Shown here: positions 1-64,000 of the stretch, in pieces | How positions within the stretch are numbered: the stretch's first letter is position 1 | Layout of the letters: every line of letters begins with the position of its first letter | Source: Balanoglossus misakiensis | Lineage: Eukaryota > Animalia > Hemichordata | Length of the DNA stretch: 64,000 nt | Reading direction: 5' to 3' | Assembly (NCBI GenBank): GCA_040954595.2 | Contig: CM082588.2 | Location: 9,966,844-10,030,843 of the forward strand | Notes under the pieces: generated by a model | Database searches by the model: none | Told to the model about the DNA's origin: nothing | The model's input: the letters and a program-made list of their open reading frames with translations, nothing else | Position numbers and translations under genes: made by a program

Positions 1-1473
1 GACCAAAATTCGTGTAATAACCTCTTTATCATACATGCCTACCTATAAAACAGTACGATTTGCAGAAATGCGCCGAGAAAAACAATTTCAAATTTGAACC
101 GGGCGCTGGGATCACAGTAGTAGCCATGTTGTGACGTATGACGTGTGGGCCGTAGTATCATTTTAAGGGGGTTGGCAGCTTTCATTACGATGGGCACATC
201 CGCATTCTAAATAAAATTGTCTACGTTCTCTTTCAAAATATCATGTTAACAATTATTTTGCATTGAGAATTTCGAAGAACTAAAAATGATGCATTCAACA
301 TGACAAAACCGCCAGCTTTGAAAACTTTATTACAGCTTCTAATAACCGAATTTTACAACACCCCTCTCCACTATGCCCCGTGTGTCGCTCGCGCGCGCAG
401 TGAACTGTCACACCGAGACGCGGACACGATATTTTCACATTGTGAAATACCGTAAAATATCTTCGGGGCGAGAACAATAGAAAGTGTTAAATACTGGCGT
501 TGCATGTATGATAATATTACATAAACAACACTCTTACTTAGCTAAGGAAGTGGTCAGGTGAAATATATTTGCAGAGCTGACCAATTCTTTAAGGAAAATT
601 AAAGTTGGGTATTTTGGATGTATTCATACCTACAAACTGTGTTATGTATGGGACATTGATGTTGCCTAATACATCTCCACATTAACTTGAATTCTTAACG
701 GCAGCTATACAAGGCAGCGTATGGAAAGATCATTGTAAGACATACACAACACTTTTAGGGAGCATGGGAAATGTTCATGAGAACTGTGTTCTCGGAGCTC
801 ACAAACTGTGTTATGAGAAATTCAAGCTGCTAAACTTGCGTGTCTCTAAATTGACTGAAACTGTGATTATGAGCCAAAGAAGGCAACGTATAGGAATGTC
901 ATTCTACCACATACTGTTACTCAACACTTCTATTAAGCATGGGAAATAGTATTGAGAACAGTATTCTCAAAGTTGACAAACTGTGTTATGTGTAGAATAT
1001 CCAAATTGCCTAATTGGCAATCGTTAGCAACCAGTTGTCTTCAAGAGGGTTTGGGGCACCAACCTCAACATGCTTTAGTCTTTAGTGATCTAGCAAGTTA
1101 GCCTGCATATCGAGCAACTGTTAATGGAGTGAGTTGCTCAATGATAGGAAACTCCTTTGTTCATTTTCAAAATAACCAAAAATGTGAACAAAACACACTG
1201 AATTATGTATGGGATATATGGGATTGCCTAATTTGCGTGTCTCCACATTTACTTAAACTCTCACAGGGAGACAAATGTCACAGCAGACGGAAAAATGATT
1301 ATGCCACACAACACTTTTATTTAGCACGGGAACTGGTCTTGGGAAATGGGAGCTGACGCACTGAATTTTTGGAAATTCAAAGAGCCTAATATGCACGTTT
1401 CCATATTTGCTTAAACTCTGACTGGGAGCTGAACAAGGCACTAAATGGAAAGGTCATTGAGCCACATAAAGTC

Positions 1474-1825
1474 ATAGTCCAGTCGTTAGAGCATCAGACC
1501 CATAATCAAAGAATCAAGAGTTTGATCCCTGGCATGGTTGTGGTGTTGTGTCCTCTAGCAAGGCAATTTACATCTCCTTGCCTCTCCCCGCCCATAAGAA
1601 AATGGTAATTTGGTGGATCGGATATTGTAATGTGTATGTTCAGGTCAGCTGTGCTGATATAAAAGCTGCACATGTGAGCTGTTGTTTGCTCCCCATGGAG
1701 TGGGATGGAATATTTTAGGTCCAACGACCTAGGTCAAATTACCATGGGAAACACTTCAAAGCAGCACATTGAGATTTATTGCATAATGTGCTATATAAGT
1801 AATAAATATTATATTGATATTATTA
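1474..1825 (+). mobile_element. tRNA-derived SINE (degenerate), with a partial second copy at ~2400-2535
   Basis: A-box-like tagtccagtcgttagagc and B-box-like gagtttgatccc, then gtgtcctctagcaaggcaatttac (a common SINE core-like segment), then an L2-like 3' end aaagc..cacattgag...gtgctatataagt with an ATT-rich tail. Confidence 0.6.
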
Positions 1826-1899
1826 CATAAACAACACTCTTACTTAGCAAAGGGAGTGGTCAGGTGAACTATATTCGCAGAGCTGACCAATTGTTTTAA

Positions 1900-2233
1900 G
1901 GAGCAAAGTCTCTCTTTCGCCGCCTTTTTTCAATTAATTAAGTTTGATACAAGAACCCGTTTATGTTTTTCTACATGTGGCTATATAGTGAATCAACATT
2001 CAACCAACAACTTTCATCCCGTTTGTAGAATATGAGAGTAAAAATCTCGCCAAAATGAATAAATGGTAAACACAGATTATTCATTTTGGCGAGTTTTTTC
2101 ATTCTTGTGTGTACAAGTGGGGTGGAAGTTGTGTTTGGTCGAACATTGATTCACTATACAGCCAACATAAACGATGTCTTGTATCAAACATAATTAATGG
2201 TAAAAAGGGCAGCGAGAGAGACACTTTGTCCCT
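1900..2233. mobile_element. Kolobok-type palindromic MITE
   Basis: Long inverted arms with right terminus gagagagacactttgtccct. TTAA lies on both sides (1896-1899, 2234-2237). The paralogous blocks at ~590 and ~2606 show the empty site with a single TTAA. Confidence 0.85.
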
Positions 2234-5200
2234 TTAAGTAAAATTCAAGTTGTGTAATGTGGACGTATTCACATTTACAAACTGTTTTATAGTCACATGG
2301 GGATTAAATGCATATGCATGTGTATTTAAAGTTAACTGTAAATCCCCAGGTTAATACGTGGCCAAAAGCACTGTAATTTGACATTTCTAATAATGGTGAG
2401 ATGTTGTTTGCTCCCCAGGGAGTTGAATGGAATATTTATGTCCAACGACCTAAATCAAATGACCATGGGACAACTTTAAAGCACATTGAGATTTAATGTG
2501 CTACATACGTTATAAATATTATATTAATATTATTACATAACAAACTTTCTTGCTTAGCAAAGGAATTGGTCAGGTGAAATATATTCGCACATCTGACCAA
2601 TTATTTAAGGAATATTAAAGTTGGGTAATTTGGACGTATTCATATGGGTGTTGGTCAATGGAAAGTCCTTTGTTCATTTTCAAAATGGCAACCAAAAATG
2701 CGAACAAAACACACTGAATTCTGTACGGGATATTGATGTTGCCTAAATTGCGTGTTTCCACATTTACTTAAACTCTCACATGGAGACAAATGTCACAGCA
2801 AACGGAAAAATGACTATGCTACACACAACACTTTTATTGATCATGGGAAATGTTCATGAGAATTGTGTTACTTTTCGGGGCTCACGAACTGTGTTATGGG
2901 AAATCTGACAAGGAATCTTAACTGTACCACATACACAACACTTTTATTAAGCGTGGGAAATGGTCCTGAGAACAATATTCTCAGAGCTGACAAACTGTGT
3001 TATGTGAAATTCATGTTGCCTATTTCATGATAATGGCTTGTGGTACACAAGGGTTAACAGCAATCAGCAATTGCTTGTATGATAGGTATGATGATCGATT
3101 TACAAATTTCAATGGTATAATAATGGGCAACACACGTGGAAGTGTTTAATAAACAGTTAACTAATGTGGTGATGGTTTGTGGTAAAATTGAGGGTACACA
3201 GATTATAATGGGCCAAAACAATGAATATAATAGAGGTTGATGATGGTGAAGGGTTTCATATGAATGGTGTAATAAAGGTTAACAAATGTGGTGATAGCTT
3301 TGGTGTACAGGGCTGTTGATATCTTTAGTAATGACAAAGGTATAATAATGATAAAAGCTTAAATAAGTGTTGGGGCACAATCTTCATGATGGTTCATTCA
3401 TTGGTTAATGTGTATATTTTATTAATATCATGCTATTGTTTATCAGTTAGATCATAATCAGGATTTTTCCATGCACATCGTCACCATGATTCAGTGGAAT
3501 TCTTCGGAATGGTACCTGTGATCATTTTCGCGCATCAACGCATTGTACGTGACAGACATGCAGAAAATATTAACATGTAACTCACAGGCATAATGTTAAA
3601 TCTAAACAAATATGTTAGGTTAGCTTTACCTCCCCACGTACCCCATCCTAATTCCAAATTTAGCTTGCTGTGAGGTTTTTGGGTAGTACCAATTCGGAAA
3701 CTTTCATGGTTCATTCATCGAACCAAATATTGGATTTGACACACTGTGCCACGGGTGGGTAAAGCATGGTGAAATGTTGGCGGTAAACTTTAACCAGGCA
3801 GGTCACATGAAATGAAGATATTATCCTTTGAGTTTGATGACATACATGATAAGATATGTCAGTTTTGACACCTTTTTTGCAGACGTAGATGCTGATGTAT
3901 TTGTTTCCATTGGACACAGTAGGCAAAGTCCAGTCTGTGTTTAAAATGATACCCTGGTCACACACAGTGAGAAATATCAGCCTTTGACTTAAAGGGACAA
4001 AGTCTCTCTCTTTTTGCCTTTTTTTCATTAATTTTGATTCATTCAAGACACTGTGTATGTTATTTTAAATGTTGATATATAGTGAATCAACGTTCGACCA
4101 CAAACAAGTTCCATCCCGCTTGTAGACACGAGAGTAAAAAAATCACCAAAATGAATAATCGTTCTTTACCATTTATTCGAGCGCGGACGCGGGCCGGGCT
4201 TCGATCATTACCAATGTGCGCATGTGCAAGGGTATATACACAAAATGAAACGTCATACATATAATTATAGCTGTAGCGACAGTCATGGCGGATGCTTTGG
4301 CGTCTGTTCCCAGTAGCAGTGGTAAACGTAAACGTGCTCGTGGCCGCCCACAAACCACTGCTTCGGCAAAAAAAACGTAAACAATTGCTGAAACAAGTAG
4401 GTCAGATAAACATTTTCTCGGAAATTCATCGTTGGAATGAAATCAAACGCTCCTTGGTATTGGAAACGAACCGCCAAGTCGCAAAGGTCCTGATCGACCG
4501 GTAAGTACATATTCGTGCATTCACTGTGTACGTACTCCATAGCCAAAGATACGGCGTGAATTGTGTACATGAATTTAGAATCTGTGTCTCACAGAATCAC
4601 TGCGAGCATCATCTCAATGTAATTCTAAATGTGCTGTTTCAAGTCGTATTTCACTTAGTGATTTTGCCCAGCGCATACCTCGCCCTCGACCAGCAGTTGT
4701 ATGTAGTACGCTGGACCGTTTGTATCAATGTATGACTATGCGAGATAAATTGTACGGTACTGCAATGTTTTTTTTGTTTTCTTTTTTTTCCTCCGGACAA
4801 TCTACATGTATTACTGTTATCGAACATACGAGACAATATGCTTTTAGCGGAATTTGGTTGTTCTTTGTTCTGCTACAACTTCCGTTTTGTTATAGCCAGT
4901 TGTGTACATTTCTTGAGCTGTATATGAACTGAAGAAAAATTTGGCTATTTTCTCGTAGTTGTCTTATTCTCACCTTACGTGTCTGTAACCTGTCCTCTGA
5001 GGCAAATTATGGCTGTGTGTAATCCCTTCTAAAGACAGAAATTGGCTACGTAAACAAGCCATTGTAAAGGCAAAAAAAGGTTCATTGTGTCTTATTATTT
5101 GTGTGGACAGGTATTATGAACATCAAGTTACAGCAACAACAGATGCAGAATTTACCAGGCCTGCATCATCTCCAAGTGGCCAAGAAAGACTGCAAGTATT

Positions 5201-6056
5201 TGCACCGTCTATGGAAACTAGGTACCAAATAAATTTTGATCATGATACTTTGAGCTTTGTATAGTACACAATAGATTTTCATATTTGATGGGGCTCTTGC
5301 AGTATACATGATGTATATTGTTTTAAAGAGGTGACATGTTTTTATGGCTCATGAAAAGTAATTGTGTCCGTAATATAATTTATAGAAATGAAACAATGAA
5401 ATGTTGCATTCCACATAGTTATCTGTGTGATAGATGGGAATACCTAAAAGTATATATTTGTTTCTTAAAATTTATAGGCAACGTGATGATCAAGGACAAG
5501 CCACCCAAACTTTTCCTATGACATCAACGCCAGGAAATGGCCATCTTTGTGATATCGAAAAAAATTTAGAAGAATTAGTTGCATCAGAAATATCATCAGT
5601 CAGGTAGGTGTTTAAGCACTTTTTTTTTACATTACATTCAATGCTTCTAGCCACAATCTGTAGTATGAGGAAAAGCCTCTGCTCAAACTCTCAGGTGACA
5701 ATAATCAACATAACAATGGCGAAGTATACCTGACATTTGCCCTCCAATAAACAACCAAAATCATCCTATACAATTTATTCAGTGTGTTGACCAAGACATT
5801 CACGTCTATGGTTTTAATCCAGCAAACATAGGTTTTTCACTGCTTACTGGTTGGGGGATTAGGGGGAACTGGAACCTACAACGTTTGTGCAGACCTAGTT
5901 TGTCATGTATCAAATTTTAGTCTTTTTTTTTCTTTGTACAGGGTTTCTTCCATCTCTGGAATTGCAGAGATAGATGTTCAGGAGATAGGAGAATCATCAC
6001 AAGAGAAACCTATGGAATCTACAGAAGGCCCATCACAGCCAGTACAAAGTGAAAGG

Positions 6057-6488
6057 TATGACACTGTCTTTTCTTACACTCCCCGTACGCTGGGAGTGTG
6101 AGAACAGAGTGTGGGAACAAATTGTTCTCACAATCTCACTGAATAGAAAGCTGTATATGACGCGAGTGCTGATTGGTTGGCAAAGTGTTCTGTCGCTACG
6201 CGCACTAAATTTTATCCAATGGCGCGATGTGTATTACAGGCACAGAGACTACAACGTGCCCCCAGACAACAATTCCAGAGTCATTTATTCAATGTTTTTA
6301 ACGAACTTGGCTAATTTGTGACCGTGTGAGAAAAAGAATCTCACACACCAAGGACCTGGGATCATATTTCTCACACTCGTCGGGGATATTCTGTCCCACA
6401 CGAGCCACAGGTGAGTGTGGGACAGAAAATCCCCAACTCTTGTGAGAAATATGATCCCAGGTCCTTGGGAGTGTGAGATTCTATTAAT
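6057..6488. mobile_element. Non-autonomous hairpin-rich interspersed element (possibly Crypton-type) in a transposase intron
   Basis: Large internal hairpin at ~6336-6484 (gaatctcacac..caaggacctgggatcatatttctcac...gtgagaaatatgatcccaggtccttgggagtgtgagattc). A related copy in the opposite orientation lies at ~30910-31150. The family assignment is tentative. Confidence 0.6.
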
Positions 6489-7655
6489 CTGAAGATAAAC
6501 TGTAATTAGGTAAACTTTTATAGTGAAATGTGGCTTTCCCCCCTCTTTTGTACCTTTTGTGATAAACATTAATCTCCTGCTTTAGGACAAAAGCAGGAGC
6601 GACTGCTTTACATACATGTAAATGTACTAATTTCTAACTCCCTTGCTTATGCTTGTGTGAATAAGTTATTCTGTGTAGCTATCAACATGAAAATATTTCT
6701 TAGAAAGCAAAATGGCAAATGTTTACCAATCACCCTAAATTTACTTGTGTGAAACCAAGATAGAGAGGAACCTGTAAAAATAAGCAGTGATGCTGCTGTC
6801 CCTGTGTGCCCCTGTCACTTTGTTTCAGAGTTCAATTTTCATGTGTGTTATATTTAGTTCACAGCTGTAAATTAGTTCAGTACATATTGCCGTCTCATGT
6901 GTGCCTATTTTGTCATTTTTTTCTCCAGCGGCCGTGTAAGATTTCCAAGAAATTTGTCTGAGTCTTTCATCAATCCATTTGAGTAAGTTTTCCTTATTCT
7001 ATTGTCATATACGGCATGCATGTATCCCTTGCTTGAGCAAGCCTTTTCGATTGCTTCTTTTCTCCTGTTACACTAAATTTAAATTTGTTGGGAAAATCAG
7101 TTTCATGACATGCATCACGTGTGTCAGAACATTTGCTTGTACCTAAATTCATGGGAAATGTTTTCTTTCTTTTTTGTGCTTATGAGTGACTATATGTATT
7201 TTTAGTGAGCAGCATTGTCCCACTATTCAGATTAATTCCTTGGTTTTATTACTACCAGGTTGAGCATTGATATTTCTGAGGAAGACAAAGAGGAAGACAT
7301 GAACCTATGTGACGATGATGATTATGACTATGAGCCCAGCTTTGATATTTCTATAATGTAAGTGCGCATTTATCACTATCATCAAAGTTCCTTATTGGAT
7401 GGGTACACAACAAATGGAAGGCAAAATATCCTCATGGTTAAAAAAAGCCTAAGTGTTGGACGCTAAAATTCATATATATGATAAATTTTCTTTTATGAAT
7501 GAAACATCAACTTACAACATTTGTACTAACAGCTTACTGACAAACTCTGATGGACAAGTCTTGAGCATTGTTAGGATTTTTTGTCCATTTCTCAGAACTA
7601 ATGGCGTGCAGGTGGTTCCTGCCATTGGTGACGACGATATTGAAAGTGACGGTGG

Positions 7656-7689
<34 letters not shown>

Positions 7690-7850
7690 ACACCATCACC
7701 GGGTCTGCAGAGAGTTGTCACAGAAGAAGATGGGGAAAGCCTCCTTGGTGACTCTACAACATGTCTGGTTTTTTTGAACCAGCTTCTGGCCCTTGGCAAA
7801 AAATCTATTAGGCAAGTCTGTGCATTGAAGTCTTGCAGTGGATTGATATC

Positions 7851-9038
7851 GAATGTAGAATGTAGAATAGTTTATTGCGTTCCAAGGCCTCCGGCCCATA
7901 TGCAAGGGGGTTACAAAAATTTAACATAGAAAGACAGCAAAATAAAGTACAGCTGTACATGACCATTAAACAGTTTAAATTCTGTCTCTTGAAAAAAGTG
8001 AGAGAGATATCTTTCTCTGCTTAAACGCTTTGCTTGTGAAAATACAGAGGTTGAGAAGCTCATCATTGCTAGACGTGTTCATAAGTCGTACAAATTTGTG
8101 AAAAGTTGGATGCTCAAAGTAGATATGTGATAAATACTGTTTTCTGAGGTCTGTGTAAGCAGAGCATTCAAGGAGAAAATGGTATTCATCTTCTACTGCT
8201 CCTTTTGTACAAAACTTACATAGACGATCTGGTACATCTATATTATGCCTTCTCCCCTCCTCAATAGCAAGGGGCAGGGTAGAACAGCGAAAACAGGTGA
8301 ACAGTTGTAAGACATTGCGACTACATGGTAACCTAAGATACTTCTCAGGTTCGAGCATGCTTTTAAATTGCATGTATGTACGGAGTTTAGGTTTCAAAGA
8401 TATTTTACTGTTCCAAAGTTGTTTAAAGATATCTGAAAGCCTAGAATCAAAAAGTGACAAAAATTGCTGTTTGTTTCCTATTTCTTGGGCAAGCCAGGCA
8501 TAACCGAAACCATAAGAAAATAAAACATTCTTTATAGATGTTGCCCACGTGTGGCGACCCAAGCCATCAAGATTACATAACATGATGTATGCTTGTCTTG
8601 GAAGACGGTTTGGAGGCATTTCAAGTAATTTTATCCAATAGCGAATGCAACGCTTTATAGTGTAAAAATGAACAGGACAACGACCGCATTCACCCAATAC
8701 TGCTTCATTTGTTGTATTGCCCGGTATACCTAAAAATTTTCTACACCATTTTCTGTGTACCTTCTCCAGAGCATCGTACAAAGTAAAACCCCAGACTTCA
8801 GAACCATAGCATAAAATTGGTAATATCATAACATCGAAAACTTTAAAATGAGAATACAGATCAAAGTGACCTAACTTCCATCTAGCAATTGACAGCATAT
8901 TGAGGGCTTTACTAGCCTGGTTTGCTAGATTTTGGATTGATTTCGACCAGTTGTTGCGAGATGAAAAGAATAAACCCAGGTATTTGTAAAATGAAACAAT
9001 ATTTACAGGACTTGTACCAAATTGCCAGTTTTCCCAAC
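7851..9038 (-). mobile_element. 5'-truncated non-LTR retrotransposon (RTE/RTEX-like LINE 3' end)
   Basis: The minus-strand ORF (~9038 to 7975) encodes the RT thumb and C-terminus: FYKYLGLFF..ILCYGSEVWG..C-terminal CKFC..EDEYHFLLEC..Y..LR. The 3' UTR has AATAAA and an (ATTCTAC)n tail at 7851-7868. The element is flanked by a ~190-bp direct repeat (7655-7850 / 9039-9228). Confidence 0.88.
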
Positions 9039-10595
9039 GTGATGATGATGATGATGATGATGATGAAACACCATCACCGGGTCTGCAGAGAGTTGTCACA
9101 GAAGAAGATGGGGAAAGCCTCCTTGGTGACTCTACAACATGTCTGGTTTCTTTGAACCAGCTTCTGACCCTTGGCAAAAAATCTATTAGGCAAGTCTGTG
9201 CATTGAAGTCTTGCAGTGGATTGATATCCTCTACTTCAAAGTTTGTTGGCTCAGCTTTATATCTAAAGTGGGTGAGTGTGAACTAAATATGGTATATTCT
9301 TGACAATTATTGTTAAACTATACCAACTGTAGTGTGCATTGTATGGACAATCACTATGCCAGTATTATTTAGATGAACAGGAAACTCTAGTTATAATCCT
9401 CTGTGGGTGCACATTGTTCCTTTAGGTTTATAATAAAAAACAATAGTCAACTGAAATTGCAAAGTTATCCGTATTAACATGTGTTTTATCGTGTCATAGA
9501 GAAATCAACATGAAATGATCAAATAAGCATGAATCTTTAAACTGTTTTTTTTTCAGGAATGCTCAGCTGGTCACCTTGAGTACGAATGGTGTTCACAACC
9601 AATTTTGAACAGGATACTTCATAGTGGTGATCTCTTCACAGCAGCTGCCGTTCTATTGTCTGGTAATAATTATGCCAAAATTAATTTTTTGGCAAGCATT
9701 CTGTCACTCAGAATTTGCTCCCAGAATACTTACAATAGAATTCAGAAAGCTTATCTAATACCATGTCTTGATGAATTTTGGATACGACAACAACAAGACA
9801 TTATTATCTGTTTATTATCTGTTCTTCTGCAGATCGACGACTGAATTGGAATCTTTCCAACAACACATTCTAATGTACGCTTCCAAGAGGTATGCTTACT
9901 CACCACCAGCATACAGGGCCAGAAATATCTTGGCCGCCTTAGACCACAATGCGCACCTAGAAAGGGAAACAAGGAAAACTAAAGATGGTCAAGAAATGTG
10001 AGTCCAAACAACACTTTATTGCATAATCTTCAAATGTAAATGAATGCCAAAACACATTAAATATAACCACAGTAATCACTTTTAAAATGTAGCTTTTGCA
10101 GAAAACAAAATGTCATTCTGTGAAAGACAAGCAGTTTAAAAACAAAATTCAAAATAACAATTGAAAGGTGTAAAATCGTGGTAAAAAAAGAAATGCATGC
10201 ATACAGCATGTGGCATTGTTGCATATAAAAACAATACAGTAAGTGAAGTAAAAATGATTGCACAAACTAAGTTTTTGATCACTGCGTTTCAATCAAAGGT
10301 ACTACAGAAAATTCAACAAAAAGAGCAACAGATGGTCCGCCGCTCCAGTAAAAGAAGCCAAGTCCTATCCCTACATCAGGCCACTGATAAAAGATATTCT
10401 GCAGAAGAGACTTCAAGATAGAGAAGGAATGAAGAAAAAGAGAGAACTAGAAACTACAGATCCTAGGAGAATATCCATGCATCTGGCTCAAATACCACCA
10501 CCACCAACAACTGATCTAGTAAAAGAAAAAATATTGAGACGAACCAGAGAATTGCCTGAATGATTCCATATGTAAATACATGTAGACAAAAAAAA

Positions 10596-13500
10596 CTATT
10601 GTAATCTTGAAGGAACAAATCCAGTGTAGCGGGCGAATGGGTCAGGAAATCGGTCCCGGATCTCCCAGACACAGCAACTGGGAATGACCACACGGTTTCC
10701 TGCACCTAAACGACCATACTGCCACATGACATACTGCCTATAGGCAGCATGTCGGTTAGCTGTGTTATTGTCATCATCATCATCATCAGTAGCAAAGATT
10801 TCTCGCCTGCAGGTCCTAGCCAAGGCCAACACAGCCTCATTGAGCACAAGCAAATTGAAATCCTGGTGACAGAAAGATAACAAAAGTTAGGTTCAGTAAT
10901 ATGTAAAAAAAAGGAAGAGCCTACAGTCAAACCTCTCTATAGTTGCTGTGTCTGGAAGATCCGGGACCGATTTCCTGACCCATTTGCCCGCAACACTGGA
11001 TTTGTTCCTTCAAGATTACAGTAGTTTTTTGTCCACATTTACATTCATTCACATAAAGTGTAAACCACAAGCAAATTTAATGAAATATTTACAAGACTTT
11101 CAACTCATATTGTAATCACTCAAGTTTTATTACTGACAGTGACATAGATGACATGCTGTTGTCATTTACCAAAATGTAACATTTTTAAAGGGACGAAGTC
11201 TCTCTCTCTCACTGCCCTTTTTCCAGTGATTTTGCTTGATACAAGACACTGTTCATGTTATTCTACATGTGGATATATAGTGAATCAACATTCGACCAAA
11301 CACACCTCCCATTCCTGCTTGTAGACACAAGAGTGAAAAACTAACCAAAATAAATAAACGGTCTCTACCATTTATTCATTCTGGGCAAGTTTTTACTTCG
11401 CATGATACAAGTGGGATGGAAGGTGTGTGTGGTTGAGCGTTGATTCACTATATATCCACATGTAAATTAACATAAATAGTGTCTTGTATCAAACATAATT
11501 AATGGAAAAAGGGCAGCGAGAGAGAGACTTTGTCCTGGGAGGTGTGTGTGGTCGAACGTTGATTCACTATATATCCACATGTAGAATAACATAAACGATG
11601 TCTTGTATCAAACATAATTGATAGAATAAGGGCAGCGAGAGAGAGACTTTGTCCCTTTAACTTTAGAATAATCAGTTTGTATTGATGTTTTGTTCTGAAG
11701 ATTTTGTAAATTTGTCAACAAAGATGTTTTCTATAGCACACTACTCGACGATTTCCTTACACTGCCATGCCAAATGTGACAATGAAGCTGCACTGGCCAC
11801 CAGTACTTCACAGAATTTTTTTTATATATATATTTAGTTGTGTTGATGTCAACACCAACTTCCAAAGGGAATTTTTATATCATTGTTTTCTTGACTTCAG
11901 AAAGCAATCTCAGGTTTTGAATAATAGTGGTGTGTTTCCAGTGTCTCTTTAAATTTCAATGTTTATCTGACCTCTGTATTGGTATATGCAGAATCTAACA
12001 CTAGACGTCTCAATATATGCATAATGCACAAATTATAAATTCCTGTATCGTGTTACAAATACATATTTCTGTATACTTTGAGTTTGTAACCTGTTCTTCC
12101 AAAGTTCCGTCCTCAACACATGCACTCTTTTCACAACCCTTCAGGTTGGCTCTAAAACTTCTGACAAAAACACACAAACAACCAGCTTTGCTTTGCTATA
12201 TGCAAACCATTGTGGATATACTTTGCAAAAATGTTACAGGAAGTACAGTTTGACTGTAGCCAGGTTAGTGGAACTGAATGTGTTCAATTTAACTTAGAGT
12301 TCAAATTTTCAGTTCATAGAGGTTTAGTAGTGAGTCCTTGTAGAATTATATTCATGTACAAGTTAAAATCCAAAAGCTTACTTGACTTACCGGTGATCTT
12401 GAGATGCAGTTTTGTGGCTGTTTATCGCAGCACATTTTCTCCATTTCTGTTGGCATCTGCCGACAGTGACTGCAAATGCACCAGTCAGGTGATTGAGTTG
12501 CTGAGGGTGGGTGGTATCCCTGCTGTTCTAGTGTTACTGGGAATATGAGATTAAACATCAAACCAGGCTGCCAATCAACCATTTGTAGCACCATTCTTTG
12601 CAGTTCATCGTTTTTCATGTGTTCAACAGCAGCCTGTGGACAGATTGTTAACAATTTCATTGAATGATACAAACAGCATTATTTTTATTGTTTTGTTTTA
12701 TTTATATATGTATGAAATAAATGTATGTTTTTAAAGTTTACCTCCATTCTTTGTCTCCTTTGTTGTAGTTGGGCAACAGCATCTCCAACAGATACGGATG
12801 TTGCACCCCTCCTACCCCTTCCACGTCGTCGGCTTGTACTCCCCCGAGCTGCAACACTTCCTCCTCTCTCAGTCTCACCACCTCGACCTCTACCCCTACC
12901 ACGGCCTCGACTTGTACTCCCCCGAGCTGCAACACTTCCTCCTCTCTCAGTCTCACCACCTCGACCTCTACCCCTACCACGGCCTCGACTTGTACTCCCC
13001 CGAGCTGCAACACTTCCTCCTCTCTCAGTCTCACCACCTCGACCTCTACCCCTACCACGGCCTTGACTTGTACTCCCCCGAGCTGCAACACTTCCTCCTC
13101 TCTCAGTCTCACCACCTCGACCTCTACCCCTACCACGGCCTCGACTTGTACTCCCCCGAGCTGCAACACTTCCTCCTCTCTCAGTCTCACCACCTCGACC
13201 TCTACCCCTACCACGGCCTCGACTTCTACCATGTTGTCCTCTACCTCTTTCATTTGTACTTGGGCTGGATTCTCTTTCTGCGTTATCTATTTCACTTGTC
13301 TGGAAAAAAAATAAGATTTTAAATTGAAAAATGGTAATAAATAATTTTGTACATGCAGTTATATTGCAAATCATGCAATTTCATGAATTAGGTGAAATTT
13401 GTGAACATAAATCCATTATTCATATGCATGTAAAATCCAGACGTGTACAATGATTGCCCTCTACCAAAATAATCAAATTTGCTCACTAACCCAAACAGTA

Positions 13501-14595
13501 ACATCTCTCCCCTAAGAAAATCAATAAGTTTGTGTTTCTTCTGGACAGGGATGGGGCATGGTGCATATCCCCTGTAAATGCATGCCATTCAAATTCAAGC
13601 CCACTGCTTGGTTCTATTTTTTATCACTTGGTTTTCACTCACTGCTTCTTCAGATCACAGAATCAATGAATTTAATCGGGGAGTTTCACACCTCTTGTGT
13701 ACATCATGTGTAATGCAACAATCACTATAAAATACCTGCGATCGCATAACTTCGTGTTCAAAGCCAATTGAAATGTAGACCTAACATTTTTTTTTCTTAT
13801 TCACCTATAAAAGTTCCGCTAAACTTATGACACGTAATTTTTGGCCAGCCTTTGTTTGTTTTCTTAGAACACGGGTTTTGACTATCGTTTCATCCATAGT
13901 GATACATAGCTTTATTTGAACGATCATTATCCATTTCCTGTCTCTGTTCGTGTTCATGACGCTTTGATACAAAAGAAATGTCAACAACATGCTATGCAAC
14001 AGTTACCAAGCATGACTCGCAAACTTTTAATTCGAAATATTCTATGCATATTTTTCCCCGGTGCAAGTGCATGCACTTGCTATATTCATAATAATAATCC
14101 CCCTGTTTATTAGCGCGTGAGCAGATGATAATGAGTACTCGATAGGGGCCGATCGGCATCCGGTCTAGTTCATGTACATTACGGCATCTACAGCTAGCTG
14201 CCAGCTGTCGATGTCACCGTAGTGCAACCCCAGTGCAACCCGGCGTCTACACGTACTTATGCTTACGTGTATTTTCGTTAGGAGTTTACAACTGGTGATC
14301 ACGTCATATTTGAAATAGAAATCAGTGCACCGTGGAACAAGAAAGCGGCCTAAAGAAACCGTAAATACTCAGCGAAAATTTAGATAAATCCCGGAACGTG
14401 AAAACAAGAATCAAAACAAACAAATGAACGTCGCAATGTACGGTAAATCACCGGCATCTCCATCTGACATCGTAAAGTTTACCTTCTTTATCATTGTCAA
14501 TGTCAATGTCATTCATAAAAAAACATTCTCTACTAATTTTCTCTAGTTTACAGAATTCTATAAGTATTCGTATATGTACTTACCTCGCATTCCAT
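10596..14595 (-). CDS. Kolobok accessory protein (KolX-like / P2X7 cytoplasmic-ballast-like Cys-rich domain) with RG-rich repeat N-terminus; 4 predicted exons, frame intact
   Basis: Phase-0 GT-AG exons 14584-14595 (MECE), 12742-13299, 12391-12633 ([22 protein letters not shown]) and 10596-10862 ([44 protein letters not shown]). These match the WCxCxxC..CC and RxxAYR..W..LG..R.VIPSC.V..IR..FP motifs of the P2X7 C-terminal/nanor-like domain. The 12-nt first exon is the least certain. Confidence 0.82.
11189..11656. mobile_element. Kolobok-type MITE nested in an intron of the accessory gene, right arm partly duplicated
   Basis: agggacgaagtctctctc...gagagagactttgtccct with TTAA at 11185-11188 and 11657-11660. 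About 120 bp of the right arm occurs twice (~11418-11536 and ~11538-11656). Confidence 0.88.
12835..13224 (-). repeat. Coding minisatellite, 78-bp unit x ~5 ([26 protein letters not shown])
   Basis: Near-identical 78-bp units inside exon 2 of the accessory gene. Confidence 0.95.
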
Positions 14596-16504
14596 TGTTG
14601 TGATCCAGGACCAGGGTCATGAACGTACGTGACCAGGTCATTGACTGAAGCACATGTGTGTGTTGACATTGTGACGCAACCGCAATATGCGTAGTTTTTC
14701 ACTTCGCGGGAGGTCAACATGGCGGTCGATCGAAATCGCGCGCACGGCCAGGCAGAAATCCAGTCTTTAGCCTAAACGGCGAAAACGTAGTTCAGGGTAT
14801 TCTTCAAGCAATGTGTGGTCATTATATGTCATAATAATGGATTTGACGTAAGTATTTAATGGAGTTTGGAGGCAAAAAGAGAGAGACTTTGTCCCTTTAA
14901 TTATCTAATTTATGCATTGTTAACAATGCACTGTGACGTTTACTGCATGTAATTTTTTTCCCCTGTGGAAACTTACTATGCTTTGAATACATGTTCCCTA
15001 ATGGGGTGTTGAAGGATACAGTAGGATCTGTTTCTGTAGCAAATATGACACTGTTTTCAACATATTTGACTGGTGGCAATATGTGATATTATGTTGGTAT
15101 CCATCATGTAACTCAGATCACCTATATGAAGCTCCATACCAAATTTCACAGAAGTCGGCTGATCAATTCCAGAAAAGTAGATTTTTTACCAAAAATGTGG
15201 AAAAAGACAAAAAATGCATAAAAAGTAGAAAATTCACACTATTAGATTAAAACACACAGAATGTGTAAGGCTAATATAAGGTACTATCATACCATTTTTC
15301 AAATCAATATGACCAGGAGTTGTTGAGTGTCTGAGTTTTGACCAAATTAAGGTTTTTCCCGGCTAATTTGCATATTTCTGGTAATGAAAAATTTGTTTGA
15401 ACAAACTCCCATCTACAGCCTAGCATGCATCTACACACCAAATATCAAGGTTATTGGCGCAACGGTTTTCAAGTTTTTGATGTGTACACATACATCCATC
15501 TATCCGTCCATACGTCCATACAAAAGGTCCCACTGGTATACACAAAAAATGTAACACTTAACATCTTACAGTACAGGGCCTTGCTAGTTGATGTGGTACA
15601 ATTCTATCATATCACTTCACAGCTGGTAGCCAAGGGCAGTGTTTGCACAGAGGAGTCTCCTGAATGTCTTCGCTCGTTTGCACATCTTCAGTGATAATGT
15701 CTGGATTACATTGACATGAAACTGTTTGTTCAGTAGTCTTTCAACTGCCAGCCGCCTGGGTTCATTTTACAGCATAAACACTGAAAATATTGTAGCAGTC
15801 AATAATATAACCTACACACCGTGTAAAATTCACCATGTTCTAAAGATATGTTGATGTCTAATGTGCATTGTGACGTACAGGGCATGCAAGGCTAAAGCTT
15901 GTCAAAAGTTGACAAAGAAAAAGACCAGACCAGGTGCCTGTTTTAAAATATGCTTCTTTCCAAGGACCTTGGTGATGAGCAATGAATTGGGGAATGTTCA
16001 TGAGACCCATTCATTTCACTGGACCCGCATATGTAATGATATGACCATGAAATTGAACTGTTCCCAGGAGCTACTGAGAGTTGCCTTGTTTCACCCCCAA
16101 GTTACTACCTGGGGTTTTTTACAATGTCAACAGTAGTTCCAAAAATGTTGTACTTTTATGAATAATCAATTAGGGTAGATTTATTCGTGGTAGTAAAACA
16201 TTCTGGCCTGCAGCTGCCAAAACAAAGACAATTACAAGTAAGGGACTGGACGTAAACTACTAAGGGGGAGGGCAGGGGAATTGACGAAAGCGATGGCCTC
16301 AAATTAATGACCCTCCCCAAGTTACGGACTCCGAAAAAAATATGGCCCGTCCCCCCAAACGTGAGCACAAAAATTTATGACCCTCCCTTAATGCAAAAAT
16401 ATAACTATAAAGATCTTCACATCATCAATATTGTACTTGTAACTTGATTTGTACAGTGTACTGTAAATAAAAAGCACAATAACAATGCTCCATATTGGTG
16501 AGTA

Positions 16505-17528
16505 TAGTGCAGGAGCTAAACCCAAATTTTGGCATAATTGTGCACTTTGGATTAAAAGCATGAAACTTGGTACACTTATGCATTGAGCCATGGCGGCCAT
16601 TTTCTGATATGGAACCAACATGACAGCGCCCTCTAGTGGCCAGAAACATACATTGATACTTTAAAATTGTGCACTTCCGGTTAAAAGAATTAAATTTGCT
16701 ACAATTATTCATTGACCCATGGCGGACATTTTCCAATATGGATCCCAAAAGACAGCGCCCTCTAGTGGCTAGAAACTGACATTTACTCTTTTCCCCCATT
16801 AATGACACTTTTTGGGCAAGTTTAACACTCAGAGACAGGAATGTGGGTTGTAAAACATGCTTGCTGTCATACATTCCTTTGGATATTATCCTAATCCTGA
16901 TGTACATATATCAAATCAATCTTGTATGTTACTAATTGAACGATTTGCTCTTCGAAATAACAGAACCAGTTGAATACACAAAGTCATGCAAAGGGGTAAG
17001 ACAACACTTCTTCTCCAGAAAGTCAAGGGTTCTCGAGAATACAGGCAGCTCCTAAAGAACATGTGCTATGAGAAACCTAGCAAAGCTATATCAAATCAAC
17101 AGAATCCCAGTGGAAATCAAGTTGAACAACTCTTAGTCAAGCCCAAGAAAAGAGTCAACCTCAGGAAATCAGTTGCAAAAAGTCATGCACATGTTTCTGT
17201 AGGTGCTTTAGGTCTAGTCGTACAGCACTGCTCTTTGTTTCTGTCATCAAGATTGATCTGATACATGTACATCAGGATTAGGATAATATACACATCAATG
17301 TATGGTAGCAAGCATGTTTTACAACCCACATTCCTGTTTCAAGTGTTACAAATGACCAAAAAGTGCCATTAATGGGGGGAAAAGTGTGAATGTCAGTTTC
17401 TGGCCACAAGAGGGCGCTGTCATTTCGGAACCATATCATATAATGGCCGCCATGGGTCAATGCATAAGTGTACCAAGTTTCATGCTTTTAACCCAAAGTG
17501 CATGATTTTTTGGTTAACTGCCCTACTA
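16505..17528. mobile_element. Non-autonomous DNA element with TAG...CTA ends and long internal inverted repeats (Academ-like)
   Basis: Starts tagtgcagg and ends gccctacta. The arms are inverted, e.g. aaaagcatgaaacttggtacacttatgcattg (~16554) versus caatgcataagtgtaccaagtttcatgctttt (~17458). No TSD is evident. Confidence 0.6.
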
Positions 17529-17556
17529 CAAATCTAGGCACCTACAATGGCCTTGC

Positions 17557-18075
17557 ATGGAGAGGCCCACACCCTACAGAAGTGCAGACTCTAGCTTTGT
17601 CGGAAGCATCGCAGAAGTGATAAGTTTAGGGTTTAGCTGCGGAACCGATCGCTCTATATGTACACGCTCGGTCGCCGATGATCTCTCCCGATCACATTTT
17701 CTGTCATTAAAAATTAATGACAATGGAACACTTTCTGTGATTGTTGATGGTAAAACAGTTCCGTTGGAACAACATGGATTTCCACAGCACATACCTGCTA
17801 CAACAGAAAGTCTAGAAATCATGAATGTCTTTCTTCAAAGAGTGCATATCTGCACAGGTGTTCCCAAGCGCAGCCATTATCATATCATGTTCGCCAAAAC
17901 CATTACTGTTGAGACTAATCACGGTGAAACTGCGGCTGGTAACTACAAGCAGATCATCAGGGATGTTCGCTGTTCCCTCCTCCTTCCTGTGACCAGTTAT
18001 GGCCGTACTTGCCGAAGATGCCAAAAAACGTACGACTACGTCAGCCAAAAAACAACCAACAAAGTGTCCCAACAG
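17557..18075 (+). pseudogene. Duplicated, 5'-truncated first exon of the P-like transposase
   Basis: Encodes ICTG...IRDVRCSLLL..TCRRC and ends at the phase-0 donor CAG|gtaata (18076). No downstream exon is present in this copy. Confidence 0.65.
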
Positions 18076-18284
18076 GTAATACTAACATATCATAGAATGC
18101 AATGCATCGAACATTATTGATTTGCATGTTACGTATAGTTCTATAGTGGATGTAGAATCCCGGAGAGACTAATATGATCACATGGTACATTTCATAAACA
18201 GAATACTTTAATTTCTTGTAAATATGAAATACAGTGAATAAATAAAATGTATCGGCAGTGCAAAATGTAAACCAACAGTGGAGT

Positions 18285-20259
18285 TCATTCCCCACACCTC
18301 ATACATTTAAATGGAAGGTCACTATCATTTGCGTGTCCCATGTACTCAGTGAGGGATAAACCAGAACATTCCTGGTGCAGCCACCCAAGACAAGCATCAC
18401 ACTGAATCCACGCTTCTCCACTGACGTACGAATCCCCACACATGCAACACTCGCTCTCTGAACTCCCTCTTTTCTTCTTGATGGTTTTTCCCTTACCCTT
18501 TCCTTTGCCCTTCCCTTTCCCAACCCGTCCTGCACATGCCGACTGGGTGGCCGTGACTGACTGTGTTGTAGAGACATTTATCGCTTTTCTTTTTTGGATT
18601 TCCACGCGATGGGCTGACGATTTTGCACGACCAATCTTATCTAGCAGCGATTTCCTATATTGATTATTTGCGATGCGGAAATATCGCCGAACAATATCAT
18701 TGAACAATTCAACTATTACTCCAGACTCTATGTCAACAAACAGGCGTTTCCAAGCACTCTGCAAATTTACGTCACCGAGCAACTTATTTTCGGCGTGACT
18801 AATAACTTTGCCCCCAAAGACATTCAAAGCTTTCCAACTCCACACGTCGTCTTTCTACTTGACAAAAAAAGTCAAAGGCATTGTCAGAAATATGCTGAAG
18901 CGACCGTCTTATGTTTTGTCGCCTGACTGTCTCTTCCAAGCTAGATTTTTCAGACGATATTTCGAGAAGCTCAGACTCTGAAGCTTCTAACATACTTAAC
19001 AAACCCAGTGTTGCTTTGCATTTCTCGTACTTAGCACGGTCACTAGACAAATTTCTTCTCAATTCAGCAGTGACTGAATATTTTGCTTTGGCAACACATC
19101 GGCCACCCAGATACCGCAGCTTTCCCAACCCACTTTCTGATGATCGGAATGTCGCTGATCTCGGAATGTCTACTTTCTCTACCTGATCCCGTAGAATTTT
19201 CTCTTCTACGTGTTTGAACACCCTTGCTCTGAGTGCATCAGCAATGTTCATTACACTGGCATACTCGTCCGTGTTCGGTTGGTGTCCCAGGAGATCACAG
19301 ACTGAATTGTTGAACTCATCGGATTTAACAAACCGATCATATGTCTTGAGGAGAGAGGTCAACTCCTTTGTGTCCGGCTCTACCAGAGATTGTACCTTGC
19401 TCAATAAATTTGATGTAATAAAATTACAAAAAAATTGCAATTTGCTTTCGTTTTCTGGTAATAACAACCGGGTCATAATTTCCCTTTTCTTTTTTCTTCT
19501 TTCTGTGTTCGACGTTAATTTGGACTGGAGGTTGAGTACCACATCTCGACCGTTAATTTCGCCTTCTTTATGCTGTAGTGCAGGCGTTTCAGCCTCGGAA
19601 TCCTTCCATGATGGCCCAGCATTCGATGTTGTTCCGAGCGAGTCATCGGAACTGCCGCCAACGACCGATTCCTGCTGGCTGCCAACTTGAATGTCTCCAG
19701 TTTCTGAATTACGAAATTACCATAATGAATTTTATATATGGGTCGAACAATAAAAGAAGCCAGGCACTCTTCTAATTTATGATATTACAATACGAAAATA
19801 CCTAAAATCTGTAACATTTTTATGATCTAAAGATCGCTTTCGATTACCTTGCATCAGGAGGTCAATTTCCTGCAGTTCTTTATCATTAAAATCACTGTCA
19901 TCGTCACTACAGTCTTCTACAATGGGTGTTGCCATAGCGCCTTCATCGCCTGGGTCTTTGTTATCGTCATCTATTTCTTCAGTCTGATCTTCTGTAAACA
20001 AAACATTCAGGATAAGGTAGAATTACGAATACACTGTTAAAGAACATGTATGACACCTTTGGTTTTGGTGTTTAATGTATGATTCATTTGCAACATGCTT
20101 CATTTCGTAATGACAGATGAAAAAACAAATCGATTATTGACCATCGACTGCAATCCCAACTGAACGGAGGCCATATGTTGGACGATGTCACGGTTGTTTC
20201 CTTTGATCTTTGCCGAAAATTTCTGTCCACGCCCATCTTGTCTATTTCGCTACGGGGTC
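18285..20259 (-). pseudogene. Duplicated 3' part of the PIF1-PHD gene (frameshifted)
   Basis: Same sequence as 21105-23057, but an 8-bp deletion at ~18824 splits it into ORFs 18799-19542 and 18285-18845. Confidence 0.8.
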
Positions 20260-21104
20260 TTATTCAAAACCTAATCACGTAGCGATAATATTCCGCCAGG
20301 TGTTATCTCATTAATATTCATAAGAATGACAAAGGTATAAAAGAAGAACAGGGCAGAAGACTCTGTGTCATTTCCTCGCACAGTCAGGGCAGTCTCCACC
20401 GGTATAGAACATGGCTTCGAGACAAGACGTAGCTGCTCAGAAAACCACTTCCAACGTAGCTGTAGACGCTGCCTCACGAAGTTCGGCAGCCCAGCAGCCA
20501 ACTCGGGGAACGGCCACTGATTCTGATATCGCACAAGCTTTTGTGGACGCCCATCGAATTACACCTTACGCGAGTCAAGGCGTAAAGAACAACATAGATT
20601 TCCACAGCACATACCTGCTACAACAGAAAGTCTAGAAATCATGAATGTCTTTCTTCAAAGAGTGCATATCTGCACAGGTGTTCCCAAGCGCAGCCATTAT
20701 CATATCATGTTCGCCAAAACCATTACTGTTGAGACTAATCACGGTGAAACTGCGGCTGGTAACTACAAGCAGATCATCAGGGATGTTCGCTGTTCCCTCC
20801 TCCTTCCTGTGACCAGTTATGGCCGTACTTGCCGAAGATGCCAAAAAACGTACGACTACGTCAGCCAAAAAACAACCAACAAAGTGTCCCAACAGGTAAT
20901 ACTAACATATCATAGAATGCAATGCATCGAACATTATTGATTTGCATGTTACGTATAGTTCTATAGTGGATGTAGAATCCCGGAGAGACTAATATGATCA
21001 CATGGTACATTTCATAAACAGAATACTTTAATTTCTTGAAAATATGAAATACAGTGAATAAATAAAATGTATCGGCAGTGCAAAATGTAAACCAACAGTG
21101 GAGT

Positions 21105-24100
21105 TCATTCCCCACACCTCATACATTTAAATGGAAGGTCACTATCATTTGCGTGTCCCATGTACTCAGTGAGGGATAAACCAGAACATTCCTGGTGCAG
21201 CCACCCAAGACAAGCATCACACTGAATCCACGCTTCTCCACTGACGTACGAATCCCCACACATGCAACAGTAGCTCTCTGAACTCCCTCTCTTCTTCTTG
21301 ATGGTTTTTCCCTTACCCTTTCCTTTGCCCTTCCCTTTCCCAACCCGTCCTGCACTTGCCGACTGGGTGGCCGTGACTGACTGTGTTGTAGAGACATTTA
21401 TCGCTTTTCTTTTTTGGATTTCCACGCGATGGGCTGACGATTTTGCACGACCAATCTTATCTAGCAGCGATTTCCTATATTGATTATTTGCGATGCGGAA
21501 ATATCGCCGAACAATATCATTGAACAATTCGACTATTACTTCAGACTCTATGTCAACAAACAGGCGTTTCCAAGCACTCTGCAAATTTACGTCACCGAGC
21601 AACTTATTTTCGGCGTGACTAATAACTTTGCCCCCAAAGACATTGAATGCTTCAAAGCTTTCCAACTGCACACGTCGTCTTTCTACTTGACAAAAAAAGT
21701 CAAAGGAATTGTCAGAAATATGCTGAAGCGACCGTCTTATGTTTTGTCGCCTGACTGTCTCTTCCAAGCTAGATTTTTCAGACGATGTTTCGAGAAGCTC
21801 AGACTCTGAAGCTTCTAACATACTTAACAAATCCAGTGTTGCTTTGCATTTCTCGTACTTAGCACGGTCACTAGACAAATTTCTTCTTAATTCAGCAGTG
21901 ACTGAATATTTTGCTTTGGCAACACATCGGCCACCCAGATACCGCAGCTTTCCCAACCCACTTTCTGATGATCGGAATGTCGCTGATCTCGGAATGTCTA
22001 CTTTCTCTACCTGATCCCGTAGAATTTTCTCTTCTACGTGTTTGAACACCCTTGCTCTGAGTGCATCGGCAATGTTCATTACACTGCCATACTCGTCCGT
22101 GTTCGGTTGGTGTCCCAGGAGATCACAGACTGAATTGTTGAACTCATCGGATTTAACAAACCGATCATATGTCTTGAGGAGAGAGGTCAACTCCTTTGTG
22201 TCCGGCTCCACCAGAGATTGTACCTTGCTCAATAAATTTGAAGTAATAAAATTACAAAAAATTTGCAATTTGCTTTCGTTTTCCCGTAATAACAACCGGG
22301 TCATAATTTCCCTTTTCTTTTTTCTTCTTTCTGTGTTCGACGCTAATTTGGACTGGAGGTTGAGTACCACATCTCGTACTGTACTGCTGTAGTGCAGGCG
22401 TTTCAGCCTCGGAATCCTTCCATGATGGCCCAGCATTCGATGTTGTTCCGAGCGAGTCATCGGAACTGCCGCCAACGACCGATTCCTGCTGGCTGCCAAC
22501 TTGAATGTCTCCAGTTTCTGAATTACGAAATTACCATAATGAATTTTATATATGGGTCGAACAATAAAAGAAGCCAGGCACTCTTCTAATTCATGATATT
22601 ACAATACGAAAATACCTAAAATCTGTAACATTTTTATGATCTAAAAATCGCTTTCGATTACCTTGCATCAGGAGGTCAATTTCCTGCAGTTCTTTATCAT
22701 TAAAATCACTGTCATCGTCACTACAGTCTTCTACAATGGGTGTTGCCATAGCGCCTTCATCGCCTGGGTCTTTGTTATCATCATCTATTTCAGTCTGATC
22801 TTCTTTAAACAAAACATTCAGGATAAGGTAGAATTATGAATACACTGTTAAAGAACACCTTTGGTTTTGGTGTTAAATGTATGATTGCAACATGCTTCAT
22901 TTCGTAATGACAGATGAAAAAACAAATCGATTATTGACCATCGAATCCAATCCCAACTGAACGGAGGCCATATGTTGGACGATGTCACGGTTGTTTCCTT
23001 TGATCTTTGCCGAAAATTTCTGTCCACGCCCATCTTGTCTATTTCGCTACGGGGTCTGTTTTGACTGCAAATACATTTTGCAGATAACTTTACTATTTAA
23101 CCACCTACCGAATTTATGACAACAAGAAAGGTCATCCAGTATAAGTAGTTGTTTCCTTACATAAAAATCCAACACGGTCTTTCTGGGCGGTAAACATCTC
23201 GATTTATGGTAGTTGACTACACGGAGGTCGTCCGACGACTTCACTCTTCCAAGCCCAACGCTTAATTGTCCTGGCTGGAACACTCTCTTTGCATCAACCT
23301 GTACTCGCTGAAGCATCTGACCTAAACCACCTACATAAATGCACAGGGAAATATCTTTAAGAAATTCAATTTGTCCTTTGAAAATATCGTTACGGTACTA
23401 TTTGTCCAGATCACTGGATAAAATTTCAAGTTTCCGTTTTGCTGAGAAAGCTACAACTGTATCGGTGAAACGAAGGCTTACTGTTTCATAGTAAAAGTAT
23501 ATGAAACACGCATACCGTACAGATCCTCTCGCTCCAGGGTCTCTGTAAGACACACACACACACCCACACACGTACGTCACATATAAGAAACCTGTTTACA
23601 TTGCGCTTTGTGGTAAGTAAGAGCGAATGCCAGTTTGAGGGGTATCTGTGTCCTACTTGCCACAGTGGATTTTGGGCCAGGTAATTACACACCGAAATTG
23701 TCGGCCTCCACCTTTTGTACGATTCCATTTTCAAAGAACACGGTTACGTTATCATCTCCCATTTCACGAACTATACACCTTGTAATCCGTTTACCATCGT
23801 CGGGCTCAGATTTCGTATTAACATTACAGGCGCACCAACTTTCAAGCAGAGCAGCCTTGATATCTGAATACACTTGAGATATCGTTTATCACCTGGAAAT
23901 GAAAACAGTTACATGTTTAAATTTTATCTTCGATATTTCATTCATATAGTACACCAAAACGAAAACACGGGCGACAAGTCAGATTAGTTGCAAAATCTAC
24001 CCACCGAACGTAAACTCAAGTAAACAATTTGGTTTTATCAATCTCACGTGGATCTTCAAGTCAAATATTAGGCTTACTTTGCAAAGTTTTTTTGCTAAAT

Positions 24101-26181
24101 ATTTATTTCAACCATCCAATGCTCCTAAATAATGTCGGTCATTTTACTCCCCATTCTTCGTACTGTGTTACTAATTTTCTGGGGTTTATCTGGAATGCAC
24201 TTTTGCGTGTTTTTTAAGTTACGGGAGGGGTGATATGAACTACGGTCGTATGTTCACTTGCCTTCATCTTTAGACTCGTACGTCTTCATATCTCCCGGCA
24301 TTTCAAAAAGTCTTTCTGCGTTGAACATTTCAACTTCCAAATTGGTTGAGAATACATGGGTTGCTCTCGCACAATCTTGAAATGGCCGGGAGAGACTCTT
24401 GAGCAATTATCTGTGTCTTCGCTAACACTTCCTATGGCGGTTTCTCGTACGGCTTTTACCATAAGGGGATCTGTTTGTCGATGTACTTGCTGCAGGTTTA
24501 TATGATGCAGGTGACGGAACAGGTGCGACATGAAACAGAATTCACCGCTGTCTTCATATCGTGGGTTAGCTACTGGCGGCAATTGATAGAAGTCACCACA
24601 TGCAACAATTTGTATGCCACCGTAGTAATCTCTGGACCCTCTGATTTTTCTGCAGATTTCATCAACTTGCTCGTATATTTTCTTGCTTATCTGCGGAATT
24701 ATGTACAGCATATTATTTATAATGCATAAATGATCATAAAACCGACACATGTGCAGGTGTATAAAAAATCTAAAATTTGCAGCTTGTGACTCTTTATAAT
24801 AAAAACGTAATACAACTAGTGCAAGCTTCAATATTCATATTTACCATCGATATCTCATCAATTATGAGTATATCCGTGGGCAAAATCATATTCTTCGCAG
24901 CATAAAAAGCGGGATCCGTGTTTAGCAAGTCGCATAATTCTTGCGTAAGATATATTCCATCCTTCATTTAAATAATTATGAAAAAGGATAAAGTTAACCA
25001 CAAGATGTCGACATCACATCGAACATAACTTAAAACGAAGGAAAGCAGGGTACGGCATTATCTCAGTAATAAAGGCCGAAGGATAACATTATCTCTATAC
25101 TAAATGGCGAAGGACAGTAATATTTCTATATTTTAGGCCGAAGGACATCATTGTCTCATTCCCACGGAGGAAAATAGTTTTGTAGTACATTATTACCCCA
25201 CTTGAACATCGGAATAGAATTGACGAATAAAATAAAAAACTGTGCATGGGGGAATTGTCTGTGTGGTCTGCGGATTTGTATACAGAGTCTATGGCGGAGA
25301 CGAAGACTTCGAATCAATTCAAACTACTTTATTACTACTTCATTACTATAGCTACGTAAGCTGGTATGCTACAGAAAAGTGTGTCAACTCAAATGAGAGA
25401 AGTGGAAAGACCGGATGCATTCAGAGTCAATCCCCAGAAAGTGCTTCAAAGTGGTCTCAAAACAAGTACTAATGAAAAGGAATTAGCGACATGTTATATA
25501 GCTCATCTTGGCGGGAAAGTTTATAAAAGCTAGATTGTTATTGGCTAATAAATGAGTCATCCGGAGACTTTGTTTTAGTACACATCCAGGTTATTTATGT
25601 GATCAGAGTTTATGATATCACTGTCAAGATCTTAACTAGAGTGTCATGTTTACACGAATCGAAACAGCTGTTCTAAACAAACACTGCCTTAGAGGAAATA
25701 CACGTGAATTTGTTCGTCCAAAATTCGCCCTTCAGTAAAAAGATGCCGTTCTTCTCCATTTCGTATAGAGATAATGATGTCCTTCGCCCTAAAATATGGA
25801 GATATTACTGTCATTCGCCCTTAAGCATACAGATAATCGTGTCCTTCGCTTTCCTTTGTTTTAGTCTCACACTTACATCGGTTTTATTGTCCAAAGAGGC
25901 CCCCGCATCCGTGGACATCATTGGCGATCATTGGGACTTTGTCATGTTCAGTTTTGATGAAATCTTTCGAGAGTACGCTTTGGTGAAACCAATCATGAAA
26001 ACTTACCCGCAAGCCTGCCCAAGCATGTACAGTCATTGCCCGAGGGTACTGCAAAGTTGCTATCCCAGTGGAGGCTGTCACGTAGATGCTTTTTTTTTTC
26101 CAGAATAACGGTTTTTCCTGTACCGGCTTGGCCTGTTATCAGGATATTGTGTCCGAAATTCAAGAGGTTTATAGCATCCAT
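21105..26181 (-). pseudogene. PIF1-family helicase fused to an acidic linker and C-terminal PHD finger, multi-exon, frameshifted
   Basis: Walker A TGQAGTGKT and TASTGIA..TVHAWAG (26007-26181); Walker B IIDEISM (~24845-24866); GGIQIVACGDFYQLPPV and QVHRQ (24690-24470); LKVGAPVMLIRNL..MVNG and RTQIPLKLAFALTYHKAQ (~23600-23850); QPGQLSVGLGRV (23050-23330). The final exon carries a C4HC3 PHD: CCMC..WIQCDACLGWLHQEC..FKCMRC. Confidence 0.85.
25028..25866. mobile_element. Inverted-repeat MITE-like insertion in PIF1 intron 1
   Basis: The left arm has ~31-bp subrepeats (ggcgaaggacagtaatatttctatattttaggccgaaggacatcatt). These are mirrored at ~25765-25865 (aatgatgtccttcgccctaaaatatggagatattactgtcattcgcc). 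Confidence 0.65.
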
Positions 26182-28974
26182 TGTGTACTTGAGTCCAGTG
26201 AATTTGTCAAAAATCTTTAAAAATACTATAGATGCTCAAAACTCGGAATCGGACACGGAGATCGGAAACGGATCAACTGCGTAATCAACGGATCATGTGA
26301 TGATGTGATCGCGGCCAATCGGTAAAGGCTGCCGCACACGAGAGAAATAAGCTGAGCAAAAAGTCATTCGAGGAATTTTGCTCAGCAAGTTTCTCTCGTG
26401 TGCGGTGGACTTGAGTAATTTTCCTCGCGAGGAAAAAAAATATCAAACATGTTGAATATCGTGATCCGCGGCGCAAAAGATCAGGAAAAATCGCCCGCAC
26501 ACGGAAGGAAAATTTATATTCTCACCCAAATTGAAAGTTATGTTTGTGAGCGAAAAAACTTGAAGTGCATTTTCTGCAAAGTTCAAGTTCATGGGTCTAC
26601 ACCATAAATTACGGCCGTACAAACCCGTGAGATAATACTAGTAAAAGTTGTATGTTCGTATTTTTTTTTTTTATTGCATTGGGAGGGGGGGGGCAACGCT
26701 ACAACCATAATGATATTTGTAAATTTACAAAAGACAAATGGCGATGGAACATAATATGTAAACGCCGAGAAAAATCACTACCATAGAGAAATCACGATGT
26801 TTTATATGTGCTAATATAGTATGTACATCAACATAATTTAACACCTAATCTTTCTACATATTGCAGGATACTGGCAAGATGACTAGCACTGAAACGAAAA
26901 GTGATAGTTTGTGTGAAGTGCTGCAAACCCTGCCAGAAAATGCAGTCAGCCTGATTTCGTCGATGGTTAAAAATAGCACAGTGAAACCAACCAGCAGAAG
27001 ATGGGATAGAGATGTAATAAAATTCGGCCTACACTTGTGGCTTAGAACGCCACAGGGCTATGAAGACATAAGGAAAAGCGGCCATCTTCTACTCCCCTCC
27101 CCTAGACGTCTGCAGATGTACAAGAACATAATCGATAAAAAATCTGGGTTTCATGACGACATATTTCAGTGGATGAAAGACACGGCTGCAGAGAAAAACA
27201 TCCTCCCATCTGGAGGCTCGGGTGGTATCATACTAGATGAGATGGCCATCCAGGAGGATCTACAGATTGACACCAGAGGTGGCATTAGTAAACTAGTTGG
27301 TGATGTAGACCTCGGAGACGAATGTACCAGTATGGATGTGATGAAGGCTGGATACAAGAAAGGAGTACTTGCGAATCATACTCTACAATTTCAATTTCTG
27401 GGCTTTACCGGTTTCACCTTCCCATTTGCGCACTTTCCAACTCGCCAAGTTCAGGCCTATCATCTTTACGTTCTATTTTGGGAAGCTGTTGATAAATTAA
27501 CAGACTGGGGCTTTACTGTTGATTTAGCAATGTTCGATGGTGCCGCAGCAAATCGTTCTTTCCTGAAAATGAATTTCAACGGCAACCCACTTGATGAAAA
27601 GATGCACGCCCCGAACCGCCTCTGCAGTCCTTCTGACACCGTTATAATGTGTATGGATCCAAACATGTAATTAAGAGACTAAGGAACAGTGTACTGAAGA
27701 GTGGTGAAGGCGATACCTATCCCAGGCATTTGCGATGGAATGGTGTTTATATTGAATGGCAACACTGGCGCGATTCCTACAAGTGGGACACAGAAGTTAA
27801 CCCGGAAATGTGTAGAATCAACCACAGGTTAACAACCGAACACATTTTCCCGGGAATGTCCGCAAAAATGCGAAACCATCTCGCTGAGCAGGTCCTCGAC
27901 AGTGAAATGCTCCACCTAATGGTTTGCTTCCAGCAAAGTCTTCCCGATCCAGATATAGCCAGGCACGACTGAATGGCACAATCGAATTCTTACGCCACAC
28001 CAGTCAAATCGCGTCATTTTTCACTGACGACAGGGAAGTAAAAGGGTGTGATGATGGGAGGCTGTTGCAGTTACTCGTGGCAAGAGATTGGTTCCAATCG
28101 TGGGAGAAAGACGAGTTGGCAGACGAGACAACAACCAAAAGCAAGAGGGCCAGAAGACTGATGTCACATGAGACACGTGAAGACATTGTGTTTTGCCTGA
28201 CCGCAGTCGTCGAGATTTGTGAGAAGAGGGCGGCTAAGTCGCTGACTACACTCCCGAGTCGACTCAACAGTGACGTCGTTGAGAACTTTTTATGCCAGCA
28301 GAGGACGAATCATAACGGCTCGAACACCAACCCTACGTACCTCCAATATACAAAGGGGTGAACAGTGTTTTGCTCAGTCAAACGAGCCGTACGTCGGCTA
28401 AGAAAGCCAATGCTGGTATAAGGGCGGCACAGCCTTTTAATTTCACTACACCCAAACCTTTAAAGGTTCAGAAAATAAGTCAAAATTGAGCGGTGCACCC
28501 CCTGTTGTTGTTCATTTATTCCTTCTCGAAATGAGAAGAGTTACATCAACACATTAAATTACAGTCGGATTGTTTTTTGACCATTAACTTGTATCTACGG
28601 ATGACAACGTAACTCAGACGATTAATGGACTCTACATACATACTATAGAATTGTATTAAATGTTGCGACTTAGAAATGTGATGGTAGTTTATGTCTTCAT
28701 GACTAATAGATAATATATAATAATTACTGAAATGTGGTGTACATGCACATTTATTGGTGCAATGACATCACTGGTCATAATGTGTTTTCGAATATGTTAA
28801 TTACGATCAATAAATATATGAAAGCAGCTGCAGATTTCTCTCTGTGTTTGTGTTGCATGTTTTCAATGATGTATTATTTGAGCAATAGACTGTAACGGAT
28901 TTATTAGAAACTTAAACCCACCCACAGTTGTATGTACAACCAGCAAAAGTTACAGCTAATGGAGGTTTAAAGAT

Positions 28975-28999
28975 CATAGACCCTAGAGAAAGGTCTATG
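28975..28999. mobile_element. 25-bp remnant with inverted termini (probable P-type excision footprint)
   Basis: catagacc-ctagagaaa-ggtctatg is flanked by the 7-bp direct repeat taaagat (28968-28974, 29000-29006). Confidence 0.6.
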
Positions 29000-30221
29000 T
29001 AAAGATTTAAGGCAGTACGTGCTTCAGGGACATCATTTCAGAAAAATAATAGTCCTTAAGAACTTTTAAAGGTGTCCGTGAAAGTACCCAGTGTGCATGT
29101 CCCGTGTTTTTTATTGTCAGAAAAAACTACTGGTTTTCCCGGCATGCTGTTGACCTGTGTCCGAAGGGCAAGTCGAAAAAATAAGAAAATGATGTAACCC
29201 AACACTTCAAAATTGACAATGGTTCCACCGCCAGGCCCCCCAAAATGACATGAAACCGCTTCTTACTTATTCAATTCACGTAGCAAATCACTACTTAATT
29301 TTTCATACTCGTCCTGGCGGATGGCGAGGAGCGAATGGCTTTTCAATGGATGACTTCTCAGTCAAATATGAGGGCTGCACCCCCTGTAACATATGACGTA
29401 TTCAAAATTTACGTCACTAAGGCTCTCGACCAATCAGAAGCCAGGGCACGATTAGTTGACCTCTAACCTCAGTGACCGCGGCCATACTGACATCGACAAT
29501 GTCCACTGTTGAAAGTGTCGCTCAAACCGCGCTCGAAACCTCCACATTTCGAGCAGTTTGCCTTTAAATTGAGCTTTTTTTTGCTACGGATCACAAAACA
29601 TATACTTGTTAGCTTCTACCCGCCGCATTTCGGTAAGTTTTAATGAAATATTCTCAGCGAAATCGCCGCTTGAACATTGTGCTCTCGTCAGTATCCTGGC
29701 CTGTCCTGGCCTGGCGTTTCGTACCTTCTTTTATATTTAGGGGTACTGAAGTCCCCCCCCCCCCCACCCCCACCTCATTGCAAAATGCAGCCCCCCCCCC
29801 ACCCCCATCGCGAAGCGATCGTCTTGAGTGCCTGTGTACAGTACATCGTAACACACTTCCCTGTAGCTAGTATATAGGGCGGCTAGCGCAGCAGCGTACA
29901 GCGCGACAGCAGGCAAAGGCCTAATTCAATCACGAATAATACATCTGGTTAGTTTATAAACCAATCTTGAACACACTCGGCAAATGTCTGAGGTCAGACG
30001 GAACCACACTCTCTACTTTAGAAGGAAATACGTGGAAAAAACTCCGAAAAAACAGCCAAAATTAGTTCGCTCGAGCAAATCGGGCATGTACGCTGTCGCG
30101 CGACAGATTGTCTCGACATTGTCTACGCATGCTCAGGCAATGACATCCGGGAACGCTGGGTAGGAGGGCTCGTTCAATGCGGAAGTTTCGATCGCTTCGC
30201 GCGCCAATGCTATATTCACAC

Positions 30222-30320
30222 TAGTCTCGGTTACCCAGACCCCCCTGCTTCTTCCGTTGGGCTCTCCCCTCTTTGGAGTGCCCAACGGAAGAAGCAGGGG
30301 GGTCTGGGTAACAGAGACTA
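30222..30320. mobile_element. 99-bp palindromic MITE with TAG...CTA ends and 9-bp TSD (AcademH-type)
   Basis: tagtctcggttacccagacccccctgcttcttccgttggg...cccaacggaagaagcagggggtctgggtaacagagacta. TSD tattcacac at 30213-30221 and 30321-30329. Confidence 0.85.
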
Positions 30321-30909
30321 TATTCACACAAAACCATTCCATCTAGAAGAAGAGCCACTTAAAACATTTATGTAGAACCTCTTTGACCAATACACTCAAA
30401 AGTGTTATCGGTGAAGCATTTTTGATTGTCATTCTGTAAGTCGGTTATAGTGAAGGGACGGCGGAGGCAGCTTGGATTGCACCATTATCTGGTGGGTTGC
30501 GCCGGATTCTGTTAATAGGGTGACGTATCAGCTGTCTGGCATAACATGGACAGAGAAGAATCGCTGCTCTCTGGATGAAGGGACGAGGCGTTTTCCAACT
30601 AGTTTGAAAATATACTAAGTAATAAAACGTCAGGGGACATACACTGTAAAGGTGTTTGCAGTTTATCTGTCCTCTCACTACAGAGTAATGTTTGTAGAAT
30701 GTTCTTTACTGCCCTCCCGGATGTGTGGTTCTTCCTTCGCACTTGAACTTCCTATACCTTTCAATTTACTCATGTTGAGGTGAATAACGTAAAATCAGTC
30801 CATTAAATTCTTTGTATAATAATTTGTACTTTGGTTCCCAGTTACAAGTTCTTTTGGTGAAAGAAGCTTTCTCTTCTAGCTTCAGTAAGCCCTCAACAGT
30901 CAAAGGGAA

Positions 30910-31150
30910 AAATAGAATCTCACACTCCCAAGGACCTGGGATCGTATTTCTCACACGAGTTTGGGATTTTTTGTCCCACACGAGAATATTTGCTCGTTCT
31001 GAGGGGTACGAATATCATTATCCAATCAGAGCTCGTGTCAGATAACAGTTGTATGTGTGCGCATTAACACAGAGTGTGGGATCGATTTGATCCCACCCTC
31101 TCTATCCCACACTCCCAGCGGCCAGGAGTGAAAGAAAAATCTGTACCATA
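30910..31150 (-). mobile_element. Shorter inverted relative of the 6057-6488 element
   Basis: aatagaatctcacactcccaaggacctgggatc is the reverse complement of ~6452-6485. The other end matches ~6057-6120. Confidence 0.6.
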
Positions 31151-31475
31151 ACGTTGGTTAATTTACCTTGCGACAAAATAATCGACCGTTAAGGGCGCAC
31201 CAGTCATTGGTACGTCACTTAGGCGTACTATGGACACAAACTAAACTTGTTTCAACCACGGTCACTCCATTTCCCCAAATGTTTGTATACATGTTTGAAG
31301 TTGTTGTGCCATATCACAAATTGATCGTTCCACTGTATCTCACTGTCTACCGATACCACGTTCATCCGTAGTATTTCGACCAACTGTCCCTGGGGAAACG
31401 ATCAAATGTCTACTTCGACCCAGAAATGACAGCAGAATTTGCGTCTGTTCTCTCGAACCCGGGAATCAACGTTAC

Positions 31476-31583
31476 TGTTGAAAACAACGTGGATTTTTGA
31501 CATTGTAAAGCGCCATTGAACAATATTGCAGTGGAGTTTGGCGCTCTATAAATCCCTTCGATTGATGATTGATGATGATGATC
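31476..31583 (+). mobile_element. 3' tip of an L2/CR1-like LINE or SINE
   Basis: tgtaaagcgccattgaac...ggcgctctataaat followed by a (GAT)n-like tail. Confidence 0.5.
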
Positions 31584-33279
31584 CAGACCTTAGCGAATAT
31601 TCGAAAGGGGCTTAGCTGAACCAAAGTTGCCGTAACAATCCTGAAGATGCCACCAATTGTGACGGAAACCCGAACGGTATACCTCGGAAAACTGGTAGGG
31701 CGCAGGCGGACCGGAGTGAGCCTCTCACAAACAGCGCTGTCTCTAAACACAGCGGTCAGAACTCGTCAGAACGCGGAAAGCAGGCGTCTTGATGAAGATA
31801 TCGGCCCACACCGAGCTGCTAAGGTAAACACGTCTGAGATCTCCGATCGGTGACACGGGGCTGGCTAGACCCGGGGCTGGCTAACCGATAGCGATACAAG
31901 TGGACTAATCAGGTAAAGTTGCACAGAGCTGAAACTTGAGGTTCCCCCTTCAACAGATCCACGCTAATTCCCCCCTCAAATATACATGATAGACAGGCTC
32001 ATCACGTGACCCAGAACGCACTTCTGATTGGTGATTGATTCACCAGGGGAGAGATGGGGAAACCCCTCCATCTCTAGCTTGCCAGACAAGTCAGCCCAGT
32101 AATGGTCACCATGGCAACACCACCACGCAAATGAAGCCAAAGAAAAACACAATGCAAAATAATAATTCACATGGAATAGCAATTCAATAACACACATTTG
32201 ACGTCATTCAACATTTGCTGCGTACAAAATGTCTAAATGTTTCTAAATGTGGGTGTTTTAATATTGTTCTGTTCGTATATATTCCAATTCACATGAATGG
32301 GGGTGGTAAATGTTATCACATTCAGTATGAGAATTTCGGTGTCAGGTTTGGTCCTTGTGTCCAACGCTTTCAGTCAACACTTACAGTATCTACCGGTCTT
32401 CTGTTAGCTTTCTTTGCACTCCATTCTGTAAACATGCAAAGCTCAGTCGGTTTATTATGTGGATGGGTTGGTTTGACGAGAATGTCTTGACATGTCGAAA
32501 TTTCATTATAGGATTAATGATTATTCTTTTGTTCTATTTTCCTCATGCATCCAGAAATTGTGCTTACTGTGCGGGTGTTTTAATTATCCATGGAGCCTGT
32601 ACTTCACACTCCCTGTAATTTCTTTCAATTCCCTTTGCCACATGGGGCCACTGTATAAGGGGAAGATGGCAAGAGTAAAATACAGTGCATCCTGTCGACC
32701 GTCCGTTTTGTTGTTTCTCGGCTTTATTTTTCTCCTTGTTTATAAAGTTCTCCATTGTTCGGTTACTGTATTTAATCATTTCACTATTTCACCATTTCGT
32801 GATTTTGTTGATTATAATTAGCCAAAATTAAGTAGTTTAAGCTTATACATGCACGACGTATGTTGCATGTGTGTTCAATGTTTCAAGGTGTCGTTTTTAC
32901 ATGTAGGTAAATTGTCAATTGCGTGGCCATGCAGACACACTATCATGTAGTCAGTGCAGTGTGTCCCGGATGTAATCTAATGTAGTTCTATTGTTTACTC
33001 ATGGAGCTACTTAACGTGTCAAAGTTACTATGTACTGCTTCGAGCGGTGTATTTTTGTATTGGGTGCCATGTGTTAACTTATTATTTAGCTAAATTATTT
33101 GTTCAAAAGTCGTTATTTAACATACTTATATGTATGTAATTAAAAATTTGCAAACCATTTAAGTCCTGACAATTTATTTATAAATAATTTCAAGTCGATT
33201 CAATTATATACATAAAATGTATTTTATGCTCTTTTATTTATATATAATAAATTATTTATAAACAATGTCAGTGTCAGTC

Positions 33280-33550
33280 TATTATATATATATCATGAGT
33301 GATGTACATAATTATTTATATTTAATTAATTATTTATAAATAATAAAAATTTAAGTGTATTATATATATATCATGAGTGATGTACATAATTATTTATGTA
33401 TAATTAATTATTTATAAATAATACAAATGTAAGTGAATTATATATATATATCATGAGTGATGTACATAATTATTTATATATAATTAATTATTTATAAATA
33501 AACAAAATTTAAGTGTATTATATATATATCATGAGTGATTTACATTATAT
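33280..33550. repeat. AT-rich minisatellite, ~78-80-bp unit x ~3.5
   Basis: Repeated tatatatatatcatgagtgatgtacataattatttata..taattaattatttataaata. Confidence 0.9.
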
Positions 33551-33786
33551 AATGAATTATATATAAATAAGTGATTTCTAAACCATGAAAAAATGCACTC
33601 GCGCCGTTTGTCAACTTATTGTTTAACGCAAACTCATTATTTAACGCAAACTCATTATTTAAGGCCTGTTCACACAACCCCTTGCATTTGGATCATTATG
33701 TACACATATAGTCCCCACACGTGAACAAGAAATGCACATTACTTGCGGTCATTTCATTTTTATTATACTCATATATACTTATATAT

Positions 33787-36700
33787 CTGTAATGGAAATG
33801 GAGAAAGTACCTTATATTTTCTGTAAAATAGACATTTAATTGGCAAGCCGTCCTGCATCAATTATTAATTGTGTACATGCACTAAAGCGCCCTCACTGCT
33901 GGGTGTGTTGTATGGTCTTTAACCCTGTTTCAAATTAGAGTACTTTCTGCAATTTCAAGACAGATCTTACGTGCCATTGGAGAGCTCCATTGACTGGTCA
34001 TTCATACTGTTTTCATTCATTCATTGCGGCATCAATATATTTTATCTATTCTAGCCAAAGAGCTTGGCACCTGTTGAAATGAACTCATCTGCTGTGGGCC
34101 AGTTTATTGGTGGCAGTTGAGCTGAGGAGAGCACCTTCCTTCCCGGCACGCCACCAAGTAAAGTTCCACGCCGCCCCCCACAGATGCCAGCATTCATTCA
34201 TGCGAGTGAGTGTAATTGCAAATTTGCCTATTCTAGATCTGTAATGGAAATGGAGAAAGTACCTTATATTTTCTGTAAAATAGACATTTAATTGGCAAGC
34301 CGTCCTGCATCAATTATTAATTGTGTACATGCACTAAAGCGCCCTCACTGCTGGGTGTGTTGTATGGTCTTTAACCCTGTTTCAAATTAGAGTACTTTCT
34401 GCAATTTCAAGACAGATCTTACGTGCCATTGGAGAGCTCCATTGACTGGTCATTCATACTGTTTTCATTCATTCATTGCGGCATCAATATATTTTATCTA
34501 TTCTAGCCAAAGAGCTTGGCACCTGTTGAAATGAACTCATCTGCTGTGGGCCAGTTTATTGGTGGCAGTTGAGCTGAGGAGAGCACCTTCCTTCCCGGCA
34601 CGCCACCAAGTAAAGTTCCACGCCGCCCACCACAGATGCCAGCATTCATTCATGCGAGTGAGTGTAATTGCAAATTTGCCTATTCTAGAATCTTACGTGC
34701 CATTGGAGAGCTCCATTGACTGGTCATTCATACTGTTTTCATTCATTCATTGCGGCATCAATATATTTTATCTATTCTAGCCGAAGAGCTTGGCACCTGT
34801 TGAAATGAACTCATCTGCTGTGGGCCAGTTTATTGGTGGCAGTTGAGCTGAGGAGAGCACCTTTCTTCCCGGCACGCCACCAAGTAAAGTTCCACGCCGC
34901 CCACCACAGATGCCAGCATTCATTCATGCGAGTGAGTGTAATTGCAAATTTGCCTATTCTTACGTGCCATTGGAGAGCTCCATTGACTGGTCATTCATAC
35001 TGTTTTCATTCATTCATTGCGGCATCAATATATTTTATCTATTCTAGCCAAAGAGCTTGGCACCTGTTGAAATGAACTCATCTGCTGTGGGCCAGTTTAT
35101 TGGTGGCAGTTGAGCTGAGGAGAGCACCTTCCTTCCCGGCACGCCACCAAGTAAAGTTCCACGCCGCCCACCACAGATGCCAGCATTCATTCATGCGAGT
35201 GAGTGTAATTGCAAATTTGCCTATTCTAGATCTGTAATGGAAATGGAGAAAGTACCTTATATTTTCTGTAAAATAGACATTTAATTGGCAAGCCGTCCTG
35301 CATCAATTATTAATTGTGAACATGCACTAAAGCGCCCTCACTGCTGGGTGTGTTGTATGGTCTTTAACCCTGTTTCAAATTAGAGTACTTTCTGCAATTT
35401 CAAGACAGATCTTACGTGCCATTGGAGAGCTCCATTGACTGGTCATTCATACTGTTTTCATTCATTCATTGCGGCATCAATATATTTTATCTATTCTAGC
35501 CAAAGAGCTTGGCACCTGTTGAAATGAACTCATCTGCTGTGGGCCAGTTTATTGGTGGCAGTTGAGCTGAGGAGAGCACCTTCCTTCCCGGCACGCCACC
35601 AAGTAAAGTTCCACGCCGCCCACCACAGATGCCAGCATTCATTCATGCGAGTGAGTGTAATTGCAAATTTGCCTATTCTAGATCTGTAATGGAAATGGAG
35701 AAAGTACCTTATATTTTCTGTAAAATAGACATTTAATTGGCAAGCCGTCCTGCATCAATTATTAATTGTGTACATGCACTAAAGCGCCCTCACTGCTGGG
35801 TGTGTTGTATGGTCTTTAACCCTGTTTCAAATTAGAGTACTTTCTGCAATTTCAAGACAGATCTTACGTGCCATTGGAGAGCTCCATTGACTGGTCATTC
35901 ATACTGTTTTCATTCATTCATTGCGGCATCAATATATTTTATCTATTCTAGCCAAAGAGCTTGGCACCTGTTGAAATGAACTCATCTGCTGTGGGCCAGT
36001 TTATTGGTGGCAGTTGAGCTAAGGAGAGCACCTTCCTTCCCGGCACGCCACCAAGTAAAGTTCCACGCCGCCCACCACAGATGCCAGCATTCATTCATGC
36101 GAGTGAGTGTAATTGCAAATTTGCCTATTCTAGAATCTTACGTGCCATTGGAGAGCTCCATTCATACTGTTTTCATTCATTCATTGCGGCATCAATATAT
36201 TTTATCTATTCTAGCCGAAGAGCTTGGCACCTGTTGAAATGAACTCATCTGCTGTGGGCCAGTTTATTGGTGGCAGTTGAGCTGAGGAGAGCACCTTCCT
36301 TCCCGGCACGCCACCAAGTAAAGTTCCACGCCGCCCACCACAGATGCCAGCATTCATTCATGCGAGTGAGTGTAATTGCAAATTTGCCTATTCTTACGTG
36401 CCATTGGAGAGCTCCATTGACTGGTCATTCATACTGTTTTCATTCATTCATTGCGGCATCAATATATTTTATCTATTCTAGCCAAAGAGCTTGGCACCTG
36501 TTGAAATGAACTCATCTGCTGTGGGCCAGTTTATTGGTGGCAGTTGAGCTGAGGAGAGCACCTTCCTTCCCGGCACGCCACCAAGTAAAGTTCCACGCCG
36601 CCCACCACAGATGCCAGCATTCATTCATGCGAGTGAGTGTAATTGCAAATTTGCCTATTCTAGATCTGTAATGGAAATGGAGAAAGTACCTTATATTTTC

Positions 36701-39700
36701 TGTAAAATAGACATTTAATTGGCAAGCCGTCCTGCATCAATTATTAATTGTGTACATGCACTAAAGCGCCCTCACTGCTGGGTGTGTTGTATGGTCTTTA
36801 ACCCTGTTTCAAATTAGAGTACTTTCTGCAATTTCAAGACAGATCTTACGTGCCATTGGAGAGCTCCATTGACTGGTCATTCATACTGTTTTCATTCATT
36901 CATTGCGGCATCAATATATTTTATCTATTCTAGCCAAAGAGCTTGGCACCTGTTGAAATGAACTCATCTGCTGTGGGCCAGTTTATTGGTGGCAGTTGAG
37001 CTGAGGAGAGCACCTTCCTTCCCGGCACGCCACCAAGTAAAGTTCCACGCCACCCACCACAGATGCCAGCATTCATTCATGCGAGTGAGTGTAATTGCAA
37101 ATTTGCCTATTCTAGAATCTTACGTGCCATTGGAGAGCTCCATTGACTGGTCATTCATACTGTTTTCATTCATTCATTGCGGCATCAATATATTTTATCT
37201 ATTCTAGCCGAAGAGCTTGGCACCTGTTGAAATGAACTCATCTGCTGTGGGCCAGTTTATTGGTGGCAGTTGAGCTGAGGAGAGCACCTTCCTTCCCGGC
37301 ACGCCACCAAGTAAAGTTCCACGCCGCCCACCACAGATGCCAGCATTCATTCATGCGAGTGAGTGTAATTGCAAATTTGCCTATTCTTACGTGCCATTGG
37401 AGAGCTCCATTGACTGGTCATTCATACTGTTTTCATTCATTCATTGCGGCATCAATATATTTTATCTATTCTAGCCAAAGAGCTTGGCACCTGTTGAAAT
37501 GAACTCATCTGCTGTGGGCCAGTTTATTGGTGGCAGTTGAGCTGAGGAGAGCACCTTCCTTCCCGGCACGCCACCAAGTAAAGTTCCACGCCGCCCACCA
37601 CAGATGCCAGCATTCATTCATGCGAGTGAGTGTAATTGCAAATTTGCCTATTCTAGATCTGTAATGGAAATGGAGAAAGTACCTTATATTTTCTGTAAAA
37701 TAGACATTTAATTGGCAAGCCGTCCTGCATCAATTATTAATTGTGTACATGCACTAAAGCGCCCTCACTGCTGGGTGTGTTGTATGGTCTTTAACCCTGT
37801 TTCAAATTAGAGTACTTTCTGCAATTTCAAGACAGATCTTACGTGCCATTGGAGAGCTCCATTGACTGGTCATTCATACTGTTTTCATTCATTCATTGCG
37901 GCATCAATATATTTTATCTATTCTAGCCAAAGAGCTTGGCACCTGTTGAAATGAACTCATCTGCTGTGGGCCAGTTTATTGGTGGCAGTTGAGCTGAGGA
38001 GAGCACCTTCCTTCCCGGCACGCCACCAAGTAAAGTTCCACGCCGCCCACCACAGATGCCAGCATTCATTCATGCGAGTGAGTGTAATTGCAAATTTGCC
38101 TATTCTAGATCTGTAATGGAAATGGAGAAAGTACCTTATATTTTCTGTAAAATAGACATTTAATTGGCAAGCCGTCCTGCATCAATTATTAATTGTGTAC
38201 ATGCACTAAAGCGCCCTCACTGCTGGGTGTGTTGTATGGTCTTTAACCCTGTTTCAAATTAGAGTACTTTCTGCAATTTCAAGACAGATCTTACGTGCCA
38301 TTGGAGAGCTCCATTGACTGGTCATTCATACTGTTTTCATTCATTCATTGCGGCATCAATATATTTTATCTATTCTAGCCAAAGAGCTTGGCACCTGTTG
38401 AAATGAACTCATCTGCTGTGGGCCAGTTTATTGGTGGCAGTTGAGCTGAGGAGAGCACCTTCCTTCCCGGCACGCCACCAAGTAAAGTTCCACGCCGCCC
38501 ACCACAGATGCCAGCATTCATTCATGCGAGTGAGTGTAATTGCAAATTTGCCTATTCTAGATCTGTAATGGAAATGGAGAAAGTACCTTATATTTTCTGT
38601 AAAATAGACATTTAATTGGCAAGCCGTCCTGCATCAATTATTAATTGTGTACATGCACTAAAGCGCCCTCACTGCTGGGTGTGTTGTATGGTCTTTAACC
38701 CTGTTTCAAATTAGAGTACTTTCTGCAATTTCAAGACAGATCTTACGTGCCATTGGAGAGCTCCATTGACTGGTCATTCATACTGTTTTCATTCATTCAT
38801 TGCGGCATCAATATATTTTATCTATTCTAGCCAAAGAGCTTGGCACCTGTTGAAATGAACTCATCTGCTGTGGGCCAGTTTATTGGTGGCAGTTGAGCTG
38901 AGGAGAGCACCTTCCTTCCCGGCACGCCACCAAGTAAAGTTCCACGCCGCCCACCACAGATGCCAGCATTCATTCATGCGAGTGAGTGTAATTGCAAATT
39001 TGCCTATTCTAGATCTGTAATGGAAATGGAGAAAGTACCTTATATTTTCTGTAAAATAGACATTTAATTGGCAAGCCGTCCTGCATCAATTATTAATTGT
39101 GTACATGCACTAAAGCGCCCTCACTGCTGGGTGTGTTGTATGGTCTTTAACCCTGTTTCAAATTAGAGTACTTTCTGCAATTTCAAGACAGATCTTACGT
39201 GCCATTGGAGAGCTCCATTGACTGGTCATTCATACTGTTTTCATTCATTCATTGCGGCATCAATATATTTTATCTATTCTAGCCAAAGAGCTTGGCACCT
39301 GTTGAAATGAACTCATCCTTCCCGGCACGCCACCAAGTAAAGTTCCACGCCGCCCACCACAGATGCCAGCATTCATTCATGCGAGTGAGTGTAATTGCAA
39401 ATTTGCCTATTCTAGAATCTTACGTGCCATTGGAGAGCTCCATTGACTGGTCATTCATACTGTTTTCATTCATTCATTGCGGCATCAATATATTTTATCT
39501 ATTCTAGCCGAAGAGCTTGGCACCTGTTGAAATGAACTCATCTGCTGTGGGCCAGTTTATTGGTGGCAGTTGAGCTGAGGAGAGCACCTTCCTTCCCGGC
39601 ACGCCACCAAGTAAAGTTCCACGCCGCCCACCACAGATGCCAGCATTCATTCATGCGAGTGAGTGTAATTGCAAATTTGCCTATTCTTACGTGCCATTGG

Positions 39701-41069
39701 AGAGCTCCATTGACTGGTCATTCATACTGTTTTCATTCATTCATTGCGGCATCAATATATTTTATCTATTCTAGCCAAAGAGCTTGGCACCTGTTGAAAT
39801 GAACTCATCTGCTGTGGGCCAGTTTATTGGTGGCAGTTGAGCTGAGGAGAGCACCTTCCTTCCCGGCACGCCACCAAGTAAAGTTCCACGCCGCCCACCA
39901 CAGATGCCAGCATTCATTCATGCGAGTGAGTGTAATTGCAAATTTGCCTATTCTAGATCTGTAATGGAAATGGAGAAAGTACCTTATATTTTCTGTAAAA
40001 TAGACATTTAATTGGCAAGCCGTCCTGCATCAATTATTAATTGTGTACATGCACTAAAGCGCCCTCACTGCTGGGTGTGTTGTATGGTCTTTAACCCTGT
40101 TTCAAATTAGAGTACTTTCTGCAATTTCAAGACAGATCTTACGTGCCATTGGAGAGCTCCATTGACTGGTCATTCATACTGTTTTCATTCATTCATTGCG
40201 GCATCAATATATTTTATCTATTCTAGCCAAAGAGCTTGGCACCTGTTGAAATGAACTCATCTGCTGTGGGCCAGTTTATTGGTGGCAGTTGAGCTGAGGA
40301 GAGCACCTTCCTTCCCGGCACGCCACCAAGTAAAGTTCCACGCCGCCCACCACAGATGCCAGCATTCATTCATGCGAGTGAGTGTAATTGCAAATTTGCC
40401 TATTCTAGATCTGTAATGGAAATGGAGAAAGTACCTTATATTTTCTGTAAAATAGACATTTAATTGGCAAGCCGTCCTGCATCAATTATTAATTGTGTAC
40501 ATGCACTAAAGCGCCCTCACTGCTGGGTGTGTTGTATGGTCTTTAACCCTGTTTCAAATTAGAGTACTTTCTGCAATTTCAAGACAGATCTTACGTGCCA
40601 TTGGAGAGCTCCATTGACTGGTCATTCATACTGTTTTCATTCATTCATTGCGGCATCAATATATTTTATCTATTCTAGCCAAAGAGCTTGGCACCTGTTG
40701 AAATGAACTCATCTGCTGTGGGCCAGTTTATTGGTGGCAGTTGAGCTGAGGAGAGCACCTTCCTTCCCGGCACGCCACCAAGTAAAGTTCCACGCCGCCC
40801 ACCACAGATGCCAGCATTCATTCATGCGAGTGAGTGTAATTGCAAATTTGCCTATTCTAGAATTCTTACGTGCCATTGGAGAGCTCCATTGCCTGGTCAA
40901 TCATACTGTTTTCATTCATTCATTGTGGCATCAATATATTTTATCTATTCTAGCCGAAGAGCTTGGCACCTGTTGAAATGAACTCATCTGCTGTGGGCCA
41001 GTTTATTGGTGGCAGTTGAGCAGAGGAGAGCACCTTCTTTCCCGGCACGCCACCAAGTAAAGTTCCACG
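33787..41069 (+). repeat. Left terminal array of unit A (177 bp, 11 copies) and unit B (~270 bp, ~20 copies), higher-order pattern
   Basis: Order ABABBB ABABBB ABBB ABABABABBB ABAB+partial B. The AB period is 452 bp and the copies are almost identical. Confidence 0.95.
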
Positions 41070-42859
41070 TGCATTCCTGGCCCTGGTTTTATTTATGTTT
41101 ACAGACAATATTGCATTTTTGTACAAGTATTTTAATCAACTATAAATTTTGAATGTGTCATTTACCTGAACCGGTCATGTTGACCAGAATGATACATTTC
41201 TGCCTTCACTCACCCTATAAATATGTGATTGAGACATAGGTCATTTGCATAAGCTAACATACCAGAAAGTAAGCATATCTGTTGTTTTCCCTGTGTCACT
41301 GCCATCAAAGTAAAAATTAGACGTTGTGTAGAGCAAACTCCAATTTTTTGTTCTCAATAAACATGGATGAATTACATAGAATGTGTTTGTTGTTTACAGT
41401 CTTTAAATGACACATTAGATTATGCACTTTACAAAACGTTTATGAGAAACAAGTGACTAACTAGTTTCTTTCCACTGTGGCCAACGTGGTTCACTGTTTG
41501 TGTCAGAATCTCTCTGTTTTGCAAGGATTTTGAAATCATAGTGGTGACATGCATAGTGAAAATCAGCTACTTTCAAATGTCCGTCATGTTCATGCTGTAA
41601 TTGAATTTTCAAAGCTGGGCTGGCGTGTTTTTTCTTATTTACATAAGTATCACACTTTATACATGTATCTTCATGGGGTTTTTTGAGTCCCGTATTTAGG
41701 TCCTCTCTCACAATTTTACGAAATATCGTATAACTGACAGTTGTTCTTCCCAGAAGAGATTGGTTGGTTATGAACTCTCGGTGTAACTGCGATATACTGT
41801 GGTCCGGCGCCAGGTACGGTTTAAATCGAGGATTCCTGCAGTAGTGAGATTCTACAATTATGTGCCTGCGTACGTGTTCAGTGATATCAGTCAGCAAATT
41901 TGGATTGAGTTTCCGACGATGCCCTTTGTGTCGGCCCCTTGCATCTGGCATCAGACCAGTAAAGTTCCATGTGCATTCCTGGCCCTGGTTTTATTTATGT
42001 TTACAGACAATATTGCATTTTTGTACAAGTATTTTAATCAACTATAAATTTTGAATGTGTCATTTACCTGAACCGGTCATGTTGACCAGAATGATACATT
42101 TCTGCCTTCACTCACCCTATAAATATGTGATTGAGACATAGGTCATTTGCATAAGCTAACATACCAGAAAGTAAGCATATCTGATGTTTTCCCTGTGTCA
42201 CTGCCATCAAAGTAAAAATTAGACGTTGTGTAGAGCAAACTCCAATTTTTTGTTCTCAATAAACATGGATGAATTACATAGAATGTGTTTGTTGTTTACA
42301 GTCTTTAAATGACACATTAGATTATGCACTTTACAAAACGTTTCTGAGAAACAAGTGACTAACTAGTTTCTTTCCACTGTGGCCAACGTGGTTCACTGTT
42401 TGTGTCAGAATCTCTCTGTTTTGCAAGGATTTTGAAATCATAGTGGTGACATGCATAGTGAAAATCAGCTACTTTCAAATGTCCGTCATGTTCATGCTGT
42501 AATTGAATTTTCAAAGCTGGGCTGGCGTGTTTTTTCTTATTTACATAAGTATCACACTTTATACATGTATCTTCATGGGGTTTTCTGAGTCCCGTATTTA
42601 GGTCCTCTCTCACAATTTTACGAAATATCGTATAACTGACAGTTGTTCTTCCCAGAAGAGATTGGTTGGTTATGAACTCTCGGTGTAACTGCGATATACT
42701 GTGGTCCGGCGCCAGGTACGGTTTAAATCGAGGATTCCTGCAGTAGTGAGATTCTACAATTCTGTGCCTGCGTACGTGTTCAGTGATATCAGTCAGCAAA
42801 TTTGGATTGAGTTTCCGACGATGCCCTTTGTGTCGGCCCCTTGCATCTGGCATCAGACC
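41056..42859. repeat. 902-bp tandem duplication containing the 3' half of the N-terminal transposase ORF
   Basis: 41056-41957 matches 41958-42859, with AGT microhomology at the junction. It produces the truncated ORF 41457-41951. Confidence 0.95.
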
Positions 42860-43315
42860 AGTTGAACAGTGCATCATTTTGCTTAGAACGGTTCTAGTCC
42901 GCCTCTCACTAATGCCAAATAATTTCAGGAATGCATTTTTGCAGACAGTAACCGTTTCACCGCCTTCATTCACCAGGTGATAACGAACCGATTTCTTGTG
43001 TGACTTCATCTGTATATCCATCAGTTTGTAGAGCATCAAGTTCTGTTCATTATACACGCGACCATCAAAATATTTTCTCGTGGTGCCTAAAACATGCGTA
43101 CTCCCAAGCTTCCGCAGACAATTCCCTTGAACGCAGGCGCATTCCAAGGAAAGACTGTCAATATCTGGAAAAGGGCGATTTTTCCTTGGTTTTTGTCTCG
43201 GACACGTCTTTTTAGAATTCCTACGTGGCTTGTTGGCTCGAGCTGACAGTTCGGTTCTGCGTTGCTGCCACACAGGAATGGGTTCCCACGCATAAGCAAC
43301 TCCCCGGCAGGCCAT
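42359..43315 (-). CDS. Sola-type transposase, N-terminal (Zn/DNA-binding) half, 318 aa
   Basis: Uninterrupted ORF from an accATGg start. Motifs CACVQGNC, EQNLML, YHL..VCKNAFLKLFGISERR, DARGRH, HVRR..ESHYCR..YL..SISQLHREF, VSYTIF..KPHEDTCIKCD..H..A, which I recognise from Sola1-type transposases. Confidence 0.8.
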   Translation of the reverse strand: MACRGVAYAWEPIPVWQQRRTELSARANKPRRNSKKTCPRQKPRKNRPFPDIDSLSLECACVQGNCLRKLGSTHVLGTTRKYFDGRVYNEQNLMLYKLMDIQMKSHKKSVRYHLVNEGGETVTVCKNAFLKLFGISERRTRTVLSKMMHCSTGLMPDARGRHKGHRRKLNPNLLTDITEHVRRHRIVESHYCRNPRFKPYLAPDHSISQLHREFITNQSLLGRTTVSYTIFRKIVREDLNTGLRKPHEDTCIKCDTYVNKKKHASPALKIQLQHEHDGHLKVADFHYACHHYDFKILAKQRDSDTNSEPRWPQWKETS

Positions 43316-43478
43316 GGTCACAGCTGAAGTATTTGTTCAAGTACTGACTGACTAAACGCGGCATGGAACAAACGAACGAACGACTTCACGTTCGGAAAAA
43401 AAATCGTTGCGAGCTGTTGGGTGCCTCTATAGTTGTCGGCAACCGTTCTTTTTTATTGCTAAACAATGCTGTCAGAGC

Positions 43479-44492
43479 ATGGAAGGTGTGGTGGAAAACG
43501 AACAGAGGTTTTGTACGACCAACGATTGGATGGTGCTACATATGGACTTCCACAAGTCATTGCCGGTTCCTAAACTCAGCTCTGAAGACTTTTACTTTAA
43601 ATCGAAATTGCAAATGAAGCTCCTTGGAATTTACAACGGGACAACGGAAAAGATGCATTGTTATGTATGGACAGAGCTCGATAGCAGAAAGTCTCCCGAT
43701 GAAGTTATTACCTGTCTAAATCACTTTTTTTATAACTCGGGTGTGACCAGCAGACATGCAGTTATTTACAGCGACAACTGCCGTGCCGAATTCAAGTGTG
43801 GGAAGTTAATGTTTTACTATGACTATCTGTTACGAAAGGGCGTGTTTCGACGAATTGACTATAAAACTCTTGTGGCTGGACACACGTACTCCACCTGTGA
43901 CCGAGTTTTTGCGTCCATTGAAAGGCATGCAAGTCGTTTCCAGAGTATAGAGACACCTCACGATTGGACATCTGTGATTCGAGGATCTTCTCTGAATGGG
44001 AACATTGGAGTTACGGAGATGACTCACAGAGACTTTTTCAATTATTCTGATTTCCTGAAAAATGAGTACGTTGTGCGTTATGCAGATACAAACAATGTAA
44101 CTTTTTACTACCAAGCCATGCACTATTTTAATTTTGGAGAAGGAGAAAGGCTTGATACCGACGGCAACCTCAGAACATTTAGTCATGCAGATAAAGTTTG
44201 GGTGAGAACATCTCTAGATCCAAGCGAGACCCCGATTGTAGTCGACTTTAGAAAGAAGAAGCAGAACCGGCGTTTACAAGATTGTACGCTGAACAAACTT
44301 TATCAGGAACGTCGACCACTGGCGAGCAAAGTTTGGCGGGATCTTCAGAGTTTAGCCAAAAATTACCTGTCTCCGGAGGCAATAGAATTTTATAGGAATC
44401 TACCGCTTCAGGAGAGTAGTGGCACCTCTGCAGACCCGTACGCCTTTCATGATGATGACGACGACGATGATGATGATATGGGCGGTGGTTGA
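43479..44492 (+). CDS. Sola-type transposase, C-terminal catalytic DDD half, 337 aa
   Basis: Uninterrupted ORF from agcATGg. Motifs HMDFHKSLPVP..FYFKSKL..CYVWTE..EVITCL, IYSDNC and LVAGHTYSTCDRVFASIE give three candidate catalytic Asp. Acidic tail. Confidence 0.85.
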   Translation: MEGVVENEQRFCTTNDWMVLHMDFHKSLPVPKLSSEDFYFKSKLQMKLLGIYNGTTEKMHCYVWTELDSRKSPDEVITCLNHFFYNSGVTSRHAVIYSDNCRAEFKCGKLMFYYDYLLRKGVFRRIDYKTLVAGHTYSTCDRVFASIERHASRFQSIETPHDWTSVIRGSSLNGNIGVTEMTHRDFFNYSDFLKNEYVVRYADTNNVTFYYQAMHYFNFGEGERLDTDGNLRTFSHADKVWVRTSLDPSETPIVVDFRKKKQNRRLQDCTLNKLYQERRPLASKVWRDLQSLAKNYLSPEAIEFYRNLPLQESSGTSADPYAFHDDDDDDDDDMGGG

Positions 44493-44882
44493 ACAAACTG
44501 TCCTTTTCATGACGACAGTGATTTTGGATATTTGATGTGCGTGCACAGTTTATATGTAATATTTTCACACGAACGAGTTTTGACTGAATTTGATTAAAGA
44601 ATGTACTCGATAATTAACAAATGTGCTGAATCGTGGTTATTATGTTGTTAATTTTTGTTTGTTTGTTTGTTTGTTTGTTTGTTTGTAAACAATTTCCGTT
44701 CATTCAACTGGCTACAAAGTTGGATTTTTGTACTGGGAAGCGATAAACTCGCACATCAAAACCGGGGAGACTCGATCATTTTTCCCTGCAGGTAGCCTGA
44801 AAAGCACCCGGGCAGAGATTACGTCATATATGGTCCACTTTAATACGAAATTATGCAAATGTGACATTTCACGGAAACGGCG

Positions 44883-44892
44883 TATATAAAAG
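44883..44892 (+). promoter_or_regulatory. TATA box upstream of the SET gene
   Basis: tatataaaag about 100 bp upstream of the ATG at 44984. Confidence 0.45.
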
Positions 44893-44983
44893 CGACCCTG
44901 GGCTATTGTTCGGAATGCGTCATCGACGAGAGAGTGACTGATAATTCTTCTACCTCGAGTCAACCATTCTGTATATACTGAAC

Positions 44984-46310
44984 ATGGCTAGCTGGCGCAG
45001 GAAGAGACAAGGCAATGTGCGGTCTGTAATCAACGAACGGCACCGCTCAGTTCAGTGTCCCTTTCTTCAAAAGTGGATCGGTGAGCAATTGGTATTTTCA
45101 GGTCGTTCAGAGGATGAAGTCCAGTCCAGTACTGTATTTGAGAGCTACAAATGTTGGGTTGAAAACTATTCGTCGGCGGACAATCAAGTAATGATTATGG
45201 TTACTAAAGCTCGATTTTTCAAGGTGAGAATGATCGCATTTTTCTTCCCCCCCCCCCTCCCTCCCCCAAGGGACTCGTTTTCTGTCTCTTTTAAACCTGT
45301 AACTTAACGAAAAGGAAGTTTTTCACATATCTCTTTGTTGACACTATAGCAATTTGGAGCGCGGATGCTTCAAGAGAATAGCGTTACCAAATCAAAGTCG
45401 GCCGGGGTTAATATTTATAGAGGTGTTCGTCTGAAAGCTGGTTCGCGAAGAATCTCAACGGGGAAACCTGAGCACAGTGTACTTCAGACCAGGGCAAGGG
45501 CATTTCTTGATGACGCCAGCGTGACCGTTCCGATCGAGGTAAGAATGGTGTTTTGTTTGGACTAGGACAATAGAACGTTGCAATGAGTGTGTCAATGGGT
45601 GTCCAAGTGCAAACGTGGTCGGCTTCTGTCCACAAATGCCATTAATTTTAGGCAGGATTTATAAAATTGTCAATGAAGAATACAAAAATGAAAAACAATA
45701 GTTAATAGCAAACGGGTAGGATTGCAAGGGCTTGTAAAACGGTACACACTGTACCAGGAAGTTTGCAACACTAATGAAGAATGTATATGATATATTTAGG
45801 TGAGAACTGTTCGCGATCGCCGGGACGCAGGACGGTGCGCGTTTTCGACGAGGGATCTTCAAGCCTGGAACGTCGTCTGCGAATACCGGGGCACGGTTAT
45901 TAGCGTTGAAGAAGCTAGTCGGCGTGATGAACTTTACAGGGCAGAGGGGAAACGACCACGCATGTTTCATCTCTACATTGGAAAGAGACACGTTGTGTGA
46001 GTGTATCACTTAGTCGAATATATGGTCATATATTGCAAAGCATCTGTCGAAATAGAAAACGTAATATTGTCTATATTTTCCTCATTAACGCAGCATTGAC
46101 GGATACGATGTCCCAGCCGGTGAAGAAAATTTAGCGGGCCTAATAAATCACAGTCAGCAGAACGCCAACTTGGTACCGGTTCGGATCGGAGAGCGCCTGG
46201 TTTTCTTTGCAACCAGGAATCTTTGTCAGGGAGTAGAGCTTTTGTATGATTACGGTGACGGGGGTGAAGAGGATTTCTTCAGTGGTTCTCAAACTTTTCC
46301 TGAAAATTAA
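44984..46310 (+). CDS. Winged-helix-like N-terminus + SET-domain lysine methyltransferase (SETD8/PR-Set7-like), 4 exons, 280 aa
   Basis: GT-AG exons 44984-45223, 45350-45538, 45800-45996 and 46094-46310 join in frame (843 nt). SET motifs: GRCAFSTRD..VCEYRGTVIS..EA..R, IDG, GLINHS..NL, FFATRNL..GVELLYDYG. The N-terminal FLQKWI..VFESYKCW..FFKQF..YRGVRLK resembles an RFX/D5-type winged helix (inference). Confidence 0.82.
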
Positions 46311-47214
46311 GGCATTAACACATCAACGCTTCGGGATGTCGTAACGGCGGCAAGGCGGGGGGGGGGGGGGCGTGAAAATGTTTGTATCAGGAACAAAATT
46401 CCCCTGCAAATCACCTTGATCCGGGTGGGTGGACTATTCGCGACAAATGTTGAAATCATACAAAGCATTTTACTTAATTAACCCATTTTTTTTTCATTTA
46501 TTTGTTTACAGTTTACAACGTCATAGAGAAGTTGAACTAGAGACTGGATCAGCGTGGGTGACACCATAGTACACCAATGTTTTCTTCCGTTTGAATCAAT
46601 TGTAATTTAAAACTGAGATTGCCTAACGCTTTCCCAGATTTTTTTAACCACTGAGAAACTGTGGGTTTTTTTCTGGGTTTTGGTGCGAGGTGATCTCAGT
46701 CAGTGGTGTTAATTTAATTAATCATTTTATTTTCCTATTTACGTCGACTGAAATATATTTTGATAGGTGATAGTCATACCATAAAAAAATCTTACGGCGC
46801 GACTGCCAAAATGTACATTTATTTGTCCGTTCCAAGTTATTTTGTGTATGTGTGATGGGTGCCGGTGACTGTGCAGGGTTGATTTCCCTAGAGCGACTGT
46901 TATATTCGTTTTCCAACGATGATGAATTTACATGTTATTTGCTTGGCATTTTGACGCAGAGACACTTCTGAAAACACAAACCTATTAATTATGCCACGGG
47001 TGTAAATTGATCACATTAAAAGAGGCTTTAGACGTTTGCCGCGAGCTCCTGGTGGGCAGAATCTTGTCAGCCCAAATTTGACTATAAGTACATAGCCAAT
47101 GATATGACGCTCTCCCACATCCTTCGCCGCGCCTTTTCGCTGATTTACAGCATCTTGCGTAAACACTGTCATTTGATCTTGCTTGGCAGAAGTCAACTTG
47201 CTCTATACTACATT

Positions 47215-47580
47215 ATGGCGGCCAAGCTCAACTGCATATCAGATAATGCCAAGGAGCGTTTGAGAGGCATCCTCGCCAGAAGGAGTCGCGTTTCCGGTGA
47301 CTGTGTGCTCTGGACGGGTGCAGCTTGTCGAAACGGCTATGGCTCTATTACGTTCAAAGATGAGAACACTCTAACCGCCTATGTCCATCACATTGCACTC
47401 CTAATTAACGGAGTGCAATTGGTGGGCAGGCGGTTAGAGTGTTCTCATCTTTGCAACGAAAAGCTATGCATCCGCCCAGAGCACATTGTCCAGGAAACGC
47501 GACTCCTAAACATTTCACGAAAGACGTGCTTTAAATCCCCAAAAGGGGAGTGTCACCACGATCCCAGGTGCCTAAGGTGA
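47215..47580 (+). CDS. His-Me finger (I-PpoI-like Zn-binding loop) endonuclease, 121 aa
   Basis: CVLWTGA..NGYG.I...YVHHIA..ECSHLCNEKLCIRPEHIVQE...NISRKTC...C.HDPRC, i.e. the SHLC..C..P.H..E..N..R..C..C.H.P.C His-Cys-box pattern. Confidence 0.88.
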   Translation: MAAKLNCISDNAKERLRGILARRSRVSGDCVLWTGAACRNGYGSITFKDENTLTAYVHHIALLINGVQLVGRRLECSHLCNEKLCIRPEHIVQETRLLNISRKTCFKSPKGECHHDPRCLR

Positions 47581-48554
47581 GTAATCCTCTTCTCATTTGA
47601 TATGTATTGTGTGACCCTGCAGTTGAAACGCTTTCATCAATAATTTGCGGCGCGTGGGTAATCTCGGTGTTATTGACAATGCAGCCGGCCCAAACATTTT
47701 TAAATTAACACTGTTTCTGACTGTATTAACGAAATGTCCAATTTGCAAGTAGCCTATAGACAACCCTTTTGAATGAGTTTTGTCTCGTTGAGATTTTATA
47801 CATAAGGAACAATCTAGATTTATTTTAGAAGACACTGTTCTTTTAAAACAGCTAGCATAATACAGCTAAATTTCGGAATTTCCGGACAATTTTCGGAATT
47901 CCTTTTAAATTTGAGAAATTTTTCATCAGATATAAGTGTTACTATTTATTGGGCATGTTTTTATCATTGTTTACTTTTTAAGGTCATTCTCATCCCCCCC
48001 CCCCCAAAAAAAAAGCCGCTTTAGGCTTCATGTTCAGTAAAAAATCTGGAAAGTTCAGCTGAATTTTACACTGATCACACATTTTTGGGAAGGTCTGGCG
48101 CAAAATAAAGGATGACAAATGTAAATCTAATGTCACATTTGTAAACCTCTAAGTATTGTACACTCATTCTATTAAGTATATGCAAATAGTACGGATAATT
48201 TTTTCGGAATGTGGAATTCCGAAATTAGTTCGGAACGTGTTAGCAGTGAAGAGATCACCACTGAGGGTTGGAAGGCCTTGCCAGAAATTAACGCGTAAAG
48301 TACGCCCTCACAGGCCATGTAAACAAGGTCAAATAAGGCCGTCTGGCAAACGAATGATTAATTCAACGCGCCATTTGAGCCGAGCTGAGTTGGTCTGAGT
48401 TACGTATCACACAGACTTAGGCTGAATGTCAGTGGAGTAACCAGTCCGTTTTAGATTTACCAATGATGTGAATTTAATTTCTTCACCCAGAAAAACAGAA
48501 CACAACTTGTCTGCAACATGATGCTGGAGGTGACACATGACAGAGAAGTGGATC

Positions 48555-48890
48555 CGCGTTGTCAACACAGATGCCAGCATTCAAAAGGGGAGTGCCACCT
48601 GCTAAAATCAACTCATCTGCTGTTGGCCCATTTTACCTGTGGCAACTGTTCAGAGGAGACAACGTTTATTCCGTGCAAGCCAACACGCAATGTTGGGGTC
48701 TACCTGTCAACACAGATGCAAGCATTCATGTGAGTGAGTATCAGGACTGACCTTGTATTTGCTGAATAATTCATAATGCCTATTTTAGAATTCTTAGAGG
48801 CATTTGGAGTTCATTGCCTGGTCAACCAAACTACACCCCTTAACAGCTGAAACAAAATGCGTATTGTGTTCATTCATTCATTGCATCAAT
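48555..48890 (+). repeat. Degenerate relic of array unit B
   Basis: cacagatgccagcattca, cacctgctaaaatcaactcatctgctgt, gcctattttagaattctta and cattcattcattgcatcaatatat are recognisable but diverged and rearranged. Confidence 0.7.
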
Positions 48891-49209
48891 ATATATAGGC
48901 AACATGAGTATCAAGTAGCACTATTTGTTTACGATTGTATTCATGAAAACTTCCCACTAACAATTCCACAGTTAATATTGAACACATTTATCCAACAAGG
49001 TCAAAAGAAAAAGGGAATCTTCTGGTTCCAAAATACGCCACAAATGTGGGTCAACATACAGTGAAATATTATGGTGCTCAAATATGCAACATATCAAATC
49101 TGTCTCATCAAAGTCATGCTTTAAAAAAGAATTGAAAAGGTATTATTTATCCATTTGACTGCTGTATTTTCAGAAGGAAAACAAACTGAATTTGGTTTTT
49201 CATGTACAA

Positions 49210-50085
49210 ATATTTTCTGTAAAATAGACATTTAATTGGCAAGCCGTCCTGCATCAATTATTAATTGTGTACATGCACTAAAGCGCCCTCACTGCTGGGT
49301 GTGTTGTATGGTCTTTAACCCTGTTTCAAATTAGAGTACTTTCTGCAATTTCAAGACAGATCTTACGTGCCATTGGAGAGCTCCATTGACTGGTCATTCA
49401 TACTGTTTTCATTCATTCATTGCGGCATCAATATATTTTATCTATTCTAGCCAAAGAGCTTGGCACCTGTTGAAATGAACTCATCTGCTGTGGGCCAGTT
49501 TATTGGTGGCAGTTGAGCTGAGGAGAGCACCTTCCTTCCCGGCACGCCACCAAGTAAAGTTCCACGCCGCCCACCACAGATGCCAGCATTCATTCATGCG
49601 AGTGAGTGTAATTGCAAATTTGCCTATTCTAGATTCTTACGTGCCATTGGAGAGCTCCATTGACTGGTCATTCATACTGTTTTCATTCATTCATTGCGGC
49701 ATCAATATATTTTATCTATTCTAGCCAAAGAGCTTGGCACCTGTTGAAATGAACTCATCTGCTGTGGGCCAGTTTATTGGTGGCAGTTGAGCTGAGGAGA
49801 GCACCTTCCTTCCCGGCACGCCACCAAGTAAAGTTCCACGCCGCCCACCACAGATGCCAGCATTCATTCATGCGAGTGAGTGTAATTGCAAATTTGCCTA
49901 TTCTAGATCTGTAATGGAAATGGAGAAAGTACCTTATATTTTCTGTAAAATAGACATTTAATTGGCAAGCCGTCCTGCATCAATTATTAATTGTGTACAT
50001 GCACTAAAGCGCCCTCACTGCTGGGTGTGTTGTATGGTCTTTAACCCTGTTTCAAATTAGAGTACTTTCTGCAATTTCAAGACAG
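49210..50085 (+). repeat. Right terminal array: partial A, B, B, complete A
   Basis: Same units and orientation as the left array. It ends exactly at the ACAG of unit A. Confidence 0.95.
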
Positions 50086-50479
50086 ATATACTTATATACT
50101 TATATACTTATATATTAGATGAAACACCGAAAAAGGTATCAACTAGTTAGTGATTTTAGCCCGTGATTGCAATGTTTGATTGAAACGCGAAAAGCTGATC
50201 GATAGCTCTACATTGTGGTCTCCGAGGTCAAAGGTTGGCCGGTCATGGCGATACCATTATTAAAATAGGGGCCAGTCATCAAAACGTAAGTGAGCCAAAA
50301 AACTACAGGTCAGATAAATTGTTTTCTCGTAAATTCAACATTAGAATCAAATTTGGCGTTGGAAACAAACGGCGGGTCGCCAGTTCCTGGTCTGGAGGCT
50401 GGTAGAGTCACGTCTTGAAGACTGGCCCCTATTTTAATAATGGCATTCCAGCATATGTCTCTATACCCGAATCGACAAT

Positions 50480-53400
50480 TAACATTACAGGACAGCTGAC
50501 GGATATAAAATTTATACTTTATAGAGAGGAACAAATTCAGACTTAAACATACTTTATATGTTTGTATTTTACAGCTGGGATACTTTTCTGTGCGTAAAGA
50601 TAAACACTGGTCGCAATAAATGACGTCGAGTGGTTTCAGTTGAATTCCATTTGTGCGAGGCAGGTGTGGACAGCATGCAAAGCGGCGTTGTTATTGGCGC
50701 GGTTCCTTTAAAGTGTTTTACTCTGTCATTCAGCGAGTTTTCTGACCGCGTATGAAGTTCGGTGTCCAGTGGCGTTGACGGCGTGTCATTCAGAAATCTA
50801 TGTTCAGTGTATTCAGTTCAAGACTGAAGTCAGCAAATGTTACAATTATTAGTTTGTTTGTGGAAGTTGGAAATGATGCAACAAGGATTCTTGAATGTAT
50901 TCGAGATTTTAAAAAGAAGATGTAGTGCTCTAAAGGGCCATTGTGACGACAATATTTTGCCCAACAGCTGTATAAACTGTTGCTCACGATAATTCCTGAC
51001 TTTATCGCGGTCTGGTTGAAAAATGTTTGTATGTTACTTGATTGTGGTGGAGTGTTTTTCTGCCGACTAAACAAACATTCTGTGCCATATATTAAGTGTG
51101 TTGAGTGGTTTCCGCCAAAGTCTATACGCATAAAGTCAATAGATTAAACAGTATTTAATCGTTAAGAGATGCCCCCCCCCCCCGTTACGCTTATACATTT
51201 CAACACATATATGCACAAACGAATGGACAATTTGCATTACAAAACAGCTGGTAAAATTCATACTTGCATTTTATAGAGAAGAAAAAACTTAAAAGACTTA
51301 AACTTATATGCTGATAGTTTACAGCAGGGGTATTTTGTGTGTGTAAAGGTAAACACTAATAGCAATAAATGACGTCGAGTGGTTTCGGTTGAATTCCATT
51401 TGTGCAAGGCAGTGGTGGACAGCAATAAACCATGCAAAGTAGCGCTGTTATCAATGCGGTTTCCATAAAGTTGTCTGCTCCGTCATTCAGCGAGTATTCT
51501 GACTGTGTATGCAGGTCGACATCCAGTGGCTTTGACGGCGTGGCATTCGGCGGTAAGTGTAATAAGACTAAAGTTAGCTAATTTGCCAATTATTACTTTG
51601 TATGTAGGAATTAATGTTTTGAAATGATGCCACGAGTCTTCTTGAATTTAATTGACATTATAAAATGCTGATGTTGGCTGGCAAAAGTAAATTCTCAGTT
51701 AATATCCTGAACATCTAAAAGAGTATTGCAATGAATGATCATTGTAATTTGTGGACATTATTTGCTTTATTTTTGTTTTAAAAGAACAAGTTCACATTGC
51801 ATTGCGACACTTTGTATTTAGTTTGCAAAGTGGTTAGACGTACGTAGTTTTGGAAGCAAAGCGGACAAAATACGGCTACATACAAGACACTTGACTATTC
51901 TGACACGCGATTCTGTTGACAGTACAGTGTGTCCTCGATGCAATCTACTGTGTACTCACACTCATGAATCTACTTAACGTGTCAGGATTTACTGTTTTAC
52001 TTGTTCGAGCACAGTCATCACTGCTCGACTGAGCTTGTCAAGAAAGCCGAAACGGAGTAGCACAAAACCCCAAATCAATCATGCAACATTCACGTAAGAC
52101 AGCGATCTGCAGTCGAAATAGAATAGTACTGGACAAGTAACGGTTTAATTTATATGTGGACACATTTGTGAGACGTACATTCTGATTGGCTTCGTTTCGT
52201 CAACTCTGTAACTGGCCGATGAATGATTGATTAATTCTAAATATGAGAAATAAAACATTGTCTCTTCTGGCAACGCAGAAACTGTACAAGGGGATGGGGA
52301 ATAGTTTACGTCAATGTGTTGAATGCAAAACAGCTGTATGAATTCTAGCTCATGAAAATCCTGACTTTATCGCGATCTGGTTGAGAGGTGTTTTTCTATC
52401 CTGCTTGATTGTGAGTTTGAATGGCGGAGTATTTCTCTACCAACTAAAACATTCTGTGCTATAAAATGTGTTGAGTGGTTTCGGTATGCCATAAAGCCAA
52501 AACAATAAACAGTATACATGTATTTAATCTTTAAGACCCGAAGTAAATTTCTTCTGATTACAAGCTGAATAGATTGTTTGTATGACAATTAATTTCGAAA
52601 CGGATTCCACGGATCGGAATATCCACAAAAACAATTCTTGATGTACATATAATGCCAAACATCATAGCTGAAAGGTCACTTTACTCCTTTACCTCGTACC
52701 ACTGAGAGAGCGCTGATAACAGCAATCAAATCAATATTGGCTGACAATTTTATGAATACTGGTCTTGGTTTTAATAAATCCTAGTCGAAAAGGATTAATG
52801 CGAATGAACGGTGCTGATAAAGATGACAGAATTAACACTGGTACACATGCAATCTCACTGACTCCAAATAAAATCAGATGAAGGTGTTGATGAAGGCCAT
52901 TCTCTATGACAATAATAACTGCAAGCAATTGCTTATCTACATTACACGTGTTAGGGCGTTGAATCCGATTGACTCGTTAGCGACAAGAGGGAGGACAACA
53001 GTAGTACAGGGATGGAAATCAAAAATTGGATTTACCCGTCTAAAACTGTTAGTCAATGTGGGTCTTATGATTTATGGATATTATATGTAAACTTGAATTA
53101 AGCAATAACCCCCGCCGCAGGCGGGTATACACGAGATTTGGGTACAATTCGAGACATATAGCACGAGCCGTCAGGCGAGTGCTATATGGAGCGAATTGTA
53201 CCCAAATCGAGTGTATACCCGACTGAGGCGGGGGTTATTGCTATTACATTATATCAACAACTGTTTTTGTGGCATATCAGTGTCATTTTCTTACCGAAAC
53301 GGTGTCAGAAAGAGAAATTACGATCGTGAACCAACATGGCGACGACGAATGTAAACACGAGCGGCCGGGATCGAGCATTAAACATGAAGCAGACGACAAA

Positions 53401-56400
53401 AAGTGACAAGACGGGCATCGCGCGTGGCAAAGCGACAAATATATCCACAGAGCAGTTCCAAAATAAAACGTCCGTTAATTCAACATTATTTTTGTTTTAT
53501 TTATTTGGTTTAAACACGCGCGACTGTGGTTTAGCCCACATTTTGCTGCCGTATGCTAGTTCAGGGGCCCGTTTTACCACTGCTAGCCATGGTAAAACAG
53601 TATTTTACCATTGCTGGATTCAGCTCTCGTCCAATCAGAATCGCGGATGGTAGCATGATATAATATAATTAGCCTTCTTCAAGTTGGCGTTTATCCGTTA
53701 TACGACTTAGTTCATGTTTAAGTTATTTTTTTTTTCAATACACGCGCGGTTATCCAACGTGTGACAAAAAAAACTGAGAAGTCCCGGTCTCTCATGACGA
53801 CATTTTATTTACAATTTTTCTGGTTACACGTATTTAACCTTTTCGCTGATTTGTTGTAAACTAACTTTTTATGAGCAGCAGGTCCTAGCTTGAGATTAAC
53901 ACATGTTGAAATACATGCCTGTGTTACTTTGTAGTCATTCTGATAATGCGTCTATAAACATGGCAGACCGGAGTCATGCAATATAAATGAATGATGACCT
54001 CTGACCCGACATGAGTTCCTTCAAGGTGACGCAGGTATGGCGCCAGCCTTTCACAATATATGTGACAGCTGGGCTGACATAGCTATATAATGTGCTGTAG
54101 ACACAATTTCGTCTGACTGGGCCTGCAATTTAGGCCTGTCCTGGCCCAATTTTCTAAAAAATAATACCCCTTGAAATACAATATTCTACTCAATATGTCA
54201 TGATTGACTGTATACTTGTTCGAGCGGTGTCCTTTTGACAGTCAGACCTGAGCGACTCTACTGAAGTCTCCGGATAATAAGCGGACACGAGCAAAAGGAT
54301 TTACACACGGTCACTCCTCGACTGTTATTTACACCATCGCCGAAACGGAGCAGCGAATCACCAAACACTCACGCAGGACAGCGATCTGTAGTAGAAAAAA
54401 ATAATACCAATCGGCAAGGCAAAGTAACTGTTAAAATTTGCATTTCGATACATTTATGAGACGCACGTTCTGATTGGTTCTATTTCGCCAGCGCTCGAAT
54501 AGTCTAGAAGTTGTGATGTAACTAGCGCCCCCTTGTAGTCAATCACATAAACCGAACACTGGTGATTGGGCGTTACATTATAGTAAAGGTGGGGCTAATT
54601 AAAAATTTAACCCATCCTTAATTACACTCATGTATATCATTTGTCCAATCCTAACAGTGTGGAATTGACTTCAGAGGGTCGCTAGTTACATCACAATTCC
54701 CAGGTTTTATTGGGCCAGTGGCATGTAGTAGCATGCATGACTCTAGACATAATTTTGAAAGCAAAGCGGACAAAATACGGCTAGATACTAAACTAGTATA
54801 ATTAAAAACATGCGAAATAAACCACGGCCTCTTTTGGCAACTCAGAAACTGTTGCTCTAAAGGGGCCATGGTTGCGACAATATTTTGCCAACCTGCTATA
54901 TAAAATGTAGCTCACGATAATTCCTGACTTTATCGCGAACTGGTTGAAAAATGTTTGTAGCTACTTGATTGTGGTGGGGTGTTTTTCTGCCGACTAAACA
55001 AACACTCTGTGCTATATATTAAGTGTGTTGAGTGGTTTCCGTCAAAGACTATACGCGTAAAGCCAATAGAACAAACAGTATTTAATCTTTAAGACCCAAA
55101 GTAAATTGCTTCTGATACGTACCTGTACATACCAAGCTGAACAGACAGCATGTCAATAAACTTCAAAGTAAACTATCGGATTATCCAAAAAAAAAATACC
55201 TAGATCAACAATACCTAAAGAATAGTCACAGAAACCTCATGAATGGAAGGCCAAACTTATGTTCTTGTGTGGGCAGGGATGTCATTTACACTTCTTTACT
55301 TAGTACATGAGTGAGTGTGAATGCACTGATATGAACAACACTACAATCGATGTTGGTAATTAGGAACAATAGTCAAAGTTTACGTTTTAATTCTAAAAGT
55401 ATGAATGCAGTTGAGCAGTGCTGATAACATTTACACACTAGACACTGATACACATGGAGTCTCACTGACTCCAACATGTAATCAGATGCAGGTGAAGGCC
55501 ATTCTCTGTTGATAAGAGCAATAAAATTGATCGACACTTTTATGCCAACTGGCCAATGTTTGCCTAAAAAATTTGCTAACGTGGGTCTTATACTGTTGTT
55601 CTTGTTAACTTTGCAAGCAGTTGACTAATAAAACATTAATCTTCGTTGCACATAGGAGGGCGTTGAATCCGATTGACTTGGTAGCGACAAGAGGGAGGAC
55701 AACAGTAGTACAGGATTAGAAATCCAAACTTAGGCTGAACCGTCTAAACTTTTATCAACGTGGGTCTTATACTGTTGTTCTTATCAGTGCGTTTGTTGTG
55801 GGTGACGTGTCAATTGCCCTTCTTTAAACATGTCTCAGCTCACAAATTATAGATTGATGTTGATTTTTTTAGTTTATTAGTTTTTTAGTTTATAACTTTA
55901 GTCTCCATGTTTTTTCTGTTATCGCATGCATGCCCCTTTACGATAATGTGCATTTACACACGGCCCAATATTTTTGGATTTTGATTTGCCCTCTTTGAGG
56001 AAAAAAGAGTATTCGTGGACATGACATCGTTTATTCCTGTTTAAATAAATATAAACATTTTGACCGACCCTAGACTTTAAAAACATGCGAAATAAACCAC
56101 AGCCTCGTTTGGCAACTCAGAAACTGTTGCTCTGAAGGGGCCATGGTTGCGACAATATTTTGCCAAACAGCTGTATGACCTGAGGCTCACCTGAGATTAT
56201 CGCGATCTTGCTGAAAACAATGTTTGTAGCTATTTGATTGTGGTGGAGTGTTTTACTGCCGACTAAACAAACACCCTGTGCTATATATTAAGTGTGTTGA
56301 GTGGTTTCCGTCAAAGTCTATACGCGTAAAGCCAATAGAACAAACAGTATTTATTCTTTAAGACACAAAGCTCAACAGACAGCATGTCAATAAACTTCAA

Positions 56401-59400
56401 ACTAAACCATCGGAATATCAAGAACAATAGTTACAGAAACCTCATGAATGGAAGGCCAAACTTATGACTTTTATAGTGGTCTTGTGTGGACAGGGATGTC
56501 ATTTACACTTCTTTACATAGTACATGAAAGAGTGTGAACGCGCTGATATGAACAACAATTCAATCGATGTTGGCTAATAGGAACCATAGTCAAAGTTAAA
56601 GTTTTAATTCTAAAAGTATGAATGCAGTTGAGCAGTGCTGATAACAGTTACACACAGGACACTGGTACACATGGAGTCTCACTGACTCCAACATGTAAGA
56701 AGGCCATTCTCTATTGATAAGAGCAATACAATTGACCGACATTTTTTGACAACTGGTCAATGTTAGGTCTTATACCGTTGTTCTTATCAGTGCGTGTATT
56801 GTGGTCTTGTGTCAATTTCGTTTCTTCGAACATGTCTAACCTCACAAATTCTAGATTTGAGAGCCTCATCACTCCCCCCCCCATTTGTGCTGAATTTATC
56901 TTCCCCATTTTTGTAATATCTCCAAATTCCAGGGATGACCCCCCCCCCCCCGCTATGCTAATACATTCCAACGCATATAGGTACAAAATAATCAACAATA
57001 TGCAATACAAGAGAGCTGATAAAATTCATACTTGTTTTTTATAGAGAAGAACATTTTTAGACTTAAACTATTTCATGCTTATAGTTTACAGCTGGGGTAT
57101 TTTGTGTGTGTAAAGGTAAACAGTAGTTGCAATAAATGTTGTCGAGTGGTTTCAGTTGAATTCCATCTGTGCGAGGCAGTGGTGAACAGCAATAAACCTT
57201 GCAAAGTGACGCTGTTATCAATGCGGTTCCTTTAAAGTTGTCTGCTCTGTCATTCAGCGAGTTTTCTGACCGTGTATACAGGTCGGTGTCCAGTGGCGTT
57301 GACGGTGTGCCATTAAGAAATCTATGTTGAGTGTATTCAGTTCAAGACTGAAGTCAGCTACAATTATTAGTTTGTTTGTGGAAGTTGGAAATGATACAAC
57401 AAGGATTCTTGAATTTAGTCGAGATTTTAAAAAGAAGATGTAGTGCTCTAAAGGGGCCATTGTTGCGACAATATTTTGCCAAACAGCTGTGACCTGTAGC
57501 TCACGATAATTCCTGACTTTATCGCGATCTGGTTGAAAAATGTTTGTATGTTACTTGATTGTGGTGGTGTGTTTTTCTGCCGACTAAACAAACATTCTGT
57601 GCTATATATTAAGTGTGTTGAGTGGTTTCTGTCAAAGTCTATACGCGTAAGGCCAATAGAACAAACATCATTTAATCTTTACGACCCAAATTAAACTGCT
57701 TCTAATACGTACCTGTACATACCAAGCTGAACAGACAGCATACCAATAAACTTCAAACTAAACCACCAGAATATCGAAAACAACAATACCTAAAGAATAG
57801 TCACAGAAACCTCATGAATGGAAGGCCAAACTTATGACTTTTATAGTGGTCTTGTGTGGACAGGGACTTCTTTACATGGTACATGAAAGAGTGTAAACGC
57901 ACTGATATGAACAACAATTCAATCGATGTTGGCTAATATGAACAAGAGTCAAAGTTTAAGTTTTAATTTTAAAATTATGAATGCAGTTGAGCAGTGCTGA
58001 TAACAGTTACACACTGGACACTGGTACACATGGAGTCTCACTGACTCCAACATGTAATCAGATGCAGAAGAAGGCCATTCTCTGTTGATAAGAGTTATAC
58101 AATTGGCCGACAGTTTTTGACAACTGGTCAATGTTAGGTCTTATACCGCTGTTCTTATCAGTGCGTGTATTGTGGTCTTGTGTCAATTTCCTTTCTTCAA
58201 GCTACGTGATTGTGGTGGAGTGTTTCTCTGCCGTCTAAACAAACATTCTGTGCTATATCTTAAGTGTGTTCAGTGGTTTCCGTCAAAGTCTATACGCATA
58301 AAGTCAATAGATTAAACTGTATTTAGATGCCCCCCCCCCCCGCTACGCTAATACATTCCAACACATATATGCAGAAAAGAATTGACAATTTGCATTACAA
58401 AACTGCTGGTAAAACTCAAACTTGCATTTTATAGAGAAGAAAAAACTTTACACTTAAGCGTTATATGCTTATAGTTTACAGCAGGGGTATTCTGTGTGTG
58501 TAAAGGTAAACACTAGTTGCAATAAATGACGTCGAGTGGTTTCGGTTGAATTTCATTTGTGCGAGGCAGTGGTGGACAGCAATAAACCATGCAAAGCGGC
58601 GTTGTTATCAATGCGGTTCCTTTAAAGTTGTCTGCTCTGTCATACAGCGAGTATTCTGACCGTGTATGCAGGTCGACGTCTAGTGGCTTTGACGGCGTGT
58701 CATTCAGAACTCGGCGGTAAGCGTAATAAGACTAAAGTTAGCTAATTTACCAATTATTAGTTTGTATGTAGGAATTAATATTTTGAAATGATGCCACAAG
58801 CCTTCTTGAATTTAATTGACATTATAAAATGATGATTGGCTGGCAAAAGTAAATTCTCAGTTTATATCATGAACATCTAAAACATTATTGTAACGAATGA
58901 TCATTGCAATTATTTTTGTTTTCAAAGAACAGTTCACAGTGCATTGCGACACTTTTTGTTTACGTTGCAAAGTGGTGCACCCCTTACAGAAAGTTCCATA
59001 GATTTTCCATAATGTATTAATTGCAATTTTTTTACAACATTAACGATAATCGAACGAAAATCTACCGAAGATCTGAGGACTTTTTCCGTGGCCATGTAGC
59101 CACGCAATCCTGTAGACAGTGCAGTGTGTCCTCGATGTAATCTTCTGTGGAACATATGTGTACTCACACTCATGAAGCTACTCAACGTGTCAGGATTTAC
59201 CGTTGTACTTGTTCGAGCACTGTCATCACTGCTCGACTGAGCTTGCCAAGAAAACGGAGTAGCACAAAACCCCAAATCAATCATGCAACATTCACGTAAG
59301 ACAGCGATGTGTAGTCGAAATAGAATAGTACTGGCTCCGTTTCGTCAACTCTGTAACTGGCCGATGAATGATTGATTAATTCTAAACATGAGAAATAAAA

Positions 59401-62400
59401 CATGGGGTGGGGAATAATTTACGTCAATGTGTTGAATGCAAAACGGCTGTATGAATTCTAGCTCATGATAATTCTGACATTATCACGATCTTTTTGAGAA
59501 GTGTTTCTATCCTGCTTGATTGTGTGCTTGAATGGTGGAGTATTTCTCTACCAACTGTGTTGAGTGGTTTCGGTATGCCATAAAGCCAATACAATAAACA
59601 GTATACATGTATTTAATCTTTAAGACCCGAAGTAAATTTCTTCTGATTACAAGCTGAATAAATTGTTTGTATGACAATTAATTTCAAAACGGATTCCACG
59701 GATCGGAATATCCACAACAACAATTCTTGATGTACATATAGTCCAAAACATCATAGCTGAAAGGTCAAATTTACGAATACATTTTATAGTGGTCATGTCA
59801 CAAATATCCCCCATACTCCTTTACTTTGTACCACTGAGAGAGCGCTGATAACAGCAATAAAATCAATATTGGCTGACAATTTTATGAATACTGGTCTTGG
59901 TTTCAATAAATTCTAGTCTAAAAGGATTAATGCGAATTAACGGTGCTGATAAAGATAATTAACACTGGTCCACATGCAATCTCACTGACTCCAATTATAA
60001 TCAGATAAAGGTGTTGATGAAGGCCATTCTCTATGACAATAATAACTGCAAGCAATTGCCAAGCAAACTGTTATCTACATTACACGCGTTAGGACTCCAA
60101 ATGAAATCAGATGCAGATTTTGCAAGCAGTTGACTAATAAAACATTTATCTTCGTTGCACATAGGAGGGCGTTGAATACAACAGTAGTACAGGATTAGAA
60201 ATCCAAACTTAGGCTGAACTGTCTAAACTTTTGTCAACGTGGGTCTTATACTGTTTTTCTTATCAGTGCGTTTGGTGTGGGTGACGTGTCAATTGCCCTT
60301 CTTTAAACACGTCTCAGCTCACAAATTCTAGATTGATGTTGATTTGTTTTAGTTTATTAGTTTTTTAGTTTATAACTTTAGTCTCCATGTTTTTTCTGTT
60401 ATCGCATGCATGCCCCTTTACGATAATATGCATTTACACACGGCCACATTTATTTTTATTTTGATTTGCCCTCTTCCAGGAAAAAAGAGTATTCGTGAAC
60501 ATGACATCGTTTATTCCTGTTTAAATAAATATGAACATTTTGACCGAACGTAAACGTTAAAAACCAGAATATTGAAAACAACAATACCTAAAGAATAGTC
60601 ACAGAAACCTCATTAATTGAAGGCCAAACTTGTGTTCTTGTGTGGACAGGGGTGTCATTTACACTTCTTTACATAGTACATGAAAGAGTGTAAACGCGCT
60701 GATATGAACAACAATTCAATCGATGTTGGCTAATAGGAACCATAGTCAAAGTTAAATTAATTCTAACAGTATGAATGCAGTTGAGCAGTGCTGATAACAA
60801 TTACACACTTAACACTGGTACACATGGAGTCTCACTGACTCCAACATGTAAGAAGGCCATTCTCTATTGATAAGAGCAATACAATTGACCGACATTTTTT
60901 GACAACTGGTCAATGTTAGGTCTTATACCGCTGTTCTTATCAGTGCGTGTATTGTGGTCTTGTGTCAATTTCCTTTCTTCGAACATGTCTAACCTCACAG
61001 ATTTTAGATTTGAGAGCCTCATCACCCCCCCCCCCATTTGTGCTGAATTTATCTTCCCCATTTTTGTAATATCTCCAAATTCCAGGGCTGACCCCCCCCC
61101 CCCCGCTATGCTAATACATTCCAACACATATAGGTACAAAAGAATCAACAATATGCATTACAAGACAGCTGATAAAATTCATACTTGTTTTTTTATAGAG
61201 AAGAACATTGTTAGACTTAAACTTTTTCTGCTTATAGTTTACAGCTGAGGTATTTTGTGTGTGTAAAGGTAAACAGTAGTTGCAATAAATGTCGTCGAGT
61301 GGTTTCAGTTGAATTCCATTTGTGTGGGGCAGTGGTGAACAGCAATAAACCATGCAAAGTGGCGCTGTTATCAATGCGGTTCCTTTAAAGTTGTCTGCTC
61401 TGTCATTTAAGTTTTCTGATCGTGTATGCAGGTCGGTGTCCAGTGGCGTTGACGGCCTGTCATTAAGAAATCTATGTTGAGTTTATTCAGTTCAAGACTG
61501 CATGAAGTCAGCTAATGTTACAATTATTAGTTTGTTTGTGGAAGTTGGAAATGATGCAACAAGGATTCTTGAATTTATTCGAGATTTTAAAAAGAAGATG
61601 GAGTGCTCTAAAGGGGCCATTGTTGCGACAATATTTTGCCAAACAGTTGTATGACGTGTAGCTCACGATAATTCCTGACTTTATCGTGATCTGGTTGAAA
61701 AAGTTTGTATGTTACTTGATTGTGGTGGAGTGTTTTTCTGCCGACTAAACAAACATTCTGTGCTATATATTAAGTGTGTTGAGTGGTTTCCGCCAAAGTC
61801 TATACGCATAAAGCCAATAGATTAAACAGTATTTAGTCCTATAGTATTTAATCTTTAAGAGATGCCCCCCCCCCGTTACGCTAATACATTCCAACACATA
61901 TATGCACAAAAGAATGGACAATTTGCATTACAAAACAGCTGGTAAAATCCATACTTGCATTTTGTAGACAAGAAAAAACTTTAGACATAAAATTTATGTG
62001 CTGATAGATTACAGCGGGGGTATTTTGTGTGTGTAAAGGTTAATACTAGTTGCAATAAATGACGTCGAGTGGTTTCGGTTGAATTCCATTTGTGCAAGGC
62101 AGTGGTGGACAGCAATAAACCATGCAAGGTGACGCTGTTATCAATGCGGTTCCTTTAATGTTGTCTGCTCTGTCATACAGCGACTATTCTGACCGTGTAT
62201 GCAGGTCGACGTCCAGTGGCTTTGACGGCGTGTCATTCAGAACTCGGCGGTAAGTGTAATAAGACAAAAGTTAGCTAATTTACCAATTATTGCTTTGTAT
62301 GTAGGAATTAATGTTTTGAAATGATGCAACGAGTCTTGAATTTAATTGACATTATAAAAAGATGATGTTGGCTGGCAAAAGTAAATTCTCAGTTAATATC

Positions 62401-63550
62401 CTGAACATCTAAAACAGTATTGCAATGAATGATCATTGTAATTTGTGGACGTATTTGCTTCACATTGCAGTTCACATTGCATTGCGACACTTTGTGTTTA
62501 CTTTGCAAAGTGGTTAGACGTACGTAGTTTTGGAAGCAAAGCGGACAAAATACAGCTAGATACTAGATACTTGACTATTCTGACACGCGATTCTGTAGAC
62601 AGTACAGTGTGTCCTCGATGCAATCTACTGTAGAACATATGTGTACTCACAGTCATGAATCTACTTAACGTGTCAGGATTTACCGTTGTACTTGTTCGAG
62701 CACTGTCATCACTGCTCGACTGAGCTTATCAAGAAAGCCGAAACGGAGTAGCACACAACCCCAAATCAATAATGCAACATTCACGTAAGACAGCGATCTG
62801 CAGTAGAAATAGAATAGTACTGGACAAGTCATGGTTTAATTTATATGTGAACACATTTGTGAGACGTACATTCTGATTGGCTCCGTTTCGTCAACTCTTT
62901 AACTGGCCGATGAATAATTGAATAATTCTAAACATGAGAAATAAAACACGGTCTCTTCTGGCAACGCAGAAACTGTACAGGGGGGAATAGTTTACGTCAA
63001 TGTGTTGAATGCAAAACAGCTGTATGAATTCTAGCTCATGATAATCCTGACGTTATCGCGATCTGGTTGAGAAGTGTTTCTATCCTGCTTGATTGTGTGT
63101 TTGAATGGCGGAGTATTTCTCTACCAACTAAAACATTCTGTGCTATAAAATGTGTTGAGTGGTTTCGGTATGCCATAAAGCCAAAACAATAAACAGTATA
63201 CATGTATTTAATCTTTAAGACCCTAAGTAAATTTCTTCTGATTACAAGCTGAATAGATTGTTTGTATGACAATCAATTTCAAAACGGATTCCACGGATCG
63301 GAATATCCACAATTCTCGATGTACATATAGTCCCAAACATCATAACTGAAAGGTCTAATTTATGAATACATTTTATAGTGGCCAGGTCACAAATATCCCC
63401 CATACTTCTTTACTTTGTACCACATAGAGAGCGCTGATAACAGCAATAAAATCAATATTGGCTGACAATTTTATGAATGCTGGTCTCGGTTTTAATAAAT
63501 CCTAGTCGAAAAGGATTAATGCGAATGAACGGTGCTGATAAAGATGACAC
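50480..63550. repeat. Diverged complex multi-kb tandem/segmental repeat, non-coding
   Basis: Blocks recur with substitutions and indels, e.g. ~50560-53090 vs ~57060-60100 vs ~61200-63550, and ~56400-57700 vs ~60560-61830. Related sequence also lies at ~32950-33060. Confidence 0.85.
53096..53670. mobile_element. Non-autonomous hairpin element (Crypton-like, tentative)
   Basis: A ~140-nt hairpin at 53101-53242 (agcaataacccccgcc...ggcgggggttattgct), a GC-richer body, and a ccaatcagaatcgcg..tgatataa end. It is absent from the sibling repeat copies. Confidence 0.55.
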
Positions 63551-64000
63551 AAGTAAAGGGTCTATGACATGCTTTAAAAAGTTTTCATTTTTCCACGTCA
63601 AAAGCTCACCTAGGGTACCTGTCTATGCATTGCTTATTGTGTCGGTTCCGAAAAATGTGCGCGAATGCCGGAATTTGCCCCCTTTTTTCATGCCTGTGAT
63701 CAGGAAGCCACTTCGCACTCGAGCCAGGCGAAGGTATTTGCATATGGTCAAACAAGTACACTAGGTCCTAGTAGTCCTGTTTACAGTAAAGTGTAATTAG
63801 CGGTCCATGAGTAATTAAGTCCACAGTCAAAGACAAGCTATATAAACAGTGTTCAAAGCAAAGGAAGCCCTTGCCTCACATTACAGGCAGAGGATTTACA
63901 AAGGTGTGAAAGACTATTTGTCCACATCAAGATAAGTCTTCGGCTTAACTTCGAAAAGCCGAAAAAAATCGACTGAGTTGGGTTAGGGGTACACGCCCAC

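Follow-up and report, generated by a model that had tools for sequence, protein, structure and literature searches.

A decayed P-type DNA transposon of Balanoglossus misakiensis is paired with an antisense Pif1-PHD gene whose product is a probable second transposase subunit

The question raised by this locus is whether a P-type transposase and the helicase gene lying antisense within its intron belong to one transposon or came together by chance. The window, a stretch of 64,000 nucleotides from the hemichordate Balanoglossus misakiensis (contig CM082588.2), had been read in an earlier note as a P-superfamily lineage carrying a PIF1-PHD accessory gene. We consider it likely that these are the decayed remains of a DNA transposon with two genes: a P-type transposase without a C-terminal domain (CTD) and an antisense Pif1-PHD protein with a predicted CTD would both serve one cut-and-paste machine.

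The P-type DDE main exon of the transposase was identified by a match to PF21787 (TNP-like RNase H N) of 49 bits (cut-off 24.6), and the Pfam and PDB matches of the transposase are to P only. Its catalytic residues are D (ILDEM), D (FDG) and E (DVVEN). D130 and D230 are invariant, and the DVVEN glutamate pairs with 6p5a_A, the sole PDB match. Support for the putative GTP-binding insertion domain is weak: PF21788 scores 25 in L011 (cut-off 24.8), is below cut-off in P0010 and P0017, and the domain aligns weakly to 6p5a_A 324-408. Frameshifts lie near 27661, 27957 and 28352. The stop, ~70 codons past the catalytic E, ends at 28489 rather than at 28490 as given earlier, and the protein has no CTD. 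Homologous transposases likewise stop shortly past the catalytic E, with no CTD on the catalytic polypeptide. The transposase profile matched nothing in viral contigs.

The donor CAG/GTAATA (GT at 20896) and the acceptor TTGCAG/GAT (last intron base 26866) are each in phase 0 and would give an in-frame junction, as the earlier note proposed. The Cys-rich exon at the donor aligns with the N-terminal part of homologous transposases (P0002, E 4e-6; P0007, E 1e-4; profile, E 4e-14). Introns were compared by eye in six loci, plus L019. L001, L002, L003 and L017 have a phase-0 GT-AG intron of 300-400 nt at the same site as the transposase intron of the window, L004 and L023 have no intron there, and L019 has one elsewhere. 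Because four close relatives share the phase-0 intron, the Cys-rich exon is assigned to the transposase and not to a different gene. While this part of the earlier proposal stands, the exon named in it is a 5'-cut duplicate. Positions 17767-20260 and 20587-23057 are tandem copies (97%; duplication 2.5 kb), which places the complete exon upstream, in copy 1 (Table 1). High-copy repeats (16536-17509) lie immediately upstream of this copy. A tblastx search upstream of 17542 for earlier transposase exons gave nothing credible, and the window copy's own N-terminus was not found. The first duplication unit also holds a second copy of helicase exons 6-7 (CTD-like domain, PHD), with a frameshift near 18820. 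At the duplication, 2797 nt are missing from one short-read contig, and an allele without it therefore probably exists. The ATG at 20411, where the earlier note started the transposase, was rejected: it lies in the spacer between the duplicates, in a different frame, and matches none of 169 homologous proteins or 55 loci. A multicopy repeat piece is also present in the spacer (20556-20587).

Table 1. Coordinates of features at the locus, in window positions
Feature	Position	Strand	Remarks
Complete Cys-rich transposase exon (copy 1)	17542..18075	+	donor GT at 18076; 5' edge uncertain
Tandem duplication unit 1	17767..20260		97% to 20587-23057
Spacer between duplicates	20261..20586		326 nt; holds ATG 20411; not transposase
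5'-truncated Cys-rich exon duplicate (exon 1 of the earlier note)	20587..20895	+	donor GT at 20896
Helicase exon 7	21105..22517	-	acidic linker, helical domain, CTD-like domain, basic linker, PHD
PHD finger	21114..21287	-
Predicted P-transposase C-terminal domain	21417..21989	-	best match 6p5a_B
Helicase exon 6	22662..22802	-	acidic linker
Helicase exon 5	23109..23321	-	last helicase motif
Helicase exon 4	23600..23892	-	2B domain region; frameshifted
Helicase exon 3	24262..24690	-	GDFYQLPPV motif; frameshifted; GC donor
Helicase exon 2	24845..24961	-	Walker B, DEISM
MITE-like insertion, helicase intron 1	25031..25863		subterminal 31-bp repeats; multicopy
Helicase exon 1	26007..26181	-	Walker A; helicase from start, no Rep domain; frameshifted
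Hairpin/MITE-like repeat between both genes	26310..26520		multicopy
Transposase main exon	26867..28489	+	HTH, split RNase H, insertion domain
Junction	28555..28570		several contigs depart window after 28564; others join at 28563

The multi-exon Pif1-PHD gene described earlier is present within the transposase intron on the opposite strand (26181-21105). It has seven exons and six introns with phase-compatible splice sites. Pfam matches were obtained to PIF1 (1.5e-12) and PHD (1.4e-4), and Pif1_2B matches were also found for helicase proteins. Exons 1, 3, 4 and 7 are frameshifted, exon 7 near 22378. The intron after exon 5 is at the same place as the transposase-holding intron of L005 and L020.

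Relatives were examined at 57 loci, retrieved with the transposase as the only query. Pieces of the helicase gene were present in 19/57, antisense in all 19. In L003, L011 and L020, both genes lie between terminal inverted repeats (TIRs). L020 has the TIR together with an 8-bp target site duplication (TSD), and the contigs of L003 and L011 end inside or at the repeat. The TIRs of related elements are ~120-260 bp with CA...TG ends, and element size is ~9-12 kb. No helicase with element boundaries of its own was found in related loci. The pairing of a P-type transposase with an antisense Pif1-PHD gene is a lineage trait, as the earlier note had suspected.

Gene order is a different matter. The two genes are arranged tail-to-tail at six loci, reverse nesting fits 13, and the layout seen in the window occurs at 0/57. 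The nearest relatives have the tail-to-tail order, and their transposase intron is short and empty. Nesting was rejected as a family trait. In two separate clades of a quick tree (L005/L020 and L018), the nesting is the mirror image of that in the window, with donor and acceptor phases that match.

For the window copy itself no TIR was found, in agreement with the earlier note, and no TSD. Scans of 1-17700 against 28481-64000 returned unrelated repeats and chance 14-mers only. Copy number and other copies were probed via short-read contigs from one sample. The right end of the element seems to have been lost or replaced, since contigs leave or join the window at the junction in Table 1. A second copy is ~87-92% alike; 28 differences among those listed fall 10/9/9 on codon positions 1/2/3, a spread that, from this partial list, fits neutral decay. 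The locus is a decayed copy, and both genes are frameshifted.

The best match of the middle domain of the helicase protein is 6p5a_B, and this domain is predicted to be a P-transposase CTD. Its location on the helicase protein suggests that the Pif1-PHD protein is probably a second transposase subunit rather than cargo. An HMM of the middle domain gave no match in PDB, and Foldseek gave no match at E<=0.001 for two models against PDB and one against viral structures. An alignment that included the PHD returned PHD proteins among the best 60 matches, and ESM Atlas returned one uninformative match at 0.78. Complex prediction for the L003 transposase and its middle domain scored 0.00, with alignments not used and the fold of the partner uncertain.

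In the P superfamily, the reaction depends on GTP, and the ends are cleaved with a stagger of 17 nt. The element resembles the Drosophila P element transposase and THAP9 (6P5A, 6PE2; domain list from PMC7776569) in its HTH, split RNase H with D-D-E, GTP-binding-like insertion domain and helical CTD-like domain, and in CA...TG TIR ends with an 8-bp TSD (L020). Unlike these proteins, 12 transposase N-termini (10 homologues plus L011 and L020, some of which may lack the first exon) gave no THAP zinc finger match at E<=0.05; a Cys-rich domain and a weak RFX-like winged helix are found instead, the latter below cut-off in P0015, L020 and P0040 and with no match within the window. A further difference is that a second, antisense gene encodes the CTD-like domain, as a fusion with Pif1 and PHD. 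The AcademH helicase is RecQ, and some AcademH elements carry a PHD. Cut-and-paste transposases are paired with helicase genes in transposons of the AcademH/KolobokH kind (PMC10045372); the KolobokH helicase is RecQ, and that of Kolobok-1_CCri is on the complementary strand (PMC9587614). The window element shares such a pairing, but its transposase is P-type, its helicase is SF1B Pif1 and not RecQ (SF2) by PIF1/Pif1_2B Pfam and PDB matches, and part of the transposase has apparently moved onto the helicase.

Helitrons (Rep-Pif1, e.g. Helraiser 7LCC) also encode a Pif1-family helicase, but here the enzyme is DDE, an HUH Rep is lacking, and relatives have TIRs and TSD. Helitron_like_N had no match in 11 helicase proteins, and P0042 and P0091 begin at the helicase. 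Placed by PDB profile scores, the helicase gives 300/279 bits for yeast/human Pif1 versus 89 for Helraiser. The Helitron affinity raised in the earlier note was rejected on the missing Rep domain, the TIRs and TSD of relatives, and these cellular-leaning scores. Cellular eukaryotic Pif1 proteins (yeast 5O6B, human 6HPT) are the closest solved relatives of the helicase core and share the 2B domain. Unlike them, the element's helicase has hardly any N-terminal extension before Walker A, has a long C-terminal CTD-like and PHD extension, and lies inside a transposon. A literature search confined to papers found no description of a P-type transposase paired with Pif1-PHD.

Three other explanations were weighed. 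The helicase gene could have entered the transposase intron by chance, as an independent insertion (a Helitron piece, another element or a host PIF1 that was captured). The absence of the nested layout from all related loci would suit this, as would the other insertions and the duplication at the locus, but the same gene family stands antisense beside the transposase in a third of the relatives and within common TIRs in three, full-length helicase proteins are without a Rep match and score toward cellular Pif1, and the middle domain of the window is nearest that of L003, whose transposase is also nearest among 7 compared. Linkage largely refutes this explanation, and we regard it as highly improbable. 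Alternatively, the Pif1-PHD gene may be conserved accessory cargo, like RecQ in AcademH/KolobokH, aiding transposition or repair without being a subunit. The CTD match would then reflect a common helical arrangement, and the transposase would work without a CTD. Given the domain predicted on the helicase protein, we think this unlikely.

The remaining explanation concerns layout only and is compatible with two subunits: an element with both genes exists, but its nested order would be confined to a single dead copy, produced by post-mortem rearrangement or by misassembly, and no active family would ever have had it. In its favour, the order is unique among the loci compared; two haplotypes strung together could account for the tandem duplicate, which one contig skips; and among the short-read contigs listed, none spans 26310-26520 from helicase start to transposase exon. 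Against this, both strands retain every splice site, with compatible phases, overlapping contigs cover the Cys exon, intron and PHD exon, and the mirror-image nesting in two clades indicates that nested orders are viable. An artefact of layout is a real but minority possibility.

We return to the two-subunit transposase. In the Drosophila protein, the CTD is flanked by the RNase H and GTP-binding domains and holds on to both transposon and target DNA; for this reason the Pif1-PHD partner is proposed to supply the CTD in trans, which would dock the Pif1 motor on the transpososome. Pif1 is a 5'-to-3' motor. It might act on single-stranded transposon ends and integration gaps, remodel or release the strand-transfer complex and hand over to repair, a job we favour tentatively. 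Driving gap-repair synthesis at the donor site is less probable, removal of G4 or R-loop obstacles from the target is doubtful, and other jobs are given the least weight. The PHD may bias insertion toward marked chromatin. A tail-to-tail ancestor likely gave rise to the nesting in the window. The probable route is internal tandem duplication with reciprocal loss, through which both genes would stay intact in opposite orientation.

More broadly, and with somewhat less than even confidence, we suggest an undescribed, widespread marine-invertebrate P-type lineage with an obligate two-subunit transposase. Its catalytic subunit (winged helix, no THAP) would need the CTD carried by a Pif1 motor that runs on ATP and has a PHD to read chromatin, and its antisense genes would have become mutually intron-nested at least 3 times, in both directions, locking them against separation by deletion.

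The helicase-carrying eukaryotic cut-and-paste transposons known have RecQ enzymes, and we know of no clear account of what the helicase does in them. For the P element, disassembly and repair at the target site are called uninvestigated in a review (PMC7776569). In the element described here, the motor's predicted anchor on the transpososome is a transposase domain, and the P-element structure shows where that domain sits on DNA; this would give a direct handle on target-site disassembly and repair and on the role of the CTD. The near-intact relatives L003, L011 and L020 are templates for a two-component assay, and mutual antisense nesting offers a natural experiment on the origin of nested genes.

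Homologous transposase loci were retrieved with the transposase alignment alone, which generated 55 metagenome contigs and 2 genome contigs. Parts of the helicase gene were found in 19/57 loci, on the opposite strand in every one; the remaining 38 were mostly too short to judge. Nineteen loci include the end of the transposase plus 1 kb or more of downstream sequence; of these, 14 were helicase-positive and five (L013, L027, L028, L031 and L054) were negative. L013 genuinely lacks the helicase across 9.1 kb on the upstream side and 2.7 kb on the downstream side. The flanks of L028 and L054 fall short of the 2.4-kb gap in their relative L036. The helicase-positive loci are spread over about ten assemblies, with one near-duplicate pair (L018/L026) among them. 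Long inverted repeats were sought in six loci and in all loci >3 kb; both genes lie between such repeats in L003, L011 and L020. L020 starts with CACAGG, ends with CCTGTG and is flanked on both sides by TCGGTAAT. The two genes are linked inside terminal inverted repeats with a P-type target site duplication, and the P lineage with a PIF1-PHD gene proposed in the earlier note is borne out by this pairing and these termini. Transposase and helicase identities were correlated across loci (rho 0.60 for 8 loci, rho 0.76 for 11 loci), a relation that kinship confounds and that fits joint inheritance. Named members, from 20 of ~150 helicase-family proteins, belong to a hemichordate, two bivalves, a sea cucumber and a priapulid. 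L056 and L057, contigs assigned to Sedimenticola MAGs, contain this same animal transposon, introns included, along with MITE-like repeats; they are probably host DNA that was binned with these MAGs.

Features of the window
Feature	Position	Strand	Remarks
Acidic, Cys-rich ORF with LINE-like interruption	7453-9282
LINE-like 3' fragment	7975-9282	-
189-bp duplication	7662-7850 / 9040-9228
Spliced RG-rich gene	12685-14590	-	one exon of 5.4 tandem 78-bp repeats
Cys-rich exon, complete	~17542-18075
Cys-rich exon, duplicate	20587-20895		5'-cut
Tandem duplication	17767-20260 / 20587-23057		97% identity
Transposase main exon	26867-28489	+	PF21787 match, 49 bits
Pif1-PHD gene	26181-21105	-	7 exons; splice sites phase-compatible, one GC donor
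Satellite-like array	33785-41069		452/274/267-bp units; displaced copy 49210-50087
Apparent N-terminal half of DUF7869 gene	42359-43336	-	partly repeated at 41457-41990
DUF7869 half	43356-44492	+
His-Me finger endonuclease ORF	47032-47580	+	PF05551, 1e-12
Second complex array	50.4-63.6 kb

The transposase main exon is matched by 17 database proteins at 36-51% identity. A profile of these homologues had one match in PDB, Drosophila P transposase (E 1e-7). The minus-strand product comprises Pif1, an acidic linker, a helical region and a PHD finger. Both genes are frameshifted, the transposase near 27661, 27957 and 28352 and the helicase in exons 1, 3, 4 and 7; the window's copy is dead. An extra base at 28350 in short-read contigs from one sample would abolish the third transposase frameshift. 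Low-depth contigs ~87-92% alike over 21225-21876 represent at least one further diverged PHD/CTD exon copy in the sequenced sample.

The proposed splice sites at 20896 and 26866 are present and both are phase 0. Judged by sequence comparison, the Cys-rich exon is part of the transposase gene, because it shares homology with the N-terminal region of transposases related to this one and a short phase-0 intron lies at the same position in four close relatives (L001, L002, L003 and L017); L004 and L023 have no intron at this junction. The exon 1 of the earlier note was correctly given to the transposase but is only a 5'-cut duplicate, and its start ATG at 20411 sits within an unrelated 326-nt spacer. 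The duplication itself had been overlooked. An unduplicated allele probably exists, since one contig skips 2797 nt and runs from first-copy sequence directly into the helicase; the duplication may also be an artefact of haplotype merging.

Nesting as a family trait did not hold up; the window's order was found in none of the 57 loci and is local. Six loci are tail-to-tail. Thirteen loci are compatible with the reverse nesting, in which a helicase intron holds the transposase; in L005, L020 and L018 it is seen from both sides and the GT/AG phases match, and in the other ten it is inferred from a single side. In a quick tree (52 rows, SH-aLRT support only, loci with <300 matched residues omitted) reverse nesting occurs in two clades, each using a different intron. 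The window's order is likely derived, judging from the tree, because all three informative members of its sister clade are tail-to-tail and none of the other loci has it. All three orders could be reached from a tandem-duplicated tail-to-tail form by reciprocal loss, with no gene flip needed; the window itself carries an internal tandem duplication.

Elsewhere in the window, the Cys-rich ORF is interrupted by the LINE-like fragment, with the 189-bp duplication on either side. The RG-rich gene had no Pfam match and may be a host gene or a piece of another element. A DUF7869 transposase-like gene (41457-44492), presumably Sola-like, appears split by an inversion. The His-Me finger ORF may belong to a KolobokP-type element, a type that encodes a nuclease of this kind (PMC9587614).

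AcademH carries a RecQ helicase, and to our knowledge the helicase-bearing DDE elements so far known are of RecQ type. Helicase carriage is described for KolobokH (RecQ; PMC9587614) and AcademH (PMC10045372, PMC10799480), and a term search of a giant-transposon review (PMC6431247) gave no mention of Pif1. No P-type element with Pif1 was found described in full-text literature; an entry in subscription journals, supplements or Repbase/Dfam, outside this scope, is quite possible. The element is a real and, it seems, undescribed variant of P-type transposon. Its likeness to the P element is its way of working, but it is placed in a lineage related to P elements rather than among the canonical ones, because it departs from them in two features, THAP and a CTD (C-terminal domain) in cis.

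The middle domain of the helicase protein is predicted to be the P CTD. The helicase partner would supply the CTD in trans and bring a motor to the transpososome; Pif1 polarity is 5'-to-3'. The single-stranded ends that P transposase leaves are 17 nt long and loop across the CTD (PMC7776569), so the job preferred here for the motor is to remodel or release the strand-transfer complex; the main alternative is that it promotes donor-site gap repair. A predicted Priapulus caudatus protein (XP_014663331.1) has an RFX-like and Cys-rich transposase N-terminal part fused directly to a CTD-like domain, without DDE or helicase, and is either the product of a deletion or a domesticated gene. The split transposase is a more interesting feature of this family than the nested order.

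Follow-up and report, generated by a model that had tools for sequence, protein, structure and literature searches.

Sola1 elements have DDD transposases and short terminal inverted repeats (TIRs). In the accessible part of one source, their target-site duplications (TSDs) are given as AWWT/AWDT and their coding capacity as a single ORF of 630 aa (PMC3845634); a mean length of 5.4 kb is reported for bivalve Sola1 elements in the available text of another (PMC10294476). A second system of relevance is KolobokP. Its description, in the sections accessible (Kojima & Bao 2022, PMC9587614), comprises terminal direct repeats, about 450 or 660 bp in length, that each carry short inverted ends and 5'-RR...YY-3' termini, multimers sharing a repeat, interior-interior (INT-INT) junctions that lack the repeat and show small deletions, dispersed solo repeats with TSDs, and an I-PpoI-like His-Cys nuclease of small size, whose role in recombination was proposed and left untested. 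In the same source, the DDE transposase of Kolobok is characterized by C/DxxH plus a zinc finger placed between its second D and its E. In the available part of a 2026 review (PMC13565253), KolobokP is the sole transposon named with a protein-guided homing-type nuclease. Lastly, according to the accessible text of a further source, HarbingerS and oomycete MuDR families carry SET methyltransferases (PMC12730594), so that, given HarbingerS, a SET gene as transposon cargo is not unprecedented.

The locus analysed here lies in a window of 64,000 nucleotides from the hemichordate Balanoglossus misakiensis (contig CM082588.2; all positions are those of the window). It is a unit of 16.3 kb (33787-50085) with the same repeat, A, at both outer ends, likely to represent a single mobile element, and no description of its lineage was found in the literature searched (Repbase Reports and subscription journals lay outside its scope). 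The main reading, to which a probability of about 0.6 is assigned, is that of a composite transposon: its transposase, encoded by two genes, would act on the A ends, either moving the whole unit or excising a single A, and the arrays would have arisen via unequal crossover. The following features were distinguished:

33771..33786, no strand: left AT-rich filler; its last letters, ATAT (33783-33786), are a candidate TSD; missing from the empty-site contig.
33787..33963, plus strand: repeat A, left terminal copy; 177 bp, CTGT...ACAG, imperfect terminal inverted repeats (19/24).
33787..41069, plus strand: left array; 11 A and 20 B, with nine B-B junctions without A; the final B ends at its base 207.
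33964..34238, plus strand: unit B; 275 bp, the spacer separating A copies.
41056..41960, minus strand: tandem duplicate of the 3' part of the transposase N-half gene and its 3' region; 902-bp period, five differences; the gene start is excluded.
43315 to 42359, minus strand: gene for the transposase N-half; 318 aa, rich in Cys/His and presumed to bind DNA.
43316..43478, no strand: region between the two start codons; 163 bp, with two out-of-frame upstream ATGs on the plus strand.
43479..44492, plus strand: transposase catalytic-half (C-half) gene; 337 aa, RNase H fold, D23-D99-D141.
44984..46310, plus strand: winged-helix-SET gene; 280 aa, four predicted GT-AG exons.
47215..47580, plus strand: gene for an I-PpoI-like nuclease of the His-Cys box (His-Me finger) type; 121 aa.
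47281..47507, plus strand: long imperfect palindrome within the coding part of the nuclease gene; 99 pairs are predicted, 93 of them Watson-Crick.
48579..48894, plus strand: old, diverged B-like sequence; about 70% identical to B, with a B-B-type junction.
49210..50085, plus strand: right array; truncated A (bases 28-177), two B units and, at 49909-50085, a complete terminal A.
50086..50114, no strand: right (ATATACTT)n filler; its first letters are ATAT (50086-50089); missing from the empty-site contig.

The sequence-only reading had claimed that a 177-bp repeat whose ends are 19/24 inverted bounds the unit, and this was borne out: the right terminal A (49909-50085) is identical to the left one (33787-33963), and the inverted match of the A ends was reached by none of 100,000 shuffles. 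As a single strand, A folds about as its shuffles do (z -1.4), and no Rfam match was found within 40000-50500. In the window, A is present 12 times in full and once truncated (bases 28-177), and the 275-bp unit B 22 times, arranged in the order ABABBBABABBBABBBABABABABBBABABB, an 8.1-kb interior, and aBBA, where a stands for A minus its first 27 bases. Eleven of the 12 full A copies are identical and the remaining one carries a single-base difference, indicating that the array is either young or homogenised. B is likely to be the interior of a non-autonomous A-B-A mini-element. The internal A copies are found in the context AGAT-A-ATCT, with just a 2-bp AT repeat.

The reads of DNA run X1, which contains 0.85 of the sampled words, differ from the window at flank positions with single-contig coverage and thus probably derive from another individual or haplotype; runs X3 and X4, consisting of short pieces only, were excluded. 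The sequence-only reading had advised looking for an empty site, and one is indeed present in X1, where one contig has the left flank, up to 33770, and the right flank, from 50115, separated by 10 other letters; in run X2, three contigs give a similar but more diverged flank-flank join. The existence of such contigs indicates that the element is an insertion. As for the ATAT duplication also claimed, ATAT does occur on both sides of the unit and fits AWWT, but it stays a candidate TSD: the pair, known from one insertion only, sits within the (ATATACTT)n microsatellite, and in the empty-site contig, which may be a paralog, all of the ATATACTT filler is missing, left and right alike.

The depth of the X1 contigs is about 700-800 in the gene region vs. 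about 120-250 for long flank contigs (i.e., about three times the flank depth), 1,565 in the 902-bp duplicated segment (about twice the interior) and 50,000 or more for A/B. This suggests a few copies with the genes and A/B units in the hundreds, with the caveat that contig depth is not a copy number. The disparity between A/B and the genes (about 750) is also what might be expected if the gene block were a transposon with ends of its own that inserted into, or was captured by, an A-B satellite made from an unrelated miniature element that is moved by another transposase. This alternative, which is considered unlikely, draws further support from the fact that on neither side is the interior joined by a clean A end and that the X1 interior goes on beyond 49210. 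However, the insertion of a foreign transposon should split one unit and then resume it, whereas here the interior begins after base 207 of a B and resumes at base 28 of an A. Moreover, the B-like sequence that is 70% identical to B lies inside the interior and includes a B-B junction, which implies a long association of B with the interior; an X1 contig links the 5' end of A to the interior; and at the empty site both the genes and the arrays are missing.

The main X1 contig extends beyond 49210 into sequence missing from the window, from which it follows that the window copy was likely deleted there; the junction at 49210 is, therefore, likely a deletion breakpoint, at which part of the right interior was lost. 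A further X1 joint (A base 36 to 48295, depth 382, with a short side of just 25 letters) looks like a gene-less deletion derivative and thus connects A with the interior. In the listed loose ends (6 of 143 rows and 24 of 308), the A terminus was not found, and dispersed solo A copies are accordingly not evident in that set. In X2, joints connecting A or B ends with 44217, 44343, 45531, 45818 and 47175 were considered as insertions and rejected, since they fall at or beside GATC sites, with GATC between the two sides, and are read as probable proximity-ligation chimeras.

The ten B-B junctions belong to four kinds, each of which lacks A plus at least one flank base: TTCTAGA-A-TCTTACG (four), a join at a shared TCT (four), TTCTAGA-T-TCTTACG (one) and TTCTAGA-AT-TCTTACG (one, also present in the old B). 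The two groups of four recur together with a repeated ABBB block, so that about four events are to be counted. A simple rejoining of both A flanks never occurs among the ten. The three kinds not involving microhomology belong to the four predicted by flank-hairpin excision, the fourth of which, the restored site, is absent; two of the three follow equally well from the loss of one base. The known flank-hairpin enzymes have an insertion domain, and the catalytic fold of this element is without it. Flank-hairpin chemistry is thus not singled out, since one-base loss fits two of the three kinds and the insertion domain is missing. Junctions with a missing A are seen for the mini-unit B only and not for the gene-bearing interior. 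As in the part of the KolobokP description that is accessible (PMC9587614), the B-B junctions are best read as the outcome of the excision of single A units.

All four genes claimed for the unit are open, and the claim of a split DDD transposase holds as well, with D23-D99-D141 placed in an RNase H fold and the two genes on opposite strands. The only Pfam match of the C-half is DUF7869 (PF25273, E 1.4e-14), DDE_Tnp_4 and Plant_tran being unmatched. The catalytic triad D23, D99, D141 is invariant (8/8), and the 41 residues between D99 and D141 define a compact (DD41D) core. The structural model of the C-half, built on a 14-sequence alignment (pLDDT 84.8; an earlier fold from three sequences, with pLDDT 38, was set aside), exhibits an integrase/mariner-type RNase H core and compares with the integrase and Mos1 cores at Z 9-10 and rmsd 2.6-3.3 over 126-145 residues. 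The homologs, for which DUF7869 is the only label, are presumably Sola1, judging from their motifs, and the element is probably a Sola1 derivative.

A full-library search returned 3,054 relatives, the best 150 of which were analysed. Of these 150, 51 homologs are at least 550 aa long; in 50 of them the N-half aligns with the N-terminal region, and its match stops where the catalytic match starts; the two genes can thus be regarded as the halves of one ancestral protein. Judging from these alignments, the transposase is split at the predicted DNA-binding/catalytic boundary into two opposite-strand genes, and the 163-bp region between their start codons is likely a bidirectional promoter. Closest to the C-half among the best 150 are catalytic proteins that stand alone, measure about 270-320 aa and begin just before the first aspartate, such as XP_002739486 of Saccoglossus kowalevskii (47%). 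Thirteen stand-alone C proteins form one clade (support 100/98, 41-row tree), whose two sister rows are also without N-half, i.e., P0018, which shows no match to it in spite of being labelled as fused by its length, and P0009 (376 aa). Five split N-halves form one clade as well (100/99, 31-row tree, with the window row on a long branch). In the first tree (75 rows, with 10 fused and 22 unclear rows excluded), 14 short proteins fall outside the split clade and are read as probable fragments. A word-based search of near-length proteins with the N-half gave no match. The programmed re-fusion of the halves by inversion was also considered; no repeat shared by the 3' end of the N-half and the 5' end of the C-half was found in the window, L001, L002 or L010, and this idea is, therefore, unsupported.

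In order to survey relatives, metagenome contigs were scanned with a sub-alignment, which gave 33 loci out of 185 candidates; L024-L033 are weak, short matches, and the strand context was read for 17 close loci and six more distant ones. The N-half is present in 11 of the 17 closest loci, each time on the strand opposite to the catalytic gene (same strand, 0/17), while six have no N-half match. The halves are head-to-head in L002, L003, L005-L008, L013 and L014, and tail-to-tail in L001, L010 and L012. In the six more distant loci, the N match occurs in two, on the same strand and just upstream. L002-L008 are about 99% identical to one another and resemble one locus seen repeatedly rather than a dispersed family, so that these loci amount to about five independent ones. 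The orthologous SET gene of L001 matches window exons 1, 3 and 4 (exon 2 is seen in translation), with identical boundaries, and exon 4 is found in L002-L008; SET was found in just two of about five independent loci and not in L009-L017. On the basis of these alignments and trees, the split is an old, clade-defining and conserved trait of the lineage, the SET cargo being conserved too, and the existence of a conserved split lineage with SET cargo is regarded as very probable, well above the composite-transposon reading.

The sequence-only reading had also asked whether relatives share the whole design. The split and the SET gene are shared, but in none of the 33 loci was the nuclease (best E 0.24) or an A/B repeat found, many of these contigs being short, decayed or interrupted by other elements; comparable terminal repeats were likewise not found in the six loci with the longest flanks (short or decayed, tandem scans being run on two). 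The lack of A/B at 33 loci and of long terminal repeats at six is a further point in favour of a gene block foreign to the A-B satellite. The locus scans with alignment A1 (viral and metagenome contigs), with P0006 and alignment A4 (viral contigs) and with alignment A4 (prokaryote genomes) gave no match.

The same loci bear on a weaker alternative, according to which the genes are an immobile cluster retained by the host (a domesticated DNA-binding protein, a transposase core and a methyltransferase) next to a locally expanded satellite. Both halves show pN 0.16-0.35 and pS 0.77-0.90 (synonymous sites being saturated), and such strong purifying selection would be expected of host genes, as would the introns in the SET gene, the low depth of the gene block and the fact that L002-L008 are apparently one fixed locus. 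This alternative is, however, held to be very improbable: an empty site exists, relatives vary in gene order and orientation, several of their copies are disrupted by insertions or frameshifts, and one cluster of catalytic halves has 20 members, many of them on separate long contigs.

Regarding the two remaining genes, the SET and His-Me nuclease genes had been claimed inside the unit bounded by the TIR-bearing direct repeat, and both were recovered by profile searches (PF00856 and PF05551). The predicted exons of the SET gene are 44984-45223, 45350-45538, 45800-45996 and 46094-46310. Exon 4 matches PF00856 (E 1.6e-07), and SETD8/KMT5A is among its best solved relatives (E 0.0008, a weak and partial match); exon 1 is similar to the winged-helix family Pox_D5, with a score of 0.97 and 27% of members carrying that family, which is to be taken as a lead. 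The gene product is, thus, a predicted histone methyltransferase, with H4K20 as its predicted target. The nuclease, in its stop-to-stop frame, matches PF05551 (E 9.6e-13), and its best solved relative is I-PpoI, with a weak, partial match (E 0.0016) over the His-Cys region; a word-based search of near-length proteins with the nuclease gave no match.

The nuclease gene contains the palindrome of 227 nt (z -14.9 vs. dinucleotide shuffles), whose hairpin reaches -191.5 kcal/mol vs. -107 +/- 5.5 kcal/mol in 300 synonymous-codon shuffles, none of which is as low. An X1 contig spans 47361-47616 with zero differences from the window, and the frame and motifs of the nuclease are intact on both palindrome arms. 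The hairpin might act as a brake on a DNA-cutting gene, via double-stranded RNA or blocked translation; alternatively, the palindrome may be a fold-back repair product without function.

In the mechanism proposed for the composite transposon, the two transposase halves are predicted to reassemble into one cut-and-paste enzyme acting on the inverted A ends, the N-half binding them and recruiting the catalytic half. The outermost A ends would mobilise the whole unit, whereas the two ends of a single A would excise that A, leaving the B-B footprints. The A-B-A non-autonomous mini-element would multiply in place by unequal crossover, giving rise to the 7.3-kb array. Three further steps are the weakest: the His-Cys nuclease might make cuts within the repeats or close to them and so promote array recombination, the hairpin transcript might keep the expression of the nuclease low, and the winged-helix domain might take the SETD8-like enzyme to the chromatin of the element itself, countering silencing. 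A single copy with A at both ends has been seen. It is a tentative proposal, with somewhat unfavourable odds, that the element stands for an undescribed animal DDD lineage with a two-gene heterodimer and its own chromatin writer, in which the KolobokP design evolved independently, with an excisable 177-bp end module and a hairpin-silenced homing nuclease that together serve to grow the ends into satellite arrays.

The conserved split shows where a DDD enzyme separates into DNA-binding and catalytic subunits, and the C-half, as a core that is small and soluble, lends itself to the first structural or biochemical work on the family. Among the cargo, the conserved winged-helix-SET gene is a candidate for countering silencing, and the array represents a traceable path from transposon ends to satellite DNA. 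If the reading is true, the pairing of a His-Cys nuclease and self-inverted direct repeats with a second, unrelated transposase would lend independent support to the KolobokP model, for the testing of which the element supplies a single nuclease together with A and B as short candidate substrates.

When compared with known systems, the element shares with Sola1 the DDD triad, the RNase H fold, the short TIRs and, as a candidate TSD, the A..T four-base flanks, and its fused homologs are, like Sola1 proteins, single proteins of 600-750 aa. It differs from Sola1, as far as the accessible descriptions go, in that the transposase is encoded by two opposite-strand genes instead of one protein, and in its composite repeats, two accessory enzymes and length of at least 16 kb vs. 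the mean of 5.4 kb (PMC10294476). Like HarbingerS and the oomycete MuDR families, in the portion of their description available, it is a DNA transposon with a SET histone methyltransferase gene; unlike them, it has a transposase of another superfamily (neither of the Harbinger-type domains DDE_Tnp_4 and Plant_tran was matched) and a SET domain fused to a D5-like winged helix, alongside the split transposase. The likeness to I-PpoI and SETD8/KMT5A consists of weak, partial matches of the nuclease (E 0.0016) and of SET exon 4 (E 0.0008).

The closest parallel in organization is KolobokP, whose accessible description shares with this unit the self-inverted terminal direct repeats, the multimers, the repeat-less junctions and the small His-Cys nuclease. 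That the unit is itself a KolobokP element with extra cargo is, nevertheless, hardly tenable: these shared traits, and an A+B length of 452 bp near the ~450-bp repeat class, speak for it, but A is 177 bp long and not ~450 or ~660, A+B is without inverted ends, A-B-A measures 629 bp, the ends are CT...AG and not RR...YY, the nuclease and the catalytic gene lie on the same strand, and on the transposase the idea is refuted by the 41-residue D99-D141 spacing and the absence of the C/DxxH insertion region. What the sequence-only reading had claimed, namely repeats arranged as in KolobokP together with a transposase of another type, is supported. As compared with the accessible account of KolobokP, this element has an unrelated compact DD41D core and two transposase genes, a 177-bp repeat with CT...AG ends, a SET gene, a self-complementary nuclease gene on the strand of the catalytic gene, and arrays built from a 275-bp mini-interior; the unit works like KolobokP but departs from it in three of its defining features.

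In the relatives L013 and L016, two of the loci recovered by scanning metagenome contigs, the catalytic-half transposase gene is enclosed by a 28-33-bp inverted repeat pair, whose arms are located as follows:

L013, 963-995 and 2442-2474: inverted repeat arms enclosing the catalytic-half gene
L016, 63-90 and 1500-1527: inverted repeat arms enclosing the catalytic-half gene

In both loci the end of the left arm coincides with the start codon of the gene. This left arm recurs in L014, L015 and L017. The pair possibly represents an invertible segment or the ends of a mini-element.

In the window, a stretch on the minus strand of SET intron 2 (45641-45661) resembles 20 bases of this repeat, with one substitution and one insertion, and its orientation relative to the catalytic gene is that of the downstream arm in the relatives. 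The match, which was picked post hoc, was reached by 0/200 shuffles; one base inside it differs in X1, a DNA read run probably derived from another individual or haplotype.

At L005:65-4888 an LTR retrotransposon with 145-bp LTRs has inserted adjoining the N-half gene; these LTRs do not represent ends of the split-transposase element.

Two out-of-frame ATGs (window 43363 and 43466) lie 5' of the catalytic-half gene start. The frame of the former is open as far as 43617, overlapping the gene, and this ATG could dampen its translation.

Filler of the ATATACTT type occurs on both sides of the composite unit (33771-33786 and 50086-50114), where the empty-site contig of X1 has 10 bases; it may be the repair scar of an earlier break. 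In the diverged B-like sequence of the interior (48582-48894), X1 joints lead from 48894 back to 48596 or 48582, which suggests that this second, diverged B type forms tandem arrays elsewhere.

The right flank (50468-63220) is filled by a dispersed or tandem repeat family (71-90% identity). The ORFs at 17518-22598, ending in a PHD-like Cys-His finger and forming two near-copies about 2.8 kb apart, are likely a duplicated gene carried by a transposon. By eye, the minus strand at 7975-9282 carries the 3' part of an ORF resembling that of a non-LTR retrotransposon, and the frameshifted ORFs at 26849-28361, also judged by eye, resemble a P-element/THAP-type transposase.

Follow-up and report, generated by a model that had tools for sequence, protein, structure and literature searches.

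A divergent gene pair and its surroundings

The window analyzed here is a 64,000-nucleotide stretch of the Balanoglossus misakiensis genome, rich in repeats and in introns of the spliceosomal type. It contains two open reading frames, ORF A and ORF B, arranged head to head (Table 1). The first-pass annotation described them as the N-terminal and catalytic halves of one transposase on opposite strands, 163 bp apart, each with its own ATG in good context, its own stop and no frameshift, and this description holds. Neither frame contains an internal stop (0 in ORF A, 0 in ORF B), and the start contexts, GACCATGG and AGCATGG, place a purine at -3 and a G at +4 in both. Given the base composition of the window, the chance expectation for a frame of this length is about 1e-9 for each ORF.

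The spacer between the two starts has a CpG observed/expected ratio of 1.35, compared with 0.83-0.86 in the flanks, and encloses an extra, out-of-frame ATG at 43363. Read contigs from two DNA runs of one sample, possibly the source of the window itself, follow the locus from either side: one (42833-43403) covers the start of ORF A and part of the spacer, another (43422-44534) covers spacer and ORF B, and each differs from the window by one letter. Between the two, a contig carries a 4-base insertion variant at 43421. Among the read contigs listed, none bridges both starts; the strand changes at 0 of the 15 contig joints listed (21 in all).

Table 1. Features of the head-to-head pair and its neighborhood (positions are those of the window).
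Feature	Position	Strand	Remarks
Tandem array of 177-bp and ~274-bp modules	33787..41069		left outer flank ATAT
Recent tandem duplicate of the 3' half of ORF A plus downstream flank	41056..41960	-	164-aa truncated ORF
ORF A, front half of DUF7869/Sola1-like transposase	42359..43315	-	318 aa; pI 10; CxxC...H motif (C251, C254, H279); lineage-specific tail
Spacer between ORF A and ORF B	43316..43478		163 bp; candidate shared promoter
ORF B, catalytic half, predicted RNase H fold	43479..44492	+	337 aa; no intron
SET-domain gene (inferred)	44984..46310	+	four exons (44984-45187, 45350-45538, 45800-45996, 46094-46310); 268 aa; no stop; GT..AG introns
His-Me finger endonuclease ORF, neighbor	47104..47580	+	PF05551, E 5.4e-13
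Right part of the same array	49210..50085		last unit a complete 177-bp module, then ATAT

The pair sits within a repeat array together with a SET-domain gene, an endonuclease ORF and a partial duplicate that differs from the 3' half of ORF A at 5 positions in 905 bp (99.4% identity). The 177-bp module of the array has imperfect terminal inverted repeats with 18 of 23 matches, a score reached in 0 of 100000 shuffles; nearer the two genes, no inverted repeats stand out. ATAT occurs on both sides of 33787-50085, in TA-rich simple sequence at the ends of repeat modules, and would fit the AWWT target duplication of Sola1. We treat 33787-50085 as a candidate insertion of 16.3 kb with its right end at 50085. 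A loose contig end before 50115 is similar to the left flank (18 of its first 20 letters, compared by eye), which is what an empty site would show. Neither inner junction, at 41069 or at 49210, is clean, and at 49210 the read runs differ, one departing from the window and the other continuing into the repeat. An Rfam search of 33000-51000 returned no match.

In run X1, contig depth is about 700-800 from ORF A to the SET gene (753-770 over ORFs A and B), about double that over the duplicate (1564), and 122-331 on the longest left-flank contigs, although the comparison of ORFs A and B with the left flank was made at two different likeness limits. Since depth is not a copy number, these values only hint at several near-identical copies. 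Compared with the window, the main contigs have 1 difference within the two ORFs and 12 within the following 1.6 kb, and a search for the remnant of a recent breakpoint found none.

Two halves of one DUF7869 protein

ORF A carries the motif D249-T-C251-x-x-C254-D, followed by H279, and ORF B carries D23, D99, G134-H135 and D141. ORF B matches the Pfam family PF25273 (DUF7869; E 1.1e-14, 55 bits, above the curated cut-off of 26), and no Pfam family matches ORF A. Across 66 aligned rows, D23, D99 and D141 are kept in 62, 63 and 62 rows, respectively, as expected of a DDD triad, and G134 and H135 of ORF B, together with the equivalents of C251, C254 and H279 of ORF A, are almost invariant. Searches with ORF A returned 2597 relatives at E values up to 0.001, and in 76 of the best 150 a B-like domain follows the A-like part on the same chain.

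These single-chain relatives locate the break. The distance from the Asp of the DxC motif to the first catalytic Asp has a median of 59 residues in them (range 44-75 in 59 of 61 rows), whereas the tail of ORF A and the head of ORF B sum to 92; nothing is thus missing at the break, and some 30 residues have been gained. The earlier proposal that the break lies in the linker between the DTCxxCD..H motif and the first catalytic Asp is borne out, as it falls in the loop that precedes the first core strand. Judged by their homology to the fused relatives, ORF A and ORF B are halves of one ancestral DUF7869 protein.

A structural model of ORF B built from 66 sequences (pLDDT 90, pTM 0.88) supersedes an earlier fold from 5 sequences (pLDDT 47). 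It superimposes on foamy-virus integrase (Z 10.4, rmsd 2.8 over 133 residues) and on Mos1 (Z 9.3, rmsd 3.1 over 151 residues), with a best Foldseek E value of 2e-4 against integrase and Mos1 cores. In the model, therefore, the DDD triad of ORF B is intact on an integrase-like fold. Sequence searches of the PDB gave no useful match for either ORF, and no DNA-binding domain or fold match was found for ORF A in the Pfam and PDB searches. The isoelectric point is 9.8-10.2 in the eight proteins comprising ORF A and relatives; a protein this basic would be compatible with DNA binding and nuclear import.

The DUF7869 family is presumably that of Sola1 transposons, a link we draw from sequence motifs. 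On the DDD triad and these motifs, we call the family Sola1-like. Among similar protein clusters, ORF B falls with DUF7869 clusters of 318-344 aa and ORF A with unnamed clusters of 206-262 aa; both sets may be fragments and were excluded from the count of split forms.

Relatives that share the cut

Stand-alone relatives of ORF A show that the split is not private to this locus. The best 6 of the 150 A matches listed are stand-alone proteins of 306-347 aa, 34-40% identical over nearly the whole query. In a tree of 147 rows, built after removal of seven near-duplicates from clusters and of any row with fewer than 140 aligned residues, ORF A belongs to a clade of 14 (SH-aLRT 97) in which 0 of 14 members are fused to a B-like domain, compared with 76 of 133 outside it. 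A second tree also separated 18 A rows from 14 chosen, trimmed fused rows (100/100), a value perhaps inflated by the unequal trimming of rows.

The clade members also end alike. The full-length ones (9 among the best 150) terminate 53-72 residues from the DxC Asp, a range picked after the clade was inspected, and five of the nine have a Pro/Trp tail in common with ORF A. Among non-clade matches that have the motif and no B part, 8 of 56 terminate within that range and the overall spread is 11-246. The missing B part says little in 6 of 15 clade matches because those six are truncated, and fragments are frequent among records of the DUF7869 family. Named members of the clade are from Oculina (full-length A) and from Nematostella and Actinostola (both truncated), and one further member is a partial record filed under a bacterial metagenome bin; the named relatives of both genes are marine invertebrates.

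For ORF B, searches limited to 168-590 aa recovered four B-only relatives at 41-51% identity. Two of them, P0003 and the Saccoglossus protein XP_002739486 (306 aa in this acorn worm, 344 aa in a later model), share the start position of ORF B. Logan contigs of 2400 nt carry the best match of ORF B (P0003) and the best match of ORF A (P0006), and the two contigs may be one and the same. The A tree pairs P0001 with P0006 (98/81), and the B tree, which carries a long-branch warning, does not pair P0002 with P0003; by these topologies, the two trees appear congruent only in part. A word-based search with ORF A for proteins of near length found a relative in 0 of 276 candidates, scans of viral contigs with four queries (A1, A3, P0010 and P0001) found no relative, and a plasmid search gave no match. 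The sole match in a scan of genome contigs (L002) was rejected as a false match within a bacterial contig.

From the shared cut position, the matching ends and the absence of fused members in the clade, we conclude that the split is very likely conserved across a lineage. The first-pass annotation had asked whether homologues share the divergent split: the same cut position does recur in relatives, but the divergent orientation is not universal.

A tandem relative and the order of events

Evidence on orientation comes from a metagenome scan in which one of 165 candidate stretches, L001, was confirmed as a pair. It contains the final 102 codons of an A gene, which ends in TGA with a TAG in frame two codons on. 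A B gene follows after 42 nt with its start in the context ACCATGG; it has the strand and frame of the A gene and a putative GT..AG intron at 427-738. A shared frame has a chance of 1 in 3. The A part of L001 lies inside the clade, nested with P0007-P0009 and grouping with P0008 and P0009, and its B part groups with the Saccoglossus protein. Between the window and L001, dN is about 0.57 and dS is saturated for both halves (77 and 288 codons). The dN/dS measurement suggested for the two halves thus indicates long-term constraint on both, a result that informs on the lineage rather than on the window copy.

L001, which is the one relative of known orientation, shows by its tandem, in-frame genes 42 nt apart that head-to-head arrangement is not universal; the latter is known from this genome alone. 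Because the split is already present in a tandem pair, the clean ORFs of the window need no origin by inversion. This also removes an argument of the first-pass annotation, namely that an inversion would not be expected to leave two clean ORFs, since an inversion of a pair like L001 with breakpoints outside the genes keeps both intact. The tandem layout could itself be secondary, as the A part of L001 is nested within the clade. The spacer of the window shows nothing above short chance matches to the L001 spacer or to the 3' flank of ORF A. On the order of split then inversion, which rests on one tandem relative, we consider it likely that the inversion came after the split.

We propose the following sequence of events. 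A single-chain transposase would have gained about 30 codons in the loop before its first core strand, together with a stop and a strong new ATG, which would yield a tandem, in-frame pair like L001. Later, the A gene would have been inverted along with its upstream promoter, so that the promoter would come to lie between the genes and be directly accessible to ORF B.

A predicted two-chain complex

Prediction of a complex between residues 40-318 of ORF A and 8-312 of ORF B, made without the alignments, gave a score of 0.69, compared with 0.00 for the best of three controls, with contact agreement of at least 58% between runs and partner pLDDT of at least 81. Among microbial pairs, 51 of 78 solved and 2 of 108 mismatched ones attained this mark; among eukaryotic pairs, 39 of 65 solved and 2 of 126 mismatched ones did so. 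The two-chain modeling proposed earlier thus predicts that the halves bind; since the halves of a split gene tend to pass through their likeness to the fused form, the score indicates that the packing of the ancestral chain can be reconstituted and is not proof of binding in cells. The confident part of the predicted interface comprises residues 249-254 and 279-300 of ORF A and 16-21, 53-55, 95-97, 129-139 and 245-247 of ORF B. It brings C251, C254 and H279 of ORF A near the H135 stretch of ORF B, which makes a shared zinc site the best reading. From conservation and these residue ranges, one zinc ion is probably shared by C251, C254 and H279 of ORF A and H135 of ORF B.

The idea of a maintained two-part transposase therefore gains support from stand-alone relatives with matching ends, constraint on both halves and the predicted binding of the chains, and we find it quite likely that the halves function as one complex. 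In our working model, both mRNAs would begin within the 163-bp spacer. The strongly basic ORF A protein would bind the element ends and would dock onto the RNase H core of ORF B through its final helix and its CxxC...H motif, and a zinc ion held by C251, C254, H279 and H135 would clasp the two chains, while ORF B would cut and join DNA through D23, D99 and D141.

Alternative explanations

On balance, we favor the reading that ORFs A and B are the halves of a DUF7869 (Sola1-like) enzyme from an old animal lineage split at one loop, that they are predicted to reassemble, and that the head-to-head arrangement arose through a later inversion. Alternatively, head-to-head orientation may be long-standing in the split lineage and favored by selection, with tandem forms such as L001 being secondary flips. 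The nesting of the A part of L001 with P0007-P0009 and the short, CpG-rich spacer are consistent with this order, but L001 retains the ancestral order, strand and frame with 42 nt between its ORFs, and we regard head-to-head priority as unlikely. It is also quite unlikely that, within a genuine split lineage, the window copy is a recent local flip, silent or decaying, whose ORFs are clean through youth alone. Such a history would suit a copy that sits in an unstable repeat array beside a partial duplicate of ORF A, with no outstanding inverted repeats near the genes and an out-of-frame ATG at 43363 that could block ORF B. Against it stand the failure to find a breakpoint remnant, the 1 difference in the ORFs against 12 in the following 1.6 kb of the main contigs, and the depth of 753-770 against 122-331, which hints at several copies although depth is no copy number.

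The pair might instead have been domesticated or otherwise employed, for example within a larger element, virus-like or carrying cargo, that also includes the SET and His-Me genes, and no longer perform cut-and-paste transposition. Its relatives are few and distant (34-52% identity), it neighbors a SET gene and an endonuclease, and cognate ends are not tied to it; the triad is nevertheless intact, the repeat-rich surroundings give no sign that host synteny is conserved, several copies are hinted at by depth, and an inverted-repeat-bounded block flanked by ATAT encloses the pair, so that we judge domestication improbable. Restoration of a single chain at the RNA level, by trans-splicing or, in tandem forms, by read-through, or else an error of assembly, appears very improbable. 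The halves of L001 share a frame and no single contig among those listed spans both starts in the window, but L001 has two serial stops and a strong ATG, the new A tails and new B heads are conserved, and read contigs track the window into the spacer from either side.

Wider significance

To our knowledge, eukaryotic cut-and-paste transposases have been portrayed as multimers of one and the same chain, and the two-gene elements known to us combine an enzyme with an unrelated helper. If our account is true, the split lineage would represent a clean natural gene fission in which both halves stayed under selection in distant marine animals and their orientation was then reshuffled, and the tandem, in-frame intermediate of that fission would still be on record. 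The split lineage would offer a testable model for the origin of two-protein transposons, and the split loop a tolerated cut point for the design of two-part, switchable transposases. There is also a risk for annotation, in that such halves may be filed as broken fragments.

A broader reading, which we hold to be possible but doubtful, is that the pair belongs to an active animal family derived from Sola1 and working as an obligate heterodimer with zinc shared between its subunits. Fission would have allowed tandem, head-to-head and tail-to-tail arrangements, and here the family would drive a 16.3-kb element (33787-50085) with inverted-repeat ends, an ATAT duplication and SET and His-Me genes, and mobilize the 177/274-bp repeat.

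Comparison with known systems

Sola1 DNA transposons were reportedly described by Bao et al. in 2009. A literature search for the name DUF7869 returned no paper, and no naturally split Sola transposase appeared in the titles and abstract openings of the papers listed, with Repbase Reports and subscription journals outside the scope of that search. Like Sola1 and single-chain DUF7869 proteins, the pair has the DDD triad, the DUF7869 core and the DxCxxC...H and GH motifs of the fused relatives. According to PMC3845634, a Sola1 ORF in Megachile encodes one polypeptide of 630 aa, close to the roughly 650 aa of ORFs A and B summed, and Sola1 duplicates a 4-bp AWWT target. Unlike Sola1, the window has two ORFs in place of one polypeptide, new tails at the cut and an orientation that varies among relatives; we therefore treat the pair as a derived, Sola1-like form and not as canonical Sola1. 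Sola1 features are treated further in PMC10741241; other papers for comparison are PMC5751038, PMC3985635, PMC10294476 and 10.1101/2021.09.26.461848, and supplementary alignments of Sola sequences may be relevant to the assignment of the family.

ORF B shares an RNase H-like catalytic core with retroviral integrases and Mos1, as judged from its model. Those proteins are single chains, unlike the pair, and identity is 8-18%; the common fold is no sign of closer kinship. KolobokP, as described in PMC9587614, likewise has direct repeats of ~450 bp built with inverted-repeat ends, forms multimers and encodes a His-Me finger nuclease close to its DDD/E transposase; the PF05551 ORF in the internal region of the candidate insertion may be a counterpart of that nuclease. 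Unlike in KolobokP, the inverted repeats here bound only 177 bp of the repeat. Assignment to KolobokP was rejected: ORF B lacks the C/DxxH signature after the second Asp, as the sole His in residues 99-141, H135, is preceded by Val three residues before, and the module ends are CT...AG rather than RR...YY, with flanks of ATAT rather than TTAA (PMC9587614).

The closest working analogy, and we offer it as an analogy, is PIF/Harbinger. According to PMC9179366 and PMC2836001, these elements encode a DDE enzyme together with a DNA-binding partner; the two proteins interact, and both are required. Membership in PIF/Harbinger was rejected on the finding that neither ORF A nor nine relatives have a Myb/SANT match in Pfam and that ORF A shares homology with the front part of single-chain DUF7869 proteins. 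The Harbinger partner, as those papers present it, is an unrelated Myb/SANT protein, whereas the partner here is the enzyme's own front half, predicted to complete its metal site.

Array structure and possible cargo of the candidate element

The repeats that enclose the two transposase halves, A (front half) and B (catalytic half), in the candidate 16.3-kb insertion form arrays of 177-bp inverted-repeat modules and 274-bp modules linked via AGATCT, with a plan like (end-middle)n-end. Contig depth over these arrays is tens of times gene depth. An old 274-bp copy also lies inside the gene-bearing part (see table), and a single contig connects 48682-like sequence with position 41959; this joint hints at either multimers or an old link between the repeat and the genes.

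Features of the candidate element
Feature	Position	Strand	Remarks
Tandem array, 177-bp inverted-repeat and 274-bp modules	33787-41069 and 49210-50085		very abundant
ORF out of frame with B	43363-43617	+	84 codons; starts inside the A-B spacer, overlaps B start
SET-domain gene (inferred)	44984-46310	+	four exons; 268 aa, stop-free
His-Me finger endonuclease ORF	47104-47580	+	
274-bp module, old copy	48593-48832		~70% alike; inside gene-bearing part

The short ORF at the start of B would be an upstream ORF for B if the B mRNA start precedes 43363. The SET gene lies directly 3' of B at a read depth close to that of B, and is a possible passenger of the element. Within the His-Me finger ORF is a perfect 26-bp inverted repeat (47355-47380 / 47428-47453). 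Since the first ATG (47104) is altered in contigs assembled from DNA reads, the true start of this ORF may be the next ATG.

Other repeats and mobile-element traces

Elsewhere in the window are P-element/THAP9-like transposase pieces (26849-28361, +; PF21787, E 9e-13), a PIF1 helicase fragment (24286-24834, -; PF05970, E 1.5e-12), and a frame of 435 codons (7975-9282, -) with no Pfam match, whose product resembles a LINE reverse transcriptase in its C-terminal part. A gene with a terminal PHD finger is itself duplicated in tandem (17767-23057; 2.5 kb, 97% identity), and this duplication is absent from one read contig (joint 20150 to 22948). A degenerate nested repeat array (50468-63556; units 70-93% alike) is without any long ORF.

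Relatives of A and B

Among the stand-alone A-type proteins, P0052 (HAS44388.1) is recorded for a Microscillaceae metagenome bin, on a 4965-bp contig, and falls in one branch with the Oculina protein; it could be either host contamination or a bacterial copy. In L001, a metagenome stretch with a tandem, same-strand A-B pair, positions 427-738 are an inferred intron immediately past the first catalytic strand of B. The start of another relative, P0163, coincides with this intron point, and the intron may be common to one sub-lineage of B genes. The window's B has no intron.
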